Below are positions 1 to 61,632 of a stretch of DNA of 61,632 bases, piece after piece. The position numbers and the translations under genes were made by a program. The stretch covers positions 1-61,632 of the forward strand of contig JAWPOG010000029.1 in assembly GCA_033345155.1 (NCBI GenBank). The letters are read 5' to 3'. The DNA comes from Alphaproteobacteria bacterium (lineage in GTDB: Bacteria; Pseudomonadota; Alphaproteobacteria; Rs-D84). Within the stretch, counting starts at the first letter, position 1. The number at the start of each line of letters is the position of its first letter. The notes beneath the pieces are model-generated. The model made no database searches. It was not told the DNA's origin and worked only from the letters and a program-made list of their open reading frames with translations.

Positions 1-252
1 GGTGCTTTTTTTGCAACTGGTTTTGCAGCAACTTTTTTCGCTGGTGCTTTTTTTGCAACTGGTTTCGCAGCAACTTTTTTCGCTGGTGCTTTTTTTGCAA
101 CTGGTTTCGCAGCAACTTTTTTTGCAGGTGCTTTTTTTGCAACTGGTTTTGCAGCAACTTTTTTCGCTGGTGCTTTTTTTGCAACTGGTTTCGCAGCAAC
201 TTTTTTTGCTGGCGCTTTCTTTGCAACTGGTTTTGCGGGCGTTGCTTTTTTA
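1..252. repeat. Tandem 42-bp repeat, about 6 copies (unit ggtgctttttttgcaactggtttYgcagcaacttttttYgct). The last copy is degenerate and the array may continue past the left edge.
   Basis: Direct reading: units at 1-42, 43-84, 85-126, 127-168, 169-210 and 211-252 are nearly identical. The period is a multiple of 3 and lies inside a minus-strand coding frame. Confidence 0.85.
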
Positions 253-284
253 GCCGCTGTTTTTTTTGTAAATAAAAATGCCAT
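1..284 (-). CDS. Lys/Ala/Pro-rich basic repeat protein (histone H1-like / AlgP-like). This is the N-terminal part; the gene runs off the window.
   Basis: The reverse complement from ATG (282-284) reads MAFLFTKKTAAKKATPAKPVAKKAPAKKVAAKPVAKKAPAKK..., a 14-aa repeat. AAGGAGAG Shine-Dalgarno lies about 8 nt upstream (291-298). The plus-strand ORF 2..253 in the track is its antisense shadow. Confidence 0.55.
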   Translation of the reverse strand, partial: MAFLFTKKTAAKKATPAKPVAKKAPAKKVAAKPVAKKAPAKKVAAKPVAKKAPAKKVAAKPVAKKAPAKKVAAKPVAKKAPAKKVAAKPVAKKA

Positions 285-399
285 TCTTTCTCTCCTTAAT
301 ATATATATAAAGTTTCACACAGAACAAATCTGTTTTGTTCTTGATTGTATTTTATCGTAATTACAAAACTTAGTAAAGCAGAAAGTGCATTTTTACAAA

Positions 400-1056
400 T
401 TATGAATACAACTTTTTAAAACCATTTTCTATTTTGCGTATGTATTCAGCATCACCATCACGCCAATATTTTGGATCACGCATCATGCGACGCAGGTCTG
501 AATCAGATAAATTTTCACTGTTGTTTTTTTCTGTTTTTATGTTTGGTTCCATTGACTGCATCATCTTGTACACACTTTGAATTCCTTGGGGTGTAGCGCA
601 TAACGCATCAAATGCATCATGTGGTAAAAATCGTTCGCCAAATGCATTTATAGCACGCAGGGCATCCAACATTTTTTCATCGCCACCAAAAAAATTTTTT
701 AATTCATTCATTGCAGTCGATTCATCGTGAACAGAAAATAAATCTGATATAACTGGTGATAAAAATTCATTGGCAATATCATATATTTTTTCAACTTGTT
801 TTTTTGTCAGCCCTATTTCAAAAAATTTTTGACGCAAATTTTCATCATCATATAATTCGTGAGTGGGATATTCTGATGAATTTTCTGGCACACCAATCGC
901 ACGATTAAATTTTTGACGAGACGCATCGTCTGAATTTTCGTTTGGAATTGATATCATGCTGCCCATCTTTTTTTCCAGTTCATTATAAGATTTTATTAAT
1001 GCATCTGTATTCAGTGTTCCATCGTTATTGCGAAATTTTTCTGGGATGTTATCCAT
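400..1056 (-). CDS. Phage scaffolding / capsid-assembly-like protein (tentative)
   Basis: N-terminus MDNIPEKFRNNDGTLNTDALIKSYNELEKKMG and C-terminus RRMMRDPKYWRDGDAEYIRKIENGF resemble phage scaffold proteins from memory. The start overlaps the upstream stop (ATGGATAA). Confidence 0.35.
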   Translation of the reverse strand: MDNIPEKFRNNDGTLNTDALIKSYNELEKKMGSMISIPNENSDDASRQKFNRAIGVPENSSEYPTHELYDDENLRQKFFEIGLTKKQVEKIYDIANEFLSPVISDLFSVHDESTAMNELKNFFGGDEKMLDALRAINAFGERFLPHDAFDALCATPQGIQSVYKMMQSMEPNIKTEKNNSENLSDSDLRRMMRDPKYWRDGDAEYIRKIENGFKKLYS

Positions 1057-1258
1057 TTTCTTGTCCTTTGGTTTCGTTTGAACGGCGCAGAAAATAAATT
1101 CCCGCCAATGTAAATATTGCCTGCAACATTGTGAACAAATCTGTATCGCCCACCAAATATGCGCCAATCGCTGATAAAATGCCCGTTGCAGAAATTATAT
1201 ATGTGCGATAACCTGTCAGGTATCCACCAGTTAAGATTCGTTTCATGAAATTATCCAT
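1049..1258 (-). CDS. Small two-TM membrane protein in a holin-like position
   Basis: 69 aa with two hydrophobic segments (YIISATGILSAIGAYLV and LQAIFTLAGIYFL). It is translationally coupled to both neighbours. There is no family-level motif. Confidence 0.4.
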   Translation of the reverse strand: MDNFMKRILTGGYLTGYRTYIISATGILSAIGAYLVGDTDLFTMLQAIFTLAGIYFLRRSNETKGQENG

Positions 1259-1674
1259 TATAAGTAAAACAGTATGCCATCAATATCTGCAATATATCCG
1301 CACGATGTTGCCCATGCGGGCATCTCGTCCGAAAGATGGAATCTGGTGGCACCAAAACAACTGTCGGGCAACTGGCCCATCAACATACGATATGCCGCAC
1401 GAACACACATTTGAAACGCACGGTCATTTGCAGGAACATACAGACGCGAATGATTTATGTCTGATGAATCCAAAACAGGAAACACAGATTTGTCTGCAAT
1501 CAAATTTAATATTTCAACACCAGATGCATCAGATAAATTTTGTATCATAGATGTAAACGCATTGACTAATACCAAAGACGACGCGCCAGTCTGTGCATAA
1601 ACAACGCGTGCAATTTTGTGCGCCAGATTCATATACCCAGATGCGTCTGGATTTCTAACAATGTTCATTTGCAT
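1258..1674 (-). CDS. Cell wall hydrolase, SleB / Hydrolase_2-like
   Basis: The C-terminal GATRFHLSDEMPAWATSCGYIADIDGILFY matches the conserved end of the SleB-type hydrolase family (GAT.FH....P.W......IG.H.FY). The size fits phage endolysins of this family. Confidence 0.6.
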   Translation of the reverse strand: MQMNIVRNPDASGYMNLAHKIARVVYAQTGASSLVLVNAFTSMIQNLSDASGVEILNLIADKSVFPVLDSSDINHSRLYVPANDRAFQMCVRAAYRMLMGQLPDSCFGATRFHLSDEMPAWATSCGYIADIDGILFYL

Positions 1675-1694
1675 GATATAGCCCCGCTGTTATA

Positions 1695-1753
1695 AAAAAT
1701 AAAACCCACGCAAAATGCGTGGGAAAATAAAAAAACCACAACCTGTGTTGTGG
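1695..1753 (-). terminator. Two tandem Rho-independent terminators downstream of birA
   Basis: Hairpins cccacgca/tgcgtggg (1705-1723) and ccacaac/gttgtgg (1736-1753). Each is followed on the minus strand by a T-run. Confidence 0.6.
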
Positions 1754-1845
1754 GCATAATTTGTGCCATTTATGTGTTTACATATTATCACAAAATTAGA
1801 CAAAAGTCAAGACAATATTTTTTGTCATAAATAAAGCCGGAAAAA

Positions 1846-2526
1846 TCAAACAGTTATTTCGTCACCATAGACCAACAAATAATTCGTATCCCGGCGCAAA
1901 ACCAATGCACCATTTTCATTTATTCCTATTAACTGAGCCAATTCCCCATGATATTTAACGGAACAGTTAATGCAAGCTGCCAATTCTGTCCAACGAGCCC
2001 GCACCGCACGAAAATCAGCACGAATCCATTTATCCATATTGCGCATCAAGCGATTCAATAATTCGTTCATCGGAATTTCTGCATAGTTGTCCATCTTGGT
2101 TGTTTTATACCTGTCAACGGTTGGATTCGAATTTACATTTATGCCAATGCCTATGATGACATAATCACCAGAGTACTCAATCAAAGTTCCCGCAATTTTT
2201 TTACCATCAACCAAAATATCGTTGGGCCACTTAATTGCCGGACGAATACCAAAAGACGCGATTGTTTCCGCAATCGCAACCGCCACCGAATAAGACAGAC
2301 GCGCATCACGTTCAGGGGCCATATAAATAAAACTGATATACAAATTGCCATGGTGCGATACCCATGTGCGACGCATGCGACCACGACCAGCAGACTGAGC
2401 CGCCGCCAAAATTGCCGTACAATTCGTCGCACGACCAGTTGAAATCAGTTCTAATGCATAGTCTTGAGTGCTGGGGATTTTATCAAAAGATAATAATTTA
2501 TAGTTTGCCAATACGATACACCCCAT
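1846..2526 (-). CDS. birA: Biotin--[acetyl-CoA-carboxylase] ligase, catalytic part
   Basis: GRGRMRRTW and KWPNDILVDGKKIAGTLIE motifs. Start set at MGCIVLANYKLLSFDKIPSTQ, because the longer ORF to 2604 overlaps the upstream gene. Confidence 0.8.
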   Translation of the reverse strand: MGCIVLANYKLLSFDKIPSTQDYALELISTGRATNCTAILAAAQSAGRGRMRRTWVSHHGNLYISFIYMAPERDARLSYSVAVAIAETIASFGIRPAIKWPNDILVDGKKIAGTLIEYSGDYVIIGIGINVNSNPTVDRYKTTKMDNYAEIPMNELLNRLMRNMDKWIRADFRAVRARWTELAACINCSVKYHGELAQLIGINENGALVLRRDTNYLLVYGDEITV

Positions 2527-2917
2527 TTGTGTTGATAATGAATTCGCGTCCGTATGTGCGACGCAACTGATAAATAGCAGTATCAATCGTATGCGTTGCA
2601 ACATCGGGGGCGTATCCCAATGCTTTTTTTAACTCGTGAGTTGTCATCCCGCCAGACTTGTACAATGCGATAACAATCAGACTTTGCTGATGAGGTAAAA
2701 ACACATCCTTACCAAAAACAGAGCGCAAAATGGTCGCTTCGTCACCAGCATTTAATATAATCGTTTTCAATTCCATCGAATTTAGCGGGGGGACAATACG
2801 CAAATTGTCAAAATTTATATCCATAGAATTCGGTGCGTCCAAAACCGTTGCACCAAAATCAGTCAAGATTTGGCGCCATATTGTATCAGATGTATAAATA
2901 CGAACACCGTTTAACAT
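2498..2917 (-). CDS. Winged-helix DNA-binding protein, possibly the detached BirA repressor domain
   Basis: The C-terminal 65 aa LIVIALYKSGGMTTHELKKALGYAPDVATHTIDTAIYQLRRTYGREFIINTNGVYRIG has wHTH architecture. It overlaps the birA start by 29 nt in another frame. Confidence 0.5.
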   Translation of the reverse strand: MLNGVRIYTSDTIWRQILTDFGATVLDAPNSMDINFDNLRIVPPLNSMELKTIILNAGDEATILRSVFGKDVFLPHQQSLIVIALYKSGGMTTHELKKALGYAPDVATHTIDTAIYQLRRTYGREFIINTNGVYRIGKL

Positions 2918-3009
2918 GATAGAATTCTAGACCATATAAGCAAATAAGTCCAATAAAAAACCGCAACGGTAATACCATCACGGTTTTGGGGTGTTGAAAC
3001 AGATAAAAT

Positions 3010-3255
3010 CTAGTCACGACCGGTATCGGGCGGGTCAATAAACTTGGTGAAGTCTTGTATTTTCGCACCCGTAGATGATAAAATTTTGGAAATACTGTTC
3101 GTGGATGGCCATCGTGGTTGCCCTTCTTTGGACCAACGTTTACTTTTATTAAATGTTGTTGGGTCCAAACCGCTGCACTTTGCCAGACCAGAACACGACA
3201 TACCATGCTCGGTTGCAAAGCGTTCTATGGCGCGCCACACATCTTCATGTGTCAT
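3010..3255 (-). CDS. HTH DNA-binding protein resembling the N-domain of alphaproteobacterial LexA/phage-repressor-like proteins, without an S24 peptidase domain
   Basis: MTHEDVWRAIERFATEHGMSCSGLAKCSGLDPTTFNKSKR...RWPSTNSISKIL. AGAGGG Shine-Dalgarno lies before ATG 3255. Confidence 0.6.
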   Translation of the reverse strand: MTHEDVWRAIERFATEHGMSCSGLAKCSGLDPTTFNKSKRWSKEGQPRWPSTNSISKILSSTGAKIQDFTKFIDPPDTGRD

Positions 3256-3403
3256 TTTTTTCCCTCTTGGTTTATGCACCAGAAAAAAATCTTTCATCTG
3301 ATACAACATTGATTTTATTCCAAAATTCAGTCTAAAACAACAAGGACCATTTCCTAGGAATACACCCAAAAACACAATACAAAAAATTTTTTTGACAAAA
3401 CAC

Positions 3404-3432
3404 TTGACGAATCGATTTTAGTGTACTATATT
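3404..3432 (+). promoter_or_regulatory. Sigma70-like promoter (TTGACG-17 nt-TATATT)
   Basis: -35 at 3404-3409 and -10 at 3427-3432 with a 17-nt spacer. No plus-strand ORF follows. Confidence 0.5.
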
Positions 3433-3438
3433 TTAAAT

Positions 3439-3627
3439 CGTCAAAGGGACAAACCCGGAGACAGATGTGAAAACATCTTGTGGGGACCAGAGGTTCAGAC
3501 TCCCTCCTACATTCTCTCTCCTCTGGACTCTGGTACCCGCACCAAGTTTAGAGTGTCCAATTTCTTTTTCTCCTTTCCTTCCTTTCGGGACACTCGGAAA
3601 TACCGCCGGAAACGGCGGTGTTTTTTT
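3439..3627 (+). ncRNA. Candidate trans-acting sRNA (about 190 nt) with CU-rich loops
   Basis: It lies between its own promoter and terminator.
- GAAA-capped hairpin at 3463-3478.
- Hairpin 3487-3526 with CUCCCUCC in the loop.
- Hairpin 3551-3595 with CUCCUUUCCUUCCUUUC in the loop.
- Terminator accgcc-g/cggcggt plus T7 (3602-3627).
The family is not identified. Confidence 0.4.
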
Positions 3628-3642
3628 ATCTGATACAAATAA

Positions 3643-3981
3643 TTAATGGGCGTGCGAAAATATATGCAACAACAGGCTGAAAATAAACAAGACAGTTATT
3701 ACGCCAACTATGATTTTCTGGGGGCCGTGCAATTTGTGGCCGCTGCAACGTCTGCACGAACAGCGACAATCGCGCAAAACCAGATACCAAGACAAAATCA
3801 ACATACAACCAGACAGCACAAACAACCACGGCTCCAACCAATGTGGCAAAATATGAAAATGCGCCGCGTCTGGCGCAACCAACCCCACAACCGCCAACAA
3901 CATCGGCAGGCCACAACAAAAAATGTGTGGCAACACAGTTGCAAGGATCCCAATTTTCACAGCCTTGTTTTTCATATTCAT
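3643..3981 (-). CDS. Small membrane protein with a CC motif in TM1, MerC/MerT-like (tentative metal transporter)
   Basis: ILATVLPHIFCCGLPMLLAVVGL plus a Cys-rich loop CRCSCRRCSGH, with 3-4 predicted TM helices. Confidence 0.35.
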   Translation of the reverse strand: MNMKNKAVKIGILATVLPHIFCCGLPMLLAVVGLVAPDAAHFHILPHWLEPWLFVLSGCMLILSWYLVLRDCRCSCRRCSGHKLHGPQKIIVGVITVLFIFSLLLHIFSHAH

Positions 3982-3999
3982 CCGTTTTTAGTACTAACT

Positions 4000-4075
4000 T
4001 GGCGTCCCCAGCAGGACTCGAACCTGCATCTAATTCTTAGGAGGAATTTGTTCTATCCTGTTGAACTATGGGGAC
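4000..4075 (-). tRNA. tRNA-Arg (anticodon CCT)
   Basis: Hand-folded cloverleaf:
- acceptor GTCCCCA/TGGGGAC
- D-stem GTTC/GAAC
- anticodon stem AATTC/GAATT with loop CT-CCT-AA
- T-arm GCAGG-TTCGAGT-CCTGC
- encoded CCA. Confidence 0.9.
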
Positions 4076-4192
4076 CGTGCCAGAATATTATAACAAACTG
4101 ATTATTTGTTCAATATTTTTTTTGGCACAAATTATTGACAAATATCATACAAGTATTATATTAAGTTTGTTATAATAAAGAAAAGGCTTGGC

Positions 4193-5854
4193 ATGGCACA
4201 TAACAAATTAATCGTGAGCACAATACAACAGAAAAACGAAGAATACCAAAAAGTTGATATTGACTTATTTGAATATCTGGAAAACACGGGTTCAAAGGCG
4301 CCCGTACTGGTCGTGTCTGATATTATACTGCCAAAAGGTAAAAAGAATCCTTTGCCTGATTTTTCCGGGATTTTTACGGATTCTGTGATATTTAACAGTA
4401 ATGATTGGCGCATCACAAATCAGTCAAAATTACCTGGAGGAATATCGGAATTAATTTGCTTGTATTCTATTGCCAGTCTTGATGATTTGATTGGTGTTTT
4501 GCCGGATTCGGTCAATACTGTACACGTCAGAAATAAAATCCTTAATAATATAACCAAGGACACAATAGAATCCGCACAGCGATTCACGTCAGTTTATCCG
4601 GCTGTTTCTGTGTTTGATGAACGCAGAAATTCTTTGCAGCAAAAAATAGCTGAATTATCAAATGACAAAGAACCAGTTCTGGTGGAACAAAAAAAAGACA
4701 AAAAAAACACAAAAAATAATACACCTATAAAAACAGATGAATGGATTAGTAAAGACGACTTTATTAACTGTGTCCGGGCCGAGGGACAGTTCTCTGAATT
4801 AAATGACGAATGTTTGGAACGGTATTTTAAAATGGCGCGCTCGAAAAAATCGGGACTGAATATAACAAGTATCGATATGTTGCGTTCTGATGGCGTACAA
4901 GTTTCTTGTGTAAAAAAACAAGATATGTACTTAATTGTAAAGTACATATACGAAGCGCTGACACAAGCACAAAAACAAAAAGAAAAAACTGTAAAATCCC
5001 GAGAAAAAACTGTTGTGTCACAAGACACTTTATCACAACCAACAAGCAACAATTCGGAACAGGGGTGCTATTTCGACGCAAAAAAAGTGGTCAAAACCAA
5101 GGTAAATAAATACATACACAAACAAATCATTGACTCTATTCACAATGGGAACAGGGCGATTTTTTTGAAGGTTTTGCAGACCATTGATTTGTTAAATGTA
5201 ATTCCAACGGACACAAAAGGCAACAAGGTCTGTTATATCAATGATAAGAATGTGCTGGTACCAATTCCAGATCTGAAATTAAAAAGTGTAAAATGTATAT
5301 GTCAGGCAATGCCTAATAATAATGCTGCACGTATCGTTTGGGCAATCCAAGGCAATGATTTAATCGCATTTGAATACTTTGCTAAACATGAGGACAGCAG
5401 AGCAGAAGTTGCATACAAAGAATGTATTAGAAAAATCCAACTGAATAACATACCCGATATCAAAGATTGCAAAAATGTCAAAGACTTGATAGAAGAATAC
5501 AGCAATACAGATGACCAAAGTATATTGGATAACAGCAATAAAAAAAGCAATTCATCGAAAAACAAAAAAATATGCAAAAGCAACAAAACATCAGACACAT
5601 CACAATGGAGCGATGTCACTTCGGTCGCTTATGAGATTCATGAACAATATCTTGATACAAAAATAGCTGTTATGCGTTTGATTCTGAAACTGGAAGCAGA
5701 AGAAAATACCGATAAAAAAATTCAATATGCTGATTCCTTGGCCGAACTTTTGAGGTTGCAAAAAGGTTTAGAAGAAGATGAAACAAAATTAAAAAAAGCG
5801 AATAAAACCATTCTGGATATACAGCGAAAACTGGAACAGCAAAAAAAACGATAA
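4193..5854 (+). CDS. Hypothetical Lys/Asn-rich protein with a coiled-coil C-terminus (orphan)
   Basis: Long uninterrupted ORF with AAAGG upstream of the ATG. Visibly more AT-rich than its neighbours. No family motif recognised. Confidence 0.55.
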   Translation: MAHNKLIVSTIQQKNEEYQKVDIDLFEYLENTGSKAPVLVVSDIILPKGKKNPLPDFSGIFTDSVIFNSNDWRITNQSKLPGGISELICLYSIASLDDLIGVLPDSVNTVHVRNKILNNITKDTIESAQRFTSVYPAVSVFDERRNSLQQKIAELSNDKEPVLVEQKKDKKNTKNNTPIKTDEWISKDDFINCVRAEGQFSELNDECLERYFKMARSKKSGLNITSIDMLRSDGVQVSCVKKQDMYLIVKYIYEALTQAQKQKEKTVKSREKTVVSQDTLSQPTSNNSEQGCYFDAKKVVKTKVNKYIHKQIIDSIHNGNRAIFLKVLQTIDLLNVIPTDTKGNKVCYINDKNVLVPIPDLKLKSVKCICQAMPNNNAARIVWAIQGNDLIAFEYFAKHEDSRAEVAYKECIRKIQLNNIPDIKDCKNVKDLIEEYSNTDDQSILDNSNKKSNSSKNKKICKSNKTSDTSQWSDVTSVAYEIHEQYLDTKIAVMRLILKLEAEENTDKKIQYADSLAELLRLQKGLEEDETKLKKANKTILDIQRKLEQQKKR

Positions 5855-5887
5855 AGCCCATAAGCAAAAAATCCTGTGTAATTTTTA

Positions 5888-5916
5888 TTGCATGTTTAAA
5901 TGCATACTTGTATAAT
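5888..5916 (+). promoter_or_regulatory. Sigma70-like promoter for fabH (TTGCAT-17 nt-TATAAT)
   Basis: -35 at 5888-5893 and -10 at 5911-5916. Confidence 0.55.
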
Positions 5917-5954
5917 GCCGTTGCAAAAAAATAACACCAAGGAATACGGAAATA

Positions 5955-6893
5955 ATGGGCAGCAGATTAGTGGGATACGGTTCGTATTTACCAGAACGCA
6001 TTATGACTAATGCGGACTTTGCGCGCATTATGGATACTACTGACCAGTGGATTACAACGCGTACCGGTATTCATGAACGGCATTTTGCTGCTGAAAATGA
6101 AACTGTGGTGGACATGGCGACCATTGCTGCATCGCGCGCCTTGGCAAACGCAGGGTTGGATGTGAATGATATCGATTTGGTCATCGTTGCAACAACAACA
6201 CCAGAACTGGATTTTCCATCCGTTGGGGTTCAGGTGTTGGGACGATTGGGCGCATCAAATGGGACACCCGCTTTTGATGTACGTGGGGCCTGTACGGGAT
6301 ATATCTATGCCCTGCACTGCGCGCGCGCCTTCTTTACCGCCGGCATTCACAGGCGCATTATGATAATTGGTGCAGAAAAAATGACGCGTTTTGTCGATAT
6401 GGGCGATCGCTCGACCGCTGTATTATTTGGTGACGGGGCAGGCGCGCTGATATTTGAACATTCTTCGTCCAGTTATTCGGGGATTATTGATACTGTGGTT
6501 ATGGCAGATGGTCGAGATTTTGAATGTCTGCATGGAACCCAGGATCATCGGATTGCTATGAATGGGCCGGAAACATATAAAAAGGCCGTTCAATGTATGC
6601 CTGATGCGGCCCGATATATTATGCAACATGCCGGAATTACCGCAGAGAATGTTGACTGGATTATCCCACATCAGGCAAATCTGCGTATAATAATCAGTTG
6701 CGCGGAAAAACTGGATTTTCCAATGGATAAAATTCTGGTGACAGTTGATAAACATGCAAATACCAGTGGCGCATCCGGTGTTTTAGCACTGGCGCATGCG
6801 TTCGATAACAATATTATCAAGCAAGGACAATTAATTTTGTACCCTGCTTTTGGCAGCGGTCTGACATGGGGCGCCGCCCTGATAAGGGTTTAA
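5955..6893 (+). CDS. fabH: 3-oxoacyl-ACP synthase III
   Basis: GSYLPERIMTNADFARIMDTTDQWITTRTGIHERHFA, active-site ACTGYIYAL, HQANLRII, NTSGASG. Confidence 0.9.
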   Translation: MGSRLVGYGSYLPERIMTNADFARIMDTTDQWITTRTGIHERHFAAENETVVDMATIAASRALANAGLDVNDIDLVIVATTTPELDFPSVGVQVLGRLGASNGTPAFDVRGACTGYIYALHCARAFFTAGIHRRIMIIGAEKMTRFVDMGDRSTAVLFGDGAGALIFEHSSSSYSGIIDTVVMADGRDFECLHGTQDHRIAMNGPETYKKAVQCMPDAARYIMQHAGITAENVDWIIPHQANLRIIISCAEKLDFPMDKILVTVDKHANTSGASGVLALAHAFDNNIIKQGQLILYPAFGSGLTWGAALIRV

Positions 6894-6912
6894 AAACAAC
6901 AAAGGTGAGGAA

Positions 6913-7203
6913 ATGGCAACAATAACAAGAAGTGATTTTGCAAATAGATTACGTGAACGTTTCGGATTAACAACCGCTGACGCTTATAAGATGGTAGATG
7001 TCGTGTTTGATGAAATTCGCGATGCCTTGGTTAATGGCGAAGAAGTTAAATTTGCGGGGTTTGGCAGTTTTAAAATCCTGGAAAAAAACGCACGCATGGG
7101 ACGTAACCCAAAAACAGGCGAAGGTGCCGTAATTTCTGCTCGACGGGTCGCAACATTTCGCCCCAGCAACGAATTTCGTAAACGTGTTGCAATCAACAAA
7201 TAA
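6913..7203 (+). CDS. ihfA: Integration host factor alpha subunit (HU/IHF family)
   Basis: GFGSFKILEKNARMGRNPKTGEGAVISARRVATFRPS. The F(R/K)PS ending is typical of IHF-alpha, and the position after fabH is conserved. Confidence 0.8.
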   Translation: MATITRSDFANRLRERFGLTTADAYKMVDVVFDEIRDALVNGEEVKFAGFGSFKILEKNARMGRNPKTGEGAVISARRVATFRPSNEFRKRVAINK

Positions 7204-7230
7204 AAAATACCGCCAAACGGCGGTTTTTTT
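7203..7230. terminator. Bidirectional Rho-independent terminator
   Basis: aaaaaat-accgcc-aaac-ggcggt-ttttttt, between the convergent genes ihfA and rpiB. Confidence 0.75.
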
Positions 7231-7675
7231 ATGAAATCTTTTCAACACGACGAACGCGTCGTTCGATTGCGTCAAATGGGCTTTCCAAAAAGGTCTGAGC
7301 GCACAGAAACGCAACCTCGATATCAATATCATCGGCGGCCAATGCCAAAACATTGGTGTCGTCATGAAAACGGTCCGCACGCGCCTGGGATGGCGTGTCA
7401 CAACGAGATGCGCGAATATGGCGGTATCTGTTCGCTGCAATCATAACACCTGCGCCCGTGCCACAAATGATAATTCCGCGCGAGTCTGGCACACCTTGCA
7501 TAGCATCAGCCAGGGTTGCAGCAACATCTGGATAATCAACCGATATGTTCGGATTATCTATCCCCAGATTAACCATGTTATAGCCAGCGGCCGCTAACAT
7601 CTCGATTAAATATAATTTCAAGCCGACACCACGATGATCGGATGCTATAAATACTTTTGATACGGTTTTATTCAT
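7229..7675 (-). CDS. rpiB: Ribose-5-phosphate isomerase B
   Basis: VFIASDHRGVGLK... and GIIICGTGAGVMIAANR, typical of the RpiB/LacAB family. Confidence 0.85.
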   Translation of the reverse strand: MNKTVSKVFIASDHRGVGLKLYLIEMLAAAGYNMVNLGIDNPNISVDYPDVAATLADAMQGVPDSRGIIICGTGAGVMIAANRYRHIRASRCDTPSQARADRFHDDTNVLALAADDIDIEVAFLCAQTFLESPFDAIERRVRRVEKIS

Positions 7676-8022
7676 TTTTCCTTGTCCTTGCGCTTTTGTA
7701 ATTTACATTCCAGGCCTGTGTTGCCCGTAATATTCAATGTGCGATACGATAATGTGCCAGTCATTTTTGCCGCACTGAAAATATTAGCAGTGTTCACAAT
7801 TGCCGGCCCATCCAGTTCACCATGCAAAAATAATATTGATGTGCGAATCTCGCCTACTACACGACCACCACGCCCTATGACGACCGTTTCAGCAACTATG
7901 TTCCCTGTCACCTCGCCATGAATTTGGACATTGTGATCGGTTTTGATATCACCCGTCAATTTACACCCGGCACCAATAACTGTCGGGGACTGTTTTTCAG
8001 CAGAGTTTGTAAATGCCAGCAT
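7672..8022 (-). CDS. Bactofilin (polymer-forming cytoskeletal protein)
   Basis: Beta-helical repeat pattern IGAGCKLTGDIKTDHNVQIHGEVTGNIVAETVVIGRGGRVVGEI, typical of the bactofilin/DUF583 family. Confidence 0.8.
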   Translation of the reverse strand: MLAFTNSAEKQSPTVIGAGCKLTGDIKTDHNVQIHGEVTGNIVAETVVIGRGGRVVGEIRTSILFLHGELDGPAIVNTANIFSAAKMTGTLSYRTLNITGNTGLECKLQKRKDKEK

Positions 8023-8025
8023 CGT

Positions 8026-9303
8026 TTATTCTTCCTTTATAAATTTAGTTGGATCAAATGGGGTACCCTTGTACCGAATTTCGTAATGCAAATGCGGGCC
8101 GGTCGAACGACCAGATGAACCAGCCAGCCCAATAACCGTACCCGGGCGAACCCAATCGCCACGCGACACCAAAATCTGGGACAAATGCGCGTAAAGCGTC
8201 GTGAAACCCAGACCATGATCAATTTCAACCGTTGTGCCATATCCAACACGTTCGCCAGCCGACACAACCCTGCCTGGGGCAACCGCCAGCAATTCCGTAC
8301 CTATTTTACCCGCAAAGTCAATGCCACGATGCTTCTTGGGCTTGCCAGTAAAGGGGTCTTGGCGTGTGCCATAATTTGATGTAATGCGAGAATTAACTGG
8401 CTTGCCCAAAGGTAACATTTCATCCAAACGACGCAAACCATTCCAACGTTCCAAACCGTCCGCCAACCTTTGATATTTTTCATCTAATTCTTTGTCAAAC
8501 TCAATAGGACTAAACGCCGCCCCAACCAATGGATTATTATACTTGTTCGCATTGCGCAATAGTGTGTTCTGGTCCAGCCCCAGCGACAATAATGTAGTGT
8601 TTATCCGTTTGATGTTTTTCTGCAATTCTTCGATGTTTTCCTTGGTCAAAGCGGATACCGTATCAACGATTATGTTGTCTGCGTCCGCTATTTGTAAAAC
8701 CGTTTCAACCATCTGAGTATTACGACGTTTCAGGTCTTCATTTTCGGCACGGGTTAATTCATATTCAGCCGACAGTTCCGATATTTTCGTGTATTCAGGC
8801 GCAAAATCTTCGTCACGCAACATTTCAACAATACGAGTGCGGAGAAAGTCCAACTCGCCCCAGGTTTTAATGCGCGAATTCATCAATTTTTCTTTTTCGG
8901 CTTCGTCTAATTTTTTTGTGTTCAAAACCTTGTCATCAATGACATTCAAATCACGAACCAAATCATTATACTTGGTCAAGTATGTCTGCAAATCAGACAT
9001 GTGACGCGCGTGTGCGGCACGCACCTCTTCCAATTGTTCGGTGCGTTTTTGTAACAAGGGACGATGATACACAAAAACATAGGTCGACCAAGCCGCCCAT
9101 ACAATCAGCCCAACACCACCACAAAATCGTGCAAAACGCCAAAAACTGCTTTGTCCATATGTGTAAACATTGCCACGAGGTGTGTCCATAACCGTAAATT
9201 CACGTGGCGGAAAAATGCGAACAATCACCCGCCACACAGCCCGGAACGGGGAAGTGATAAATGCCCAAAGTGATGTAAAATATCGTGTTATAAAATTTAT
9301 CAT
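8026..9303 (-). CDS. Membrane-anchored M23 (LytM-type) peptidase with a coiled-coil region
   Basis: N-terminal TM (GVGLIVWAAWSTYVFVY) and a coiled-coil middle. C-terminal M23 domain with HRGIDFAG...VEIDHGLGFTTLYAHL...GSSGRSTGPHLHYEI. Confidence 0.85.
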   Translation of the reverse strand: MINFITRYFTSLWAFITSPFRAVWRVIVRIFPPREFTVMDTPRGNVYTYGQSSFWRFARFCGGVGLIVWAAWSTYVFVYHRPLLQKRTEQLEEVRAAHARHMSDLQTYLTKYNDLVRDLNVIDDKVLNTKKLDEAEKEKLMNSRIKTWGELDFLRTRIVEMLRDEDFAPEYTKISELSAEYELTRAENEDLKRRNTQMVETVLQIADADNIIVDTVSALTKENIEELQKNIKRINTTLLSLGLDQNTLLRNANKYNNPLVGAAFSPIEFDKELDEKYQRLADGLERWNGLRRLDEMLPLGKPVNSRITSNYGTRQDPFTGKPKKHRGIDFAGKIGTELLAVAPGRVVSAGERVGYGTTVEIDHGLGFTTLYAHLSQILVSRGDWVRPGTVIGLAGSSGRSTGPHLHYEIRYKGTPFDPTKFIKEE

Positions 9304-9989
9304 TTCTGGGATAGTTTAGACAAAGTATCAGCAATAGTCAAGCCGTCGCGCAATACGGGCTGAAAATTCATGTCATATCCACGATGGATTACAGATACCC
9401 CGCGCGACCCCAATCGACCCGATATTAGCACCCGCTCGGCCATAGAGCGCGAGCCAAATAATGGTATTATCGTTATGTCCCCCAGTTTTTTTGCCATTTC
9501 CGCAACAACCAGCCCCAAGGTGGCGGCATCAGTTATAATACAAAATGTACCCATCGGACGAACACGCGCAATACAACGAGAAACCCACAAAGATAAATCT
9601 GCGTTGTGATGTGCATTATGTCGGGCCGGTGTGCCATTGAAATACGGTGGATTTGTAATAACCAAATCAAATGTACGATTTGTGCGCCATGTACATATGT
9701 CCGCACTTATCAACTCGATATCCATGCCATTTAGTTCAGCATTGTCACGACACGCATCCAACATTTGGTCGGACACATCCAATCCTGATATCCGGACATC
9801 TGGATTGTTCGCCCACAGACACAAAGATACACCACCACTGCCAACCCCAGCATCCAATACAGTTTTTACACCCCTGGGGGCAAATGCCGCCAGCCATACC
9901 GCGTCCGATGTTGGATTATACAAACCACGACGCATTTTAATGCGCCCGCCCATCAATGTAAAAATTTCTTGTTTTATGCCCATCTGCAT
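9300..9989 (-). CDS. SAM-dependent N6-adenine methyltransferase, TrmN6/YfiC-like
   Basis: SAM-binding motif LDAGVGSGGVSL and DLVITNPPYF (NPPY motif). Confidence 0.7.
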   Translation of the reverse strand: MQMGIKQEIFTLMGGRIKMRRGLYNPTSDAVWLAAFAPRGVKTVLDAGVGSGGVSLCLWANNPDVRISGLDVSDQMLDACRDNAELNGMDIELISADICTWRTNRTFDLVITNPPYFNGTPARHNAHHNADLSLWVSRCIARVRPMGTFCIITDAATLGLVVAEMAKKLGDITIIPLFGSRSMAERVLISGRLGSRGVSVIHRGYDMNFQPVLRDGLTIADTLSKLSQK

Positions 9990-10023
9990 TTATAATAGAA
10001 CAACAAAATTAAAAGGCAAGTTT

Positions 10024-11010
10024 ATGTTAGATGATTTTATTATCGTAAAAAGTGCCATCAGCGCATTTAATAACGCAGCACTGTGGGCCCCTGCATTTTT
10101 GTGGTGGTCTGTTTTGGCGTTGCCTTTGTTTGTTATTGTGTATTGGTGCACAGACACTATTATGGGGCGTATTGGCTGGGATAAAAACAACATCGTGCGC
10201 AATTGTTGCGTATGGGTTGCGGGCTTAATATGTGCGTGGGCTGTGTTGTTTGGCGGGAATTATGGAGTTCTTCGTGACAGTTTATCCGTTCTGCCGATGA
10301 TGATGGCAACAATTTTATTTTTAACATCTTTGTTTGTATCGTCGCATCTGCGAGAATATTCTTTGCAATGTTCCGGCAAGTGGCGGTGGTTTTTATTAGC
10401 GGTGATTATTATTGCGGTTGGTATGTCCGATACACATGCGTGGTGGGGCCCGTTGTTGCAGATTGGTGCTTTGGGGCTGGGGGTGACACTGGGACGTGTT
10501 ACGCACGGACGGATGCGCCCGTTCAGTGGACTGGTACTGATTATGATGATGACTGTAATTGCTATTTTGATGCAGCCAGAATTTTTTAGATTTGGGCAGT
10601 TGGGCAACCTGACAGCTGTGCATTTGTTGTCTATGCTGGGGTTGGGGGGCGCCTGTATGACAACAATCGCAATTCAAAACATCAATCCGTGCGGAAAAAT
10701 GCGTCACAGCGTTTATGTGAAACTTAAATGGCTGATGCGTGTTGCATGCGCGTTGGGCGTTGCATTATTCCTGTTTACCGAGGCCGTACCCGTATTTATT
10801 GGCACGATGATTGCTGTGTTTTTATCAGTGGCGATGTCAGTATGGCACGCAACAAGTATTGATCCTAATATCGCCAAGAAGATGTTTGCAATTGCGCTGA
10901 TGATATTTGGGGCGATTACAGTTATGCCTGTGATTACCGCAATCGGTGTTTTGTACTGGGCAAATGTCGATAACACAAAAATATGGGCAGGAACCAAACC
11001 GTTGTTATAA
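10024..11010 (+). CDS. Polytopic inner-membrane protein, unknown function
   Basis: Start set at MLDDFIIVKS. The track ORF from 9631 is antisense to the methyltransferase. About 8-9 hydrophobic segments. Confidence 0.55.
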   Translation: MLDDFIIVKSAISAFNNAALWAPAFLWWSVLALPLFVIVYWCTDTIMGRIGWDKNNIVRNCCVWVAGLICAWAVLFGGNYGVLRDSLSVLPMMMATILFLTSLFVSSHLREYSLQCSGKWRWFLLAVIIIAVGMSDTHAWWGPLLQIGALGLGVTLGRVTHGRMRPFSGLVLIMMMTVIAILMQPEFFRFGQLGNLTAVHLLSMLGLGGACMTTIAIQNINPCGKMRHSVYVKLKWLMRVACALGVALFLFTEAVPVFIGTMIAVFLSVAMSVWHATSIDPNIAKKMFAIALMIFGAITVMPVITAIGVLYWANVDNTKIWAGTKPLL

Positions 11011-11091
11011 TTGGTTATATTTATTTAATAACAATTTAGCATTATCTGATATACTATTTGACTTGTTATAGATAAAAAAACGGGTTTTATT

Positions 11092-11892
11092 ATGGCTATA
11101 CATCCAACAGCAATTATTCATCCGGGTGCAAAACTGGGTGCAGATTGTAAAATTGGCCCATATTGTATTGTGGGCGCAAATGTGGTTTTGGGCGACCGCG
11201 TAGAATTGGTTTCTAATGTGGTCATTGATGGAAAAACATCGATTGGCGATGATTCTATTGTATATCCTTTTGCTGTTATCGGCGTAATGAGTCAGGATTT
11301 GAAGTGGCAGGACGAGGCAACTATGACAGGTGTGCGCATCGGTAAACGTTGCAAAATACGCGAGTATGTGACAATTCATTCAGGAACACCTGCGTCCGAT
11401 GGTACTGTTATCGGGAACGATTGTCAGATTATGGTTAATGCACATGTCGCACACGATTGTCGTGTCGGGAACAGCGTTGTTATGTCAAATTTAGTGCAAT
11501 TGGCAGGCCATGTCGAGGTGGAAGATTTCGCAATCATCAGCGGTGGGGCAATGGTGCTGCAATTTGCACGCATTGGTCGAAACGCGTTTATCGGCGGTAT
11601 GTCAGGTGTTGGAAATGATGTGTTGCCATACGCAATTTATGACGGCAATCCACGCGCTGTATATCGCACAATCAATCGCGTCGGCCTGATGCGTCATGGG
11701 TTTACAAACGAAGATATGCATGCAATACACGCTGTGTACAGTGCGGTGTTCAGCAACAACGAAGGAACTGTGTCAGATCGTTTGGCAAAAATCCGCAAGG
11801 AAGTGAAAAACAACAAATACGCAATGGATGCTATCGATTTTATTGAAAATCGTTCAAAGCGTGGTATCGGCACATCTAGAAATGCAGAATAA
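11092..11892 (+). CDS. lpxA: Acyl-ACP--UDP-N-acetylglucosamine O-acyltransferase
   Basis: MAIHPTAIIHPGAKLG, hexapeptide repeats and an LpxA C-terminal helical domain. Confidence 0.9.
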   Translation: MAIHPTAIIHPGAKLGADCKIGPYCIVGANVVLGDRVELVSNVVIDGKTSIGDDSIVYPFAVIGVMSQDLKWQDEATMTGVRIGKRCKIREYVTIHSGTPASDGTVIGNDCQIMVNAHVAHDCRVGNSVVMSNLVQLAGHVEVEDFAIISGGAMVLQFARIGRNAFIGGMSGVGNDVLPYAIYDGNPRAVYRTINRVGLMRHGFTNEDMHAIHAVYSAVFSNNEGTVSDRLAKIRKEVKNNKYAMDAIDFIENRSKRGIGTSRNAE

Positions 11893-13021
11893 AAAACAAT
11901 CCGTATTCATTATCGCTGGCGAGGTTTCTGGGGATGTCCTGGGGGGGCGCATCATGTCCCAAATGGACAATGTGGAATTTACGGGCATCGGCGGCGAAAA
12001 TATGCAGGCTGCGGGGTTGAAGTCTTTGTTCCCTATGTCAGACTTGGCGGTTATGGGAATAGTCGAGGTTTTAGCCCACGCACGCACATTGACGCGCCGT
12101 ATAAAGCAAACAGTGGATGCGATTATTGAATCAAAACCTGATGTTGTTGTGTCAATTGATGCGCCAGGGTTTGCTAAAAGTGTTATTAAACAGATTAGAA
12201 AATCACCCGATGGAAGAAAACTGATTGAAAACGGACTGCGCTTTCATCATGTTGTTGCGCCCCAGGTGTGGGCTTGGCGGCCTGGTCGTGCAAAAAAATA
12301 TGCAAAGACATTTGATAAACTGTATGCTTTTTTTGGGTTCGAGGTTCCTTATTTTACAAAACACGGTCTGGAAACGGTTGCAGTGGGGCATCCCGTTGCC
12401 GATGATTTGATTGGCAAGTATAAAAAAACAAATAAGACAGCAAAAAAAATCATCACCTTGGTTCCAGGCAGCAGAATGTCCGAGGTAAAAAAACTGTTGC
12501 CGTTGATGCGTAATGTGGCAGAAAGAATGGCACGCGATGGATATATGGGATATGAATTTGTTATTCCAACCGTTGAAACAACTGTAGAATATATTCGAAA
12601 TGAAACGGCACATTGGCGCGTAAAACCGGTATTGGTGCCAGCGGGTCAACGATACGAACTGTATGCAAAAACATACATAGCAATCGTTGCCAGCGGTACA
12701 GTTTCCGCAGAATTGGCAATGTTACATGTGCCAACCATTGTAATCTATAAGATGAATGCAATTACAACATGGATTGGACGAATATTGATTAATACAAAGT
12801 GGGTATCGCTGGTGAACATTTTGTTAAATCGTGGTGTGTATCCAGAATTTTTAGGCCCGGCCGCAACAGTTGATAATATCATAGATGCGGTGCAGCAATT
12901 AACCATCCCGTCCAAACGCGACAAGATGATTGTGGCACTGGAATCGGCCGATAAATTGTGGCTGCCAGGGGGTGCAAATGCAGCAAAAATGATTGCTGAT
13001 GGGATAATGAAATCTATTTAG
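11882..13021 (+). CDS. lpxB: Lipid-A-disaccharide synthase
   Basis: FIIAGEVSGDVLGGRIM N-terminal motif. Start chosen at MQNKKQ, overlapping the lpxA stop. Confidence 0.85.
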   Translation: MQNKKQSVFIIAGEVSGDVLGGRIMSQMDNVEFTGIGGENMQAAGLKSLFPMSDLAVMGIVEVLAHARTLTRRIKQTVDAIIESKPDVVVSIDAPGFAKSVIKQIRKSPDGRKLIENGLRFHHVVAPQVWAWRPGRAKKYAKTFDKLYAFFGFEVPYFTKHGLETVAVGHPVADDLIGKYKKTNKTAKKIITLVPGSRMSEVKKLLPLMRNVAERMARDGYMGYEFVIPTVETTVEYIRNETAHWRVKPVLVPAGQRYELYAKTYIAIVASGTVSAELAMLHVPTIVIYKMNAITTWIGRILINTKWVSLVNILLNRGVYPEFLGPAATVDNIIDAVQQLTIPSKRDKMIVALESADKLWLPGGANAAKMIADGIMKSI

Positions 13022-13138
13022 TCGTGTTTTTATATCAGAAATATTTATTGCCCTGTTCCGCATCCCTGGGAAGGATGTCCTGGTTTTGCTTTACAAGCAT
13101 ATTTTGTTGTTCTAGTATTTCTATATAGCAGGAAAAAG

Positions 13139-13299
13139 ATGAAAAGTTTAATTATTTTGGGTGTCCCACGTGCCGGAAAATCCACACTAGCAACAAGCAT
13201 AGCAAAAAACACAAAATCCATTTCATTGATACTTCTTATGATTGGGAAGGCGAATTAGAAAATTTTACAAATAATATTTGTGAATTTTTGGCTGATTAA
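13139..13299 (+). pseudogene. Remnant of a P-loop NTPase/kinase gene (truncated and frameshifted)
   Basis: MKSLIILGVPRAGKSTLATSIAKN (Walker A) stops after 39 aa. A second frame continues ...HFIDTSYDWEGELENFTNNICEFLAD*. Confidence 0.4.
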
Positions 13300-13391
13300 A
13301 ATTAAATAAATACGATTTTTGCTGGGAATACAAACACGTATTTTGCCATGTGCGTTTGTGATAAAATAATAAAAAATCAAGGACGATAAAT

Positions 13392-13826
13392 ATGGCAAAA
13401 AAATTTAAAACCGATACCAGCGCAATTGGTATAGCGCACTATATTTTGTTGTTTTTGGTTGTGGCGGGATGTATAGCGCTGGTTGCGTGGATAATGATAA
13501 AAAGCAATAATCAAGATTCATCTGTTAATACAACAAGTATCATTCATGTCAAAAACTCATATCCATGCGTTCAACGCGCGCGCAGCGCAGTAGCGCACAT
13601 GTGGGAATACGACCCTAATGCAGTGCCGCAAAAATACTGGACCATGGCAGAAGACTATATGAATCAGGTGATTACAACGCGAACATATGGCATTTGTCAG
13701 GATGTGGCTTTTGTTTGCAACGTCGGGGAAATCAGACAAGACTGTGACCCTTGTGCGGTACCAAATGCACGAAATTTGGCACAAAGTATTCATACGGCTG
13801 ATATAATCAAGGAATACTGCCAATAA
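13392..13826 (+). CDS. Membrane-anchored or secreted Cys-containing hypothetical protein
   Basis: AAGGA Shine-Dalgarno, N-terminal TM IAHYILLFLVVAGCIALVAWIMI and 6 Cys in the exported part. Confidence 0.5.
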   Translation: MAKKFKTDTSAIGIAHYILLFLVVAGCIALVAWIMIKSNNQDSSVNTTSIIHVKNSYPCVQRARSAVAHMWEYDPNAVPQKYWTMAEDYMNQVITTRTYGICQDVAFVCNVGEIRQDCDPCAVPNARNLAQSIHTADIIKEYCQ

Positions 13827-13856
13827 AAATCCCGCCAAAATGGCGGGTTATTTTAT
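13825..13856. terminator. Bidirectional terminator
   Basis: aaaaat-cccgcc-aaaat-ggcggg-ttatttta, between convergent genes. Confidence 0.65.
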
Positions 13857-14965
13857 CGATTGGTTAACTGTAATTCTATGCGTCGGTTTTGTTGCAGCTC
13901 TGATGGGGTGTTACCTGATGCAACTGGGTACATATCACCAAAACCGCTGGGAACCAAACGATGTTTGGGAACACCCGATTTTACCAATTCGTCCACAACG
14001 GCCGTTGCACGCAACAAGGACAATTCTGTATTATTTTTATACCCAGGCGTACCAAATATAACCTGTTTTTTATCGGTGTGACCATCGACACGAATAATCC
14101 AGTTTATGTCAGCCGGGATTTTTTCTTCCATGTCTTGGATTGCATCTGCAATTAAATGCAATTGCTTTTTACCGTCAGCAGATAATCTGTACGAACCGCT
14201 AGAGAATAAAATATCACTGTTGACGATAAATCTGTCGCCGTCAATCTTGATTGATGAACTGTCGCCCAGTGCAAGCTTTACCGACTTGTAAAATTCAGAC
14301 TGGTATTGGGATACATCTTTAAGTTCCGCGACCTTGTCCGCCAAGGCACGATTTAAACGTGTTGACATTTCAACATATTCAATTTCTTGGTTGCGAGCTT
14401 TTTCTTCGGATGCATCCAGCGCAGATTGTAATTTTGCCAATTGTTCCGCCAGATTTGCGCGTTGAGATTCCATGTCTTCTTGTAATTGTTTGCGTTCCTG
14501 TTCTAATGCGGCCATCTTTTCCTTGTCCAGGGTAGCCTGATTCAGTTGGGTGTTCAGGTTGGCCACCTTTTCTTGCAGTTCGTTGCCATGATTTTGCAGT
14601 TCCAGCACCTTGGCCTCGTACGCAGTGACCAGTTCCGATACACTTAAATCTAGTTCATTTAATTCGTTATTAAGGCTGGCATTGGAACGTTCCAATTCTT
14701 CCAGCTGGTCGCGCGCCAGTATTAACAGTTGTTTGGCCTCTTGCTCGTCCAGGAACATTTGCTCGATGGTTTGTGCCTGCTCGGCATTTGTTGTGCGCAA
14801 TTCTGCCACAGCCTTGGTTCCTGTTGCCTTATTAAAAACACTGGTTGTGGTCCACAAAAACACAAAAACAATCAACAAAAATATTAAAATTATAACCAGA
14901 TTCGAAAATAAATCTACGAAGCCTGGCCATGCGTTTGTTGTTGTGCGATAACGAATATTCATCAT
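13853..14965 (-). CDS. MotB/OmpA-like stator subunit with a long coiled-coil linker
   Basis: N-terminal WPGFVDLFSNLVIILIFLLIV (TM with the conserved Asp as in MotB/TolR/ExbD). About 200 aa of heptad-rich coiled coil. C-terminal OmpA-like peptidoglycan-binding domain (IRVDGHTD...NTELSLLRA...QQNRRIELQL). Confidence 0.75.
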   Translation of the reverse strand: MMNIRYRTTTNAWPGFVDLFSNLVIILIFLLIVFVFLWTTTSVFNKATGTKAVAELRTTNAEQAQTIEQMFLDEQEAKQLLILARDQLEELERSNASLNNELNELDLSVSELVTAYEAKVLELQNHGNELQEKVANLNTQLNQATLDKEKMAALEQERKQLQEDMESQRANLAEQLAKLQSALDASEEKARNQEIEYVEMSTRLNRALADKVAELKDVSQYQSEFYKSVKLALGDSSSIKIDGDRFIVNSDILFSSGSYRLSADGKKQLHLIADAIQDMEEKIPADINWIIRVDGHTDKKQVIFGTPGYKNNTELSLLRATAVVDELVKSGVPKHRLVPSGFGDMYPVASGNTPSELQQNRRIELQLTNR

Positions 14966-14991
14966 TTGTCTGCTCTCTCTCTTGTATTGGT

Positions 14992-15765
14992 TTATATACC
15001 CGAAACTGTTTGTTCCAGTGATTGTACACTTTTTGTTAATTCACGCGTCGCAAGATTTATTTTTGGCAACATCTTTGCCACAGTATCTGTCGCTGTGATG
15101 TGCGCATGCGATGCCAAACATTCTTCCAGTTCATGATATATTGTGTTTTGTGCCGTCTGAACCTGCAACCCCAAAAACCCAACAGCCAAACTGCCCCCCA
15201 GCCCCAACAAAGAACTGGTAAATGCAGTGGCCATGCCCGCCAATGGCCGAGTCAACCCTGACTGCATCGACTGCATAACAGCTTCATCGGAAAAATTCAA
15301 ATTGCCTATTAATTCTGCAAAACCACCAACAGTTAAAATCAATCCCCAAAATGTTCCCAACAGCCCCAGAAATATTAATGTATTTGTAATATAGCGAACA
15401 GATTCACGAGAATCTTCAAAACGATTTATTACCATTTCCATAAAACCGTTCATGGTTGATGCGGATATCCGTTTCGGATTTGATGACAACATTAGTGCCA
15501 CAGGTCGCAATAACCGTGGTGGTAATTCCAACCGATGACGACCAGTCGTAAAGCCATGCAACCATTTATATTCCGGCAACAATCCGAACATTAATACAAA
15601 ACACAAACCAATACCAAATAAAGTAGTGCCAATAATAACACCGTTCAACCAGATGTTCGCAGTCGAAATCGCCATGAAATCCGCCCAAAAAAACAATATA
15701 CCCGCAACCAACAGTGCAGTGAACAAAGTCATTCGGTTAAGTGCGCCATGAAAGTGTTTTGTCAT
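14992..15765 (-). CDS. MotA/TolQ/ExbB-family proton channel protein
   Basis: LIFLGLLGTFWGLILTVGGF and LAGMATAFTSSLLGLGGSLAVGF, the hallmark C-terminal TM pair of the family. GGGGGAA Shine-Dalgarno. Confidence 0.75.
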   Translation of the reverse strand: MTKHFHGALNRMTLFTALLVAGILFFWADFMAISTANIWLNGVIIGTTLFGIGLCFVLMFGLLPEYKWLHGFTTGRHRLELPPRLLRPVALMLSSNPKRISASTMNGFMEMVINRFEDSRESVRYITNTLIFLGLLGTFWGLILTVGGFAELIGNLNFSDEAVMQSMQSGLTRPLAGMATAFTSSLLGLGGSLAVGFLGLQVQTAQNTIYHELEECLASHAHITATDTVAKMLPKINLATRELTKSVQSLEQTVSGI

Positions 15766-15834
15766 ATCTTTATTCCCCCGCTTAGTCTTAGATTAGTAAA
15801 TTTTAACGAATATTGTCAATAGACTTTATTATGC

Positions 15835-17073
15835 TTATTTACACACAGCCACATATGGGGGAAATGAACGCGCCTTATCTATTTCTGATGTACCACAATC
15901 CAAGCAATTGAAACGGCGGTTCTGGGAATGGGACCTGTCAAAAGGAACATTTACTCCGTCAATAAATTCAACCATTTCAAGATATGCACGATTCGGGAAA
16001 CCAAAATAAAATGCACGGGTCGGCCCATCACATTCTGCGACCAGCCCAGGATAACAACGCGCATCAGACAAACGCGCTGGGTCAGGGACGCACGCCGAAA
16101 CACAGGTTTCTTCGTCAACCACCAAACGTTCACAGTCTGTACATGATGTTTGTGGGACACGTAATGTCGCCCCAACCGAACCATAAGGCGCCCCAGATGT
16201 CAAATGTGTGCATTTCTTGGTATTAGCAGAACCAGATGGGTCAGTAACGCATTCCCATACCAATGTGTTATAATTCAACCGAGCCACCATGTTGCTGGGG
16301 CAACTTTTTTCCGGAAACGGATCCAGGCATTCCCAAATACCTTCTACGATAATGGCGGTTTGGTTATCCGCACACAATGGTTTGCGCGATTCATCGGGTA
16401 CACACTCGTACAAATCAGAATCCCAAATCATATCGCCACCACAATCTGTCTGGGGGTTATAGCCTATGCATTGCCAACGACCAAAACGATATGTTTTGGT
16501 ATAACCAACAGGACAAAAAATATCAGGCACCGTCGCCAAATCGTACCCCGTTCCCACATCCGGCATTTCAAACTGAGTCAGATATACAAGTTGACCATCA
16601 ACCAACCCCAGATTCTTGATGATTTCCACCGGAACCTGACGACGCGTGGATGAGCCACCAGACATTATCATCCCCCCGTTTAATATGCCGAATGTGCCAG
16701 CCTCGGAATAATGGGTTTCCAGAATTTCCATCATCGCGTTTTGATTGGATGAATCAATCGGATCGGTCACCGTCACCACATAATTAAATGCTGGCTTTTT
16801 ACTGTTCTGCGCTTCACACTTGGTGACCTTTAATTTACCGTCCAAACAAACAAAATCACTGGTGATGCCGTTTTGTTCTGTGCAGATATCAACAAATTCC
16901 GTGCCGTTAATTTGGGCATTATGCAATGCCGTTGCGCACTGGGCAACAGAACGCAAATCCGAACGCGAAACCGCATATTCTGTGTTATGCTGAACCACAG
17001 TTTGATTTGGGGAATCAATCAAATAATAGCCCACCATGAACAAAGCAACCAAAATCATGATAAAAATATTCAT
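15835..17073 (-). CDS. Cys-rich, N-terminally membrane-anchored periplasmic protein (unknown family)
   Basis: Strong AAGGGGGAA Shine-Dalgarno, TM IFIMILVALFMVGYYLI and more than 30 Cys in C-x(n)-C patterns (WQCIGYNPQTDCGGDMIWDSDLYECVPDESRKPLCADN...). First gene of an operon with the MotA/MotB-like pair. Confidence 0.6.
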   Translation of the reverse strand: MNIFIMILVALFMVGYYLIDSPNQTVVQHNTEYAVSRSDLRSVAQCATALHNAQINGTEFVDICTEQNGITSDFVCLDGKLKVTKCEAQNSKKPAFNYVVTVTDPIDSSNQNAMMEILETHYSEAGTFGILNGGMIMSGGSSTRRQVPVEIIKNLGLVDGQLVYLTQFEMPDVGTGYDLATVPDIFCPVGYTKTYRFGRWQCIGYNPQTDCGGDMIWDSDLYECVPDESRKPLCADNQTAIIVEGIWECLDPFPEKSCPSNMVARLNYNTLVWECVTDPSGSANTKKCTHLTSGAPYGSVGATLRVPQTSCTDCERLVVDEETCVSACVPDPARLSDARCYPGLVAECDGPTRAFYFGFPNRAYLEMVEFIDGVNVPFDRSHSQNRRFNCLDCGTSEIDKARSFPPYVAVCK

Positions 17074-17144
17074 TATTCCCCCTTGCGATTTATGAAAAGT
17101 CTAGGTAATATACAAATAAATTGCAACAGGAAATGGATACGGTC

Positions 17145-17633
17145 ATGAAAAAAGTTTTATTGCTTGCGATATTGATAATGGTGACTGCATGTGGTTTCAA
17201 ACCTATGTTTTCAGGACAAGATACTGATATTTATGTGGAACCAATCAGTGGTATCAATGGAATCGAACTGCGTAATGCCCTGTGGGCAAAGTTTGGGGGT
17301 CAGCACGGGGCAGATGCCACATATAAATTGACTATTAACCTGGGTGCACCCAATACCCAATACAAGGCTTTGGAACAAACAGGCGATGCCACCTGGCAGG
17401 AAGTGTCGCTGACCGCGACATATGTGCTGACGTACAAGGGCGAACAAATTGCAACCGGTACAGAACGCGCAGCAGAATCGTATACATTTGTGCGATATTT
17501 GGTTGCGTCTAATGCGTCTTATAACAATGCTGTTAAAAACACTATAAATGTTCTGGCGGAAAAAATTGGCGCACGCACAATCGCAGAAACGCATAAATAT
17601 GCACATACCGATAAAGATACGGATGCTAAATAA
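17145..17633 (+). CDS. lptE: LPS-assembly lipoprotein LptE-like
   Basis: Lipobox LIMVTACGFKPMF (the CGF[KR]P motif common in LptE). Conserved position directly upstream of holA. Confidence 0.6.
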   Translation: MKKVLLLAILIMVTACGFKPMFSGQDTDIYVEPISGINGIELRNALWAKFGGQHGADATYKLTINLGAPNTQYKALEQTGDATWQEVSLTATYVLTYKGEQIATGTERAAESYTFVRYLVASNASYNNAVKNTINVLAEKIGARTIAETHKYAHTDKDTDAK

Positions 17634-18622
17634 TGAAATGGAAAGACGCTGATTTCAAAGGCGGAATCGATAAAATCCGCGCGGTATTGATTTATGGCCC
17701 AGATGCCGGTCAGGTCGATGAATACTGTGATTTGGCGATTGAAAAACTGGGAATAGAAAAAGACAATTTGTTCGCATTAGATTCTGATGAATTGCGTGAA
17801 AAACAAGATGCCCTGTTTGCCGAAGCCTGCACCCCTTCTATGTTTGGCGGACACAAGATGGTGGTTATTTTTAATGCGGGTGACGCATGCGCAAAACAGG
17901 TGGCTGAATTGGTTGAGCATCCAGGACTGTGCGCAACTGTAATTGTGGCAGGGGGCGACCTGCGGGCGGGGGGCGGATTACGTCTGTTATTCGAGGGCGC
18001 ATCTAATATGGCTGCATTGGCATGTTATACAGACGATGCACGTACATTGGCCACACTGATACGCAATGAATTATCGGCCGCAGCTGGAATTCAACAGATT
18101 ACGCCGGATGCTATGACATATATGACAACTCATCTGGGGGGAGATCGTGGAATTACACGCGGGTTTCTGACAAAAATTGCGCTGTATGTCGATGACAAAC
18201 GAATTGTAGAACTGGCTGATGTGGAAAAGTGTTTGCCCGATACAGGGGCGGCAGACATTGATGATTTCTTGTACTCGCTGACTGCGGGGCATATTCAGCA
18301 GACAATGCTGGCATTGGACAGATTGCTGTACGATAACAAAGAACCAAATATGTTGATACGCATGTTAAATGGGCATTTCAAAAAATTACAGACCGCTGTC
18401 ATAGATGGACAACTGCCCCGCCTGTTCTGGAAAGTCGAAGATAAATTCAGGCAAGCAATGAAAATTTGGTCTGATGCGGAAATTACCGGGGTATTGATGC
18501 GTCTGAATGAATTAGAGCGTCAGTTGCGCACCACAGGCATGCCGGGCGAGGTTTTACTGCGTGACTTTGCGTTAAAACTGTGCGCACGTGCAGCAAAATT
18601 GGCAATTAAACGAAGGAACTGA
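17633..18622 (+). CDS. holA: DNA polymerase III delta subunit
   Basis: VLIYGPDAGQV N-terminus, length, synteny with lptE and a helical C-terminal domain. Confidence 0.8.
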   Translation: MKWKDADFKGGIDKIRAVLIYGPDAGQVDEYCDLAIEKLGIEKDNLFALDSDELREKQDALFAEACTPSMFGGHKMVVIFNAGDACAKQVAELVEHPGLCATVIVAGGDLRAGGGLRLLFEGASNMAALACYTDDARTLATLIRNELSAAAGIQQITPDAMTYMTTHLGGDRGITRGFLTKIALYVDDKRIVELADVEKCLPDTGAADIDDFLYSLTAGHIQQTMLALDRLLYDNKEPNMLIRMLNGHFKKLQTAVIDGQLPRLFWKVEDKFRQAMKIWSDAEITGVLMRLNELERQLRTTGMPGEVLLRDFALKLCARAAKLAIKRRN

Positions 18623-18625
18623 AAA

Positions 18626-19387
18626 ATGTTGGCATCTGTATATGCACCCAAAGATTTTAAAAGACTGCGGGCAGCAGGCGACGTTGTGGCACGCTGTTTT
18701 GATTTTATTTCGCCGCACATTCGGGCGGGTATTTCCACCGGGGAAATCGACCGGTTGGTCGCACAATTTTTGCGGGAAAACGGTGCCCGTTCGTCAGATT
18801 TGGGCTATCAAGGATATCCGAAACATATTTGCACTTCTGTTAATGATGTTATTGTGCATGGAATCCCCAGTGATGAAGTAATCCTGAAGGATGGCGACAT
18901 CGTAAATGTCGATTTGACCGCCGAATATAAGGGATTTCATGGCGACGCATCGCGTATGTATATGATTGGCAATGTCAGCCCCCAGGCACGAAAACTAGTT
19001 CAGGTGTGCCAAGATGCGCTGAATGCGGCGATTTCAATCTGTGCGCCGGGTGTGCCATTGTCTGAAATTGGCAAAACAATCGAGGAAGTTGTCAATCCGC
19101 ATGGTTTTTCCATTTCACGCGACTTTGTGGGGCATGGCATTGGCAAGGTTATGCATGACGATCCGCAAATCTATCACTTTTATGATAAACACTGGGACAA
19201 AGTGAAAATGGTCCCTGGGTTGGTCTTTACGATTGAGCCAATGATTAATACAGGGTCGCCAGAATGCAAAATCGACCCGGATGGATGGACAGCACGAACG
19301 GTTGATGGCGGACTGTCTGCCCAGTGGGAACATACTATTGGTATTACCGAAGATGGTGCAATTATTTTTACCGAAAAAATGATTTGA
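18626..19387 (+). CDS. map: Type I methionine aminopeptidase
   Basis: CTSVNDVIVHGIP, DIVNVDLTAEYKGFHGD, GHGIG, EPMIN and QWEHT metal-ligand motifs. Confidence 0.9.
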   Translation: MLASVYAPKDFKRLRAAGDVVARCFDFISPHIRAGISTGEIDRLVAQFLRENGARSSDLGYQGYPKHICTSVNDVIVHGIPSDEVILKDGDIVNVDLTAEYKGFHGDASRMYMIGNVSPQARKLVQVCQDALNAAISICAPGVPLSEIGKTIEEVVNPHGFSISRDFVGHGIGKVMHDDPQIYHFYDKHWDKVKMVPGLVFTIEPMINTGSPECKIDPDGWTARTVDGGLSAQWEHTIGITEDGAIIFTEKMI

Positions 19388-19394
19388 AAATACT

Positions 19395-20093
19395 ATGCCA
19401 AAATCAGACGAACAGTTTCATGCGGGACATCGCGAACGATTAAAGGAAAAATTTCTGGATAAAAAACTGGTCGAATATGAACAGTTAGAGTTGTTGTTGG
19501 GGTACGCTATCCCCAGACGCGATGTCAGACCATTGGCACGAAGATTGATTCGGCGTTTTGGAAATGTGTACTATGTATTAAATGCGCATATTGATGATTT
19601 GATGGCGGTTGACGGGGTTGGTCGTTCCGTTGCGATTTTAATTAAACTGGTGCACAGTCTGATTTGTATCAGCCACGAAAAGAAACTGAAAGAAGGTTCG
19701 GTATATATGAACCATGATACACTGATTGATTATTGCAGAATGAAGATGTCGGAATTAAAATCCGAAGAATTCCATGTCTTGTATCTGGATGCGAATTTTT
19801 GTCTGCAACAACACGAGGTGCACAGCCAAGGCTCTGCAGAATCGTCAAATGTTTATGTTGAAAAGATTATGGAATATGCGCTTAAACACAATATAAAAAG
19901 TGTTGTTTTGTTACACAATCATCCGACAACTGATAATACTTTTTCGTCCGTTGATATTATGCTGACAACAAAACTGGAATATTTATTGGGGATATGCAAC
20001 ATAGAATTATATGACCATTTTGTGGTGGCTGGTGGTATTGTGCATTCTATACGCGATAAACAGTTATTAAAAAGATCCGGATTACAAATCTAG
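19395..20093 (+). CDS. radC: RadC-family JAB/MPN domain protein
   Basis: GHRERLKEKF N-terminus, HhH region and the JAMM motif VVLLHNHPTTDNTFSSVD. Confidence 0.85.
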   Translation: MPKSDEQFHAGHRERLKEKFLDKKLVEYEQLELLLGYAIPRRDVRPLARRLIRRFGNVYYVLNAHIDDLMAVDGVGRSVAILIKLVHSLICISHEKKLKEGSVYMNHDTLIDYCRMKMSELKSEEFHVLYLDANFCLQQHEVHSQGSAESSNVYVEKIMEYALKHNIKSVVLLHNHPTTDNTFSSVDIMLTTKLEYLLGICNIELYDHFVVAGGIVHSIRDKQLLKRSGLQI

Positions 20094-20591
20094 GGCTGCA
20101 GGATTGCCAGCCGATGTTAAGGGGGCTACTGAATAAGGCCTGATATCCGAGGTTGTGGCGCCAGAATCATAAATATTCATTGTTTCATACGCTTCGTTGT
20201 TGCCGTGCGAATTCAAACTGGCGTTGCGGGCCGCCAACAAGCGGTTCATTTCCGCCATTGGAACAGAAATAGTTTTACAACCACGGGCAAATAAATCGTC
20301 GCCATAGATAATGTTCATAGTCGGTTTAGAAATCGATAACACACCGAAAATAATAACCAAATTGCGCATATTTACAAGCAAATCATTTTTTGCACCACGT
20401 ATCATGGATATTGCCCAACCCGTCAACAATAACCCAGTCAAAATTAAAACGGCAAACCATGCATACTGTACAAACGCTTCGAATGAACGCAGGATACATG
20501 ACGGATCTTCCATATATACAAAATCAGGGTCCACACGTACATTGTGAAACCCGGAATTTGTAAGCAATAAAGTTATCGTATCTGTATTCAT
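20082..20591 (-). CDS. Hypothetical two-TM membrane protein
   Basis: Hydrophobic segments YAWFAVLILTGLLLTGWAISMI and LVIIFGVLSI. It starts 9 nt after the upstream stop. Confidence 0.45.
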   Translation of the reverse strand: MNTDTITLLLTNSGFHNVRVDPDFVYMEDPSCILRSFEAFVQYAWFAVLILTGLLLTGWAISMIRGAKNDLLVNMRNLVIIFGVLSISKPTMNIIYGDDLFARGCKTISVPMAEMNRLLAARNASLNSHGNNEAYETMNIYDSGATTSDIRPYSVAPLTSAGNPAALDL

Positions 20592-20600
20592 TTCAATATA

Positions 20601-21503
20601 TTATGCGCCCTGTTTTTTTGAAGCGGCGGGGGTAAAGAATCCTGGAATGGAAAAATCCTCGTCGTTGGCGGCAATGCCGGCCCAGCCAAACAAATCGCCC
20701 ATCGGGCCGTTGTCATCACGTTTAGCCTTTTTAAACGGCAGAATATTTTTTAATTTCCCAATTTTGCTTGTATTAGATGTGCGTGTGGTGGGAATTTTAT
20801 CCTGATTATCAACAAATTCAGTTGCCAATTGCGCCAAAGTGGCATCGGTATCATCCCCATCAAAAACATTATCGTCAACCTGGTGTTCTGCAACAACAGG
20901 ATGCACATCTTCACGCAAAGGCGCCATTGTTTCCAGCAATTCTTCCAATGTTTTTTCCATCTGGGGGATTGGCGCATCATCTGTTATCATATCGCCAATA
21001 GTAATTGTTTCAACCGCAACATGATCGTCTTTATCAATAATATTGTCCAGTCCCAAGCTAACATTGACATCCGATATTATTGCGGCTTCTGCCACATTTT
21101 CAACAACCGGTTCTGTGATTGGCCCCTGGGTATCAGCGGGTTCAACAGTCTGTTCGGTGGGGTCCCCTTCTTGGGCGGACAAAATCGATAAAATAGGCAC
21201 AACTGGTTCTGTGGTGACAGGTTGGATTTCCTGATCCGTTGCAACGACAGGTTCAACAACGGGTTCAATTACCGATTCTGTGACAGGTGTGACAACGGGA
21301 TTGATTACTGGCTCTGTGGCTGATATTTCTGCGATTGGTGTTATATCTGAATTTGCCAATGCGCTGTCACAATCGACGGGCACACCAAACAAAACCGTAT
21401 CTTTGTCCAACCCCAATGCGTCGCGCACAGAATCAAAAGCAGCGCGAATTTCGGACATTTCAAACACTTCGTTACCAGAAATATAGATTATTTTTGTCTT
21501 CAT
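20601..21503 (-). CDS. Acidic Pro/Val/Glu-rich hypothetical protein
   Basis: Start at MKTKIIYISGNEVFE with a GGGGGA Shine-Dalgarno. Low-complexity EPVINPVVTPVTESVIEPVVEPVV region and a conserved-looking tail MGDLFGWAGIAANDEDFSIPGFF. Confidence 0.5.
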   Translation of the reverse strand: MKTKIIYISGNEVFEMSEIRAAFDSVRDALGLDKDTVLFGVPVDCDSALANSDITPIAEISATEPVINPVVTPVTESVIEPVVEPVVATDQEIQPVTTEPVVPILSILSAQEGDPTEQTVEPADTQGPITEPVVENVAEAAIISDVNVSLGLDNIIDKDDHVAVETITIGDMITDDAPIPQMEKTLEELLETMAPLREDVHPVVAEHQVDDNVFDGDDTDATLAQLATEFVDNQDKIPTTRTSNTSKIGKLKNILPFKKAKRDDNGPMGDLFGWAGIAANDEDFSIPGFFTPAASKKQGA

Positions 21504-21585
21504 TAATTCATCCCCCACAATATATGCTCGCATTATATCACATTTTAGGGTTGAACGCATATAAAAAATATCTTAAACTGAAAAT

Positions 21586-21798
21586 ATGTCAGATATTAAG
21601 CAACAAATTTTTCAAGAATTGACCCGTCTGGAAGAAGCGGCTGCAAAATTACGTGGCACCGCCGTTGCTGCGGGCAAGCAAACTGATTTAGAGGTAGCAA
21701 TCCTGACCGAACAGGTGCGCACTTTGCGGGATAAAAATGCACGTGCGGTGGACATGATTGATAAATCTGTATCTATACTGAGGGAACTAAGGAAATGA
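21586..21798 (+). CDS. Small coiled-coil protein (DUF4164-like), coupled to zapA
   Basis: A 70-aa helical protein whose stop overlaps the zapA start (ATGA). This pairing is common in Alphaproteobacteria. Confidence 0.5.
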   Translation: MSDIKQQIFQELTRLEEAAAKLRGTAVAAGKQTDLEVAILTEQVRTLRDKNARAVDMIDKSVSILRELRK

Positions 21799-22073
21799 GT
21801 GTTGTTTCAATACCAATTGTGAACAAGAACTATCCGATGGGCTGCGAAGACGGACAAGAAGGGCGCCTGATTGAATTAGGCAAACAGGTTGATGCACGCG
21901 CACGCCAGATACTGGATAAAATTGGCCCGTTGCCTGAAAATTCACTGTTGGCGACATTGTGTATTGTCCTGGCGGACGAGGTGCATAACCGCCCAACCCC
22001 CATTGCGAGCGAGGCTGACATGAAAGAAATATTGGCCCGCATACGCGAAATTCGACATAAAATAGGTTGTTGA
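21795..22073 (+). CDS. zapA: Cell division protein ZapA
   Basis: IPIVNKNYPMGCEDGQEGRLIELGKQVD...LATLCIVLADEV matches the ZapA pattern (I.I.G..Y.L.C.DGEE..L...A...). Confidence 0.7.
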   Translation: MSVVSIPIVNKNYPMGCEDGQEGRLIELGKQVDARARQILDKIGPLPENSLLATLCIVLADEVHNRPTPIASEADMKEILARIREIRHKIGC

Positions 22074-22233
22074 TACATCTGCGCCCTGGCCTGGCGTTTT
22101 TCACAGTCCCGGCCATTCTTGGATTTTCATAAATATTTGTTATTTTTATTATATTCTGTTCACACAGACATGTGTTTGTGTGGGCTTGGATGTGTGACCG
22201 ACAGATTTTAAGGTTTTCTTATAAAAATTAACA

Positions 22234-22260
22234 TAAAAAATCCCCCCAGTCGGGGGGGAT
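22234..22260 (-). terminator. Rho-independent terminator of the 747-aa gene
   Basis: atcccccc-agtc-ggggggat, with a T-run on the minus strand. Confidence 0.7.
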
Positions 22261-22273
22261 AAAAGTTAGTTGT

Positions 22274-24517
22274 CTATTGGCACGTCGCACCATCCCATTC
22301 TTCTCCTTCCGGACAGATACAAGTTCCAAAGTCAGAACTCCACTGGCCGCCGTAAAGATTCTCACATATGAGCTCAGAATCAGTGGTTTCACTGCCGCTG
22401 GTTCCACTGCCGCTGGTTCCACTGCCATTGCTGTCTTCTTCCTCGGGGTAGTATACGCTAAACATATTGCTGACCCATTGTGACATCTGGGTTGGGGTTG
22501 GCGCCTGTGTTGTATCACCGTTTACAGACATACAGGTCATAATCTGAGCGCGACACGCATTTATTGCGACGTTGTTGCTTGGGTTGACGCCGTTGTCAGA
22601 ATTATAATTATTCGATGTCAGACAAGAGGTCACATCAGAAATACAATTTTCCGCATAATCTGCTATCACCTGGTCCTGGGCTGCCTTGATTCTGACTAGG
22701 GTGCGTCGCAAATATTCCTTGATAACATCATTATCCACTTTATATTGCCGGTTGCCCGCTGCGCCGGTGTATGTATAATCCTGACACTTGTTCAGAACAG
22801 ACATGCACATACCATAGTTTTTACCGGTACTGCTGTCGTTATAGCCAATTTTATGCAACAAATATCCAGTCATCTCATCCGATATTTCTGCCGGATCGGC
22901 ACCCTCAATTGTTTCTTCGATATAATTGGTCAAATTGCCATCACTTGTTGTCGTAGCCCATGCATATTTGTTTCCACCATCTTGGTAATACCATGTGCTA
23001 TACAAGGTAGTATTTGCATAAGCAGCATCGTTGGTAGGCGCTCCCAGAGCAGTTTCATTAACAACATACCCCGGTGTCGATCCCACCACTATTTCACCGT
23101 CAATAATATATTTACCAGTTGGGTCCAGACAGTATTCATAATCCGCACCACAGACATAATCATCCTGCATACAGGAATCAAGTGCATTGACACACCCGCG
23201 CAGGTCATAGGAATTTTTATCCTGGGCGACCAGCAAACGTGCGCGTTGCAAAACACTTTTTGCGTTGCGTACAGTATTGTTCATTTGGTCGTTCGCATCT
23301 GACAATTCACGCTCATACGCAACACACTGTTTATCAATTTCCAAATCATAGGAATTCGAGATAACAGCAATATCAACACCCTGGGCCGCACAATCGTTTA
23401 ATACCGCAACCTTGCAACGAGATGCCGCCGTTTTATACAACGCTTCGCCTCGTTGGTTACTGATGGACGATGTGTTCGATGCAGACGAACCAAACAACGA
23501 TGTCAAATCAAAACCAGTACTGTCGATATTGAAATCCAACAATCCCGACAAATCAAAGGCCATAGCACTGTCAGTGACGGCCGACGCGCTGCCTGATTTA
23601 ACATCAACAATCAAATTTTTGATTCTGTCCAAATCGTTTTTCAACTGGGTGTTATCCTGGGTTGATTGCATTTCGATTTCAGCCTCGGTCTGGGTGAATA
23701 ATGTTTCAATATCATCCGCACTAAGGCCAATATAACGAATCTGTTGGGCTACATCTTGTAATGCCTCGGTCGCAGCCTTGAGAGCCTCTTCTGTTTTGGC
23801 ATAGTTTTTGATATTCTTAGAGCAAGAACAACGTCCCTGATTATCATCCAAAACATTACAGAAATTATCCATACAAGACATATACTGTGCCTTGCAAAAA
23901 TCGGTCACCTGCGCCAATTCGTCCAAAGACTGGGAAGTCGTAGCAGCGGTTGTATCCGAAGAAGTCGCAACCGACGCCAACGCCGGTATGCGAGCACGAA
24001 CCGCACTGGCACGCGTAGCCACACGTCCCGTATACAAAGGCGTATTAACAGTATCAGTTTGAACAATAGATGTACGAGCCGTCGTCTTGCCCTGATCCCC
24101 CTGCATAGCACGACGCGCAGTCGCAATTTGCTGTGTACCATTTGCCGCGGTGCGTACAGCACGCGCAGAAACACGAGAAGGCGCCGTCGCACGCGTCGTG
24201 GTCGCAGTGCGCGCAACAACCGCATTATTAGCCGCTGTACGATTCGCCGCAGACGTCCGACCAGACACAGCACGCGCCACACCGGTTTTGGCCGCAGTCG
24301 CAGGCATCGCACGTGATATATTTTGGCTGACCGTGCGCAAGTTATTAGTCGACGCTGGTGCAGGTGACGCAGACGTCTTGGACGCAGTTTCTGTCGATTC
24401 CTCTGCGGGTGCTGTCCCGGCAGAATATTCGATTAATTCATCGTAGTAAACGGGCGCAACCTCAGCAAATGCGGGCAATACCAACAGTCCACTAAGCACA
24501 GCAACAAATCGTTTCAT
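22274..24517 (-). CDS. Large secreted Cys-rich protein (unknown family)
   Basis: GGAAGGGAAGGA Shine-Dalgarno and signal peptide MKRFVAVLSGLLVLPAFA. Ala/Arg/Thr-rich basic low-complexity region. Many paired Cys (FCKAQYMSCMDNFCNVLDDNQGRCSC...) and a (SGT)n linker before a Cys-rich tail. Confidence 0.7.
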   Translation of the reverse strand: MKRFVAVLSGLLVLPAFAEVAPVYYDELIEYSAGTAPAEESTETASKTSASPAPASTNNLRTVSQNISRAMPATAAKTGVARAVSGRTSAANRTAANNAVVARTATTTRATAPSRVSARAVRTAANGTQQIATARRAMQGDQGKTTARTSIVQTDTVNTPLYTGRVATRASAVRARIPALASVATSSDTTAATTSQSLDELAQVTDFCKAQYMSCMDNFCNVLDDNQGRCSCSKNIKNYAKTEEALKAATEALQDVAQQIRYIGLSADDIETLFTQTEAEIEMQSTQDNTQLKNDLDRIKNLIVDVKSGSASAVTDSAMAFDLSGLLDFNIDSTGFDLTSLFGSSASNTSSISNQRGEALYKTAASRCKVAVLNDCAAQGVDIAVISNSYDLEIDKQCVAYERELSDANDQMNNTVRNAKSVLQRARLLVAQDKNSYDLRGCVNALDSCMQDDYVCGADYEYCLDPTGKYIIDGEIVVGSTPGYVVNETALGAPTNDAAYANTTLYSTWYYQDGGNKYAWATTTSDGNLTNYIEETIEGADPAEISDEMTGYLLHKIGYNDSSTGKNYGMCMSVLNKCQDYTYTGAAGNRQYKVDNDVIKEYLRRTLVRIKAAQDQVIADYAENCISDVTSCLTSNNYNSDNGVNPSNNVAINACRAQIMTCMSVNGDTTQAPTPTQMSQWVSNMFSVYYPEEEDSNGSGTSGSGTSGSETTDSELICENLYGGQWSSDFGTCICPEGEEWDGATCQ

Positions 24518-24740
24518 TGTAAATCCTTCCCTTCCATTACTTGTGATTTTATCATATTATCAAATGTATTGCAATTACAAAATATATGATATGTTGCGTT
24601 ATATTTTCTGGGTGCGCATTTCTGTCGAAACTATGTTTTGCGCTATGCCAATTTTAATTCCAGACCTGTTTGTGGTATTGTTTATATTGGCGTGCTCGTG
24701 AAAACAATCCTAATTCATTAAAAAACATAATGAATTTTTG

Positions 24741-24769
24741 TTGCAGGTGTGTTATGCTTGGTCTATAAT
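24741..24769 (+). promoter_or_regulatory. Sigma70-like promoter (TTGCAG-17 nt-TATAAT) for the PLD gene
   Basis: -35 at 24741-24746 and -10 at 24764-24769. This argues for ATG 24800 as the start. Confidence 0.55.
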
Positions 24770-24799
24770 CGCCAAAAAAAAGGCCTTGGTACGGTGTCA

Positions 24800-26383
24800 A
24801 TGTTAAGAAAATTTTCTGTTTGGATTTTGTTGTTGCCCCTGATGGGTTGCACGACTGTACCTACAACAACAAATGATGCGCGGCTGGGTGACTATGCAAA
24901 AAAAGTCAAACCAATAGACTTTGACTATAATCCTTATGAGACACCCATCGCACAATGCTATGCCCAGGAACTGAGCACACGCAAAAATGTGTCGGGCGCA
25001 ACACTAATCGAAGATGGTTTGTCCGCGTTTATAATTCGTTCGGCATTTGCACGTATGGCAACGAAAACCATTGATTTGCAAACCTATATTTACAGTAATG
25101 ATTTTACATCCAAGATTTTAATCGCAGAACTGAAAAACGCCGCAGATCGTGGGGTCAAGGTGCGAATACTGTTGGACGATTATGGGACTAAATCCGATAT
25201 CGTGGACGTTATGCTGTTAAATCAACATCCTAATATAGAAGTCAAGGTGTTTAATACCGTTGGAAATCGTTCGAAACTGTTATACTATCCGCAGTTTTTG
25301 ACAGATTTTAATCGACTGAATTCGCGTATGCATAATAAACTGTTTATCGTGGACAATATCGCATATATCACAGGTGGACGAAATGTGGGCAGTAATTATT
25401 TCTATCCAGAAACTGCTTCGAACTTTTCAGATACTGATGTGCTGTTTCTCGGTGATATGACCCGCTTTGCAACAAGAAGTTTTGACGAATACTGGAACCA
25501 TCATCTGTCGATTCCTGCGTCCGTGTTCCCCAAGGCAAAGTCAAAAAAGGCGATGAAGCGATTGGAAAAATCGTTCGCCTCTATCGAACAGCGCGCAGCA
25601 GAAAATCTGAAAAACTATAACAATGTTATCGATATAGCCATACGCGAGTACAAACAAAAACAGTTCGATTTCAGTTGGGGGCGCGGAAAATTCTTGGCCG
25701 ACCCGCCCGAAAAAGTCGAAATGACAATGGAAGAAAAAGAAGCGTATCGTGGAGATATCGTTCGGGCGTTGCAACACCTGTGGGGAAAAACTAAAAAATC
25801 TGTTTATATGTCTGCTGCGTACTTTGTGCCGGGCCAAGGCGGATTGGAACATATGCTGGATGAAGAAAAGTCCGGGGTTCATATGACAATCGTAACGAAT
25901 TCGTTGGCTTCAACAAATGCGCCGACCGTTTATGCAAAATGGGAAAAATATAGAAAACAGTTAATCAAATCTGGCGCAGATGTATATGAATTTATGGTGT
26001 CGGCTGAAAACCTGCGTGGCAAAGAACATGACCGCGAACGAAAGCGTTCCAGCTTCTCGGTGCTGCACAGCAAAACAATGGTTTTTGACGACGACATCTC
26101 GTGGATTGGCAGCTTTAATCTGGACCCACGCAGTGCGTATTACAACACTGAAAATGTCGCGATATTTGAAAGCCGAGATTTCGCAGATAAATTAAGAAAA
26201 ATGATAGTACAAGATACAAAAACTTCGTGGCGCGTGACCTTGGACAACAATAAAAAACCAATTTGGACCGGCAGTCGCCCAGGTGACGAAAAACCCAGGC
26301 AATATAAACACGCACCTGATACGGGTTTTTTGCTTAGACTGTGGAAAAATATGTGCAATTTAGTACCCGAAAAATTCGTATAA
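24800..26383 (+). CDS. Phospholipase D / cardiolipin-synthase-family lipoprotein (two HKD motifs)
   Basis: Lipobox LLLPLMGC. HKD motifs HNKLFIVDNIAYITGGRNVGSNY and HSKTMVFDDDISWIGSFNLDPRS. Confidence 0.85.
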   Translation: MLRKFSVWILLLPLMGCTTVPTTTNDARLGDYAKKVKPIDFDYNPYETPIAQCYAQELSTRKNVSGATLIEDGLSAFIIRSAFARMATKTIDLQTYIYSNDFTSKILIAELKNAADRGVKVRILLDDYGTKSDIVDVMLLNQHPNIEVKVFNTVGNRSKLLYYPQFLTDFNRLNSRMHNKLFIVDNIAYITGGRNVGSNYFYPETASNFSDTDVLFLGDMTRFATRSFDEYWNHHLSIPASVFPKAKSKKAMKRLEKSFASIEQRAAENLKNYNNVIDIAIREYKQKQFDFSWGRGKFLADPPEKVEMTMEEKEAYRGDIVRALQHLWGKTKKSVYMSAAYFVPGQGGLEHMLDEEKSGVHMTIVTNSLASTNAPTVYAKWEKYRKQLIKSGADVYEFMVSAENLRGKEHDRERKRSSFSVLHSKTMVFDDDISWIGSFNLDPRSAYYNTENVAIFESRDFADKLRKMIVQDTKTSWRVTLDNNKKPIWTGSRPGDEKPRQYKHAPDTGFLLRLWKNMCNLVPEKFV

Positions 26384-26408
26384 AATCCCGCAAACGCGGG
26401 ATTTTTTT
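26382..26408. terminator. Bidirectional terminator
   Basis: aaaatcccgc-aaa-cgcgggattttttt, between convergent genes. Confidence 0.75.
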
Positions 26409-29010
26409 AGCCCCGGTAAAACATCGCGCGCACAAAGTTTATTGGAATAATTAACAATGATAAACACGATATAATCAGCCACTGGTACGTATCCAACGGC
26501 GACAGCTGTAACACCGCCCCGCCAAATGAAACACACAGCACTGTGCACGCAATAACACCAAATGCCACCGCCAAAAACATCGGGTTTGTTCGCAGGCGAC
26601 GGAATAAATTAAACCCATCAATACGCACACAAAATCCGTTCACAATCGCCATAATTACCAACAGAGCAAAACGCGCCGACATATAAGATTCCGGGCTTTG
26701 AAATATATTTCGTATCATCGGTGTCGCCAGTACACCAAACACACAGACAAATCCGATTGTCGTCCAGGCAACCTGGGATAAAACAGGACGCGATAGTAAT
26801 GGCGCATCCTTGCCCTGGGCAGATTCGGACATGTATTCGGGACGCGCGGGTTCACCACCAAATGCCAGGGAATTCAAACTGTCCATAACAATGTTCACAA
26901 TCAATATCTGGACTGCGGTGAATGCATCAAACCCAAACATCAATGGGAACAAGATACTTAGTATCACCAATGAAAAATTAATCGGCAGTTGGAATTTCAA
27001 AAAGTTAATGACATTGTGAACAAATGTACGCCCCAACAATATACATTTCGCAATTGATAAAAAGTTATTATCTGTGATGATAATGTCGCCCGATTCTTTG
27101 CATACGTCGGTACCATCGCCCATCGCAAATCCAACATCCGCGCGCTTTAACGCGGGGGCATCATTGGTGCCGTCGCCACACATACCAATACACAAATTCA
27201 GGCTTTGCGCCAATTTTACAATACGCAATTTTGTGTCTGGGGTTGCGCGAGCAATAACCTTGATACGCGACAACATTTTTTTTGCCATATCGTCAGACAA
27301 GTCGTCAAATTCAGTCGCCGTCATCGCGATATCATCATCGGTACAAATAATACCGCAATCGCGCGCAATCGCACATGCTGTATCTAAAATATCGCCGGTT
27401 ATCATCATGACCTGGACACCAGATTGACGCAGCGACGCAACAACATCCGCAACACCGGGACGAACCTGGTCGCGCATGGCAACAATGGAAATCAGAACTA
27501 AATCGTTCGGCAATTTTTCATCCGTTGCCCATGACGTGCTGTACGCGGTCGCAACCAGGCGCATCGCACGCGACGCGTTTTGCCGCATCAGTTCTAAAAG
27601 AACTTTTCGATTGATTGGTTTTAATTTCCCAGACGCATCCAAGTAATATTTTGTATGCGACAAAATAACCTCGGGCGCACCAAGATAACAGGACACATCG
27701 GCCGTGCGCACAGCCGAAAATTTATTCGCACTGTTGAACACAATGCGTTCCAGCACCGGAACATCAGACTGAATCTGGATTATTTGTTTGGCAACCGGCG
27801 CAACAGCGGTCAGCAGTGCGCGACCAGTTAAATTACCTCCAATTATTGCACCATCAGGGCCATATGTTGCACCACAAGTCAGTGCAACATTTTCCAGGAA
27901 CGCTTCGGCAACAGCATTATCAGCTTCCCCAACAAAGCCGACATCGATACAGTCACCCGAAAAATTATGAACCGGTTCGATAATACCGCGCGTTAGCGTT
28001 CCTGTTTTATCTGTACACAAAATCTGAATGTTGCCGGATTCTGGAATCTTGTTCGGATTTTTTGCCAAGATATTGTTCTTTATCATGGTCGAAATATTTT
28101 GCCCCGTGATAATTCCGATGATAAACGGCAAACCTTCGGGGACGGCGGCAACAAATATGGTCAGCGCCACTGTCAATGCGCTGAACACCATGTACAACAT
28201 TGAAGCATCCGCAGCCAGACCAGACGAATGAATATTTACAAACAGCAATACCAAGAAAATTATCGTGGCACAGACAGAGCCAATCTTGCTGATTTTATCC
28301 GCCAGATTATCCAATTGAATTTGTAGCGTGGTTTTAACCACATCAATCGAATTAAGCGTCGACATAATTTTGGCATTTTCTGTTGCGCCACCAACGCGTA
28401 CGACACGCATTACGCATTCGCCACTTAACACCGTCGTGCCGGAAAAAACACTGTGAGCATCGATATATGTATCACCAGAAATTTTTGCATCACGATTATA
28501 AACAAAATCAGACGGGACAGGCGTTTTTTCACATTCATCGCTTTCGCCATTTAAAATTGCATTATTAACCGCAATCGCGCCATCGACAACATAGCCATCC
28601 GCGCAAATCATTTCGCCAGCACGTAGCATAACAATATCATCAACAACAACTTCGGTGCTGGGGATATGAACAAGGTCACCATTGCGCACAACATCAGCAT
28701 ACATCAACGACGATTTAATGCGCAATTCTTCGGCACTGCGTTGCCCCTTTAATTTACTGGCAACAGTGGTAATGGCCACCACCAACAAAACGATACCTAT
28801 GCCGGCAGCTTCGAATACACTGCCATATCCGAACGCAGATAACACGATAAACATACACATCATAATCAACAAGACGATGTTTAATTTGTCTTGGAAAACC
28901 TCGAAAAAAAATTGCCACGCAGATTTTAATTTGGGGCGTGGCATTTCGTTGTTGCCATATTTAGCGCGACTGGCGATTACTTCGGCATTTGTTAAACCTG
29001 TATATTTCAT
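26407..29010 (-). CDS. P-type cation-transporting ATPase (type II, Ca2+/Mg2+-like)
   Basis: CTDKTGTLT phosphorylation site, MITGD, GDGTNDAPALKRADVGFAMG and about 10 TM segments. Confidence 0.9.
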   Translation of the reverse strand: MKYTGLTNAEVIASRAKYGNNEMPRPKLKSAWQFFFEVFQDKLNIVLLIMMCMFIVLSAFGYGSVFEAAGIGIVLLVVAITTVASKLKGQRSAEELRIKSSLMYADVVRNGDLVHIPSTEVVVDDIVMLRAGEMICADGYVVDGAIAVNNAILNGESDECEKTPVPSDFVYNRDAKISGDTYIDAHSVFSGTTVLSGECVMRVVRVGGATENAKIMSTLNSIDVVKTTLQIQLDNLADKISKIGSVCATIIFLVLLFVNIHSSGLAADASMLYMVFSALTVALTIFVAAVPEGLPFIIGIITGQNISTMIKNNILAKNPNKIPESGNIQILCTDKTGTLTRGIIEPVHNFSGDCIDVGFVGEADNAVAEAFLENVALTCGATYGPDGAIIGGNLTGRALLTAVAPVAKQIIQIQSDVPVLERIVFNSANKFSAVRTADVSCYLGAPEVILSHTKYYLDASGKLKPINRKVLLELMRQNASRAMRLVATAYSTSWATDEKLPNDLVLISIVAMRDQVRPGVADVVASLRQSGVQVMMITGDILDTACAIARDCGIICTDDDIAMTATEFDDLSDDMAKKMLSRIKVIARATPDTKLRIVKLAQSLNLCIGMCGDGTNDAPALKRADVGFAMGDGTDVCKESGDIIITDNNFLSIAKCILLGRTFVHNVINFLKFQLPINFSLVILSILFPLMFGFDAFTAVQILIVNIVMDSLNSLAFGGEPARPEYMSESAQGKDAPLLSRPVLSQVAWTTIGFVCVFGVLATPMIRNIFQSPESYMSARFALLVIMAIVNGFCVRIDGFNLFRRLRTNPMFLAVAFGVIACTVLCVSFGGAVLQLSPLDTYQWLIISCLSLLIIPINFVRAMFYRG

Positions 29011-29071
29011 TTCAAAATCCCCCGAATAATATGCACGGATGATAATACAATAAATCCAAAATTATAAACAA

Positions 29072-29101
29072 TAAAAAAATCCCCCAATCGGGGGATTTTT
29101 A
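29072..29101 (-). terminator. Rho-independent terminator after rplI
   Basis: aaaaaaatccccc-aatc-gggggattttt. Confidence 0.7.
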
Positions 29102-29121
29102 TTGTCTTTAATTCAACAGAA

Positions 29122-29706
29122 TTATTCTGCATCGGATGTTTCAGCAACAACTTCTTCTGTTGCAACTTCGGCGGCTGGCGCTTCTTCGACAACTTCTTCT
29201 TCAACCTTTTTGGTGCCGAATGTCAAAGATTTACCCGCAACCAATGCATCAATTTCGTCCTGGGTCTGAGCGACATAGATCTTAACAGGAACGATAACAT
29301 CTGGATGCAACGCAATTGTTGTATCGAACGCACCAACAGATTTAATTGGCGCACCCAACATAACCTGGGCAGATTCAACAGATACATTTGCAACCTCTTT
29401 CAACATACGCGCAATATCACGTGTTGATACAGAACCATACAACTGACCTGTGTCGCCAGCCTGGCGAATCATGTGCAGTTTTGCATTCTTGACCGCATCA
29501 ACATTGGATTCTGCGTTCTTTTTCGCTGTTTCCTGACGGGCAGTCAGTTCAGCCTTTTTCGCTTCGAACAAAGCAACGTTTTCACGTGTATAACGCATCG
29601 CTTTGCCGTTTGGCAACAGATAGTTGCGCGCATAGCCTGTTTTTACTTCGACTGCGTCGCCGATATTGCCCAATTTTGTAATTTTTTCTGTCAAAATAAC
29701 TTTCAT
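29122..29706 (-). CDS. rplI: 50S ribosomal protein L9 with an acidic C-terminal extension
   Basis: MKVILTEKITKLGNIGDAVEVKTGYARNYLLP. There is an extra tail ...KKVEEEVVEEAPAAEVATEEVVAETSDAE. Confidence 0.9.
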   Translation of the reverse strand: MKVILTEKITKLGNIGDAVEVKTGYARNYLLPNGKAMRYTRENVALFEAKKAELTARQETAKKNAESNVDAVKNAKLHMIRQAGDTGQLYGSVSTRDIARMLKEVANVSVESAQVMLGAPIKSVGAFDTTIALHPDVIVPVKIYVAQTQDEIDALVAGKSLTFGTKKVEEEVVEEAPAAEVATEEVVAETSDAE

Positions 29707-29728
29707 TTTATCTGTCCTTTGTATTCTG

Positions 29729-29851
29729 CCCCCATGGGGAAGTGTCCGACAGCGTCGGACGAAGGGGGTTAAAGTTAGGGTTGAAAACCCAGATTTAGTT
29801 TTAGGGAACCCTCCCCGGCAACGGATGTTGCCACCCCTCCACGGGGAGGGG
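29729..29851. repeat. Cluster of five short GC-rich hairpins inserted between rpsR and rplI
   Basis: ccccatgggg (29730-29739), gtccgac-agc-gtcggac (29744-29760), gggtt-gaa-aaccc (29778-29790), ggcaac-ggat-gttgcc (29817-29832) and cccctcc-acgg-ggagggg (29834-29851). Confidence 0.6.
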
Positions 29852-29856
29852 AATTT

Positions 29857-30084
29857 TTAACCCAAATTGTTACGAACGAACGGCATCAAGCCCAAATGAC
29901 GCGCACGTTTGATGGCGGTTGCCAATGCACGCTGGTCTTTCTGGGAAACACCGCTGATGCGGGATGGCACAATCTTACCACGTTCTGTGATATAGTGCGA
30001 CAATGTCTTGATGTCTTTATAGTCAATAACCTTGCCCTTTAATGGGTTTGATTTTTTACGATAAATTGCTGCACGAACTGCCAT
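29857..30084 (-). CDS. rpsR: 30S ribosomal protein S18
   Basis: [50 protein letters not shown]. Confidence 0.9.
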
Positions 30085-30422
30085 TATTCTGCCTCCTCGG
30101 TATTCTTTTTCATCATGATAGAAGGTGTTGAAGCCAATTCGTCAACACGAACGTTCAAGAAACGGATAACGTCTTCGTCAATGCGGCTGCGACGTTCCAA
30201 TTCTGTAATCTGGGCACCTGGCAATTCAATGTTCAACATGACATAGTGTGCCTTGCGATTTTTACGAATGATGTATGCCAAATTTTTCAAGCCCCAGAAT
30301 TCTGTGGATTTAACATCACCACCCAGTTCTTTGATGATTTCTGTGAATTTAGCCGCTTTTTCTTTAACCTGCGGTTCGGTCAGGTCCTGGCGGAAAACCA
30401 AGACGCTTTCGTAGTAAGCCAT
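30084..30422 (-). CDS. rpsF: 30S ribosomal protein S6
   Basis: [21 protein letters not shown]...[24 protein letters not shown]. Confidence 0.9.
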
Positions 30423-30517
30423 TTTATTTCCTTTGGTCTTATATCAGCCGACGACCCCATGTCGCCAGCAGGAACGGCATTAATTATGGCAATTTATAAA
30501 CAAAAATCAAGTGTTTT

Positions 30518-32749
30518 TTATTTTGTAAATTTACCACTGCGTGGGAACCCAACTGGAACGGTGCGCCCCTGGGAAGCGCGCCGACCACGCCATGGCGCCC
30601 AATCGTCTAACTTGGTCGTGCCACGACCCGTCGTCCAACCAAATCCGTTCGCTGCATCAAAGAACATGACGTCCAAAACATATGTGCGTTCCGCATTGTA
30701 TTTTTGCAGAATTACACCCTTACCCCGCGACATTTGAGGGATTTCGTCGGTCGCAAATATTAACAGTTTATCATTCGAACCCGACATCGCAACCGTATCG
30801 CCCGTCACACGCACACACATATGTGCCGGATTTTTTGGTTCCGTGTTCATAACCTGCTTGCCGTTCTTGGTCTGGGCAACACAGGCATCGCCCGATATGA
30901 TAAACCCATTACCATGGCGCGACACCAACAGGTATTTCGCATTAACATCCAATACGAACGCGTGGACAATATCTTCGTCCGCGCCAATGTCCGCCATCAT
31001 TCGAACAGATTCCCCAAACCCACGCGCAGACGGCAATTCATTCGCGGACAATGTGAACATTTTACCGGACGAGCCGAATATATTGACTTTATCAGTGGAC
31101 ATCGCATGGAATGCGGTTTGCAATTCGTCGCCTTCTTTGAATTTCAAATCCAGCGCATTCAGGTCCAAATGCCCTTTGGCCGCACGAACCCAACCCATGG
31201 TCGATAAAATGATGGTCAGCGGTTCTTTTTCAATAAACTCGTCCGCGTTGACAACAATTTCTTCGGTTTGTTCAGCCCAGGTTGTGCGACGACGCCCCAA
31301 TTTTGTTTTTTTATCGTATGTCTTTTTAATGTCGTTGAACCATGCCTTTAACTGTTCATTTTGGGCATCATCACTGGCCAATAATGCCTGTAGTTTTTCT
31401 TGCTCTTCACGCAGGGCGGCATCTTCGCGTTTAATCTCCATTTCCTCTAATTTACGCAGGGAACGCAGGCGGGTGTTCAATATTGCCTCGACCTGAATCT
31501 CGGTCAGATTAAATTCTGCAATCAATACGCCCTTGGCATCATCTTCATTGCGAATAATTTCAATAACCCTGTCTAAATTCAGATAAACAACCAGCAAACC
31601 ACCCAGAATTTCCAAACGACGCGCGATATTAGCCAAACGCCATTTCGTGCGACGCTGTAGAACCAATTTCTGGTGCGCGATAAATTCACGCAACACATCG
31701 CCAATTGGCATCACACGTGGCGCGCCATTGGAATCAATAACATTGAAATTCATGTTGAACCGACATTCCAAGTCCGTCAAAGCAAACAAGTGAGCCATCA
31801 TTTTGTCCGCCGGAATATTGCGTGTTTTCGGTGTAATCACAATACGAACATCAGTTGTAGATTCATCAACAATATCATCAACCAGTGGCAACTTTTTTCC
31901 ATCAATCAGTGTTGCAATTTGTTCAACCAATTTCGATTTGACAATGCCGTACGGAATTTCAGATACAACAACCTGCCAGCCACCACGTTCCAGATTTTCA
32001 ACTTCCCAGCGGGCACGAATACGAAATGCGCCCTTGCCCGTGTCATAATTTTTAACAATTGTATCAAAACTGTCAATTAAAATGCCACCTGTGGGAAAGT
32101 CAGGCCCAACCATCTTTTTCATAATTTGGGCCGTCGTCGCATCAGGTTTATCAACAACCAGATTCAAGGCATCACAAACCTCGGCCACATTGTGGGTTGG
32201 GATATTTGTTGCCATACCAACAGCAATACCCATACCGCCATTTGCCAGCAAATTCGGAAATGCGCCCGGCATTACAACTGGTTCCAGTGTCGTACCGTCA
32301 AAGTTCGGCATCATATCAACACTGTTTTCGTCCAGGCCCTCCATAATCATCATGGCAGCCTCGGTCATTTTGGATTCTGTGTATCGATAGGCAGCCTGGG
32401 GGTCGCCATCAATATTACCAAAGTTGCCCTGGCCATCAATCAAGGGATAGCGAACTGAGAAATCCTGGGCTAGACGAACCATCGCATCATAAACAGATGA
32501 ATCCCCGTGTGGATGATAGTGCCCCAGCACATCACCAACAACCGTTGCACACTTGCGAAATGCGGCGTTCGGGGCCAATTTCTGACGCAACATAGAATAT
32601 AAAATACGACGATGTACAGGCTTTAACCCATCACGAACATCCGGCAATGCACGTGATACAATTGTGCTGACCGCATAGGACAGATAACGTTCAGATAACG
32701 CATCTGATAACTGTTGTGAATCAATATTTTCAATAATTTCTTTTCCCAT
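30518..32749 (-). CDS. parC: DNA topoisomerase IV subunit A
   Basis: LPDVRDGLKPVHRRILYSM, AAYRYTESKMT with PNFDGT (ParC-like rather than GyrA-like), and about 743 aa without a GyrA-box-type long C-terminal domain. Confidence 0.8.
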   Translation of the reverse strand: MGKEIIENIDSQQLSDALSERYLSYAVSTIVSRALPDVRDGLKPVHRRILYSMLRQKLAPNAAFRKCATVVGDVLGHYHPHGDSSVYDAMVRLAQDFSVRYPLIDGQGNFGNIDGDPQAAYRYTESKMTEAAMMIMEGLDENSVDMMPNFDGTTLEPVVMPGAFPNLLANGGMGIAVGMATNIPTHNVAEVCDALNLVVDKPDATTAQIMKKMVGPDFPTGGILIDSFDTIVKNYDTGKGAFRIRARWEVENLERGGWQVVVSEIPYGIVKSKLVEQIATLIDGKKLPLVDDIVDESTTDVRIVITPKTRNIPADKMMAHLFALTDLECRFNMNFNVIDSNGAPRVMPIGDVLREFIAHQKLVLQRRTKWRLANIARRLEILGGLLVVYLNLDRVIEIIRNEDDAKGVLIAEFNLTEIQVEAILNTRLRSLRKLEEMEIKREDAALREEQEKLQALLASDDAQNEQLKAWFNDIKKTYDKKTKLGRRRTTWAEQTEEIVVNADEFIEKEPLTIILSTMGWVRAAKGHLDLNALDLKFKEGDELQTAFHAMSTDKVNIFGSSGKMFTLSANELPSARGFGESVRMMADIGADEDIVHAFVLDVNAKYLLVSRHGNGFIISGDACVAQTKNGKQVMNTEPKNPAHMCVRVTGDTVAMSGSNDKLLIFATDEIPQMSRGKGVILQKYNAERTYVLDVMFFDAANGFGWTTGRGTTKLDDWAPWRGRRASQGRTVPVGFPRSGKFTK

Positions 32750-32804
32750 AGCATAGGGAATTTAGAACATTTCAAAAAAAATAACAACTGAAAAAATTAT
32801 TGTT

Positions 32805-32830
32805 AAAAATCCCCCAATCAGGGGGAATTT
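32805..32830 (-). terminator. Rho-independent terminator
   Basis: aaaaatccccc-aatca-gggggaatttttt. Confidence 0.7.
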
Positions 32831-32831
32831 T

Positions 32832-33917
32832 TTACAGGGTCTTTTGATTCAACTTCATATCTTGAACCAATTTTGGTGCATTTGACCCGACCTGGCTGTT
32901 GATACCAACACGATTAAAATATCTGTCGCGTGCCATGCGCACCAAACACTCGTGCGAGCGCGCCCCCAATTCCAAAACCGATGTCTGATTATTTGACAAA
33001 TACCGAATCAGTTCTTCGGTACTCATAGATTCAATGCGCTTTAATTCCTTGGCATATTCTGCGCGCACAATTTTACGCGTATCGGCCGCAAAAACATTTG
33101 AAACATCATAAGCGCTGAATAAATAGCCTATGTTTTCACGATTGTGTCCAACATAAATATGACGCCCCATCGAATCTGCAATAAACTGGCCCTGCTTAAT
33201 CAAACCACGCCCCAAATACATAATTGCGTGGAACAGGTTGTTGTTGCCACGATTGCGTGGAACAATCAAAATAGCGCCAGCATCTAAAGCGTCCGCACTG
33301 AAATTGTCGGCGGCGAATTTTTTCGTATACACTTGACGAACAGAATCAGACGCTGTTGCGCCAACCTTGTTGCGTGACAAATATTTATTCAACGCAGTAT
33401 TATACGCAGAATCAGATTCATGCATCTTACCCGTGCGAATACAACCGCCAAATTCCGGCGTGTTGTACTTTTTGCTCATATGATATTTGAACCCAGAACA
33501 AGATGTATGGCCACCCTGGGGGATAATAGTTAATGTGTCGCCCATCTCGTCCAAGGCGCGCGACAGGTGTGTGTATTGCCCATAAACACAATGCATTCCC
33601 ACAGGGGCCCCCGGCAATTCCGCACGAACCGCGGCACGATAGCCATTACGTCCCAACAAAGGATGCAATTTTTCCTGGGACTTTAACATTTTGCCAACAT
33701 ATTTGTCCAATAACGAGTCAACTTTGTCGTCCAAATATGTTTCGTTGATGACTTGTTCTGTGATACTGTCGTATGGAACGGTTATGCTGTGCCCAACGGC
33801 AGGTGAAGCATACGGAATATCGCGCCAAGTTGGATCGTTCTTGGCATCAGTCATGCCGATACACATCAATGTAGTTACACCCACCAGCACATACGGAGCT
33901 GTCCATTTCCACTTCAT
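32832..33917 (-). CDS. Secreted hypothetical protein with a possible papain-like (NlpC/P60-like) Cys/His pair
   Basis: Perfect AAGGAGG Shine-Dalgarno before MKWKWTAPYVLVGVTTLMCIGMTDA (signal peptide). GMHCVYGQYTHL, and later GAILIVPRNRGNNNLFHAIMYLGRG. Confidence 0.5.
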   Translation of the reverse strand: MKWKWTAPYVLVGVTTLMCIGMTDAKNDPTWRDIPYASPAVGHSITVPYDSITEQVINETYLDDKVDSLLDKYVGKMLKSQEKLHPLLGRNGYRAAVRAELPGAPVGMHCVYGQYTHLSRALDEMGDTLTIIPQGGHTSCSGFKYHMSKKYNTPEFGGCIRTGKMHESDSAYNTALNKYLSRNKVGATASDSVRQVYTKKFAADNFSADALDAGAILIVPRNRGNNNLFHAIMYLGRGLIKQGQFIADSMGRHIYVGHNRENIGYLFSAYDVSNVFAADTRKIVRAEYAKELKRIESMSTEELIRYLSNNQTSVLELGARSHECLVRMARDRYFNRVGINSQVGSNAPKLVQDMKLNQKTL

Positions 33918-34199
33918 AATAACCTCCTTTGCAATCAAACAGACATTACCCAGACAACTGGATTCGTCTTAATTGTTAACATTCGTTTTCTGTTGTGATT
34001 GGTTCATTGCACAAATAAAAAATTGCAATGTACATTCAGACAAATGGTCAAAACCAATGCCCCGACTTGCTGTATATTTCCAATTAAACCAGCAGCCCGC
34101 CCCGTTTCCAGGGAACCAAAGTTTATATACACTATATAGCATATTAGTGCTTTTTTGTCAAGTGTTAAGTAATGGGGCTATAAATTTTGTATCAAACAA

Positions 34200-34229
34200 A
34201 TAAAAAACCCCCGAAAACGGGGATTTTTC
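34200..34229 (-). terminator. Terminator after the cold-shock gene
   Basis: aaaaaacccccg-aaaa-cggggattttt. Confidence 0.65.
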
Positions 34230-34242
34230 ATAAAACATAATT

Positions 34243-34584
34243 TTATTTTTTCCAGAATGCAAACCCACGACGTGCTGTTTTTTCTTCGCGTTGTTTGCGT
34301 TCTTCGGTAGCACGACGACGTTCAGCGCGACGTTCTTGAAAACGGCGAGCAGATTCTTCATCACGTTGAATAACCGCAATCGTTGTTGCGGATAATTTGC
34401 CATTGCGAACTTCTTCTTCGAATTCGACAATGTCGTTTTCATTCAAAAATCTGATTCCGGCAGCCTTTAATGAACTGGAATGAACAAATACATCATCTGT
34501 GTTGCCGTCCGCGTTTGGTTTATCAGGACTGATGAAACCGAAACATTTTTTACCATTATACCACTTTACTTTTCCTTGACGCAT
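34243..34584 (-). CDS. Cold-shock domain protein with an Arg/Glu-rich C-terminal tail
   Basis: GKVKWYNGKKCFGFISP and DVFVHSS (RNP1/RNP2-like). 45-aa tail RRFQERRAERRRATEERKQREEKTARRGFAFWKK. Confidence 0.85.
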   Translation of the reverse strand: MRQGKVKWYNGKKCFGFISPDKPNADGNTDDVFVHSSSLKAAGIRFLNENDIVEFEEEVRNGKLSATTIAVIQRDEESARRFQERRAERRRATEERKQREEKTARRGFAFWKK

Positions 34585-34680
34585 AACCCTATCCTTTCCT
34601 TATGCTTGTTATGGTTCTGTGAAGCATATTCAGAACCTGGTTTAATTGTGACAGTTTTATACGATTAAAGCAAGGGGAAT

Positions 34681-34706
34681 AAAAATGCCCGCAAATTATG
34701 CGGGCA
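34681..34706 (-). terminator. Terminator after the 466-aa gene
   Basis: tgcccgca-aatta-tgcgggca, with a minus-strand T-run. Confidence 0.6.
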
Positions 34707-34710
34707 GCGG

Positions 34711-36111
34711 TTATTTTTTATAATACCGTTGAACCTCGTTCATAACAAAATTGAACAATTTGCCGGCCTGGGTGTCAGACGACACAGCCCAATCACGCCG
34801 CATGTACGGCATGGCAGCAACCAATATAAACCGCGCCATAAAATGGAATATCCTGGACTGCTGGTGTTTGGACAACTTCACAGGCGCATCTTCAATACAG
34901 AAAACTTCGTTTTCAATTGCGTCATTTAATTTTTCATTTATGTTATCCAAAATCTTTTGCGGATAGTACAGTTTGCATTCCTTGGGAAAGCCCTCGAACA
35001 TTGATACATCGTTATTGCGAGAATATAAAATGTTCCAACCGACGCGATCGAACAAGTCTTCCAGACATTGGCAAATCATACGATTGTATTCTTTGACACC
35101 CAATTCATAAAAGTTTGCCAGCTGGGTCTCCATATTATCTGACTTGTTGCATTTCTTTTTACGCGTATTTTCGTACACATCGTGCGTCCTGCTTTCGAAT
35201 TCAAAGAATGTGCGCACCTGACATATAATTTCCATTGGGATGATATTATCCGCGTCGGGACCGATATTCAAAATAATCTTGGCATCACGGTAATTGCGTG
35301 GATTTTTCATATCATAAAATTTGTCACGAACAGATAATACACGTTCGGGTAAAGCCTCGTACAGACGTTCGATGAATGTTCGTGCCTGTGGCACCAGGTC
35401 AAACAAGCATTTTACACGCCATACATCACGTAAGCGTTTGCGTGGCGGGGTAATTTTGTCGATAGCGCGAACCAAATCAACCGCAATCTTTTCATGCCCT
35501 CGCCCAATAATAGACAACACTGTTTCTGATGCGGCGCTGATATATTTTTCCGAGAAACGTTTACGAATCTTATCTGCGATTGCCTGGGCGGACGCGTCAC
35601 GATCGTGCAAAGACAAAACATTACAAGCAGCATTCGCGACATCATTTACATAGTCCGCATAATATTTCCCGGTAATCTTGTCCAATGCGCGATTGACATT
35701 TTTCTGGGCGCCAACGATGACCGTCACAATTGACGACACAGCCAAATCAACACGTTGTCCAACCGCACTGGTAAAAAATTGATTGCGCATTGGGTCCGCA
35801 TCCAGACGATGATTTACCACATATGGCAACAATGGGTTAATATCAGAAATACGAATAGGCTCATCAATCGCACGATTAGTTTCGTAATCATACTTCATAA
35901 CTGCTGCCTTGGGCGCACCAAAACATTTACCAAGGGTGTAAAACACCTGGCGAAACCAGTGCATACTGTCTGAATATAAATTTTTCAGATAATCGCCGGC
36001 CTCGTCATTGATGCGTCCTTCGGCAACAGCCTTGTCTATTATTTCAAAATTTTTTCTGTCATTTTCAATAGAGATATTCTGGGCCCAATTGCCCGAAACA
36101 GAATATGACAT
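34711..36111 (-). CDS. Hypothetical protein with a divergent RelA/SpoT-like nucleotidyltransferase core (tentative)
   Basis: The segment LRDVWRVKCLFDL...VRDKFYDMKNPRNYRDAKIILNI...PMEIICQVRTFFEFESRTHDVYE follows the order of the DxxGxR / YxxxH / ExQxRT blocks of (p)ppGpp-synthetase folds. Key residues are altered. Confidence 0.4.
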   Translation of the reverse strand: MSYSVSGNWAQNISIENDRKNFEIIDKAVAEGRINDEAGDYLKNLYSDSMHWFRQVFYTLGKCFGAPKAAVMKYDYETNRAIDEPIRISDINPLLPYVVNHRLDADPMRNQFFTSAVGQRVDLAVSSIVTVIVGAQKNVNRALDKITGKYYADYVNDVANAACNVLSLHDRDASAQAIADKIRKRFSEKYISAASETVLSIIGRGHEKIAVDLVRAIDKITPPRKRLRDVWRVKCLFDLVPQARTFIERLYEALPERVLSVRDKFYDMKNPRNYRDAKIILNIGPDADNIIPMEIICQVRTFFEFESRTHDVYENTRKKKCNKSDNMETQLANFYELGVKEYNRMICQCLEDLFDRVGWNILYSRNNDVSMFEGFPKECKLYYPQKILDNINEKLNDAIENEVFCIEDAPVKLSKHQQSRIFHFMARFILVAAMPYMRRDWAVSSDTQAGKLFNFVMNEVQRYYKK

Positions 36112-36127
36112 GTTTCCCCCTGTGTTT

Positions 36128-37603
36128 TTATTTCATCATTGGGAACAGAACGATATCACGTGCAGTTGGCTGGTCAAAGATTATGCATGCCAATCTGTCA
36201 ACCCCCATGCCAACACCAGAAATTGGTGGGAATCCATGTTCCATTGCGCGGACAAAGTCGTTGTCTGGATTGAATGCTTCTTCGTCACCGTTGGCGATAT
36301 TTTTTGCCTGCTCTTCAAATGCAGCCAATTGTTGAATTGGGTTTACAAGTTCTGAATACCCTTTGCAGATTTCAGCACCACAGACCAATAACTGATACAT
36401 ATCAATGCGACGAACATCATCGTTATTGCGACGCGCCAACGGAACCATATATGCAGGATAATTGTACAGGAATGTCGGATTTATAATGTCACCTCGGATT
36501 TTGCGCTTGTACACATAATCAACCAATGCAGGAATGGATTTCAAATCCTCTAATTCAAACATAGGGAACATACCGTTATCAACCAATTTCTGACGCAGGA
36601 CATCAACATCGTCAAAATCCAAAATATCACAGCCAAATAATTCGTTCATTTTAGCAGTGTAATCTATCATTTCATATGACGAAAAATCCAATTTCGTACC
36701 CTGATATTCAATCTGTAAAGTACCACGACATTTCATTAACAAATCTTGGATTAAGTCCCATGTGAATTGAATATTTTTGTTATAGTCCCAGTATGCTGCA
36801 TACCATTCAACCATTGTGAATTCTTGTAAATGCGTTGCGTCCATACCTTCGTTGCGGAAATCCTTGGCCACTTCATAAACACGATCAAAACCAGCACCGA
36901 TTGCCTGCTTTAAAAATAATTCGGGCGAAATACGCAGCTGAAAATCTGTGTCCAATGCATTGTGGTGGGTCGTAAATGGACGGGCCGCTGCACCAGATGC
37001 AATATTTTGCAAAATCGGCGTTTCAATTTCCAAAAATCCATTACGGTTCATATAATCACGCCAGTATTGAGTCATCTTGAAACGTCCCAACAGCGCATTT
37101 CGTGCCTCAGGATTTGATATAATATCCAGATAGCGTTGGCGATAGCGTGTTTCCATATCTGTCAGACCATGATATTTTTCTGGCAATGGACGCAAAGCCT
37201 TGGCCAAAATTTCATAGTTTGACACACGCACAGTTAATTCACCTGCGGTCGTGTGATACAATTCGCCAGTAATGCCAACAAAATCCCCCAGGTCAACATT
37301 TGCTTTCATAAACTTATAATTTTCTTCGCCCAGTTCTTCACGCGACATAGAAAATTGAATTTCGCCGTTAATATCGTAAATACGACCAAACATTAATTTA
37401 CCCAACCAACGCAGCGCAGTTATACGTCCTGCCAATTTTACAGGTGTGCTGTCCGCCAAAGCCCGGGCCGCCTCGATAGTATGTGTACGATCAAATTTAT
37501 CCTTCCAAACAACACCATCGCGGGCACGAATATTTTCAGCCTTTTGCAGGCGCGCGGTCAATTCATTGGTTGAAATTGGTGTGTTTGTTGTGTTTTCTGA
37601 CAT
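36128..37603 (-). CDS. lysS: Lysine--tRNA ligase, class II
   Basis: RYRQRYLDII, FLEIETPILQ, FRNEGMDATHLQEFTMVEWY and GVGMGVDRL class II motifs. Confidence 0.9.
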   Translation of the reverse strand: MSENTTNTPISTNELTARLQKAENIRARDGVVWKDKFDRTHTIEAARALADSTPVKLAGRITALRWLGKLMFGRIYDINGEIQFSMSREELGEENYKFMKANVDLGDFVGITGELYHTTAGELTVRVSNYEILAKALRPLPEKYHGLTDMETRYRQRYLDIISNPEARNALLGRFKMTQYWRDYMNRNGFLEIETPILQNIASGAAARPFTTHHNALDTDFQLRISPELFLKQAIGAGFDRVYEVAKDFRNEGMDATHLQEFTMVEWYAAYWDYNKNIQFTWDLIQDLLMKCRGTLQIEYQGTKLDFSSYEMIDYTAKMNELFGCDILDFDDVDVLRQKLVDNGMFPMFELEDLKSIPALVDYVYKRKIRGDIINPTFLYNYPAYMVPLARRNNDDVRRIDMYQLLVCGAEICKGYSELVNPIQQLAAFEEQAKNIANGDEEAFNPDNDFVRAMEHGFPPISGVGMGVDRLACIIFDQPTARDIVLFPMMK

Positions 37604-37797
37604 TTTGTTTTCCTTTGTATTATGTCGAATAAAAAACGGGCACCCAAAAAGTGCGCCCGCAGTTTTGTTTCTGTTGGTCGCACTGTATCAATCAAAACGT
37701 TTAATAAACAATTTCATAATCGGTGCATCCTGAGTTTTTATTTATTAGTAAATTATATATTCGATTTATAAAAAGTAAAGCAAAAAAGACCCAGATT

Positions 37798-39522
37798 TTA
37801 TATCGTCATACGTTCCGCAATCTGCTGTTGAACATATTCGTCTTCGCTGTTGTATAATGGCCAATTTCCGTTTGCTAATTCTTCCATAGATGTAAGTGGC
37901 TGGTTCAGACGCGCACGATACAACCATAAATTAGACATCACACGTTTTATATAACTGCGTGTTTCGTATGCAGGGAAGCTTTCTATGTATAACAACGGGT
38001 CGTATGTATAGAAAGATTTTTCAAACTTGGTCATCGTGCCCATTCCAGCATTATATGCCGCCAGCATTTTTATAATGCTATTTTCTACACTTTGATGCGC
38101 CAATAAATCAACAATATACTGCTGTCCCAGGAACATATTGTGTTCTGGATTCGACATATCCATTTGAGTTATATCCAATTTGTTCGCACGCGCAACACGT
38201 TTGGCTGTACTGGGCATTAACTGCATAACACCGTTCGCACCCGCACCAGACTTTGCAGATACGCGGAAATTGCTTTCTTGTTTGGTGATTGCCAATAACA
38301 ACGCACGATCAATTGACCAGCCCCCCATTGGTTCCCAATCAGGCAACGGATACTGTGCCGAATAAATAATATCATCATCAATTTCCAAAATTCCCCTGTC
38401 CTTGATAACAGACGCAGATTGCACAGAAACGCGTGGCATACCATAGGCCGCAGCAACCGCATTTACCGCGTGCAATGTTCTGTCCGACACCTTGGGTGTG
38501 ATTAAATATTTCAAATATTCTTCTGCCCTGTCTTTGCGCCCAATTTGCAACAATGCCAATGCGATTTTTCCATATTTAGCGTTCGCCAGTTCTGCAAAAT
38601 CTTCTTCTGTGGTGTCCTGTTCGAAAAATTCATATTGTGGTGCCTGACCCAACATAGTTGCCGACAAAGCACCATAAAAAGCCATTGGGGAAGCAGCAGA
38701 AATGCGCCAATATTTTTTTGCTGCTTCACGGTCGCCTTTGTAATCTGCGGCACGCCCCGCCCAGAATGCAGCCTCGGTCTTGCGGGCATTGTTTATTTGT
38801 GGCAAATCCAAAATACGACTGAAATATTTTTGCGATTCGGCATATTTATCTTCTTTGAAATATAACAACCCCATCGCCCACAAACCGTACTCGGATTTCG
38901 CGTCTGATGCAACAAAGCCCCATTTCTTTGCCAATTCCATTTCACCATTTGTGTAATAAATAAATGACAAACGGCCCGCCAAACGACCATAGTCAGATTC
39001 CGTCAGTTTTTGCTTGAAATTTTTATCTTCTAGTATTTGACGCGCCACCTTGGTCGATCCGCTGCGAATTGCACGTTTGAATTTGTTAATCTTTTTTTCC
39101 GCACTGCCAGAATATTTCTTGGCCGTCCATGTTTCCGACTGTGCCGTTTCAATTGATTCAGAACCTGTAATAATTGTTGGAATAAACGCCTTGCGAACCG
39201 AGGCTTTTTTTATTTTTGCCAATTTCTCCATGCGGGCAGCACCCGGCATATCATAGTATTTATCCATCCAGGCCACAATTTCTTTGCCCTTGGTACGATA
39301 TGTGTCTGATATATACCGCTGATATAAAACCTCGTTCATTAATAAATCATCTGCGATTTGACTTTGCACATTGATTGCTGTATCTATTTTTTCTTTGTCT
39401 TGCAAAACAAAAACCTGTTCATATAAACTGGCATCAACAACCGTCAAAATTTGTGGCAAATCCGCCGCCAAAATATTCAGCGGAAAAATTAATCCGATAA
39501 AAATTGTAAATAATCTTTTCAT
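37798..39522 (-). CDS. Soluble lytic murein transglycosylase (Slt70-like)
   Basis: Start at MKRLFTIFIGLIFPLNILA (signal peptide). Superhelical repeat region, then the SLT catalytic domain ITKQESNFR...GVMQLMPSTA...AAYNAG. Confidence 0.8.
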   Translation of the reverse strand: MKRLFTIFIGLIFPLNILAADLPQILTVVDASLYEQVFVLQDKEKIDTAINVQSQIADDLLMNEVLYQRYISDTYRTKGKEIVAWMDKYYDMPGAARMEKLAKIKKASVRKAFIPTIITGSESIETAQSETWTAKKYSGSAEKKINKFKRAIRSGSTKVARQILEDKNFKQKLTESDYGRLAGRLSFIYYTNGEMELAKKWGFVASDAKSEYGLWAMGLLYFKEDKYAESQKYFSRILDLPQINNARKTEAAFWAGRAADYKGDREAAKKYWRISAASPMAFYGALSATMLGQAPQYEFFEQDTTEEDFAELANAKYGKIALALLQIGRKDRAEEYLKYLITPKVSDRTLHAVNAVAAAYGMPRVSVQSASVIKDRGILEIDDDIIYSAQYPLPDWEPMGGWSIDRALLLAITKQESNFRVSAKSGAGANGVMQLMPSTAKRVARANKLDITQMDMSNPEHNMFLGQQYIVDLLAHQSVENSIIKMLAAYNAGMGTMTKFEKSFYTYDPLLYIESFPAYETRSYIKRVMSNLWLYRARLNQPLTSMEELANGNWPLYNSEDEYVQQQIAERMTI

Positions 39523-39532
39523 ATTGATATTA

Positions 39533-40033
39533 TCAAAACAGTGATGTTTTTGGCAGTTTGCAAACAATCGCGTCGTCTGCATCCTCGGGTATTTGGTCGA
39601 TAATTTTCTTGAAATCTGAAACACGCGAAAACTTGCGATATACAGACGAGAACCGCACAAACGCAATCGGATCCAAATTCAACAAGGAATCAGACACCAT
39701 TTGCCCAACCTGAACACTGGTCACTGTGTCGTCAGGTGTTTCGGTTTCCAATCTGCGCTGAATTGATGCAACCAATCGTTCTATTTGCTCATCCCCGACA
39801 TCGCGATTACGACATGCCAATTTGATACTGCGACACAATTTTTCACGATCAAATGGTTCCAGTTTGCCGCTGTTTTTGCGCACAACCAAATCGCGCATTT
39901 GCACACGCTCGACCGTTGTGAATTTAGCGCCGCATTGTTCACAAACACGTCTGCGACGAATAATCGCATCCTCGATATCAGGGCGAGAATCCGTCACACG
40001 ACTTTCTGTAGAATTGCAGTATGGACATCTCAT
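39533..40033 (-). CDS. nrdR: Transcriptional repressor NrdR
   Basis: MRCPYCNSTESRVTDSR...VCEQCGAKFTTVE zinc ribbon plus an ATP-cone. Confidence 0.85.
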   Translation of the reverse strand: MRCPYCNSTESRVTDSRPDIEDAIIRRRRVCEQCGAKFTTVERVQMRDLVVRKNSGKLEPFDREKLCRSIKLACRNRDVGDEQIERLVASIQRRLETETPDDTVTSVQVGQMVSDSLLNLDPIAFVRFSSVYRKFSRVSDFKKIIDQIPEDADDAIVCKLPKTSLF

Positions 40034-40199
40034 AGTATGCATACGGTAGCAATCAAATCCATTTATGGCAAGCAATTTTATCATCCAAAAAAATGCTTTT
40101 TATAAAAAATCAAGCGCTTTATTTCAAAATACTTTTCCCGGACGAAAAAAAATTACCCGAAAATATGATAGAATGTATATCGGTACACAAGCGAGAGAG

Positions 40200-41300
40200 A
40201 TGGACAAATATATAAATAAAATTTTATTGGGCGACTGTCTGGAATTGATGCGCGACATCCCCGATGCATCGGTTGACGCAGTATTTGCAGATCCGCCATA
40301 TAATCTGCAACTGGGTGCAAAAACACTTTATCGCCCCGAAGATCAGACAGCAGCACGCGCAGTCCGTGACGAATGGGACTCTTTCGCATCACCCGCCGAA
40401 TATGACGAATTTACACGCGCATGGCTGGCCGAATGCAAACGCGTATTAAAGCCAACGGGGTCCATGTGGACAATCGGCAGTTACCATAATATCTTTCGTG
40501 TTGGTTCTGCATTACAGGATTTGGGTTTTTGGATTTTAAATGATATCGTTTGGGTAAAAACCAATCCGATGCCGAATTTCCGCGGAACACGTTTTACGAA
40601 TGCGCACGAAACACTGATATGGGCAACACCGACCAAGACCGGTAAATATACATTTAATTATGAAACCATGAAAAAGTTAAACGGTGGCAAACAGATGCGA
40701 TCTGACTGGGACATAAACATCTGCCTGGGCGAAGAAAGAATCAAAGGCACAGATGGTAAAAGCCTGCATAACACACAAAAACCATTGGATTTGTTGCGCC
40801 GTGTAATTTTAGCTTCAACCAAGCCTGGTGATATTATACTGGATCCATTTATGGGTTCTGGCACCACGGGTGCGGCGGCACGCGAATTGGGGCGTCAATT
40901 CATCGGGATTGAACGCGATGAAACATATGTAACAGCGGCACGTGAACGCATCGCAAATGTCAAACCAATAAACCTGTCTGATATAGAGGTAACCAAGCCA
41001 AAACGTGATGAAATTCGTGTTGCCTTCAAAGAACTTATCGAGGCTGGATTACTGTATGTCGGTCAAACACTGGTCAGTCCACGTGGCGAACGAGCCATGA
41101 TAACACACGACGGACAGCTAACACACCAATTATATGGTAAAGCATCCATTCATGTTATGGCCGCAAAACTGCAACGCAGTGTCAGCTTTAATGGATGGGA
41201 TTACTGGTCCGCAGAAAAACGCGACGGAGCATTAGTCGCAATTGACGACCTGAGAAAATATATTCGAAAAATCAAGTCTGACATTAAACAAGCCGCCTGA
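40200..41300 (+). CDS. ccrM: CcrM-like beta-class N6-adenine DNA methyltransferase
   Basis: VFADPPYNL (motif IV) precedes DPFMGSGTTG (motif I). The C-terminal about 80-aa extension is typical of CcrM. Alternative starts at 40173 and 40065. Confidence 0.8.
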   Translation: MDKYINKILLGDCLELMRDIPDASVDAVFADPPYNLQLGAKTLYRPEDQTAARAVRDEWDSFASPAEYDEFTRAWLAECKRVLKPTGSMWTIGSYHNIFRVGSALQDLGFWILNDIVWVKTNPMPNFRGTRFTNAHETLIWATPTKTGKYTFNYETMKKLNGGKQMRSDWDINICLGEERIKGTDGKSLHNTQKPLDLLRRVILASTKPGDIILDPFMGSGTTGAAARELGRQFIGIERDETYVTAARERIANVKPINLSDIEVTKPKRDEIRVAFKELIEAGLLYVGQTLVSPRGERAMITHDGQLTHQLYGKASIHVMAAKLQRSVSFNGWDYWSAEKRDGALVAIDDLRKYIRKIKSDIKQAA

Positions 41301-41459
41301 TTTTCCCAACATTCAAAATATCACCATTCCTGCATATATTTTTTAGGATACAATTAATACAACACAAAAAAAACACCGCGGACAAACACTTGTCCACGGT
41401 GGCTCCCTTCCTTCTGGATTACCAGAAACTGTGTACCCTTGCGCAATACCGTACAGGCA

Positions 41460-41795
41460 CTATGCTGCCATTGCGACGCCAGATGATGACACGCCGTCTG
41501 CTGCATCCATTGCCTTTTTCGCCTCGGCAAAGACCATTTCTTTGACGCGCAACGCCAATGTCTTTGTATCCATGCTTTCAGCAACTATATCAAAGTTATC
41601 AGTACGAATTTGTAATGAAACATATGCGCCAACCAACGATGCCCGTGGCAAATCTTCGATTGAACGAGGTACGTTGTTATGACCGATTTTCAATTCATCA
41701 GCCAACGAGATAATCTGTCTGTCTTCGTTAACCCATACAGTTGTAGTTAAAACCTGATTCAATGCAATCATGATTTCTTTGATATTTTTTGGCAT
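41460..41795 (-). CDS. Hypothetical 111-aa protein
   Basis: AAGGAGGGA Shine-Dalgarno before MPKNIKEI. Long hairpin terminator at 41380-41410. No motif recognised. Confidence 0.5.
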   Translation of the reverse strand: MPKNIKEIMIALNQVLTTTVWVNEDRQIISLADELKIGHNNVPRSIEDLPRASLVGAYVSLQIRTDNFDIVAESMDTKTLALRVKEMVFAEAKKAMDAADGVSSSGVAMAA

Positions 41796-42094
41796 GCGCG
41801 TTCCCTCCTTTTTGGGCATATGCTGTAAAATTACCCCCATTTTATTGTAAATACGTCAGTATTTACAAAAACCAGAAATAATTTTTGTTTGTTGTTTCGT
41901 TTTACTCCCAAAAAACCGCGGTTTTTTTGCAGTTTTTGGTCTTTTTTATTTCCGTCCCCTTGTCTATACAAACATCTTAGAACAAAAACGAATCGCAGGT
42001 CAAGCACAAAATTCATTTATTTTTATTTTATTTCATTTTTTTTATTTTTATTTGCAAAAACCATAAAACCCCATAAAAAAACACCAAAATGTCA

Positions 42095-42123
42095 TTGACA
42101 ACCATAAAACCTCGTGCTACATT
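42095..42123 (+). promoter_or_regulatory. Sigma70-like promoter for mraZ (TTGACA-17 nt-TACATT)
   Basis: -35 at 42095-42100 and -10 at 42118-42123. CCATAAAAC direct repeats flank it. Confidence 0.45.
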
Positions 42124-42178
42124 CACCTTGAAGCAAGAAAAAGAAGCCGATAAAACACAGAAAAAAGAAATTCATAAA

Positions 42179-42628
42179 ATGTCATTATTTCTCTCATCTT
42201 ATGAAAATCGTTTGGATACAAAGGGACGTGTTTCAGTTCCGGCCTCTTTTCGCGCTTCGATTGCAGACGAAAAATTTGCCGGCGTTGTGCTGTTTCGTTC
42301 TTTTACGCACAATTGCATCGAAGGATTGACCATGTCGCGCTTGGAACAAATGGCCGCAGCAACCGATAAAATGGGCGTTTTTGACAGCGAACTGGATGAT
42401 TTGACCGCAATGCTGTTTGCAGACGCGCGCCAGTTGGCGTTTGATGTCACAGGCCGCATTGTTATTCCGGCCGAATTGTTGCAACATGCCGGAATCAAAG
42501 ACACAGCGGTATTTGTAGGACGCGGAAACAGTTTCCAAATATGGAACCCAGAAGCATTTCGCGCTGCCCAGGAAAAATCGTTGGAAAACCTGCGCAAAGC
42601 GCGACCAAATTTGAAAATTGGCGAATAG
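42179..42628 (+). CDS. mraZ: Transcriptional regulator MraZ
   Basis: YENRLDTKGRVSVPASFR and TGRIVIPAELL (two SpoVT/AbrB-like halves). About 149 aa from ATG 42179. Confidence 0.8.
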   Translation: MSLFLSSYENRLDTKGRVSVPASFRASIADEKFAGVVLFRSFTHNCIEGLTMSRLEQMAAATDKMGVFDSELDDLTAMLFADARQLAFDVTGRIVIPAELLQHAGIKDTAVFVGRGNSFQIWNPEAFRAAQEKSLENLRKARPNLKIGE

Positions 42629-42657
42629 ATGCCAAAATCAGTTTCTTTATTAATCGA

Positions 42658-42684
42658 ATCCTGCCAATGGCGGGATTTTTATTT
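42658..42684 (+). terminator. Rho-independent terminator directly after mraZ
   Basis: atcctgcc-aat-ggcgggat, followed by ttttattt. Confidence 0.7.
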
Positions 42685-42694
42685 AGCAAAGCAT

Positions 42695-42723
42695 TTGATA
42701 TTTTTATTTTCATGACTTATAAT
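42695..42723 (+). promoter_or_regulatory. Consensus-like sigma70 promoter (TTGATA-17 nt-TATAAT)
   Basis: -35 at 42695-42700 and -10 at 42718-42723. It drives a structured leader of about 200 nt ahead of a small HTH ORF. Confidence 0.5.
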
Positions 42724-42933
42724 ATGTGGGTACTGGGGATTCTGGTACTGGGTTTCAAACGCCCATCAAAGCGCGTCAGGGATGACGTTAAAAGCCCTCC
42801 GACCATCTGGTTGGAGTGTGGTGAATATATTGAATAAGCCCGCTATTCGCTTTGATAGTGTTTGAACTCCAACCGCTGTTGTTTTTTCAATCGCGGTTTT
42901 TTGTTGGTCAAAACCAAGGCAAAGGGTCAATCA

Positions 42934-43119
42934 ATGCGGACAGGACAACAGATCGAGATTGCACGACAAAAACACAGCATACCAATATTTCAAATGTGTA
43001 ATATTTTGGCAATCGGCACAGAATCAGAATATCGCAAAATCATATCTGGACAGGTACAATTAACCACCTATCAGAAAATTATGTTCGTCTATGCAACCAG
43101 CACTGCGTTGGACATATAA
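42934..43119 (+). CDS. Small XRE-like HTH protein (61 aa), tentative
   Basis: MRTGQQIEIARQKHSIPIFQMCNILAIGTESEYRKIISGQVQLT fits the HTH_3 pattern. Purine-rich stretch upstream. Confidence 0.4.
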   Translation: MRTGQQIEIARQKHSIPIFQMCNILAIGTESEYRKIISGQVQLTTYQKIMFVYATSTALDI

Positions 43120-43155
43120 AAGCGCCCACCAAGTGCATAAAGTCCCCAGAACACA

Positions 43156-43347
43156 ATGGATACCGGCCTGCGCCGGTATGACGAAGTTTTTTGTTTAACG
43201 TACATTGATTAGTCTAATGTTGAAAAATATATTTACTGGATTGCCACGCAAACTTAATGTTTGCTCGCAATGACAAGGGTGTTTAAGATTCAAGAATATG
43301 AATTTGTGCGGAAGCAATGGATTCCCGCCTGCGCGGGAATGACGGCG
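43156..43347. repeat. Three REP-like hairpin elements (TGGA-stem-loop-stem-TGAC)
   Basis: The three elements:
- 43156-43186: atggATACCGGC-ctgc-GCCGGTATgacgaag
- 43237-43278: tggATTGCCACGCAAAC-ttaat-GTTTGCTCGCAATgacaagg
- 43317-43347: atggATTCCCGC-ctgc-GCGGGAATgacggcg
The stems show compensatory changes. Confidence 0.7.
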
Positions 43348-43350
43348 TAA

Positions 43351-43385
43351 AAAAAATCCCCCGATTGGGGGACAGGATTTTTTAT
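43351..43385 (-). terminator. Terminator after plsX
   Basis: aaaaaaatccccc-gatt-ggggga, with a minus-strand T-run. Confidence 0.65.
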
Positions 43386-44446
43386 TCGGTTGCCTGTATT
43401 TCGGCACGAACGGCGGTCAAGGCGCGTGCGCGCTCTTCAATCAGGCCGTTCAGGTTTGCCTTGGTCAATTCGGCGGTATAACCAATCGAATTTGCAAATG
43501 CCAATGCATCGCTGTTGCCATGGGTTTTTACCGCAAATCCGCGCAACCCCAAGAATGTTGCACCCGCATAAGAACGCGGATCAATTTTATGCTTTAACCT
43601 TTTAAACACATGTATCAGGAAAAACGCACCAATTATTGCCAAAACAGACTTCTTGAAATTTTCAACAACGACACGCTTGACCAGGCGCGCAGTTCCTTCG
43701 ACCGTTTTTAATACGATATTCCCAGTAAAACCATCGGTCACAACAACCTGGACACGACCGGCACTGATGTCATTACCTTCGACAAAGCCGATATATTCGT
43801 ATGGCAACTTATCTTTGTTTTCTGTTAAAACCTTGTTCAAATGAACCAGTGTTTCGTTACCCTTGGTTTCTTCGGAACCGATGTTCAAAACACCCAATTT
43901 TGGTTTTGGCATGTGGCCAACCACTTCGGCATAAACACTGCCCAGAACGGCAAAATCAAACAAAATTGTTTCATCACACTGAACATTTGCCCCCAAATCC
44001 AACACAACCACGCGACTGTCGCCGGCGCCAGATGGCAACATAGTTGTAATCGCAGGACGCGAAATACCGTCAATCGTCTTTAATGCCAATTTTGACAGCG
44101 ACATCAAAATACCGGTATTGCCCGCACTGATTACCGCGGCAGATTTTCCTTCGCGGACATCTTTTATCGCCATGTACATAGATGTATCCTGGGCATGGCG
44201 CAAGACATCCATAACCTTGTCCGTGGGTTTGATGACATTTGGGGCGTGCACAACCTCGCAGTTGCGGGAAACACGTGGATATTTTGCCAACAGGCGACGC
44301 AACTTCTTTTCATCACCAAACACGCGAAAGAACACCTTGCTTTCGCCATTTTGATAAAGATATTGATTCATACCGCCCAGAACGGCGTTTGGCCCTTTGT
44401 CGCCACCCATGGCATCAATCGAGATTATCTTTTTATCTTCTGACAT
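43382..44446 (-). CDS. plsX: Phosphate acyltransferase PlsX
   Basis: IDAMGGDKGP N-terminal motif, VVTDGFTGNIVLK and full-length similarity by eye. Confidence 0.9.
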   Translation of the reverse strand: MSEDKKIISIDAMGGDKGPNAVLGGMNQYLYQNGESKVFFRVFGDEKKLRRLLAKYPRVSRNCEVVHAPNVIKPTDKVMDVLRHAQDTSMYMAIKDVREGKSAAVISAGNTGILMSLSKLALKTIDGISRPAITTMLPSGAGDSRVVVLDLGANVQCDETILFDFAVLGSVYAEVVGHMPKPKLGVLNIGSEETKGNETLVHLNKVLTENKDKLPYEYIGFVEGNDISAGRVQVVVTDGFTGNIVLKTVEGTARLVKRVVVENFKKSVLAIIGAFFLIHVFKRLKHKIDPRSYAGATFLGLRGFAVKTHGNSDALAFANSIGYTAELTKANLNGLIEERARALTAVRAEIQATE

Positions 44447-44515
44447 TGTCTATAAAAAGCAGAAAAGGCATGAACACGCGCTCTGCCCTTTCTGCCAATC
44501 CATTTGTTGGTTAAA

Positions 44516-44665
44516 TTATTTTGCACCGCATGCAGGACAAACGTGATGTGGGCGTTTCTTTTCGCCACATGTTTTGCATACACCGCATGGCATTACAGAT
44601 AATGCATCATGAGAACGGCGCTGTGCGCTGCGTGCTTTACTTGTTTTACTTTTTGGCGTTGCCAT
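44516..44665 (-). CDS. rpmF: 50S ribosomal protein L32
   Basis: Not in the ORF track (49 aa). The reverse complement reads MATPKSKTSKARSAQRRSHDALSVMPCGVCKTCGEKKRPHHVCPACGAK*. Conserved position upstream of plsX. Confidence 0.8.
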   Translation of the reverse strand: MATPKSKTSKARSAQRRSHDALSVMPCGVCKTCGEKKRPHHVCPACGAK

Positions 44666-44766
44666 TTTGCTATCCTTTTATTTATAACTGTCTTATTCTA
44701 TTCAAATCGTTACGATTTGCAAGGAAAAGTTTATGTTGTCTGGGAAAACCCAGACAACAATTTTGT

Positions 44767-47700
44767 TTAGATGTCCAGCAACTGCTGCTGAGCATTACCT
44801 TCGCGTGCCAATTTTTCCGCGCGCTGTTCTTCTTTGGCGATTTCGCGAACACGACGCACATAGGCACCTGTGCCGATTGGAATCAAACGACCAACAATCA
44901 AATTCTCGTTGATACCAACTAATTTGTCGGTTGCACCAGAAATCGCTGCGTCCACCAGTACTTTTGTCGTCTGCTGGAACGACGCGTTCGAGATAAATGA
45001 CCGAGATGTCAGAGACGCACGAGTCAAACCAACCAAGACCTGAGAAGCTTCGGCCAGACGACCGCCATCACGTGCTACGCGCGCATTTTCTTCTTCGAAA
45101 TCAACACGATCCACGACTGCCCCCATCAAGAAGCCCGTGTCACCCGGATTTGTGATTTCCACGCGACGCGTCATTTCACGGATTAAGATTTCAATATGCT
45201 TGTCATTGATGGACACACCCTGCAAACGGTAAACCTGCTGAATCTGCTCCACCATAAAGGTCGCCAATGCTTTCTGACCCAAGATGCGCAAAATATCCTG
45301 GGGCACTGGATCGCCATCAATCAATTTTTCAGCCTTTTTCACTGTGTCGCCTGTGCGAACCAACAGGTTTGTACCCTTGGGCACAGCATATTCCACAGGT
45401 GCGCTGCCATCGGTCGGTTCAATACGAATGATGATTTTAGATTTCGAATCCTCTAATTCAACCGTACCGTCAACCTCGGCCAATAATGCTGGATTTGTAG
45501 GACGACGAACCTCAAGCAATTCGTTTACACGTGGCAAACCGCCCGTAATGTCGCCTGTTCGTTTGGCCTGGACAGGGATACGCGCAATAATGTCGCCTGC
45601 CTTGATATTGTCGCCATTGGCAACATTCAAGGTCGAATATACTGGCAACAAATATTCTGCGATTTTTTTGCCCCCCAACGAAATCACTTCACCACGCGCA
45701 TCAACCAATGTGATTGCGGGTTTAAGTGTCTTTTTCGTATTCGTCTTCCAGTTAATAACCTTGCGTGATACGATACCGGTCATAGAGTCGACTTCTTCTT
45801 GGAACGATACATTTTCAACCAAATCACAGAAGTTTACAACACCATCTGTTTCAGCAATGATTGTGTTAGAATACGGATCCCATTCTGCAACCTTGGCACC
45901 CTTTTCAACGCTGTCACCGTCATTGACAATCAGCATAGCCGCATATGGCAAGCCCTGGCTGAACAATTCTTTACCACCTTCGTCAACAACAGCGATTTTG
46001 CCGTTACGCGACAAGACAACAATACGACCTGCGCTGTTCTTAATTGTGCTGACATCAATTAATTTAATGATGCCCGATACAGGAACTTCAATAAAGTGAC
46101 TGTCTGCACCACCAGCAGCAATACCACCAATGTGGAAGGTACGCAAGGTCAACTGGGTTCCAGGTTCACCAATGGACTGCCCCGCCAAAACACCGACCGC
46201 TTCGCCAACATGCACCAGCGCATTGCGTGACAAATCCATACCATAACATTTCGCACACAAACCATCACTGCAACATGTCAGAACACTGCGGACACGGACA
46301 GATGGCAATCCAGATTCGTTAATCTTTTTCGCCGCCGCCTTGGTGATAAATTCGCCCGCAGGAACGATAATTTCGTTGTTGTTGGACGGATCTTTGATAT
46401 CTTCGGCTGCAGTGCGCCCCAGAACAACATCGCCCAATGGAACTGACAAAGTAGAACCGGTATAAACAGGCTTGGCCTCAATCGATTCAGTCGTACCACA
46501 ATCGTGTTCTGTGATAACCGTATTTTGTGCCAATTCAACCAAACGACGGGTCAAATAACCAGCGTCAGCCGTTTTCAACGCCGTATCCGACATACCTTTA
46601 CGCGCACCGTGGGTGGATGTAAAGTATTCAGACATGGTCAGACCTTCTTTAAAGTTCGAAATAATTGGAACTTCGATAATCGAACCGTCTGGTTTCTGCA
46701 TCATACCACGCATACCCGCCAACTGCTGAATCTGACGTTTGGAACCACGGGCACCAGACAACGCCATCATATAGACAGAATTCCAATTGTCACCGGTTGT
46801 TTTACCCAGCGCAGCATATGCCATATCACCCAATTTGTCGGTTGTTTTCTGCCACAAGTCAATCAATTTATTGTGACGTTCGCCACCAGACAGCAAACCG
46901 TTCTGGTACTGTTCTTCGATTTCTTCGGCGGCTTTTTCAGACTGGGCAATAATATTTTTCTTTTCTGCTGGAATGACGATGTCGTCATAACCGATGGAAA
47001 TACCACTGCGTGCAGCCTGTTCAAAGCCTGTATTTTTCAAGGCGTCCGCCAATAAAATCATCGCTTTGTCACCACAACGTTCGTATGTTGTTGCCAACAA
47101 TGCTTTGATTTCTTTTACAGGCATAACTTTGTTCACCAAATCAAATGGCATGTTGTCAGATTTCGGCAATAATTCACCCAAAATCATGCGACCAGCCGTT
47201 GTTTTGTATGTTTTGCCGTTGATGCGCGCGATAATTGGTGTGTGCAATGTGATTGCCTTGTTTCCCAGCGCCATCTTGACTTCGTCCATATTGGCAAAAC
47301 GTGGTGATTTTTCGTCATGTTCGCCATTAATCAGCGAGATATAGTACACACCCAACACCATGTCCTGGGACGGCACAATCATTGGCGCGCCGTTGGCCGG
47401 AGACAACACGTTATTTGATGATAACATCAATGTGCGGGCTTCTAATTGGGCCTCCAGGGAAATTGGAACGTGAACAGACATCTGGTCTCCGTCAAAGTCA
47501 GCGTTAAATCCAGAACAGACCAACGGATGCAGACGAATTGCCTTGCCTTCTATCAACACTGGTTCAAATGCCAACAAAGACAGACGGTGCAAGGTTGGAG
47601 CACGGTTCAACAGAACAGGATGTTCATGGATAACCTTTTCCAGCATTTCCCATACGATATCTTCGCCATTTTCAACCATTTTACGGGCTGTTTTTAATGT

Positions 47701-48879
47701 ATTCGCATAATCACCCGCAAGCAGTCGTGAATAAACAAACGGTTTGAACAATTCTAATGCCATCGTTTTTGGTAAGCCAACCTGGTGCAGTTTCAATGTT
47801 GGCCCAGATACGATAACCGAACGACCCGAATAATCCACACGTTTACCCAACATGTTCATACGGAAACGACCCGATTTACCACGCAAAGAATCAGACAAAG
47901 ATTTCAATGGACGACGGTTCTGAGACACCATTGGACGCGCCTTGTGCCCGTTGTCGAACAAGGAATCAACCGCTTCTTGCAACATACGTTTTTCATTGCG
48001 GATAATAATATCTGGGGCGTGCATTTCCATAAAACGTTTCAGACGATTGTTACGAATAATCACACGACGATACAAATCATTCAAATCAGATGCCGCAACA
48101 TGACCCGCATCCAGGGTCACCAATGGACGCATATCTGGTGGAATAACAGGAATGATATCCGGCATCATCCATGCAGGTTCGGTCTTGGAATCCAAGAATG
48201 CTTCGACCAGTTTCAATTGTTTGATAATAGATTTGCGTTTGGATTCGGATTTTGTGTCGACCAATTCAGCACGCAGACGTGTGCGTTCGTCGCCCATGTC
48301 CAAGCCAGCGATGATTTCACGTACGCCTTCGGCACCAATACCAACGCGGAATGCATCCGCACCAAATTCTTCGACCGCAGATTGATATTCGTCTTCGCTG
48401 ATAACATCGTACAGTTTCAGATTTGTTAAACCTGGCTCAATTACAATATAGGCATCGTATGAAATAACCTGTTCCAGTTTCTTTTGTGGCAGGTTATTCA
48501 ACAATGTCGCAATCTTGCCTTCGCGCAGGAACCATGTGTGTGTAACAGGCATCGCCAATTTAATATGCCCCATGCGTTCGCGACGAACGGACGAGGAACC
48601 AACCTCGACCCCGCAGCGTTCACAGACAATACCACGGAACTTGATGCGCTTGTACTTGCCACAGGCACATTCGTAATCCTTGACAGGACCGAAAATCTGC
48701 TGACAGAACAAACCTTCTGCTTCTGGCTTCATGGAATGATAGTTAATGGTTTCTGGTTTTTTAACCTCGCCATGGGACCAGGACAGAATTTCTTCGGGGG
48801 ATGCAATTGTAATGCGCAGGGCATCAAATTGTTCCTTGGTTTCAATTTGTCCAAATATCTTTTGCAACATATTGCTCAT
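44767..48879 (-). CDS. rpoC: DNA-directed RNA polymerase subunit beta prime
   Basis: NADFDGDQMSVHVP catalytic motif. Full-length, 1370 aa. Confidence 0.95.
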   Translation of the reverse strand: MSNMLQKIFGQIETKEQFDALRITIASPEEILSWSHGEVKKPETINYHSMKPEAEGLFCQQIFGPVKDYECACGKYKRIKFRGIVCERCGVEVGSSSVRRERMGHIKLAMPVTHTWFLREGKIATLLNNLPQKKLEQVISYDAYIVIEPGLTNLKLYDVISEDEYQSAVEEFGADAFRVGIGAEGVREIIAGLDMGDERTRLRAELVDTKSESKRKSIIKQLKLVEAFLDSKTEPAWMMPDIIPVIPPDMRPLVTLDAGHVAASDLNDLYRRVIIRNNRLKRFMEMHAPDIIIRNEKRMLQEAVDSLFDNGHKARPMVSQNRRPLKSLSDSLRGKSGRFRMNMLGKRVDYSGRSVIVSGPTLKLHQVGLPKTMALELFKPFVYSRLLAGDYANTLKTARKMVENGEDIVWEMLEKVIHEHPVLLNRAPTLHRLSLLAFEPVLIEGKAIRLHPLVCSGFNADFDGDQMSVHVPISLEAQLEARTLMLSSNNVLSPANGAPMIVPSQDMVLGVYYISLINGEHDEKSPRFANMDEVKMALGNKAITLHTPIIARINGKTYKTTAGRMILGELLPKSDNMPFDLVNKVMPVKEIKALLATTYERCGDKAMILLADALKNTGFEQAARSGISIGYDDIVIPAEKKNIIAQSEKAAEEIEEQYQNGLLSGGERHNKLIDLWQKTTDKLGDMAYAALGKTTGDNWNSVYMMALSGARGSKRQIQQLAGMRGMMQKPDGSIIEVPIISNFKEGLTMSEYFTSTHGARKGMSDTALKTADAGYLTRRLVELAQNTVITEHDCGTTESIEAKPVYTGSTLSVPLGDVVLGRTAAEDIKDPSNNNEIIVPAGEFITKAAAKKINESGLPSVRVRSVLTCCSDGLCAKCYGMDLSRNALVHVGEAVGVLAGQSIGEPGTQLTLRTFHIGGIAAGGADSHFIEVPVSGIIKLIDVSTIKNSAGRIVVLSRNGKIAVVDEGGKELFSQGLPYAAMLIVNDGDSVEKGAKVAEWDPYSNTIIAETDGVVNFCDLVENVSFQEEVDSMTGIVSRKVINWKTNTKKTLKPAITLVDARGEVISLGGKKIAEYLLPVYSTLNVANGDNIKAGDIIARIPVQAKRTGDITGGLPRVNELLEVRRPTNPALLAEVDGTVELEDSKSKIIIRIEPTDGSAPVEYAVPKGTNLLVRTGDTVKKAEKLIDGDPVPQDILRILGQKALATFMVEQIQQVYRLQGVSINDKHIEILIREMTRRVEITNPGDTGFLMGAVVDRVDFEEENARVARDGGRLAEASQVLVGLTRASLTSRSFISNASFQQTTKVLVDAAISGATDKLVGINENLIVGRLIPIGTGAYVRRVREIAKEEQRAEKLAREGNAQQQLLDI

Positions 48880-48907
48880 TATATTTTGCTCCTTGATAAA
48901 ATAGTTC

Positions 48908-48968
48908 TTAGTTGTTAGTGGCGAGTGGTTAGGGTGTGGGTGCCCCCCACACCAATGCTAACAACTAA
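48908..48968. repeat. Nested inverted repeat in the rpoB-rpoC spacer
   Basis: Outer arms ttagttgttag (48908-48918) and ctaacaactaa (48958-48968). Inner hairpin ggtgtggg-tgccc-cccacacc. It contains the GTGGTTAG motif also seen at 61.3-61.5 kb. Confidence 0.65.
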
Positions 48969-51900
48969 TCTACTTTCTTTGGTGTCATCATCAGCCCCAA
49001 CCCACGCAATTCGCGTACAAATACGTTGAATGCTTCGGGGGTGCTGGTTTGAATATCGTCACTGCCAGAGATGATGGATTCATACATCTTGTTACGGCCA
49101 GCGATATCGTCTGATTTTACCGTCAACATTTCGCGCAACAGGTGGGCGGCACCGTGGGCTTCCAGTGCCCACACCTCCATTTCACCCAAACGTTGACCAC
49201 CCATGTGGGCTTTACCCGACAATGGCTGTTGTGTGACCAACGAATAGTTACCAATTGAACGCGCGTGAATCTTCTCGTCAACAAAGTGATGCAGTTTCAA
49301 CATGTACATAACACCAACAGTCACCGGACGGGCAAATTTTTCACCTGTCATACCGTCATACAAGTCAAATTGACCTGTTTCTGGCAAACCTGCCAATTGC
49401 AACATGGCACGAATGTCTTCGGGTGTAGCACCGTCAAATGTTGGTGTCGCCATTGGAACGCCGTCACGCAACAAGGCCGCCTGGGCACGAACATCTGTGT
49501 CTGTCATTTTTTCCAGTTTATCCGCAACTTCTTTGCCGTAAACCTTGCCCATGATGCTGCGCAAATCGTCTGTGACCGCACGTTTGGCACGAACTTCATC
49601 CAAAACCTTGCCAATCTGGGCCCCCAATGTGCGAGCCGCCATACCAAGGTGAGTTTCCAAAATCTGGCCAATGTTCATACGAGATGGCACACCCAACGGA
49701 TTCAACACAATGTCAACAGGTGTCCCGTCGGCCAAGTGTGGCATATCTTCGACAGGGACAACTTTGGATACAATACCCTTGTTCCCGTGGCGCCCTGCCA
49801 TTTTGTCCCCCGGTTGCAATTTCATTTTATGCGCGATGTAAACTTTTACTTCTTTTAATACACCTGCATTCAAAGAATTGCTCTCGGTTGCCTTGGCAAC
49901 TTCGGCATCAGCCTTGTCGTTCAACTTTTTCAGTTTGACGGTATGCTGTTCAAGCAATTCGTCAATCTTACCTTGCGCTTCTTTGTTTTTAACAACCAGC
50001 TTCTTAACATCTGCCGCACGGATGCCTTCGAATACCTCGCTGGTCAGTTTTTTGCCTATGAATGGTTTCAAACTGCCACCGCCTGCTTCGATAACCATAT
50101 TTTCCGCAATCTGGAACACCTGATCAGCAAAGCCTTTTTCGATAATAGCAACCTCTTCTTCGCGGTCTTTGTTAATCTTTTCGATTTTTTGCAGTTCAAT
50201 CATCTGGGTGCGTTCGTCTTTCTTGACACCATGACGGGTCAAAACATTCACACCGATAACTGTACCTTCTTCGTTTGGACCAACACGCAAAGATGTATCT
50301 TTGACATTTAAAGCCTTTTCACCAAAGATGTTGCGCAACAACGCCTCTTCTGGGGTCAATAAGGTTTCAGATTTTGGTGTCACACGACCAACCAAAATGT
50401 CACCCTGTTTTACACGTGCACCAACATAGATGATACCAGATTCGTCCAGGTTCTTTAACGCTTCTTCGCCAACATTCGGGATATCTCGGGTCAAGGATTC
50501 TGGGCCCAATTGGGTATCGCGAACCTTGAATTCCTTTTCAACGATTTTTACAGATGTAAACACATCGTCGCGTGAAATCTTTTCAGAAATCACAATAGCG
50601 TCTTCATAGTTGTATCCACGCCATGGCATAAACGCAATCAAAACATTGCGACCCAACGCCAATTCACCATAGTTCATAGAAGAACCGTCGGCAATAATGT
50701 CGCCCGCAGAAATACGGTCGCCTACTTTCACCAATGGTTTTTGGTGAATGATGGTTTCACTGTTGGAACGTTCGAATTTTTCCAGGTTATAAATATCTAC
50801 ACCTGTCACAACGTTGCGACTGTTCATACACTTTACCACGATACGGTTTGCATCAACAGATTCAACGATACCACTGTGCTTTGCAACCTTGCCAGTGCGA
50901 GAGTCACGCGCCACTTCGCGTTCAATGCCGGTACCAACCAATGGTGCCTGAACACGCAACAGTGGAACCGCCTGACGCTGCATGTTTGAACCCATCAAAG
51001 CACGGTTCGCGTCGTCATTTTCAACGAACGGGATCAGACCTGTCGCAATTGATACCACCTGACGCGGTTCAACGTCCATCAAGTCAATTTCTTCTTTGGC
51101 AACCATGGTAAATTCACCATCAACGCGCGCCGTTACTGTATCTTCGGCCAGGACACCGTCTTTGGTTGTTGGGGTATTACCCTGGGCGATTTTATGACCC
51201 AATTCTTCGTCCGCTGTCAGATAGACCATTTTGTCTGTAATTTTACCATTTTCAACAACATAGTATGGTGTTTCAATAAACCCATATGGATTTACACGCG
51301 CATATGATGACAAATGGTTAATCAAACCAATATTTGCACCTTCGGGTGTATGAATTGGACACAGACGACCATAGTGCGTTGGATGAACGTCGCGGACATC
51401 GATGCCGGCGCGATCACGATTCAAACCACCAGGTCCCAAGGCCGAAATACGACGCTTGTGTTCCAGTTCAGACAATGGATTGTATGCGTCCATAAACTGA
51501 GACAACTGGGATGTACCCAAGAATTCAGACACCAAAGACATCAATGGTTTTACATTGATAACATCCTGGGGTTGCATATTGGCAATATTTGGACTGGATA
51601 ATGCCTCGCGCACCAGACGTTCAATACGAACCATACCTGTGCGGAAATTCTGTTCCAGCAATTCACCAACTGTGCGAACACGACGATTTGACAAATTGTC
51701 AATGTCATCAACTGTGTCTTTGCGGTCAATGATATTTGTTAATGTTTTCAGTACCGCCAGGAAGTCTCCCTTGGTCAACAGACGTTCGTCTTCTGGCTTT
51801 TTACCAGAATCAATTTTCAAACGTTTGTTCATCTTGAAACGACCAACCGCAGACAAATCATAGTACGCAGGTTCAAAACCCTGGCGCATGAACAGATTTA

Positions 51901-53098
51901 TCGCAGCTTCCAGCGTTGGACGTTCGCCCGGACGGATGATGTTATAGATTTCAATCAATGCTTCTTCGCGATTTGTTGTTTTATCCGCCAACAATGTATT
52001 GCGCATATGTGCGCTGATTGTGGCATTATCAACAGAAATCAGGCTGATTTCTTTGATGTTCATTTTGTCCAAATCGTTCAAAACTTCTTCGGTGATTTCT
52101 GTGCCGGATGGGAATACAACCCCGTCACCAGACATGACTGGGTCAAACAGATATTCGCCAATCAAAGATTCTGGCATAATGCCGAATTCCTTGGATTCCA
52201 GCAATTTTTTCATACGTTTGCCATTCAAACGATCACCCTTGCTTGCCATAACCTTTTTATCTTTTGGGCTAATCAGGTCATAGTTCAAACGATATTTATC
52301 CAGACCATCAAAGTCAGACGTGACGCCTGTCCACAACTTACCATCAAATTTTAATCCAATGCGGTTATAGAATGTCCCCAGAATTTCTGTGTCGGACATA
52401 CCACGAATTGTTGGTTTACGGGGGTCCGCAATCCATTTCTTTTCGTCTTCGGCCGCTGGCAGACAACGCAACAGAACAGTTGCAGGAACCTTGCGGCGGC
52501 GGTCGATGCGAACATAGATGACACCCTTGGATTCTTCAAAGTCAATCCAGGAACCGTGTTCTGGGATGATACGCGCTGTGTATGTGATTGGATTACCCGC
52601 AACCTTGGATTCTTTGGTTGTTGCAAACACAACACCCTGGGCGCGATGCATCTGGGACACAATAACACGTTCAACCCCCGATGCGATAAAACTGCCGCGT
52701 TCAGTCATCAACGGCACTTCGCCCATAAATATTTCTTGTTCTTTGATATCACGCAGGTTTTTTTTACCATCATCTGCGACATCCCATAAAATCAATCTCA
52801 GCTTCAATCTTAACTTGCTGGAATATGTCATATTGCGCAACATGCATTCTTTCACATTATACACAGGTTCGTCCAATGTATATTCAATAAATTCCAGGTC
52901 GGCAATGCCGGCATAGTCTTTGATTGGGAACATGGATGAGAATACATTTTGCAGCCCCATGTTTTTACGTGATTCAGGGGCGACATCCTTTTGCAAGAAG
53001 TCTTTGTACGAATTATATTGGATTTCTACTAAATCAGGAAGCGGAGTTTGCAAAAAACTTTTACCAAAAGATTTTCTTAGTTTCTGGATAACTGCCAT
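48965..53098 (-). CDS. rpoB: DNA-directed RNA polymerase subunit beta
   Basis: Start at MAVIQKLRKSFGK. GRHGNKGIVSKV and other conserved beta-subunit blocks. Confidence 0.95.
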   Translation of the reverse strand: MAVIQKLRKSFGKSFLQTPLPDLVEIQYNSYKDFLQKDVAPESRKNMGLQNVFSSMFPIKDYAGIADLEFIEYTLDEPVYNVKECMLRNMTYSSKLRLKLRLILWDVADDGKKNLRDIKEQEIFMGEVPLMTERGSFIASGVERVIVSQMHRAQGVVFATTKESKVAGNPITYTARIIPEHGSWIDFEESKGVIYVRIDRRRKVPATVLLRCLPAAEDEKKWIADPRKPTIRGMSDTEILGTFYNRIGLKFDGKLWTGVTSDFDGLDKYRLNYDLISPKDKKVMASKGDRLNGKRMKKLLESKEFGIMPESLIGEYLFDPVMSGDGVVFPSGTEITEEVLNDLDKMNIKEISLISVDNATISAHMRNTLLADKTTNREEALIEIYNIIRPGERPTLEAAINLFMRQGFEPAYYDLSAVGRFKMNKRLKIDSGKKPEDERLLTKGDFLAVLKTLTNIIDRKDTVDDIDNLSNRRVRTVGELLEQNFRTGMVRIERLVREALSSPNIANMQPQDVINVKPLMSLVSEFLGTSQLSQFMDAYNPLSELEHKRRISALGPGGLNRDRAGIDVRDVHPTHYGRLCPIHTPEGANIGLINHLSSYARVNPYGFIETPYYVVENGKITDKMVYLTADEELGHKIAQGNTPTTKDGVLAEDTVTARVDGEFTMVAKEEIDLMDVEPRQVVSIATGLIPFVENDDANRALMGSNMQRQAVPLLRVQAPLVGTGIEREVARDSRTGKVAKHSGIVESVDANRIVVKCMNSRNVVTGVDIYNLEKFERSNSETIIHQKPLVKVGDRISAGDIIADGSSMNYGELALGRNVLIAFMPWRGYNYEDAIVISEKISRDDVFTSVKIVEKEFKVRDTQLGPESLTRDIPNVGEEALKNLDESGIIYVGARVKQGDILVGRVTPKSETLLTPEEALLRNIFGEKALNVKDTSLRVGPNEEGTVIGVNVLTRHGVKKDERTQMIELQKIEKINKDREEEVAIIEKGFADQVFQIAENMVIEAGGGSLKPFIGKKLTSEVFEGIRAADVKKLVVKNKEAQGKIDELLEQHTVKLKKLNDKADAEVAKATESNSLNAGVLKEVKVYIAHKMKLQPGDKMAGRHGNKGIVSKVVPVEDMPHLADGTPVDIVLNPLGVPSRMNIGQILETHLGMAARTLGAQIGKVLDEVRAKRAVTDDLRSIMGKVYGKEVADKLEKMTDTDVRAQAALLRDGVPMATPTFDGATPEDIRAMLQLAGLPETGQFDLYDGMTGEKFARPVTVGVMYMLKLHHFVDEKIHARSIGNYSLVTQQPLSGKAHMGGQRLGEMEVWALEAHGAAHLLREMLTVKSDDIAGRNKMYESIISGSDDIQTSTPEAFNVFVRELRGLGLMMTPKKVD

Positions 53099-53270
53099 CG
53101 GTTTTAATCCTTTTTTTTTGTGCGTTTTGCAAACGATTGCGACATCTGTATGTCGCGGTTTTTTGTATTTTACGCCTTTGTGCCCGTATGGGATTTTCAT
53201 CCCACACGGGCGGCGTTTTGTCACATTTTTATATGACTTGTAATAAGAACCATCGGTTCAATCGGTCGAA

Positions 53271-53636
53271 TTATTTCAATTCAACTTTTGCACCAGCGGC
53301 TTCTAATGCAGCCTTCAATTTTTCGGCTTCATCTTTTGCCATGGCTTCTTTTACTGTCTTTGGAGCAGAATCAACCAATGCTTTTGCTTCTGTCAAGCCC
53401 AAGCCTGTGGCTTCTTTCACTGCCTTGATAACAGCCAATTTGTTTGCGCCAACTTCTGCCAAGATAACGTCAAATTCTGACTTTTCTTCGGCGGCAGCCG
53501 CAACTGGGCCAGCAGCAACTGCAACTGCTGCAGCCGCGCTAACGCCCCATGTTTCTTCCAATGCTTTGGACAATTCAACTGCTTCCAAAACACTCAATTT
53601 TGACAATTCTTCAACTAATTTCTGAATGTCTGCCAT
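53271..53636 (-). CDS. rplL: 50S ribosomal protein L7/L12
   Basis: [36 protein letters not shown]...[16 protein letters not shown]. Confidence 0.9.
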
Positions 53637-53684
53637 TTTTTTACTCCTAATTTTTGTTTTAGGTCAGAATAAAATATTCTGATT

Positions 53685-54164
53685 TTATTGTTCTTTTTTT
53701 CCATACTCTGCCGAAACACGGGCCAAGCGCGATGCAGGTTCGACCAAAATACGCGCGATAGTGCCACGGATTTCCAACAGGGAAGGAAGCTTGGATAATT
53801 GCATAACGCCGTCTGTGTCCAGAACGCCCGCATCCATTTTACCACCGACAATTGTCAAATTTGGGTGTTCACCCGCAAATTTTGCCAATACTTTGGTGAC
53901 CGCCAAACCGTCTGTTGCAACAGCAACCGCAGTTGGACGTTTCAACATGTCAGATACAGGTTCGAAATCGGTGTCTTTTAACGCCAATTTCATCAAACGG
54001 TTTTTGACAACTTTGAACAAAGAAACCACCGGACGCAATTCATTACGCAGGGCTTCGAATTCTTTTACTGTCAAACCATGGTTTTCAATGATGAAAACAC
54101 CGTTTGCGTCTTTCAGGGACGACTGCAACGCTGAAATCAAATCTGATTTTTCTTCGCGTCTCAT
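53685..54164 (-). CDS. rplJ: 50S ribosomal protein L10
   Basis: Position between rplA and rplL. MRREEKSDLISALQSSLKDANGVFIIENHGLTVKEFEALR. Confidence 0.9.
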   Translation of the reverse strand: MRREEKSDLISALQSSLKDANGVFIIENHGLTVKEFEALRNELRPVVSLFKVVKNRLMKLALKDTDFEPVSDMLKRPTAVAVATDGLAVTKVLAKFAGEHPNLTIVGGKMDAGVLDTDGVMQLSKLPSLLEIRGTIARILVEPASRLARVSAEYGKKEQ

Positions 54165-54340
54165 CTATTTTTCCTTCAAGCTTCTGTTTTTGTTAACTTT
54201 CCATCCGAGTTTCCCCGGGATGGGGCTTCGTTCCTGCCCCAAAGAATTTTTTCTTTGTCTATGATGGAAATTAAGTGTCGCCACACCATCAGTCACGGAC
54301 AGAAATCTGTTTGTGCGACGGGAATTCCCGTCGCAACGAA

Positions 54341-55015
54341 TTATTTTGCTTCGACTCTCAGACCTGGGCCCTGGGTTGTCGCAACGGACACGCCCAAGAT
54401 ATACTGCCCCTTGGCAGCAGCAGGTTTAACCTTTTTCAATTGCTCAATCAAAGCATTCGCATTTTCAACCAATTTGTCGGTTGCAAATGACATTTTGCCA
54501 ATACCAGCGTGGATGATACCTTTCTTTTCAGCACGATATTCAATTTGGCCCGCTTTGGCGGTCGCAACCGCTTCGGCAACATTGTTCGTAACCGTACCCA
54601 ATTTTGGATTTGGCATTAAACCCTTTGGCCCCAATACACGTGCGATTTTTGACATTTTTGGCATCATGTCTGGTGTCGCAATTACACGATCAAAGTTGAT
54701 ATTACCGGCTGCAACTGAATCAATCAATTCTGTACCACCAACAACATCTGCACCAGCCTTTTTCGCTTCGTCCGTTGCATTTTCTGTGAACACAGCAACG
54801 CGTACGGATTTACCTGTACCGTTTGGCAAGGACAACATGCCACGAATGTTCTGGTCGGCTTTGGTCACATCAATACCCAAACGAACCGCAATTTCTAATG
54901 TTTCATCAAATTTCTTGGATGTATATTCACGCAAAGCATCAATCGCTTCGGCCAAGGAATACACTTTGTCTGTATCCAAATTTTTCCAAGTTTGCTGTCT
55001 TTTTGTCAGTTTCAT
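54341..55015 (-). CDS. rplA: 50S ribosomal protein L1
   Basis: FDETLEIAVRLGID...GTGKSVRVAVF...KAGQIEYRAEKKGIIHAGIGK. Confidence 0.9.
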   Translation of the reverse strand: MKLTKRQQTWKNLDTDKVYSLAEAIDALREYTSKKFDETLEIAVRLGIDVTKADQNIRGMLSLPNGTGKSVRVAVFTENATDEAKKAGADVVGGTELIDSVAAGNINFDRVIATPDMMPKMSKIARVLGPKGLMPNPKLGTVTNNVAEAVATAKAGQIEYRAEKKGIIHAGIGKMSFATDKLVENANALIEQLKKVKPAAAKGQYILGVSVATTQGPGLRVEAK

Positions 55016-55019
55016 GATA

Positions 55020-55451
55020 TTACTCCTCTACCTTTACGCCCATAGAACGACACTGACCCGCAACGATATTCATAGCAGATTCAATGGAGGAGCAATTCAA
55101 ATCTGGCATTTTTGCTTCGGCAATTTCTTTGATTTGCGCCTGAGACAATGTGCCAACAAATTCACGACCAGGTTTATGGGAACCGATTTTCAGTTTTAAC
55201 GCTTTTTTGATATAATATGACACAGGTGGCAATTTCATAATAAATTCAAAACTGCGATCTGTATAAACAGTGATGATACATGGAATTGGCATTCCAGGTT
55301 CTTTGTCAGCTGTTCTGTCGTTAAACTGTTTGCAGAATTCCGCGATGTTCACACCATTGGCACCCAAGATTGGCCCAACCGGTGGCGCAGGATTCGCCTG
55401 TTTTGCAGGGACGACCAATTTGACCAATCCCTTGACTTCTTTCTTTGCCAT
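55020..55451 (-). CDS. rplK: 50S ribosomal protein L11
   Basis: [34 protein letters not shown]. Confidence 0.9.
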
Positions 55452-55552
55452 TTTTCACTCCGTTTTTTTTCGTTTGTGTTGTGGTACGATATGGCGTATC
55501 TACCACGGCCCCTGTGATTTTACCGAATAATTTTCAGAAAACCACAAAAAAC

Positions 55553-56086
55553 TTATACTCGTTCGACCTGACTAAATTCCAGCTCCATACTGGTTTCACG
55601 ACCAAACACCAGAACAGTCACAGTCATTTTTTGTTTTACATTGTCAACCTCGGACGCGATGCCGTTAAAGCCAGTAAATGGCCCATCAACAACATGCACT
55701 TCTTGCCCTACTTCGTATTTTACATCCTCGGCAACAATTGCACCTTCTTCAACCTGTTTCATAAGACGGTGAGCCTCGGCCTCGCTGACGGCGATAGGTT
55801 TGTTTTTCGCCCCCAAGAACATTACAACCTGGGGAATCTGCTTTACCAATGTAAATGTTTCATTGTTCATAATCATCTGAACAACTATATACCCCGGAAA
55901 GAACTTGCGTTCTGCCTTGACGCGTTTGCCCGCCTTGATTTCTGTAACTTCGCGCGTTGGAACCATAATTTCACCAAACAACGCATTCAAACGACGTTTA
56001 TCAATTTGTTCGCGCAAGCCGCGTGCAACTTTATCTTCGCACCCGGTATGAACATTCACGACGAACCACTGCATTTTTTCATCCAT
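55553..56086 (-). CDS. nusG: Transcription termination/antitermination factor NusG
   Basis: MQWFVVNVHTGCEDKV NGN domain and KOW motif VGQEVHVVDGPFTGFNGIASEV. Start at MDEKMQW with an AAGGA Shine-Dalgarno. Confidence 0.9.
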   Translation of the reverse strand: MDEKMQWFVVNVHTGCEDKVARGLREQIDKRRLNALFGEIMVPTREVTEIKAGKRVKAERKFFPGYIVVQMIMNNETFTLVKQIPQVVMFLGAKNKPIAVSEAEAHRLMKQVEEGAIVAEDVKYEVGQEVHVVDGPFTGFNGIASEVDNVKQKMTVTVLVFGRETSMELEFSQVERV

Positions 56087-56105
56087 TCCTGTGTCCTTTG
56101 CCTGA

Positions 56106-56285
56106 TTAGAAAATCCACCCAACAATTGCGTTCAAAATGCTGTCCACCACAAAGAAGAACAACGCCGCAAGCCCAGAAAACACCAGAATCATGATTGTTG
56201 CACGTACACAAGTATCGCGCGATGGCCACACAATCTTGAACCATTCGCTGCGAACCGACTTAAAAAAATCCAGTATTTTCTTCAT
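56106..56285 (-). CDS. secE: Preprotein translocase subunit SecE
   Basis: FFKSVRSEWFKIVWPSRDT plus a single TM. Canonical tRNA-Trp-secE-nusG order. Confidence 0.75.
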   Translation of the reverse strand: MKKILDFFKSVRSEWFKIVWPSRDTCVRATIMILVFSGLAALFFFVVDSILNAIVGWIF

Positions 56286-56365
56286 AAGAATCTGCCTGTA
56301 ATTACATATATTTTTTGCAACCGTACAGCACCCAAAAAAACACAAAACATTTGCGCTTTTGAATT

Positions 56366-56439
56366 TGGCAGGGGCAGAAGGAATCGAACCCTCATCCGCG
56401 GTTTTGGAGACCGATATTCTACCGTTGAACTATGCCCCT
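56366..56439 (-). tRNA. tRNA-Trp (anticodon CCA)
   Basis: The reverse complement AGGGGCATAGTTCAACGGTAGAATATCGGTCTCCAAAACCGCGGATGAGGGTTCGATTCCTTCTGCCCCTGCCA closely parallels E. coli tRNA-Trp. Anticodon loop CU-CCA-AA. Confidence 0.9.
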
Positions 56440-56607
56440 GTGCGCCGCTTGATGCACCACTTGCCACCATACAGCCTGCGACAGAATAGCACACCAGCGC
56501 AAAAAATCAAGTGGAAATATTATAATATTTTTTAACATTCTGTGCAAGGGCTAAATCGTGCGTTTTTTTAACAAAAATATTTTGTTGGCGGAACAAATAG
56601 TTTTTTC

Positions 56608-56637
56608 TTGCATATATTATCATTTTTTTTCTACAAT
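56608..56637 (+). promoter_or_regulatory. Sigma70-like promoter for the virB8-10-like operon (TTGCAT-18 nt-TACAAT)
   Basis: -35 at 56608-56613 and -10 at 56632-56637. The AAGGGAGAG Shine-Dalgarno at 56648-56656 then favours the GTG 56663 start. Confidence 0.45.
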
Positions 56638-56662
56638 CATCGTAATGAAGGGAGAGAAAATC

Positions 56663-57325
56663 GTGCGAAACCGCATAGAACCGCCAACTTTGTTGTCCAG
56701 AATAATGTCGTTTGTTTTGGCTGCGACGATGGTTGTGCTGGTCACATTAATAGTAACTGCGTACAAGATGTTTCCGCTGAATCGCCCCCAAGTGTTCTTT
56801 TTAACAACAACTATTCGCGACGACCAGAACGTTCGTTTAATAGAGATGCAACCAAAAAGCGAAAATTTAGACAGGTACACCAAGGCTTTTGTGCGCGAAT
56901 ATATACGACACAGAAATGAAATATTCCAAAACCCGAACGCAATGCACCAAAAATGGAACAGTGACGATGGTGCAGTTCGCATTATGTCAACAGACCGGGT
57001 TTATGCAGATTTTGCCGATACCGCTATGTTCAATGCGATTATGGCAGAAAACCCCAAATTCAATTGCCTGGTAAACTTTGGAGGTGCGCCTATGTACCTG
57101 GCATCAGAAGATGCATATCAGGTAAAATTTCGTTATTTTTGTTCCAATAGTACTGGACAGACAACACCAAAAGATTATACAATCAAGTTGAAATTGGACA
57201 CAGAAAACAACACTCGGATAAAATGGAGCGACCGGATTGACAACCCGTTGGGGTTACGTGTATCGGAATATCAAATTGTATCTGATAACGGCGACCCGCT
57301 AAACACCGGTTTTCTGAACAGATAA
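56663..57325 (+). CDS. VirB8-like type IV secretion inner-membrane protein
   Basis: N-terminal TM MSFVLAATMVVLVTLIVTAY. Periplasmic region FVREYIRHRNEIF...NPLGLRVSEYQ matches the VirB8 family signature (..Y...RE.Y.....NPLGF.V..Y). Alternative ATG start at 56645. Confidence 0.7.
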   Translation: MRNRIEPPTLLSRIMSFVLAATMVVLVTLIVTAYKMFPLNRPQVFFLTTTIRDDQNVRLIEMQPKSENLDRYTKAFVREYIRHRNEIFQNPNAMHQKWNSDDGAVRIMSTDRVYADFADTAMFNAIMAENPKFNCLVNFGGAPMYLASEDAYQVKFRYFCSNSTGQTTPKDYTIKLKLDTENNTRIKWSDRIDNPLGLRVSEYQIVSDNGDPLNTGFLNR

Positions 57326-57353
57326 AAACATATGAAATATGGGAAGGATTGGT

Positions 57354-58886
57354 ATGACATTTGCAAAGTTTTTGAAATTAAACATATCTGTTTTTTGTCT
57401 GACGGGAATATTGACATTGCCCGCATACGCAGAAGTATATGGCGTTCAAAACGCATGGGATAATCCAACCGCAAATATGGCCGCCGGCAGCATTAAACCG
57501 GGGTATGCCCAGTTGGCTTGGTCATCGGGGGCGGTTTTGCCAATCAAACTGCGTAATGGCATGGTGACGATGATTAACCTGCCAAATGGTGAACAAATTG
57601 CGGATGCGGTTGTGGGAAATGATCAATTGTTCAAATTCCAAGGGACCCAAGGCGACCGCACAATGTTTATTTCACCGGTCGGTTCAAACCAAGGATCTGA
57701 TACAAACATGATTGTGACAGGGCAATCAGGCAACAAGTATGTTTTCTATTTACGCAGCGAACCGTCCAATTCCAGCGAAATTACATATTCTCAGGTTGAT
57801 GTAGTATTGGATGGTGATGGTGTGTTGCCAACTGCGGTATCAGCGGCGCCGGCATCAGGTGGTGCGAAGTCTATTTTTCAGAAAAACACCACGACACAGA
57901 CATCTGTTGTTGGCACAGACGGCGAGGATTACGGCTGGATTAAATCGATGAAGATTGACCCATCTGAATTTAGATTTGATTTGGATATATTTGTTCCAAA
58001 CCCAGACGATTATGTAATTGCACCCGAACGCGTATGGCGCGACCGCATATTTACATACATTGATTTTGGGGACAAAGTTATCGCAATGACCCAGCGACCT
58101 GTGGTATCGCTGTTGGTCGAGGGCGGCGAATCTCCAGTTGGGTTCCGCACAGATGGTGAAGATGGTCGCCTGCTGATTGTCGAGGCTGTGGGCGATATGG
58201 TTTTACGCAGCGGGCAAAGAATCGTATGTATTAAAAAACGCGAAAAACCATTTTTGATTGCGGATACGGCATCTGTTATGGCCCTGGCTGAGGCGAATGT
58301 CGCACAAAGCATGATATCGGGACAATCGCTAAATAATGTTGCATATACAGACAGTCTGAGTGCGATGAACATGGGTATGAGTTATACAGGTTCCCCCGTA
58401 TTTGTCGGTGGTTCCCAAACAACAAGCCCTGTAACAGGTGCTGGATACTATATGCCAGCAGGTGTCGCCATGCCACAGACAACCAATTATCAATCCAGCA
58501 GTGTGGTGAATATGTTGCCCGCCCAACGCAATACAGCTGGTGCATATTTACCCCAGACAAATATTCCTTTGATTTCCAGTAATCAGGTCGGGGTTGCGAT
58601 TGAATTAAAATCGGATACTTCTGTTGATGCTTTGGATAAATATTGGGCGACTTTGCTGGCAAAATTCAGTGGCGAGGATGGACGGGGATTATTGACCCCA
58701 TATCAAGACATGGTGTTCTATACAGTTGATGCACAGGGAGTTGGCGAATTAGGCGCAACATCTTCGGCGGCGCGTCAATATCGTTTGCGGCTTGGGCCAT
58801 TGGCTGATATAGACACAGCGCAATCGCTGTGCGATAAAATACTGAAATTCAGCGGGACCAGTTGCAGTGTAATCAGAATGCAATAG
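57354..58886 (+). CDS. VirB9/CagX/TrbG-like protein fused to a C-terminal SPOR-like domain
   Basis: Signal peptide ...LTLPAYA|EV. VirB9 N-domain VTMINLPNGEQIADAVVGNDQLFKF...NMIVTGQSGNKYVFYLRS. VirB9 C-domain IFTYIDFGDK...LLIVEAVGDMVLRSGQRIVCI. Last about 95 aa VAIELKSDTSVDALDKYWATLLAKF...QYRLRLGPLADIDTAQSLCDKILKFSGTSCSVI is SPOR-like. Confidence 0.75.
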   Translation: MTFAKFLKLNISVFCLTGILTLPAYAEVYGVQNAWDNPTANMAAGSIKPGYAQLAWSSGAVLPIKLRNGMVTMINLPNGEQIADAVVGNDQLFKFQGTQGDRTMFISPVGSNQGSDTNMIVTGQSGNKYVFYLRSEPSNSSEITYSQVDVVLDGDGVLPTAVSAAPASGGAKSIFQKNTTTQTSVVGTDGEDYGWIKSMKIDPSEFRFDLDIFVPNPDDYVIAPERVWRDRIFTYIDFGDKVIAMTQRPVVSLLVEGGESPVGFRTDGEDGRLLIVEAVGDMVLRSGQRIVCIKKREKPFLIADTASVMALAEANVAQSMISGQSLNNVAYTDSLSAMNMGMSYTGSPVFVGGSQTTSPVTGAGYYMPAGVAMPQTTNYQSSSVVNMLPAQRNTAGAYLPQTNIPLISSNQVGVAIELKSDTSVDALDKYWATLLAKFSGEDGRGLLTPYQDMVFYTVDAQGVGELGATSSAARQYRLRLGPLADIDTAQSLCDKILKFSGTSCSVIRMQ

Positions 58887-58904
58887 AAATAATGGGGCTG
58901 GGGG

Positions 58905-61295
58905 ATGAGCAAACTGAAAGATCAATTTTCAGACATGCGGGAAAGCACACCAAAGAATACTCAGTGGTTGCTGATGCTGGTGGCGTTTGTGCTGGTCGTG
59001 ATTTTGTTGACTTTGCTGTTAAGTGGCAGCACCAAAAAGAAGCAAGAAGATATTTCAAAAACAGACCAGGCACCAGCCGAGTTAAAAATATCTCTGGATA
59101 CTGTGAACTGGGCTGATGTGTTGGTGGGCGACAAAAAGACCCAGACAATCAAGGTGTTTGCCACAACACCAGTTAAGATAACCAGTGTCGATTATGATAA
59201 AAGTATTACCAGTTTGTATGTTAGTACTGGGTGTGACAGGATGGGGCAAATTAATGCAAATCTAGCATGCAGAATCGAGCTGAGTTATGAACCAACTGTG
59301 GCGGCTGGGGTTATGACCGTGCCTTTGTTTATTGATTGGCATGTGGCTGATGAAACGGATGCCATGACACAAACCGACAAGATTGTTCTGATTTTGGGGG
59401 CCCAGGCACCAAAAATTGAAAATAAACCAATCGTATTGCCCAAGCCTGAACCGGAACCCGAACCAGAACCCGAACCCGAACCAATAAACAGGGAACAAGA
59501 AATTATGCAAGAGGTTGAGGCACTCGCACCACCGGTGACATTGTATGAATCGGGAATCTTGGAACCCCAGCCGGAACCAAAAACTTTTGATATTCCTGAT
59601 GGATGTTCGAGCTTTACATTTCCTGCATATGGACATTCTGGCCAGCAAATTGGCTGGATTAAGCCAAATGCGGGTATTTATGACTATCATCCGTTTTCCG
59701 ATATAACCTGCTCTAATCCGACGGGGGTATATAACCCTGATACAGGGGTGATAACTGATATGAATGGCAGAAAAATCGGAACCGACGCTGATCATATTGG
59801 CTATTCTGTTATCAGCAGCGGCGAAATGCCCCAACTGAGTAATGCGCCCGTATTCAAAAAGGTTAATCGCGCACAACAATTGGATGATGTTTCGAATATT
59901 ACAAGCGGTTCCGCACGGCGTTATGGTGTTGAAGATGGCGGTTTCAGCAATGTGCTTATCCCCGCCACTGAAAAGAAAGTGCTGCGCGGCACTTCGGGTG
60001 ATAAAGTTGTTGCATCACAGCCATACGATCGTCGTTTTGTGTTGCGTCAATATAAACCAATTCCTGCGACAATTGTGTCCGAGGTGCGCGCAGATGCCAG
60101 TGTATACGAAACTGGTAAGCCTTTGCCAGTGCGCGCAACGGTTGATCGTAATGTATTCTCGGATGACGGCAGAAATATCATCATCCCAACAGGGACATTG
60201 ATGTTAGGGTATGTAACGGGTGATTTGCCAGGGCCATACAAGGCAATTGGACGTATGCAAATAAACTGGTATCAATTTATTCGTCCAGACGGTGTTGAAT
60301 TTAATTTTAAAGAGTCTGCCAAACAACCTTTTGCAGGTGACGCCCAGGGGCGTGTTGGTGTGCCGGGTCGTGGCAGCACGGATTACATGGAACAGTTTAT
60401 TATGCCGATGCTGACAGCGGTTGTACCAGCGGCGGTAAATTTGATTGCGCCGGTGTCGGATGCGTTTGTTAACCAAATTGATTTGGATAACAATACCGTT
60501 GTGCAAAGCGGAACCGTGCGTTCGTCCGAATTGGCGAAAAATGAAATTATTACCGCATGGAACCAGGTGGCACAAAAACTGTTGGTCGATATGATGGACA
60601 ACACGGTTCCTCCGTTTACGATTGCGGCGGGTACACGCATAACCGTTTATTCACCCCAAGATTTGATTGTCGTATGCCCAGATGGCGGCAAAAGTTGCAA
60701 TATGGAAAAATATTATACGGAATCTATTGAAAACCAGGAGCGATTTGATTACACAAGCGCTGCCAAACCTAAAGTTGATAGAACTGGCGACGACTGGATT
60801 GGACAGGCGCGTTCATTCAATTTGGCAAAATATTGTGGCTCATATGAAAACGGGAAACTGAAACTGACAGAAGAAGAGTACAGGGAAATATCAGAATTGG
60901 GATACAGTTACAGTACAGTTTTGGCATATTGCCAATCAAACCAATACCAGGCAATTAATATGGCGAAACAGCAGGTATATTCAGCCAGCCAACAGGAAGC
61001 CTACCAAGAAACATACGGAACAGCTGATTATCGTAACGATGAACAAACCAAGGCATATAATGAACAGGTGTTGGGGCTGACATATAATGAAGATGGTTCT
61101 ATACAAAATCCATTTAACGCACCTGCGTCAGCCCAGTCCGATGTACCGGCCACCACTGTGCTGACATGTGAAGATGGGGTGACACCACCAGATGCGAACG
61201 GATGCTGTCCGGGCGAGATATACACCGATATGGGCGAACAAGGGTTTAATTGTTGCCCCGAGGCTGGTGGTGATTGTTTCCCGCCGATACTATAA
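58905..61295 (+). CDS. Enlarged VirB10/TrbI-like protein with a (PE)n linker and a Cys-rich C-terminal extension
   Basis: TM WLLMLVAFVLVVILLTLLL and PKPEPEPEPEPEPEP. TrbI core IPATIVSEV...IIIPTGTLMLGYV...GRMQINWYQFIRPDGVEF...AGDAQGRVGVPG...FTIAAGTRITVY. Then about 200 extra aa ending LTCEDGVTPPDANGCCPGEIYTDMGEQGFNCCPEAGGDCF. Confidence 0.75.
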   Translation: MSKLKDQFSDMRESTPKNTQWLLMLVAFVLVVILLTLLLSGSTKKKQEDISKTDQAPAELKISLDTVNWADVLVGDKKTQTIKVFATTPVKITSVDYDKSITSLYVSTGCDRMGQINANLACRIELSYEPTVAAGVMTVPLFIDWHVADETDAMTQTDKIVLILGAQAPKIENKPIVLPKPEPEPEPEPEPEPINREQEIMQEVEALAPPVTLYESGILEPQPEPKTFDIPDGCSSFTFPAYGHSGQQIGWIKPNAGIYDYHPFSDITCSNPTGVYNPDTGVITDMNGRKIGTDADHIGYSVISSGEMPQLSNAPVFKKVNRAQQLDDVSNITSGSARRYGVEDGGFSNVLIPATEKKVLRGTSGDKVVASQPYDRRFVLRQYKPIPATIVSEVRADASVYETGKPLPVRATVDRNVFSDDGRNIIIPTGTLMLGYVTGDLPGPYKAIGRMQINWYQFIRPDGVEFNFKESAKQPFAGDAQGRVGVPGRGSTDYMEQFIMPMLTAVVPAAVNLIAPVSDAFVNQIDLDNNTVVQSGTVRSSELAKNEIITAWNQVAQKLLVDMMDNTVPPFTIAAGTRITVYSPQDLIVVCPDGGKSCNMEKYYTESIENQERFDYTSAAKPKVDRTGDDWIGQARSFNLAKYCGSYENGKLKLTEEEYREISELGYSYSTVLAYCQSNQYQAINMAKQQVYSASQQEAYQETYGTADYRNDEQTKAYNEQVLGLTYNEDGSIQNPFNAPASAQSDVPATTVLTCEDGVTPPDANGCCPGEIYTDMGEQGFNCCPEAGGDCFPPIL
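59445..59483. repeat. Hexanucleotide microsatellite (GAACCN)6 encoding (PE)n
   Basis: cctgaaccggaacccgaaccagaacccgaacccgaacca, in frame within the VirB10-like gene. Confidence 0.8.
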
Positions 61296-61321
61296 AAAAT
61301 CCCCCGGGTGGGGGATTTTTT
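61296..61321 (+). terminator. Rho-independent terminator after the VirB10-like gene
   Basis: aaaaaatccccc-gggt-gggggatttttt. Confidence 0.75.
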
Positions 61322-61632
61322 AGTGGTTAGTGTAAGTGCAAGTGGCTAGTGGCGGAATCCCACTGCGCCAAGGCTTCGTGGGACAAGTGCATTAATTGTT
61401 CATTGCTCTTTGCGCGCACAAATAACAAAGATTTTCATTACCTGGGTCCCGCGGTCTAGCCGCGGGATGACAATTTTTAGTGTTTAGTGTAAGTGGTTAG
61501 TGGTTAGTGAGTGTTTTAATTGCTCTTTGCGCTGTGCGCGCATAACCTGCCCCCCGTGTGGGGCGGGACAGTTTTACTTGACCCGCCATGCGGGTCTTTA
61601 GTAAAACTTGGGTGGGGGCAAATATGACAAAA
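61321..61632. repeat. Repeat-rich intergenic region: duplicated composite unit plus REP-like hairpins
   Basis: TAGTGGTTAGTGTAAGTG-type blocks at 61321-61352 and 61478-61514. ATTGCTCTTTGCGC blocks near 61405 and 61519. Hairpins tcccac/gtggga (61358-61383), tcccgcgg-tctag-ccgcggga-TGAC (61447-61471), and gacccgc-catgc-gggtc near 61590. Confidence 0.65.

Follow-up and report, generated by a model that had tools for sequence, protein, structure and literature searches.

Three minus-strand genes in an alphaproteobacterial gut MAG (about 0.85-0.9 Mb, 83% complete), the first encoding a Cys-rich, membrane-anchored protein and the other two a pair resembling MotA and MotB, raise two questions: to which class of stator-like complexes does the pair belong, and is the Cys-rich protein part of the same machine? 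The window, that is, the whole stretch of DNA analyzed, spans 61,632 nucleotides. The three open reading frames reported in the initial annotation (412, 257, and 370 aa, with spacings of 69 and 26 nt) were confirmed together with their coordinates, and the motifs quoted there, GLLGTFWGL, AFTSSLLGLGGSL, and WPGFVDLFSNL, are all found in the translations of genes 2 and 3. The locus comprises the following features.

15835-17073, minus strand: gene 1, a Cys-rich, N-terminally anchored protein of 412 aa from an order-restricted family (ORF list).
15766-15834, minus strand: the 69 nt separating gene 1 from the A gene, a spacer with a promoter-like element and an RBS (reading of the sequence, alignment of seven genomes).
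14992-15765, minus strand: gene 2, the A subunit, a predicted four-TM channel protein of 257 aa with a MotA/ExbB/TolQ/ZorA fold (profiles, AF2 and Foldseek, alignments).
13853-14965, minus strand: gene 3, the B subunit, a PRK09039-type protein of 370 aa with a TM helix, a heptad stretch, and an OmpA-like domain (NCBIfam, Pfam, 18-sequence alignment, heptad scan).
13831-13847, no strand assigned: a bidirectional terminator-like hairpin, CCCGCCA-loop-TGGCGGG, flanked by T runs on either side (terminator-like site scan).

The hairpin lies between the B gene and a convergent gene for a 144-aa Cys-containing protein. The neighbors at the locus are lpxA, lpxB, the gene for this 144-aa protein, gene 1, and lptE-holA-map-radC, and their inspection agreed with the earlier statement that none of the adjacent genes is of the flagellar, Tol-Pal, or TonB kind. 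Based on the analyses described below, the explanation that we favor, with a probability of roughly 0.7, is that genes 2 and 3 specify an ion-driven A/B complex of the PRK09039 family that is anchored to peptidoglycan, and that gene 1 was placed next to them, as an unrelated neighbor, by rearrangement.

The B subunit matches the NCBIfam model NF006543 (PRK09039) at an E-value of 7.2e-76, with residues 8-370 aligned to profile positions 12-350 of 350. Its score of 256 bits falls under the curated equivalog cut-off of 305, which marks B as a divergent member of the PRK09039 family. The MotB-like TM helix, conserved Asp, and OmpA-like domain predicted for gene 3 were borne out: the Pfam OmpA model matches at 1.1e-16, and Asp18, along with the OmpA motifs GHTD, N..L..R, and NRRIE, is invariant in an 18-sequence family alignment. 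A coiled coil of about 200 aa had also been proposed, and a heptad-like stretch does exist, with a length closer to 165 aa (residues ~55 to 215) and a single interruption by a Gly at position 127.

For the A subunit, profile matches and the AF2/Foldseek fold support the proposed MotA/TolQ/ExbB-type channel. The score against Pfam MotA_ExbB is 20.9 bits, just under the cut-off of 22.9. The AF2 model (pLDDT 80.4, pTM 0.70) retrieved A subunits of 5:2 motors (ZorA, ExbB, TolQ, PomA, and MotA) in all 50 of the 50 Foldseek matches listed, at probabilities of up to 1.0, yet with weak E-values (1.5e-2 or worse). When the A alignment served as the profile for a PDB search, coiled-coil noise came back and no stator match, and phmmer run on a single sequence gave no match. 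The blocks FLGLLGTFWGL and GMxTAFxSSLxGL in TM3/TM4 show little or no variation across the family alignments, and TM2 and TM3 are joined by a short cytoplasmic loop (~60 aa).

The A subunit stops at residue 257, ~55 aa past TM4, whereas most relatives run on for ~130-150 aa. This extension, a cytoplasmic coiled-coil tail, is typical of A in the family although not universal; it is missing here, as is the motif E-I-K-L-L-A-R-T-I-A in which the tail ends. Other families of the order retain it, with A open frames mostly of 372-400 aa, and the A subunit of this genome is a family member that has lost its tail. The earlier observation that the coiled coil resides on B and not on A consequently stands for this genome, but elsewhere in the family A carries a coiled-coil tail as well, and the B-only arrangement is a local, derived state.

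Full-length B homology, Asp18 and the OmpA motifs, the TM3/TM4 blocks of A, and the A-then-B gene order together assign genes 2 and 3, at the level of sequence, to an alphaproteobacterial PRK09039-type A/B family. Members of the B family were detected in 101 of the 151 Alphaproteobacteria sampled, and a search with this family yielded more than 7,998 proteins at E<=1e-30. A and B are neighbors at every match in 38 of 41 relatives and adjacent in all relatives with both genes; they are also adjacent in 19 of 20 wider loci, A preceding B with a short gap (26 nt here). The usual context is a housekeeping one, in the order efp, suhB, an optional gene for a Pro-rich OmpA-like protein, A, B, and then an ABC exporter, with efp-suhB upstream in 15 of the 20 wider loci and the Pro-rich OmpA-like gene, frequent but not universal, in 6. 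Inheritance of the family is vertical. The locus examined here differs from this pattern in the missing tail of A, in the lack of both the efp-suhB context and the Pro-rich OmpA-like third gene, and in its neighbors, which are rpsF-rplI in the genus and gene 1 in this genome.

Some of the best matches of the pair are to the anti-phage system Zorya, which would allow it to be read as a remnant or core of such a system, that is, ZorAB without effectors. The best profile matches of A are ZorA models (PADLOC ZorA1 at 4.6e-14, NCBIfam ZorA_4 at 2e-6), B matches PADLOC ZorB3 at 3.2e-19, the best Foldseek match of the A model is ZorA (8vvn_D), and the ZorA/ZorB core (PDB 8QYD, 8VVN) likewise pairs A with a B partner that carries a peptidoglycan-binding domain. 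However, the ZorA1 match covers only profile positions 104-225 of 683, and the ZorA_4 match reaches 27 bits against a cut-off of 500 and is confined to the TM core. The pair lacks the long ZorA tail, its long coiled coil belongs to B and lies in the periplasm, and the neighboring genes, judged by their identities, include nothing resembling ZorC, ZorD, or ZorE. The fixed housekeeping context and vertical inheritance across the sampled Alphaproteobacteria are unlike those of mobile defense islands, and this core-genome distribution argues strongly against a Zorya origin, which we regard as very improbable.

The A-subunit fold class is also shared with TolQ-TolR(-TolA) and ExbB-ExbD(-TonB), and a displaced Tol or Ton set had to be considered. 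A canonical ruvB-ybgC-tolQ-tolR-tolA locus is found on a separate contig, C8, with scores of 89 bits for PF01618 and 90.8 bits for PF02472; the TolR encoded there is the single PF02472 (ExbD/TolR-type) match in the whole genome, and the genome scan gave no such match at the locus of the pair. A shares no more than 23% identity with the TolQ encoded at that locus, B differs from TolR and ExbD in its OmpA domain, and the pair has no conserved third partner. The check proposed in the initial annotation for flagellar and tol-pal loci elsewhere in the genome therefore placed Tol on another contig, and the pair is not the genome's only TolQ/TolR set. A third MotA_ExbB-like match, on contig C11 at 16.9 bits, was discarded as a spurious frame.

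Homologues of the pair are annotated as MotA or "chemotaxis protein MotB" in some sources, which speaks for a relic stator retained after flagellar loss. The predicted four-TM-helix layout of A and the combination of TM Asp and OmpA-like domain in B do resemble the flagellar proteins. A relic stator is nevertheless hardly credible. No FHIPEP/FlhA match was detected in the 83% complete genome, every NCBIfam MotA/MotB model scores far under its cut-off (the best MotB-type model on B reaches 62.8 bits against 283), and the short TM2-TM3 loop of A and the ~165-aa stalk inserted in B set the family apart from flagellar MotA and MotB. Furthermore, the family was not detected in Caulobacter vibrioides, which served as a flagellated control. 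The separate ybgC-tolQ-tolR-tolA locus and the lack of a detectable FlhA indicate that the pair is neither Tol nor flagellar, in line with its original description as a non-flagellar, non-Tol, non-Ton stator-like module.

Gene 1 poses a different problem. It had been described as encoding more than 30 Cys, but 22 were counted (5.3%); the single N-terminal TM segment was recovered as one hydrophobic helix, and the absence of a recognizable family holds for Pfam, NCBIfam, and PADLOC. No paralogue was found by phmmer and hmmsearch in its own genome or among the other Cys-containing proteins of the window. The family comprises 79 representative clusters among 1.84 billion proteins and is restricted to the order. 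In several clusters the domain forms the N-terminus of proteins of 767-2705 aa, and in other families of the order it heads proteins of up to ~2,400 aa encoded away from the pair (in G036 it lies in an 879 aa open frame).

The AF2 model of gene 1 (pLDDT 74) consists of a TM helix at residues 2-20, a helix at 31-55, a beta-sheet domain up to about residue 170, and a Cys-rich region with four or more two-strand hairpins, and it has no significant fold match in the PDB. Its best three Foldseek matches are TcpB and CofB, all weak (E 0.06-0.08, probability ~0.1). Prepilin features are lacking: the frame starts MNIFIMILV, with neither Gly-1 nor Glu5, and extends only nine codons further upstream without an in-frame start. 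A type IVb-like PilO/ATPase/platform cluster is present on contig C13, but its ATPase occurs in 38 of 41 relatives, and its co-occurrence with gene 1 is therefore not discriminating. The TM helix itself is unusually conserved, M1, I3, and F4 being invariant and G15/P22 nearly so even among homologues of 23-26% identity.

This conservation, the common strand, the short distance of 69 nt, and a spacer with no terminator-like site, across which transcription may read through from gene 1 into the A gene, speak for a three-gene machine. In such a machine gene 1 would serve as the motor output, its TM helix contacting the A pentamer in the way that TolA contacts TolQ and TonB contacts ExbB. Within the genus, gene 1 and the pair are also both core genes, although for that very reason their co-presence there is uninformative either way. 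Gene order across genomes points elsewhere. Of the 23 genus genomes that carry both, only three (G000, G006, and G024) have them side by side, namely this genome and its two closest relatives; the three are each other's closest relatives and form one young clade. In the other 20, gene 1 and the pair are on separate contigs, each with its own stable neighbors. Wherever it was inspected, in eight genus genomes, gene 1 lies next to lptE-holA-map-radC in divergent orientation, and the pair is beside rpsF-rplI in seven of eight checked. An apparent case in which one genome (G018) holds the pair but has lost gene 1 was rejected: G018 also lacks holA, and in G005 holA is at a contig end, so that both absences of gene 1 are assembly gaps.

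The spacer bears on the same question. It contains a perfect -35-like TTGACA (15819-15814), a conserved AAATTTACTA block (~15803-15794), and an RBS, GGGGGAA, at 15779-15773. All seven aligned genomes share TTGAC and AAATT without change, even where rpsF and not gene 1 lies upstream, which suggests that the pair keeps its own promoter-like element and that the two moved together. Nor does the loss of the tail of A track the adjacency, because A is also tail-less in genomes that keep gene 1 and the pair apart. More generally, the pair occurs in about two-thirds of the sampled Alphaproteobacteria, which have no gene 1 homologue. The claim that the three genes form a conserved unit with the Cys-rich protein as its output thus fails on the adjacency, the promoter-like element, and the unequal distributions, and the expected co-occurrence of gene 1 with the pair in related genomes does not hold in the sense of gene neighborhood. 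A single machine of three genes is accordingly improbable, and we judge gene 1 to be an unrelated, lineage-restricted, Cys-rich membrane-anchored protein outside the A/B module. The case carries a caution, in that same-strand adjacency and short gaps suggested a three-gene machine where synteny revealed a young rearrangement junction.

Returning to the favored reading, a rearrangement in the common ancestor of G000, G006, and G024 would have placed gene 1 upstream of the pair, which probably brought its own promoter along. Within the MotAB/ExbBD/TolQR/ZorAB superfamily, genes 2 and 3 would assemble an ion-driven complex anchored to peptidoglycan. ZorAB itself has a 5:2 stoichiometry and carries an Asp in its TM segment. 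By analogy with solved relatives, the B dimer is probably ringed by five A subunits, and protonation and deprotonation of Asp18, facing the TM3/TM4 blocks of A, may drive rotation of A around B. The OmpA-like domain, at the tip of the ~165-residue coiled-coil stalk, would hold B to the wall. As for the output of the pair, our best guess is a role in the envelope or in cell shape.

The module of this genus is minimal, A lacking its cytoplasmic tail and the Pro-rich OmpA-like third gene being absent, and without the tail the complex may no longer transmit work as its relatives do. Taken further, the loss of tail and third partner, and the joining of a long stalk to an OmpA domain in B, could mean that the mechanical output is gone and that the pair is a static tether or spacer between inner membrane and peptidoglycan. 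The residues expected to line the ion path (Asp18 of B and the TM3/TM4 blocks of A) are nonetheless still invariant, and a plain tether would need no A subunit. For all three genes dN is far below dS, with ratios of ~0.04-0.18 that are rough since dS is saturated; the A/B core thus seems to remain under purifying selection in a ~0.9 Mb genome. A static tether is unlikely on these grounds.

Since purifying selection still preserves the A/B core and its ion-path residues in a genus that has given up both the tail and the OmpA partner, the ion-driven pair might add to Mot, Tol, and Ton a fourth housekeeping 5:2 motor in Alphaproteobacteria, one whose indispensable work is periplasmic, through the B stalk and its hold on peptidoglycan, and not performed by the tail of A. 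This proposal is tentative, and we would back it at well under even odds. The argument concerns genomes of less than 1 Mb with no detected flagellar export gene.

No published function that ties to the PRK09039-type A/B family was found in the literature, where the name "PRK09039" retrieved nothing relevant and a study of MotAB evolution (PMC12505986) does not single the family out. The pair is among the most widespread stator-like modules without a function tied to them, and it is routinely mislabeled as flagellar MotA/MotB. The present genome, a reduced gut symbiont genome, holds the smallest version so far, the A and B core only, alongside Tol and with no detected flagellar export gene. Such a minimal pair restricts the set of components that may be essential to the machine and, as a naturally occurring "tail-deletion," gives a point of comparison for work on the family in a tractable alphaproteobacterium. 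The Rgs polar-growth proteins of Sinorhizobium (PMC7327166) were considered as counterparts and dropped, no MotA/ExbB- or OmpA-type member being described among them.

A search from a family member toward Acetobacteraceae landed in Parvibaculum and Pyruvatibacter instead. In the non-flagellate alphaproteobacterium Komagataeibacter hansenii, an adjacent pair of MotA-like (348 aa) and MotB-like (321 aa, with an OmpA domain) proteins has been described, the latter with best matches of 46-48% identity to "OmpA/MotB domain" proteins from other alphaproteobacterial orders (PMC6570709; review PMC7347698). By this description it is a candidate member of the family. Overexpression of the K. hansenii motA/motB genes is reported to elongate cells, their GFP fusions to be polar, and disruption mutants to be viable (PMC6570709; PMC7347698).

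The initial annotation had placed three minus-strand open reading frames in a row, separated by gaps of 69 and 26 nt, and the frames, the gaps, and the cited motifs were all recovered from the sequence:

15835–17073, minus strand, gene 1, a Cys-rich anchored protein of 412 aa
14992–15765, minus strand, gene 2, the A subunit, 257 aa
13853–14965, minus strand, gene 3, the MotB-like B subunit, 370 aa
29122–30422, minus strand, rpsF–rplI, the ancestral neighbors in the genus of the A/B pair (genes 2 and 3), in the window 13 kb from the pair

In pairwise comparisons, dN was much lower than dS for each of the three genes, with ratios of ~0.04–0.18 that are only rough because dS is saturated, and none of the genes looks decayed. 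The A/B pair is genuine and intact, a divergent member of a known, functionally uncharacterized variant among the 5:2 motors. The proposed three-gene machine, with gene 1 as the output element, is most likely an accident of recent rearrangement.

Gene 2 adopts the MotA/ExbB/ZorA fold. Its score against the Pfam MotA_ExbB profile (20.9 bits) fell just below the threshold of 22.9, and its best profile matches were ZorA models (PADLOC ZorA1, 4.6e-14), which span the TM3–TM4 core. An AF2 model based on a 45-sequence alignment was all-helical (pLDDT 80, pTM 0.70) and, read together with a hydropathy scan, predicts four transmembrane helices. Each of the 50 PDB matches listed by Foldseek was an A subunit of a 5:2 motor, among them ZorA (8vvn, 8qyk), ExbB (5sv0, 5sv1), TolQ (9ddm, 8odt), PomA (8brd), and MotA (6ykm), with probabilities reaching 1.0 and weak E-values (1.5e-2 or worse).

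Gene 3 matches NCBIfam PRK09039/NF006543 from end to end (7e-76; 256 bits, under the equivalog cut-off of 305) and contains an OmpA domain (1.1e-16). In an 18-sequence family alignment, Asp18 (the Asp of WPGFVD) and the OmpA peptidoglycan-binding motifs of B are invariant. A heptad-like stretch is present where a coiled coil of about 200 aa had been described, but it covers only ~165 aa (residues ~55–215) and contains one Gly, at position 127. As a straight parallel coiled coil, this 165-residue stalk would be ~24 nm long; alternatively, it could fold back at Gly127. By analogy with the solved relatives ZorAB, MotAB, ExbBD, and TolQR, the subunits would form an A5B2 complex whose A ring, driven by protons passing through Asp18, would turn about a B dimer anchored to the wall.

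On the plus strand, a gene at 13392–13826 converges on B and encodes 144 aa with 7 Cys and one TM helix at the N-terminus; no Pfam family was found for it. The two genes have a bidirectional terminator-like hairpin (13831–13847) in common. The 144-aa gene also adjoins the pair in the relative G006, and does not in three other relatives (G015, G003, and G013).

The proposal in the initial annotation would have failed had the pair been the only TolQR set in the genome. It is not, since a separate ruvB–ybgC–tolQ–tolR–tolA locus is present on contig C8, where TolR is the sole ExbD/TolR-type gene of the genome; the pair is accordingly read as belonging to neither Tol, Ton, nor the flagellum. Identity between gene 2 and the genome's own TolQ is only 23%. 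FlhA was not found in the assembly (854 kb in 45 contigs, 83% complete). The TolQ frame itself (C8:23064–23543; 1336–1815 of fetched locus L001) is only ~159–166 aa long, shorter than E. coli TolQ at roughly 230 aa, and only ~45 aa separate its initial hydrophobic helix from the conserved block aligned with gene 2 TM3; TolR (132 aa) and TolA (265 aa) follow downstream. A third, weak MotA_ExbB match (locus L003, C11:1770–4910) proved to be a spurious frame, and the real frames there encode secreted or membrane proteins of 219–259 aa whose family was not recognized.

A and B are linked to each other independently of gene 1. In a survey of 40 relatives, they were adjacent in each genome in which both were found. 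Gene 1 is present in 22 of the 24 other genus genomes, and the two absences are attributed to assembly gaps because holA is likewise missing from G018 and sits at the end of a contig in G005. The three-gene unit does not extend across the genus: gene 1 adjoins the pair only in three mutually closest relatives, the present genome (G000), G006, and G024 (identities of 73% for gene 1 and 85% for A), and lies on a different contig in the other 20 genomes. In 13-kb contexts, gene 1 was divergent from lptE–holA–map–radC in all eight genomes checked, and the pair was divergent from rpsF–rplI in seven of eight checked genomes with the pair apart from gene 1; outer neighbors varied. The present 13-kb distance to rpsF–rplI indicates an intrachromosomal rearrangement that G006 and G024 share with this genome; its junction falls no more than ~20 nt from the stop codon of gene 1. 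The 69-nt spacer between gene 1 and A carries TTGACA (15819–15814) and a AAATTTACTA block, both conserved in the region preceding A where its neighbor is rpsF; in moving, the pair therefore brought along a promoter-like element of its own. No terminator-like hairpin was found in this spacer, so that read-through from gene 1, as in the co-transcription that the initial annotation assumed, is possible, though not needed.

Gene 1 contains 22 Cys, rather than the more than 30 first reported, and matched no Pfam, NCBIfam, or PADLOC family; no paralog was found in its own genome. When its profile was run against 1.84 billion cluster representatives, only 79 clusters were returned, mostly of 400–520 aa, together with several giants of 767–2705 aa that carry the domain N-terminally. 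Other families of the order encode three giant gene 1-like proteins, none of them near the pair. Those of G032 (L041:4001–11277) and G028 (L043:4701–12092) exceed 2,400 aa and lack any Pfam domain; their first ~340 aa are homologous to gene 1, including a near-identical N-terminal helix (M-x-I-F). The AF2 model of gene 1 (pLDDT 74) comprises a TM helix (residues 2–20), a break at the conserved Pro22, a helix (31–55), a beta-sheet domain up to about residue 170, and at least four two-strand hairpins, predicted to be flanked by C-x12-16-[WY]-x-C motifs. Foldseek returned no significant match for this model; the top three were the type IVb minor pilins TcpB and CofB, at a probability of only ~0.1, and gene 1 has neither a prepilin leader nor Glu5. 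The modeled resemblance to minor pilins is a lead only. Outside the window, a compact type IVb-pilus-like cluster lies between lpxC and gyrB (C13:14059–18697). Its products are a PAP_PilO-like protein of 421 aa, a secreted coiled-coil protein of 223 aa, an ATPase of the T2SSE type (544 aa), and a T2SSF platform protein (356 aa). Across the order, 38 of 41 relatives retain the ATPase, so its occurrence does not help to judge gene 1 as a pilin, and no pilin or secretin was identified near the cluster.

What remains of interest is the PRK09039-type family and its natural tail-less minimal form in this genus. NF006543 had matches in 101 of the 151 Alphaproteobacteria of an even sample and none, at the same threshold, in a Caulobacter vibrioides control. 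With one family member as query, at least 7,998 proteins reached E ≤ 1e-30; they are labeled "peptidoglycan-binding protein" or "chemotaxis protein MotB" in their sources. Across 20 loci, mostly from complete genomes, the usual order is efp, a suhB-type inositol monophosphatase, in some cases a Pro-rich OmpA-like protein, A (~380 aa), B (320–770 aa), and an ABC exporter, often convergent. After TM4, most A subunits have a further ~130–150 aa, a helical tail rich in heptads that ends in a conserved E-I-K-L-L-A-R-T-I-A motif. Gene 2 has lost this cytoplasmic tail. Because the genus keeps the A/B core without the tail or the OmpA partner, we favor, with low confidence, an envelope-linked role carried out at the membrane or within the periplasm.

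In basal genus members, A is long (386–403 aa; G001, L038:5992–7152, and, by open-frame length, G002, G007, and G009). In G001, the only one of these placed in the alignment, a C-terminal extension of ~130 aa (…ILCVSGKNSELSGNIIHFANVDQFKKY…) fails to align with the usual family tail, suggesting that the tail may have been replaced before it was lost.

No paper assigning a function to the PRK09039-type A/B family was found in the literature. The nearest lead is a candidate relative, the "motA/motB" of the non-flagellate Komagataeibacter hansenii, overexpression of which gave longer cells; GFP fusions were polar and disruption mutants viable (PMC6570709; PMC7347698).

What the first reader, a model, noticed from the sequence alone, without database searches (positions are those of the whole stretch)
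56608..61321. Stand-alone VirB8/VirB9/VirB10-like operon with a SPOR-fused VirB9 and an enlarged Cys-tailed VirB10, and no ATPase genes
Three co-oriented genes sit behind their own promoter, with gaps of 28 and 18 nt, and end at a strong terminator.
- **Gene 1:** TM plus the VirB8 signature (NPLGLRVSEYQ).
- **Gene 2:** both VirB9 domains, then an S/T/Q-rich linker and a C-terminal module of about 95 aa. That module reads like a SPOR peptidoglycan-binding domain (QYRLRLGPLADIDTAQSLCDKILKFSGTSCSVI).
- **Gene 3:** the TrbI/VirB10 barrel. It is about twice the usual size, with an extra beta-rich segment after the TM, a (PE)n linker, and about 200 extra C-terminal residues ending in a CC-containing Cys-rich tail.

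In Rickettsiales-type T4SS loci the canonical order is virB8-virB9-virB10-virB11-virD4. Here the operon terminates after virB10 and runs into about 300 bp of repeats, and upstream is tRNA-Trp.

Two readings fit. It could be one island of a scattered T4SS carrying unreported domain fusions. Or it could be an ATPase-less, peptidoglycan-anchored envelope-spanning core complex used for something else.
Basis: partly seen in the sequence, partly recalled or inferred. Interest (0 to 1): 0.7.

Follow-up and report, generated by a model that had tools for sequence, protein, structure and literature searches.

The report
Peptidoglycan-anchored type IV secretion core operon
A three-gene operon in a tiny-genome gut bacterium (Candidatus Enterousia) encodes the envelope-spanning core of a type IV secretion machine with a cell-wall-binding SPOR-like domain fused to VirB9 and a double-sized VirB10; it is intact in every related species examined with no motor ATPase gene nearby, so it is either one island of a scattered secretion system or a motor-less derivative.

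Summary
- Three co-oriented genes encode VirB8, VirB9/CagX and TrbI/VirB10, all above Pfam cut-offs.
- They sit behind a conserved promoter footprint and end at a hairpin terminator.

**Domain additions**
- VirB9 carries a C-terminal SPOR-like module. It scores below threshold here (17.8 vs 21 bits). However, 42 of 43 orthologues match, and the predicted fold matches the RlpA SPOR domain.
- VirB10 (796 aa) adds an ASH/PapD-like Ig domain, a Pro/Glu linker, a small disulfide domain and an unmatched 200-aa C-terminal extension with an invariant six-Cys tail.

**Host and conservation**
- The host is Candidatus Enterousia (order Rs-D84), a gut alphaproteobacterium with a genome of about 0.9 Mb.
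- The trio is intact and syntenic in all 78 of 80 species loci that are not cut by a contig end.
- No virB4, virB11 or virD4 lies within 10 kb in any locus. The next gene is a conserved unknown small ORF that starts at 61624.

**Relatives**
- More distant relatives with the same VirB9-SPOR fusion lie in clusters with virB7 and virB11; one also carries virB4.

**Verdict**
- Best reading: one island of a scattered, rvh-like T4SS (about 0.55).
- An ATPase-less derivative is not excluded (about 0.3), because whole genomes could not be searched.
- It is a new variant of a known kind.

The parts
56608..56637 (+). Promoter footprint: -35 TTGCAT (56608-56613), 18-nt spacer, -10 TACAAT (56632-56637), with a T-rich tract upstream
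   Evidence: The hexamers are conserved across most of 15 Enterousia species (L088 has TATGAT at -10), while the spacer sequence varies. The simple consensus scan did not call it.
56663..57325 (+). virB8 (220 aa): short cytoplasmic tail, one transmembrane helix, periplasmic VirB8 domain. Probable GTG start, with ribosome-binding site GGGAGAG at 56650-56656.
   Evidence: Pfam PF04335, 50.6 bits. Homologues are called at 220-227 aa. The start position is conserved.
57354..58886 (+). virB9 with a C-terminal SPOR-like fusion (510 aa). It carries a signal peptide ending AYA.
   Evidence: Pfam PF03524, 78.9 bits. Orthologues are full-length at 75-99% identity. The consensus start is MTF..K.
57501..57809 (+). 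VirB9 N-terminal domain (residues 55-157 of the 515-aa ORF)
   Evidence: The AlphaFold2 beta-sandwich has pLDDT about 75. Foldseek matches the TrwF/VirB9 N-terminal domain with TM 0.76-0.78.
57936..58253 (+). VirB9 C-terminal (outer-layer) domain, residues 200-305, almost invariant
   Evidence: It lies within the CagX match. Mean identity is 0.99 across 43 orthologues, against 90-95% for RpoB in four of the same lineages.
58254..58589 (+). Helix plus S/T/Q/N/G-rich linker, residues 306-417
   Evidence: The model has low confidence here. Linker length varies in distant relatives, whose proteins run from 463 to 621 aa.
58590..58883 (+). SPOR-like module, residues 418-515, with two invariant cysteines (C498, C509)
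   Evidence: Pfam SPOR, 17.8 bits here (below the 21-bit cut-off). 42 of 43 orthologues match at E <= 0.01, and 12 of 88 distant representatives match. The predicted beta-alpha-beta-beta-alpha-beta fold has pLDDT about 80. Foldseek matches the RlpA SPOR domain with TM 0.70-0.73.
58905..61295 (+). Enlarged virB10 (796 aa)
   Evidence: Pfam PF03743, 64.7 bits at residues 380-587. Orthologues are full-length at 49-98% identity and 774-825 aa.
58965..59033 (+). VirB10 transmembrane helix (residues 21-43), preceded by a conserved 20-residue cytoplasmic tail
   Evidence: The model shows a helix at residues 17-44. P16, Q20 and W21 are invariant; K5, F8, R12, T15 and K17 are nearly invariant.
59070..59408 (+). 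ASH/PapD-like Ig domain (residues 56-168, with invariant C110 and C122)
   Evidence: pLDDT is 80-89. Foldseek matches CEP192 ASH (E 2e-6), HYDIN and MSP. NCBIfam choice-of-anchor D gives E 0.002. Pfam ASH matches 4 of 44 orthologues.
59409..59588 (+). Pro/Glu-rich linker, (PE)n, residues 169-228
   Evidence: Read directly from the sequence. There are weak TonB and PARP low-complexity matches. It is the least conserved segment, at 0.36 mean identity.
59589..59804 (+). Small beta domain (residues 229-300, with invariant C234 and C269)
   Evidence: pLDDT is 67-82. Invariant columns are listed. The domain is shared with the L100 VirB10.
60027..60674 (+). TrbI/VirB10 barrel (residues 375-590), including two long helices (493-524 and 541-564) that flank an invariant loop (523-542)
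   Evidence: Pfam and NCBIfam matches. The helices appear in the model. Mean identity is 0.99 for the loop and 0.86 for the domain.
60675..61292 (+). C-terminal extension (residues 591-796): helical region with C591, C598, C644 and C676, then a Cys-rich tail (755-796) with C755, C767, C768, C783, C784 and C791
   Evidence: It has no Pfam, NCBIfam or PDB sequence match. The cysteines are invariant. Tail identity is 0.85. The extension is absent from the VirB10 of L095, L100 and L102.
61293..61322 (.). Bidirectional intrinsic terminator
   Evidence: It is a 13-nt perfect inverted repeat with T-runs on both strands.
61446..61478 (+). Second terminator-like hairpin, inside a partly duplicated spacer (direct repeats 61317-61338/61474-61495 and 61386-61421/61510-61545)
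61624..61632 (+). Start (ATG ACA AAA) of a conserved 115-aa ORF of unknown function ('small_a'), cut off by the window end
   Evidence: The orthologue lies about 230-470 nt after virB10 in 77 of 80 loci. The N-terminus MTK matches L028.

Best explanation
**What it is.** This is the chromosomal virB8-virB9-virB10 island of a vertically inherited, Rickettsiales-vir-homolog (rvh)-like type IV secretion system. The host is Candidatus Enterousia (order Rs-D84), a gut alphaproteobacterium with a genome of about 0.9 Mb that is predicted to depend on partner cells.

**How it most likely works.** Steps marked 'inferred' are not shown here.
- VirB10 is anchored in the inner membrane by its N-terminal helix.
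- It crosses the periplasm through an ASH-type Ig domain and a Pro/Glu linker.
- With VirB9 it forms the outer-membrane ring. Its two antenna helices and an invariant loop line the pore (inferred from canonical core-complex structures).
- VirB8 nucleates assembly at the inner membrane (inferred).
- The SPOR-like domain hangs from VirB9 on a flexible linker of about 110 residues. It ties the ring to peptidoglycan, probably to glycan strands lacking peptides (inferred).
- The disulfide-rich C-terminal extension of VirB10 adds an extra periplasmic layer of unknown role.
- The energising VirB4, and possibly VirB11 and VirD4, together with VirB3, VirB6 and VirB7, are encoded on other islands of the genome. 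This is inferred and not shown.

**Substrate.** It is unknown. Effector delivery to a partner cell and ComB-like DNA uptake are both possible.
For: **Component identity**
- All three proteins pass the Pfam cut-offs. The VirB9 N-terminal domain matches the TrwF fold.

**Vertical inheritance and selection**
- 282 species genomes encode a relative. All 80 loci kept have full-length virB10.
- 78 loci carry the full virB8-virB9-virB10 trio in order with no stop codons; the other two are cut by contig ends.
- nusG lies upstream in 73 of the 80, and the full rpoB...secE block is seen in the four loci examined in detail. The downstream context varies.
- Mean identity is 0.99 for the VirB9 C-terminal domain and for the VirB10 antenna loop, against 90-95% for RpoB.

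**The fusion belongs to real secretion systems**
- More distant relatives (34-42% identity, same SPOR-like tail) lie in clusters with ATPase genes.
- L099: virB4, five unknown genes, virB8, a VirB7-like lipoprotein, virB8, virB9-SPOR, a giant virB10, virB11.
- L096: virB8, virB7-like, virB8, virB9-SPOR, a 997-aa gene, virB10, virB11.
- L102: a chromosomal island virB7-like, virB8, virB9-SPOR, virB10, virB11, with no virB4 or virD4 within 10 kb.

**Scattering occurs in this clade**
- The L094 VirB4 is 65% identical to the L099 VirB4. It sits with a virB3-like gene among tig, dnaN, ruvC and lpxC.

**Other points**
- The cytoplasmic tail of VirB10 is better conserved than its periplasmic Ig domain (0.62 vs 0.50), which suggests a cytoplasmic or inner-membrane partner.
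- The host's lifestyle is described in PMC12306168.
Against: - No VirB4, VirB11, VirD4, VirB6, VirB3, VirB2 or VirB7 homologue was found in the 61.6-kb window.
- None was found in 1.76 Mb of related loci from 80 or more species.
- In the nearest ATPase-carrying relatives, virB11 directly follows virB10. In Enterousia and in the L100 lineage that position holds a terminator and unrelated small ORFs. At least virB11 has therefore been lost or moved.
- The one genomic paper on the lineage mentions no secretion system, although it did not look for one.
- The sampled loci cover only about 195 gene families, roughly 20% of a genome. The presence of ATPase genes elsewhere is an inference from relatives, not an observation.
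Confidence: 0.55

Rival explanations
1. **ATPase-less derivative.** Enterousia, and the L100 lineage, have lost the T4SS motor and inner-membrane channel. They keep VirB8, VirB9 and VirB10 as a self-standing structure that spans the envelope and is anchored to peptidoglycan. Possible roles are an envelope staple, a contact or adhesion site towards a partner cell, or a passive or otherwise energised conduit.
For: - No T4SS ATPase gene lies in the window or within 10 kb in 80 species.
- virB11, which follows virB10 in L096, L099 and L102, is missing at that position in every Enterousia locus searched and in L100.
- No VirB7-like lipoprotein gene precedes virB8 here, unlike in those relatives.
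- Enterousia added a lineage-specific 200-aa Cys-rich extension to VirB10, which could mark a change of function.
- The outer-layer parts are as conserved as RNA polymerase.
- The genome is strongly reduced, so gene loss is the default fate (PMC12306168).
Against: - From my own knowledge of T4SS surveys, no functional T4SS-derived machine without VirB4 is known.
- VirB8 and the conserved cytoplasmic tail of VirB10 are parts that normally work with the inner-membrane complex, and both are kept.
- About 80% of the genome was not sampled.
- Scattered islands are documented in the same T4SS clade.
Confidence: 0.3
2. **ComB-like DNA-uptake system.** This is a functional sub-variant of the scattered-system reading. 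The core works with VirB4 only, without VirB11 or VirD4. It brings DNA across the outer membrane and hands it to ComEC, as in Helicobacter pylori, to supply nucleotides to a metabolically poor cell.
For: - The operon lacks virB11 and virD4, like comB6-comB10 (own knowledge of ComB).
- NCBIfam ComB10 is the second-best VirB10 model, at 45 bits.
- JGI names one orthologue 'ComB9 competence protein'.
- The L102 island is flanked by comM and comEC.
- Enterousia encodes ComEC, within 10 kb of virB10 in 3 loci.
- The genome paper mentions type IV pili only for another lineage, not for Rs-D84 (PMC12306168).
Against: - The ComB10 score is far below its cut-off (45 vs 300), and the VirB10 model scores higher.
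- ComEC adjacency is seen in only 3 of 80 loci, and ComEC is widespread in bacteria that are not competent.
- No ComB4 or VirB4 was found.
- The relatives with comEC adjacency do carry virB11.
Confidence: 0.15
3. **Decaying remnant or mobile element.** The operon is a leftover of a conjugative element, or part of one.
For: - The closest plasmid-borne VirB9 (39% identity) belongs to a mobilisable Sphingosinicella plasmid with a full T4SS and a relaxase.
- The operon lacks most T4SS genes.
Against: - All three ORFs are intact in every complete locus (78 of 78), with no stop codons.
- The position next to the nusG and ribosomal-protein gene block is conserved.
- No relaxase or T4SS ATPase homologue was found by tblastn in the flanks of any locus. 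The annotated flanks carry no integrase or relaxase.
- G+C content matches the rest of the window.
- Purifying selection is strong.
Confidence: 0.03

Closest known systems
Rickettsiales vir homolog (rvh) type IV secretion system
   Same: - It is chromosomal, vertically inherited and split into islands in reduced-genome Alphaproteobacteria.
- Relatives of this operon (L096, L099) show the order virB8, virB7-like lipoprotein, virB8, virB9, virB10, virB11. That is the rvh order as I recall it (own knowledge).
- A virB3-virB4 island sits apart among housekeeping genes.
   Different: - Here the island stops after virB10, with no virB11 or virD4, no duplicated virB8 and no virB7.
- VirB9 carries a SPOR-like tail.
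- VirB10 carries an ASH domain and a Cys-rich C-terminal extension.
- No direct sequence comparison with Rickettsia proteins was possible with these tools.
Helicobacter pylori ComB DNA-uptake T4SS (comB6-comB10 operon, with comB2-comB4 elsewhere)
   Same: A VirB8/9/10-type operon without any ATPase gene, with the single VirB4-type ATPase encoded elsewhere and no VirB11 or VirD4 (own knowledge).
   Different: - Sequence similarity is weak: ComB10 scores 45 bits against a 300-bit cut-off.
- No comB6 or comB7 equivalents are present in the operon.
- The ATPase partner has not been found.
Outer-membrane core complexes of pKM101, R388 and Xanthomonas citri (VirB7/VirB9/VirB10)
   Same: - The VirB9 N-terminal fold matches TrwF, with TM 0.76-0.78.
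- The TrbI barrel with two antenna helices is present.
   Different: - These are very distant in sequence. PDB E-values are only 2e-3 for VirB9 and 8e-5 for VirB10, the latter to CagY.
- There is no VirB7 in the operon.
- The extra SPOR, ASH and C-terminal modules are absent from those structures.
SPOR-domain proteins (FtsN, DamX, DedD, RlpA)
   Same: - The beta-alpha-beta-beta-alpha-beta fold matches the RlpA SPOR domain with TM 0.70-0.73.
- The second half has the SPOR signature (YRLRLGP...A).
- Pfam SPOR matches 42 of 43 orthologues.
   Different: - The module is fused to a secretion-system ring protein rather than to a division protein.
- Only the second half of the model matches (positions 36-76), and the score is below the cut-off in this protein.
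- The first strand has E where SPOR domains have the conserved Q.
- An invariant Cys pair is present.
- Glycan binding is untested.
Sphingosinicella sp. BN140058 plasmid p1 T4SS (closest annotated plasmid system)
   Same: - VirB9 is 39% identical over residues 24-296.
- The gene order virB8-virB9-virB10 is the same.
   Different: - It is a complete system with virB2, virB4, virB11, virD4 and a MobA/MobL relaxase.
- Its VirB9 (430 aa) has no SPOR match.

Membership tests
VirB8 (Pfam PF04335) | Score above the gathering cut-off over the periplasmic VirB8 domain, preceded by one transmembrane helix | tested here: met
   50.6 bits against a 23.2-bit cut-off, covering profile positions 17-211 of 213. 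The hydrophobic segment LLSRIMSFVLAATMVVLVTLIV is read directly from the sequence.
VirB9/CagX (Pfam PF03524) | Score above the gathering cut-off covering both VirB9 domains | tested here: met
   78.9 bits against a 34.2-bit cut-off, covering profile positions 5-197 of 198. The N-terminal domain fold matches TrwF.
VirB9, NCBIfam equivalog TIGR02781 | Score of at least 217.7 bits | tested here: not met
   56.9 bits. The protein belongs to the superfamily but is not an equivalog of the canonical P-type VirB9.
TrbI/VirB10 (Pfam PF03743) | Score above the gathering cut-off over the C-terminal barrel | tested here: met
   64.7 bits against a 35-bit cut-off, at residues 380-587.
T4SS_VirB10, NCBIfam equivalog domain NF038091 | Score of at least 220 bits | tested here: not met
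   59.3 bits.
SPOR domain (Pfam PF05036) | Score above the 21-bit gathering cut-off | tested here: not met
   This protein scores 17.8 bits and matches only profile positions 36-76 of 76. Orthologues do better: 42 of 43 match at E <= 0.01, the best at 9.5e-6. Precomputed Pfam marks SPOR in P0153, P0200 and P0223.
SPOR domain (Pfam PF05036) | Beta-alpha-beta-beta-alpha-beta (RNP-like) fold | tested here: met
   The AlphaFold2 model has the elements E418-426, H429-443, E459-465, E479-488, H491-505 and E510-514, with pLDDT about 80. Foldseek matches RlpA SPOR 6i09 and 6i05 with TM 0.70-0.73.
SPOR domain (Pfam PF05036) | Binding to peptidoglycan glycan strands that lack stem peptides | not testable with these tools
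   This needs a biochemical pull-down or a localisation experiment.
Complete type IV secretion system | A VirB4-family ATPase in the same genome | tested here: inconclusive
   None was found in the window or in 91 related loci. Only about 20% of gene families were sampled, and whole genomes could not be reached.
Complete type IV secretion system | VirB11 and/or a VirD4 coupling protein | tested here: inconclusive
   Neither is adjacent to virB10 in any of the 80 loci. The rest of the genome was not searched.
Complete type IV secretion system | VirB6 channel, VirB2 pilin, VirB3 and VirB7 lipoprotein | tested here: inconclusive
   There were no tblastn or motif hits in the sampled loci. These proteins are short or divergent, so sensitivity is low.
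rvh-type T4SS (Rickettsiales) | Island order virB8-virB7-virB8-virB9-virB10-virB11-virD4 | tested here: not met
   The Enterousia island is virB8-virB9-virB10 only. The order up to virB11 is met in the relatives L096 and L099.
ComB DNA-uptake T4SS | ComB10 equivalog score of at least 300 bits (NF038092) | tested here: not met
   45 bits.
ASH/PapD-like Ig domain (Pfam PF15780; NCBIfam choice-of-anchor D) | Family score above the cut-off, or the fold | tested here: inconclusive
   Sequence evidence is weak: NF012200 scores 18.6 bits against a 45-bit cut-off, and Pfam ASH matches only 4 of 44 orthologues at E <= 0.01. The fold is supported by Foldseek matches to CEP192 ASH (E 2e-6) and HYDIN (TM 0.71) on a confident model segment.

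The most novel reading that the evidence does not exclude
Candidatus Enterousia, and the related L100 lineage, have discarded every T4SS ATPase and the inner-membrane channel. They keep VirB8, VirB9-SPOR and an enlarged VirB10 as a motor-less structure that spans the envelope and is tethered to peptidoglycan. It would serve attachment to, or exchange with, a partner cell, or envelope stability. That would be the first T4SS core complex working without VirB4.
Probability: 0.3. Interest if true: 0.85.

Novelty: new variant of a known kind. Interest (0 to 1): 0.5.

Why it matters
- **A different cell-wall anchor.** Type IV secretion cores are normally stabilised by a VirB7 lipoprotein. Here a whole clade of chromosomal, rvh-like systems has a SPOR-like peptidoglycan-binding domain fused to VirB9. 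My literature searches found no paper that mentions VirB9 together with a SPOR domain.
- **A likely interface with other cells.** Enterousia is widespread in animal and human guts. Its genome is about 0.9 Mb, it lacks respiration and most transporters, and it is thought to live off other cells (PMC12306168). A strongly conserved envelope-spanning machine is a prime candidate for that interface.
- **A possible functional boundary case.** If the ATPases prove absent, this would show that the VirB8/9/10 scaffold can have a life of its own.
- **The question is cheap to settle**, because a closed genome is public.

Tried and rejected
**Searches that led nowhere**
- A Sphingosinicella VirB4 query against the large protein collection was meant to fish out an Enterousia VirB4. 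It returned only 43 hits and none from Enterousia. The word prefilter is too lossy at this distance for the result to count as absence.
- A metagenome-contig scan with a VirB4 alignment failed with an internal error, and the cap was still consumed.
- A viral-contig scan with the VirB10 alignment found no relatives.
- A profile of the SPOR-like module against PDB sequences gave only spurious antibody hits, E about 0.1. The SPOR call rests on Pfam and on the fold.
- Rfam found nothing in the operon or its spacers apart from tRNA-Trp.
- Pfam, NCBIfam and PDB searches of the VirB10 C-terminal extension and of the downstream small ORFs a and b gave no match.
- A motif search for a VirB7-like lipoprotein (SPCACL) in Enterousia loci gave only antisense artefacts.
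- Literature searches for RF32, Rs-D84 or Enterousia together with secretion terms found nothing relevant. The 2023 Enterousia paper is not held.

**Ideas considered and rejected**
- Mobile-element and pseudogene readings were rejected on synteny and ORF integrity.
- The small ORFs after virB10 in relatives are not VirB2 pilins; they have no hydrophobic segments.
- The motif CCGCGGGATRAC is shared with the L100 repeats but is not conserved in other Enterousia loci.

**Structure prediction limits**
- The AlphaFold2 models were poor for the VirB9 C-terminal domain and the TrbI barrel because the alignments were shallow. No statement is made about those parts from the models.

Full report
**What is in the window**

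Between 56608 and 61322 lie three + strand genes.
- The first matches VirB8: Pfam PF04335, 50.6 bits against a 23.2-bit cut-off.
- The second matches CagX/VirB9: PF03524, 78.9 bits against 34.2.
- The third matches TrbI/VirB10: PF03743, 64.7 bits against 35.
- NCBIfam agrees at family level, but every score is far below the equivalog cut-offs.
- The PDB holds only very distant relatives. E-values are 0.006 for VirB8, 0.002 for VirB9 (TrwF) and 8e-5 for VirB10 (CagY).

These are therefore true but divergent T4SS core proteins.

**Gene starts, promoter and terminator**

Gene 1 most likely starts at GTG 56663 (220 aa), behind a GGGAGAG ribosome-binding site. Homologues are called at 220-227 aa.

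The generic promoter scan found nothing upstream. An alignment of 15 species shows why the region is still a promoter. TTGCAT (56608-56613), 18 nt and TACAAT (56632-56637) are conserved in most of them, while the spacer varies.

The operon ends at a 13-nt perfect inverted repeat with T-runs at 61293-61322.

**VirB9 fusion**
- After the two VirB9 domains come a helix, an S/T/Q/N/G-rich linker and a C-terminal module of about 95 residues.
- In this protein Pfam SPOR scores 17.8 bits, below the 21-bit cut-off, and matches only the second half of the model.
- 42 of 43 orthologues match at E <= 0.01, the best at 9.5e-6.
- The AlphaFold2 model gives a beta-alpha-beta-beta-alpha-beta unit with pLDDT about 80.
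- The first Foldseek matches outside T4SS proteins are the RlpA SPOR domain (TM 0.70-0.73) and DedD.

I call it SPOR-like. The fold and the family-level sequence signal are met, the formal cut-off is not met for this sequence, and glycan binding is untested.

**VirB10 architecture**

The parts, from the N-terminus:
- a conserved 20-residue cytoplasmic tail and a transmembrane helix;
- a confident Ig-type beta-sandwich at residues 56-168, with pLDDT 80-89. It matches ASH/PapD-like domains such as CEP192, HYDIN and MSP. Sequence support is weak;
- a Pro/Glu-rich linker;
- a small beta domain with an invariant Cys pair;
- the TrbI barrel, with two long helices flanking a 20-residue loop that is 99% identical across 44 sequences;
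- a 200-residue extension without any family match. It ends in a tail with six invariant cysteines.

**Whose genome**
- A scan of species-representative genomes found relatives in 282 genomes. The 80 loci kept are all MAGs labelled Candidatus Enterousia, Alphaproteobacteria bacterium or uncultured Rickettsiales. One is a closed chromosome of 958,618 bp.
- Enterousia belongs to order Rs-D84. Its genomes are 0.75-1.0 Mb. It lacks respiration, the TCA cycle, flagella and most transporters, and it is proposed to depend on partner cells (PMC12306168). That paper does not mention any secretion system.

**Conservation**
- The 78 loci not cut by a contig end carry the trio in order, with no stop codons.
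- nusG lies upstream in 73 of the 80. The four loci examined in detail show the full block rpoB, rplL, rplJ, rplA, rplK, nusG, secE. The genes further downstream differ.
- Against four relatives, RpoB is 90-95% identical, ribosomal proteins 86-97%, VirB9 72-85%, VirB8 49-80% and VirB10 54-69%.
- Mean identity across the orthologue alignments is 0.99 for both the VirB9 C-terminal domain and the VirB10 antenna loop.

This is a vertically inherited operon under strong selection. It is neither a mobile element nor a remnant.

**What lies beyond the window edge**

The last nine bases of the window (ATGACAAAA, 61624-61632) start a conserved 115-aa ORF. It lies about 230-470 nt after virB10 in 77 of 80 loci. 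A second conserved ORF of about 112 aa follows in 73 of 80. Neither matches any family. So no virB11-virD4 pair follows the operon.

**The ATPase question**
- None of the window's large ORFs is a T4SS ATPase.
- I ran tblastn with VirB4, VirB11, VirD4 and accessory proteins from four related systems (Sphingosinicella p1, L096, L099, L102). The target was the window plus 91 Enterousia loci, 1.76 Mb in all. Only VirB8, VirB9 and VirB10 were hit.
- These loci hold only about 195 gene families, roughly a fifth of a genome. The tools did not let me read the rest of any Enterousia genome.
- Absence from the genome is therefore not established.

**Relatives that decide the reading**

An exhaustive search of 1.84 billion cluster representatives found VirB9 proteins that are 34-48% identical over the full length. 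They include the tail motif (F/Y)RLR(I/V)GP...C...C.VVR.Q. Pfam SPOR matches 12 of 88 long representatives. Their contexts form a series.

| Locus | G+C | Gene content |
|---|---|---|
| L099 | 52% | virB4; five unknown genes; virB8; 59-aa lipoprotein; virB8; virB9-SPOR; 2653-aa VirB10; virB11 |
| L096 | 35% | virB8; 71-aa lipoprotein; virB8; virB9-SPOR; 997-aa gene; 1628-aa VirB10; virB11 |
| L102 | 40% | chromosomal island: 63-aa lipoprotein; virB8; virB9-SPOR; 1507-aa VirB10; virB11; flanked by comM and comEC; no virB4 or virD4 within 10 kb |
| L095 | 36% | virB9-SPOR; 663-aa VirB10, next to hpf |
| L100 | 34.5% | rpsB; tsf; virB8; virB9-SPOR; 733-aa VirB10; then a secreted 135-aa ORF and repeats; no virB11 |

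- The small lipoproteins share a lipobox and an SPCACL motif, and look like VirB7.
- The L099 VirB4 is 65% identical to a VirB4 that sits with a virB3-like gene among tig, dnaN, ruvC and lpxC in a genome of 29% G+C (L094).
- From memory, the order virB8-virB7-virB8-virB9-virB10-virB11 is the Rickettsia rvh order.
- The ASH domain is also present in the L102 and L100 VirB10. The Cys-rich C-terminal extension is specific to Enterousia.

**Interpretation**

The VirB9-SPOR fusion is a feature of a clade of chromosomal, rvh-like T4SSs, and in that clade it occurs together with ATPase genes. Islands are split in that clade. The simplest reading is that the window shows the core island of such a system, with VirB4 and other parts elsewhere.

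Enterousia and the L100 lineage have lost or moved virB11, and no virB7 precedes virB8. The system is therefore at least trimmed. It could be VirB4-only, like ComB of Helicobacter, or it could have no motor at all.

My estimates are 0.55 for a scattered system and 0.3 for an ATPase-less one. A ComB-like uptake role is a sub-variant at 0.15. A remnant or mobile element is at 0.03.

**Mechanism proposed**

The domain identities, order, conservation and context are shown. The steps below are inferred.
- VirB10 bridges the inner and outer membranes.
- VirB9 and VirB10 form the outer ring.
- The long flexible VirB9 linker lets the SPOR-like domain reach the peptidoglycan layer and fix the ring there. 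This possibly happens at denuded glycans near division sites and new poles.
- The disulfide-rich extension of VirB10 forms an additional periplasmic layer.

**Novelty**

NCBI annotates these proteins simply as TrbG/VirB9 and TrbI/VirB10 family proteins, or as hypothetical. No paper in the library mentions VirB9 together with a SPOR domain. None of the titles and abstracts listed for papers holding both 'type IV secretion system' and 'SPOR domain' reports such a fusion. This is a new variant of a known kind of system. One profile search of a public closed genome would settle the ATPase question.

Noticed in passing
window 61624-61632; e.g. L005:12710-13617, L010:12661-13386: Two conserved small ORFs of unknown function follow virB10 after a spacer of about 300 nt. 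'small_a' is 115 aa with the motifs EKFQNAEQLWFWFLYS and GDRRRAPHQ. 'small_b' is about 112 aa with invariant C19, H24 and C85. They occur in 77 and 73 of 80 Enterousia loci. The first one starts in the last 9 nt of the window. There is no Pfam, NCBIfam or PDB match.
   Followed up: partly
L096:1022-1237, L099:9011-9190, L102:9028-9219: Distant relatives carry VirB7-like lipoproteins of 59-71 aa, with a lipobox and the motif PxGIG...SPCACL, next to virB8. No such gene was found in the Enterousia loci.
   Followed up: partly
L096:6649-11535, L099:11608-19569, L102:11563-16086: VirB10 homologues of 1507-2653 aa occur in the same T4SS clade. Some have faint Pfam 'Bflower' matches. The N-terminal expansion goes far beyond the Enterousia protein.
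   Followed up: no
L102:7164-8792 and 18865-21015; L020:16881-18749; L039:19271-21124: The virB7-virB11 island of L102 is flanked by comM and comEC. A ComEC homologue also lies within 10 kb of virB10 in 3 Enterousia loci. This is a possible hint at DNA uptake, or it may be chance.
   Followed up: partly
window 13853-17073 (- strand): An OmpA-family protein (61 bits) sits next to a weak MotA/ExbB-family protein (20.9 bits, below its cut-off) and a 412-aa ORF without any match. The lineage is reported to lack flagella. This may be a Tol- or Mot-like energiser pair.
   Followed up: no
window 400-1167 (- strand): An ORF matches the Pfam phage T7 capsid assembly domain (38.2 bits, above its cut-off) in what otherwise looks like a chromosomal housekeeping region.
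   Followed up: no
window 40065-41300 (+ strand): A DNA methyltransferase with N6_N4_Mtase and RAMA domains, the architecture of CcrM-type methylases of Alphaproteobacteria.
   Followed up: no
window 22274-24517 (-), 4193-5854 (+), 34711-36111 (-), 32832-33938 (-): Four large ORFs (747, 553, 466 and 368 aa) have no significant Pfam match. They fit the 'hypothetical membrane-bound proteins' noted for this lineage in PMC12306168.
   Followed up: no
window 56480-56560: A second conserved block, AAAAAATCAAG.GGAAA-TATTATAATATTTT, lies between tRNA-Trp and the virB8 promoter. It coincides with a - strand promoter-like site (TGCACA, 16 nt, TATAAT) that would drive tRNA-Trp, secE and nusG. The two promoters are divergent.
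   Followed up: partly
window 61460-61472; L100:12345-13115: The motif CCGCGGGATRAC occurs once in the spacer after virB10 in the window. It occurs four to five times in the repeat region after virB10 of the distant L100 and L101 lineage, and in no other Enterousia locus.
   Followed up: partly
L010:13549-14272: Small secreted Cys-rich ORFs (CCCPGG, CKPCPAG) lie downstream of the operon in one relative. They vaguely resemble the CCPG motifs of the VirB10 tail.
   Followed up: no
L094:8497-11235: A contig of 29% G+C carries a virB3-like and virB4 island among tig, dnaN, ruvC, lpxC and ros/mucR. This shows chromosomal scattering of this T4SS clade in another reduced-looking alphaproteobacterium.
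   Followed up: partly
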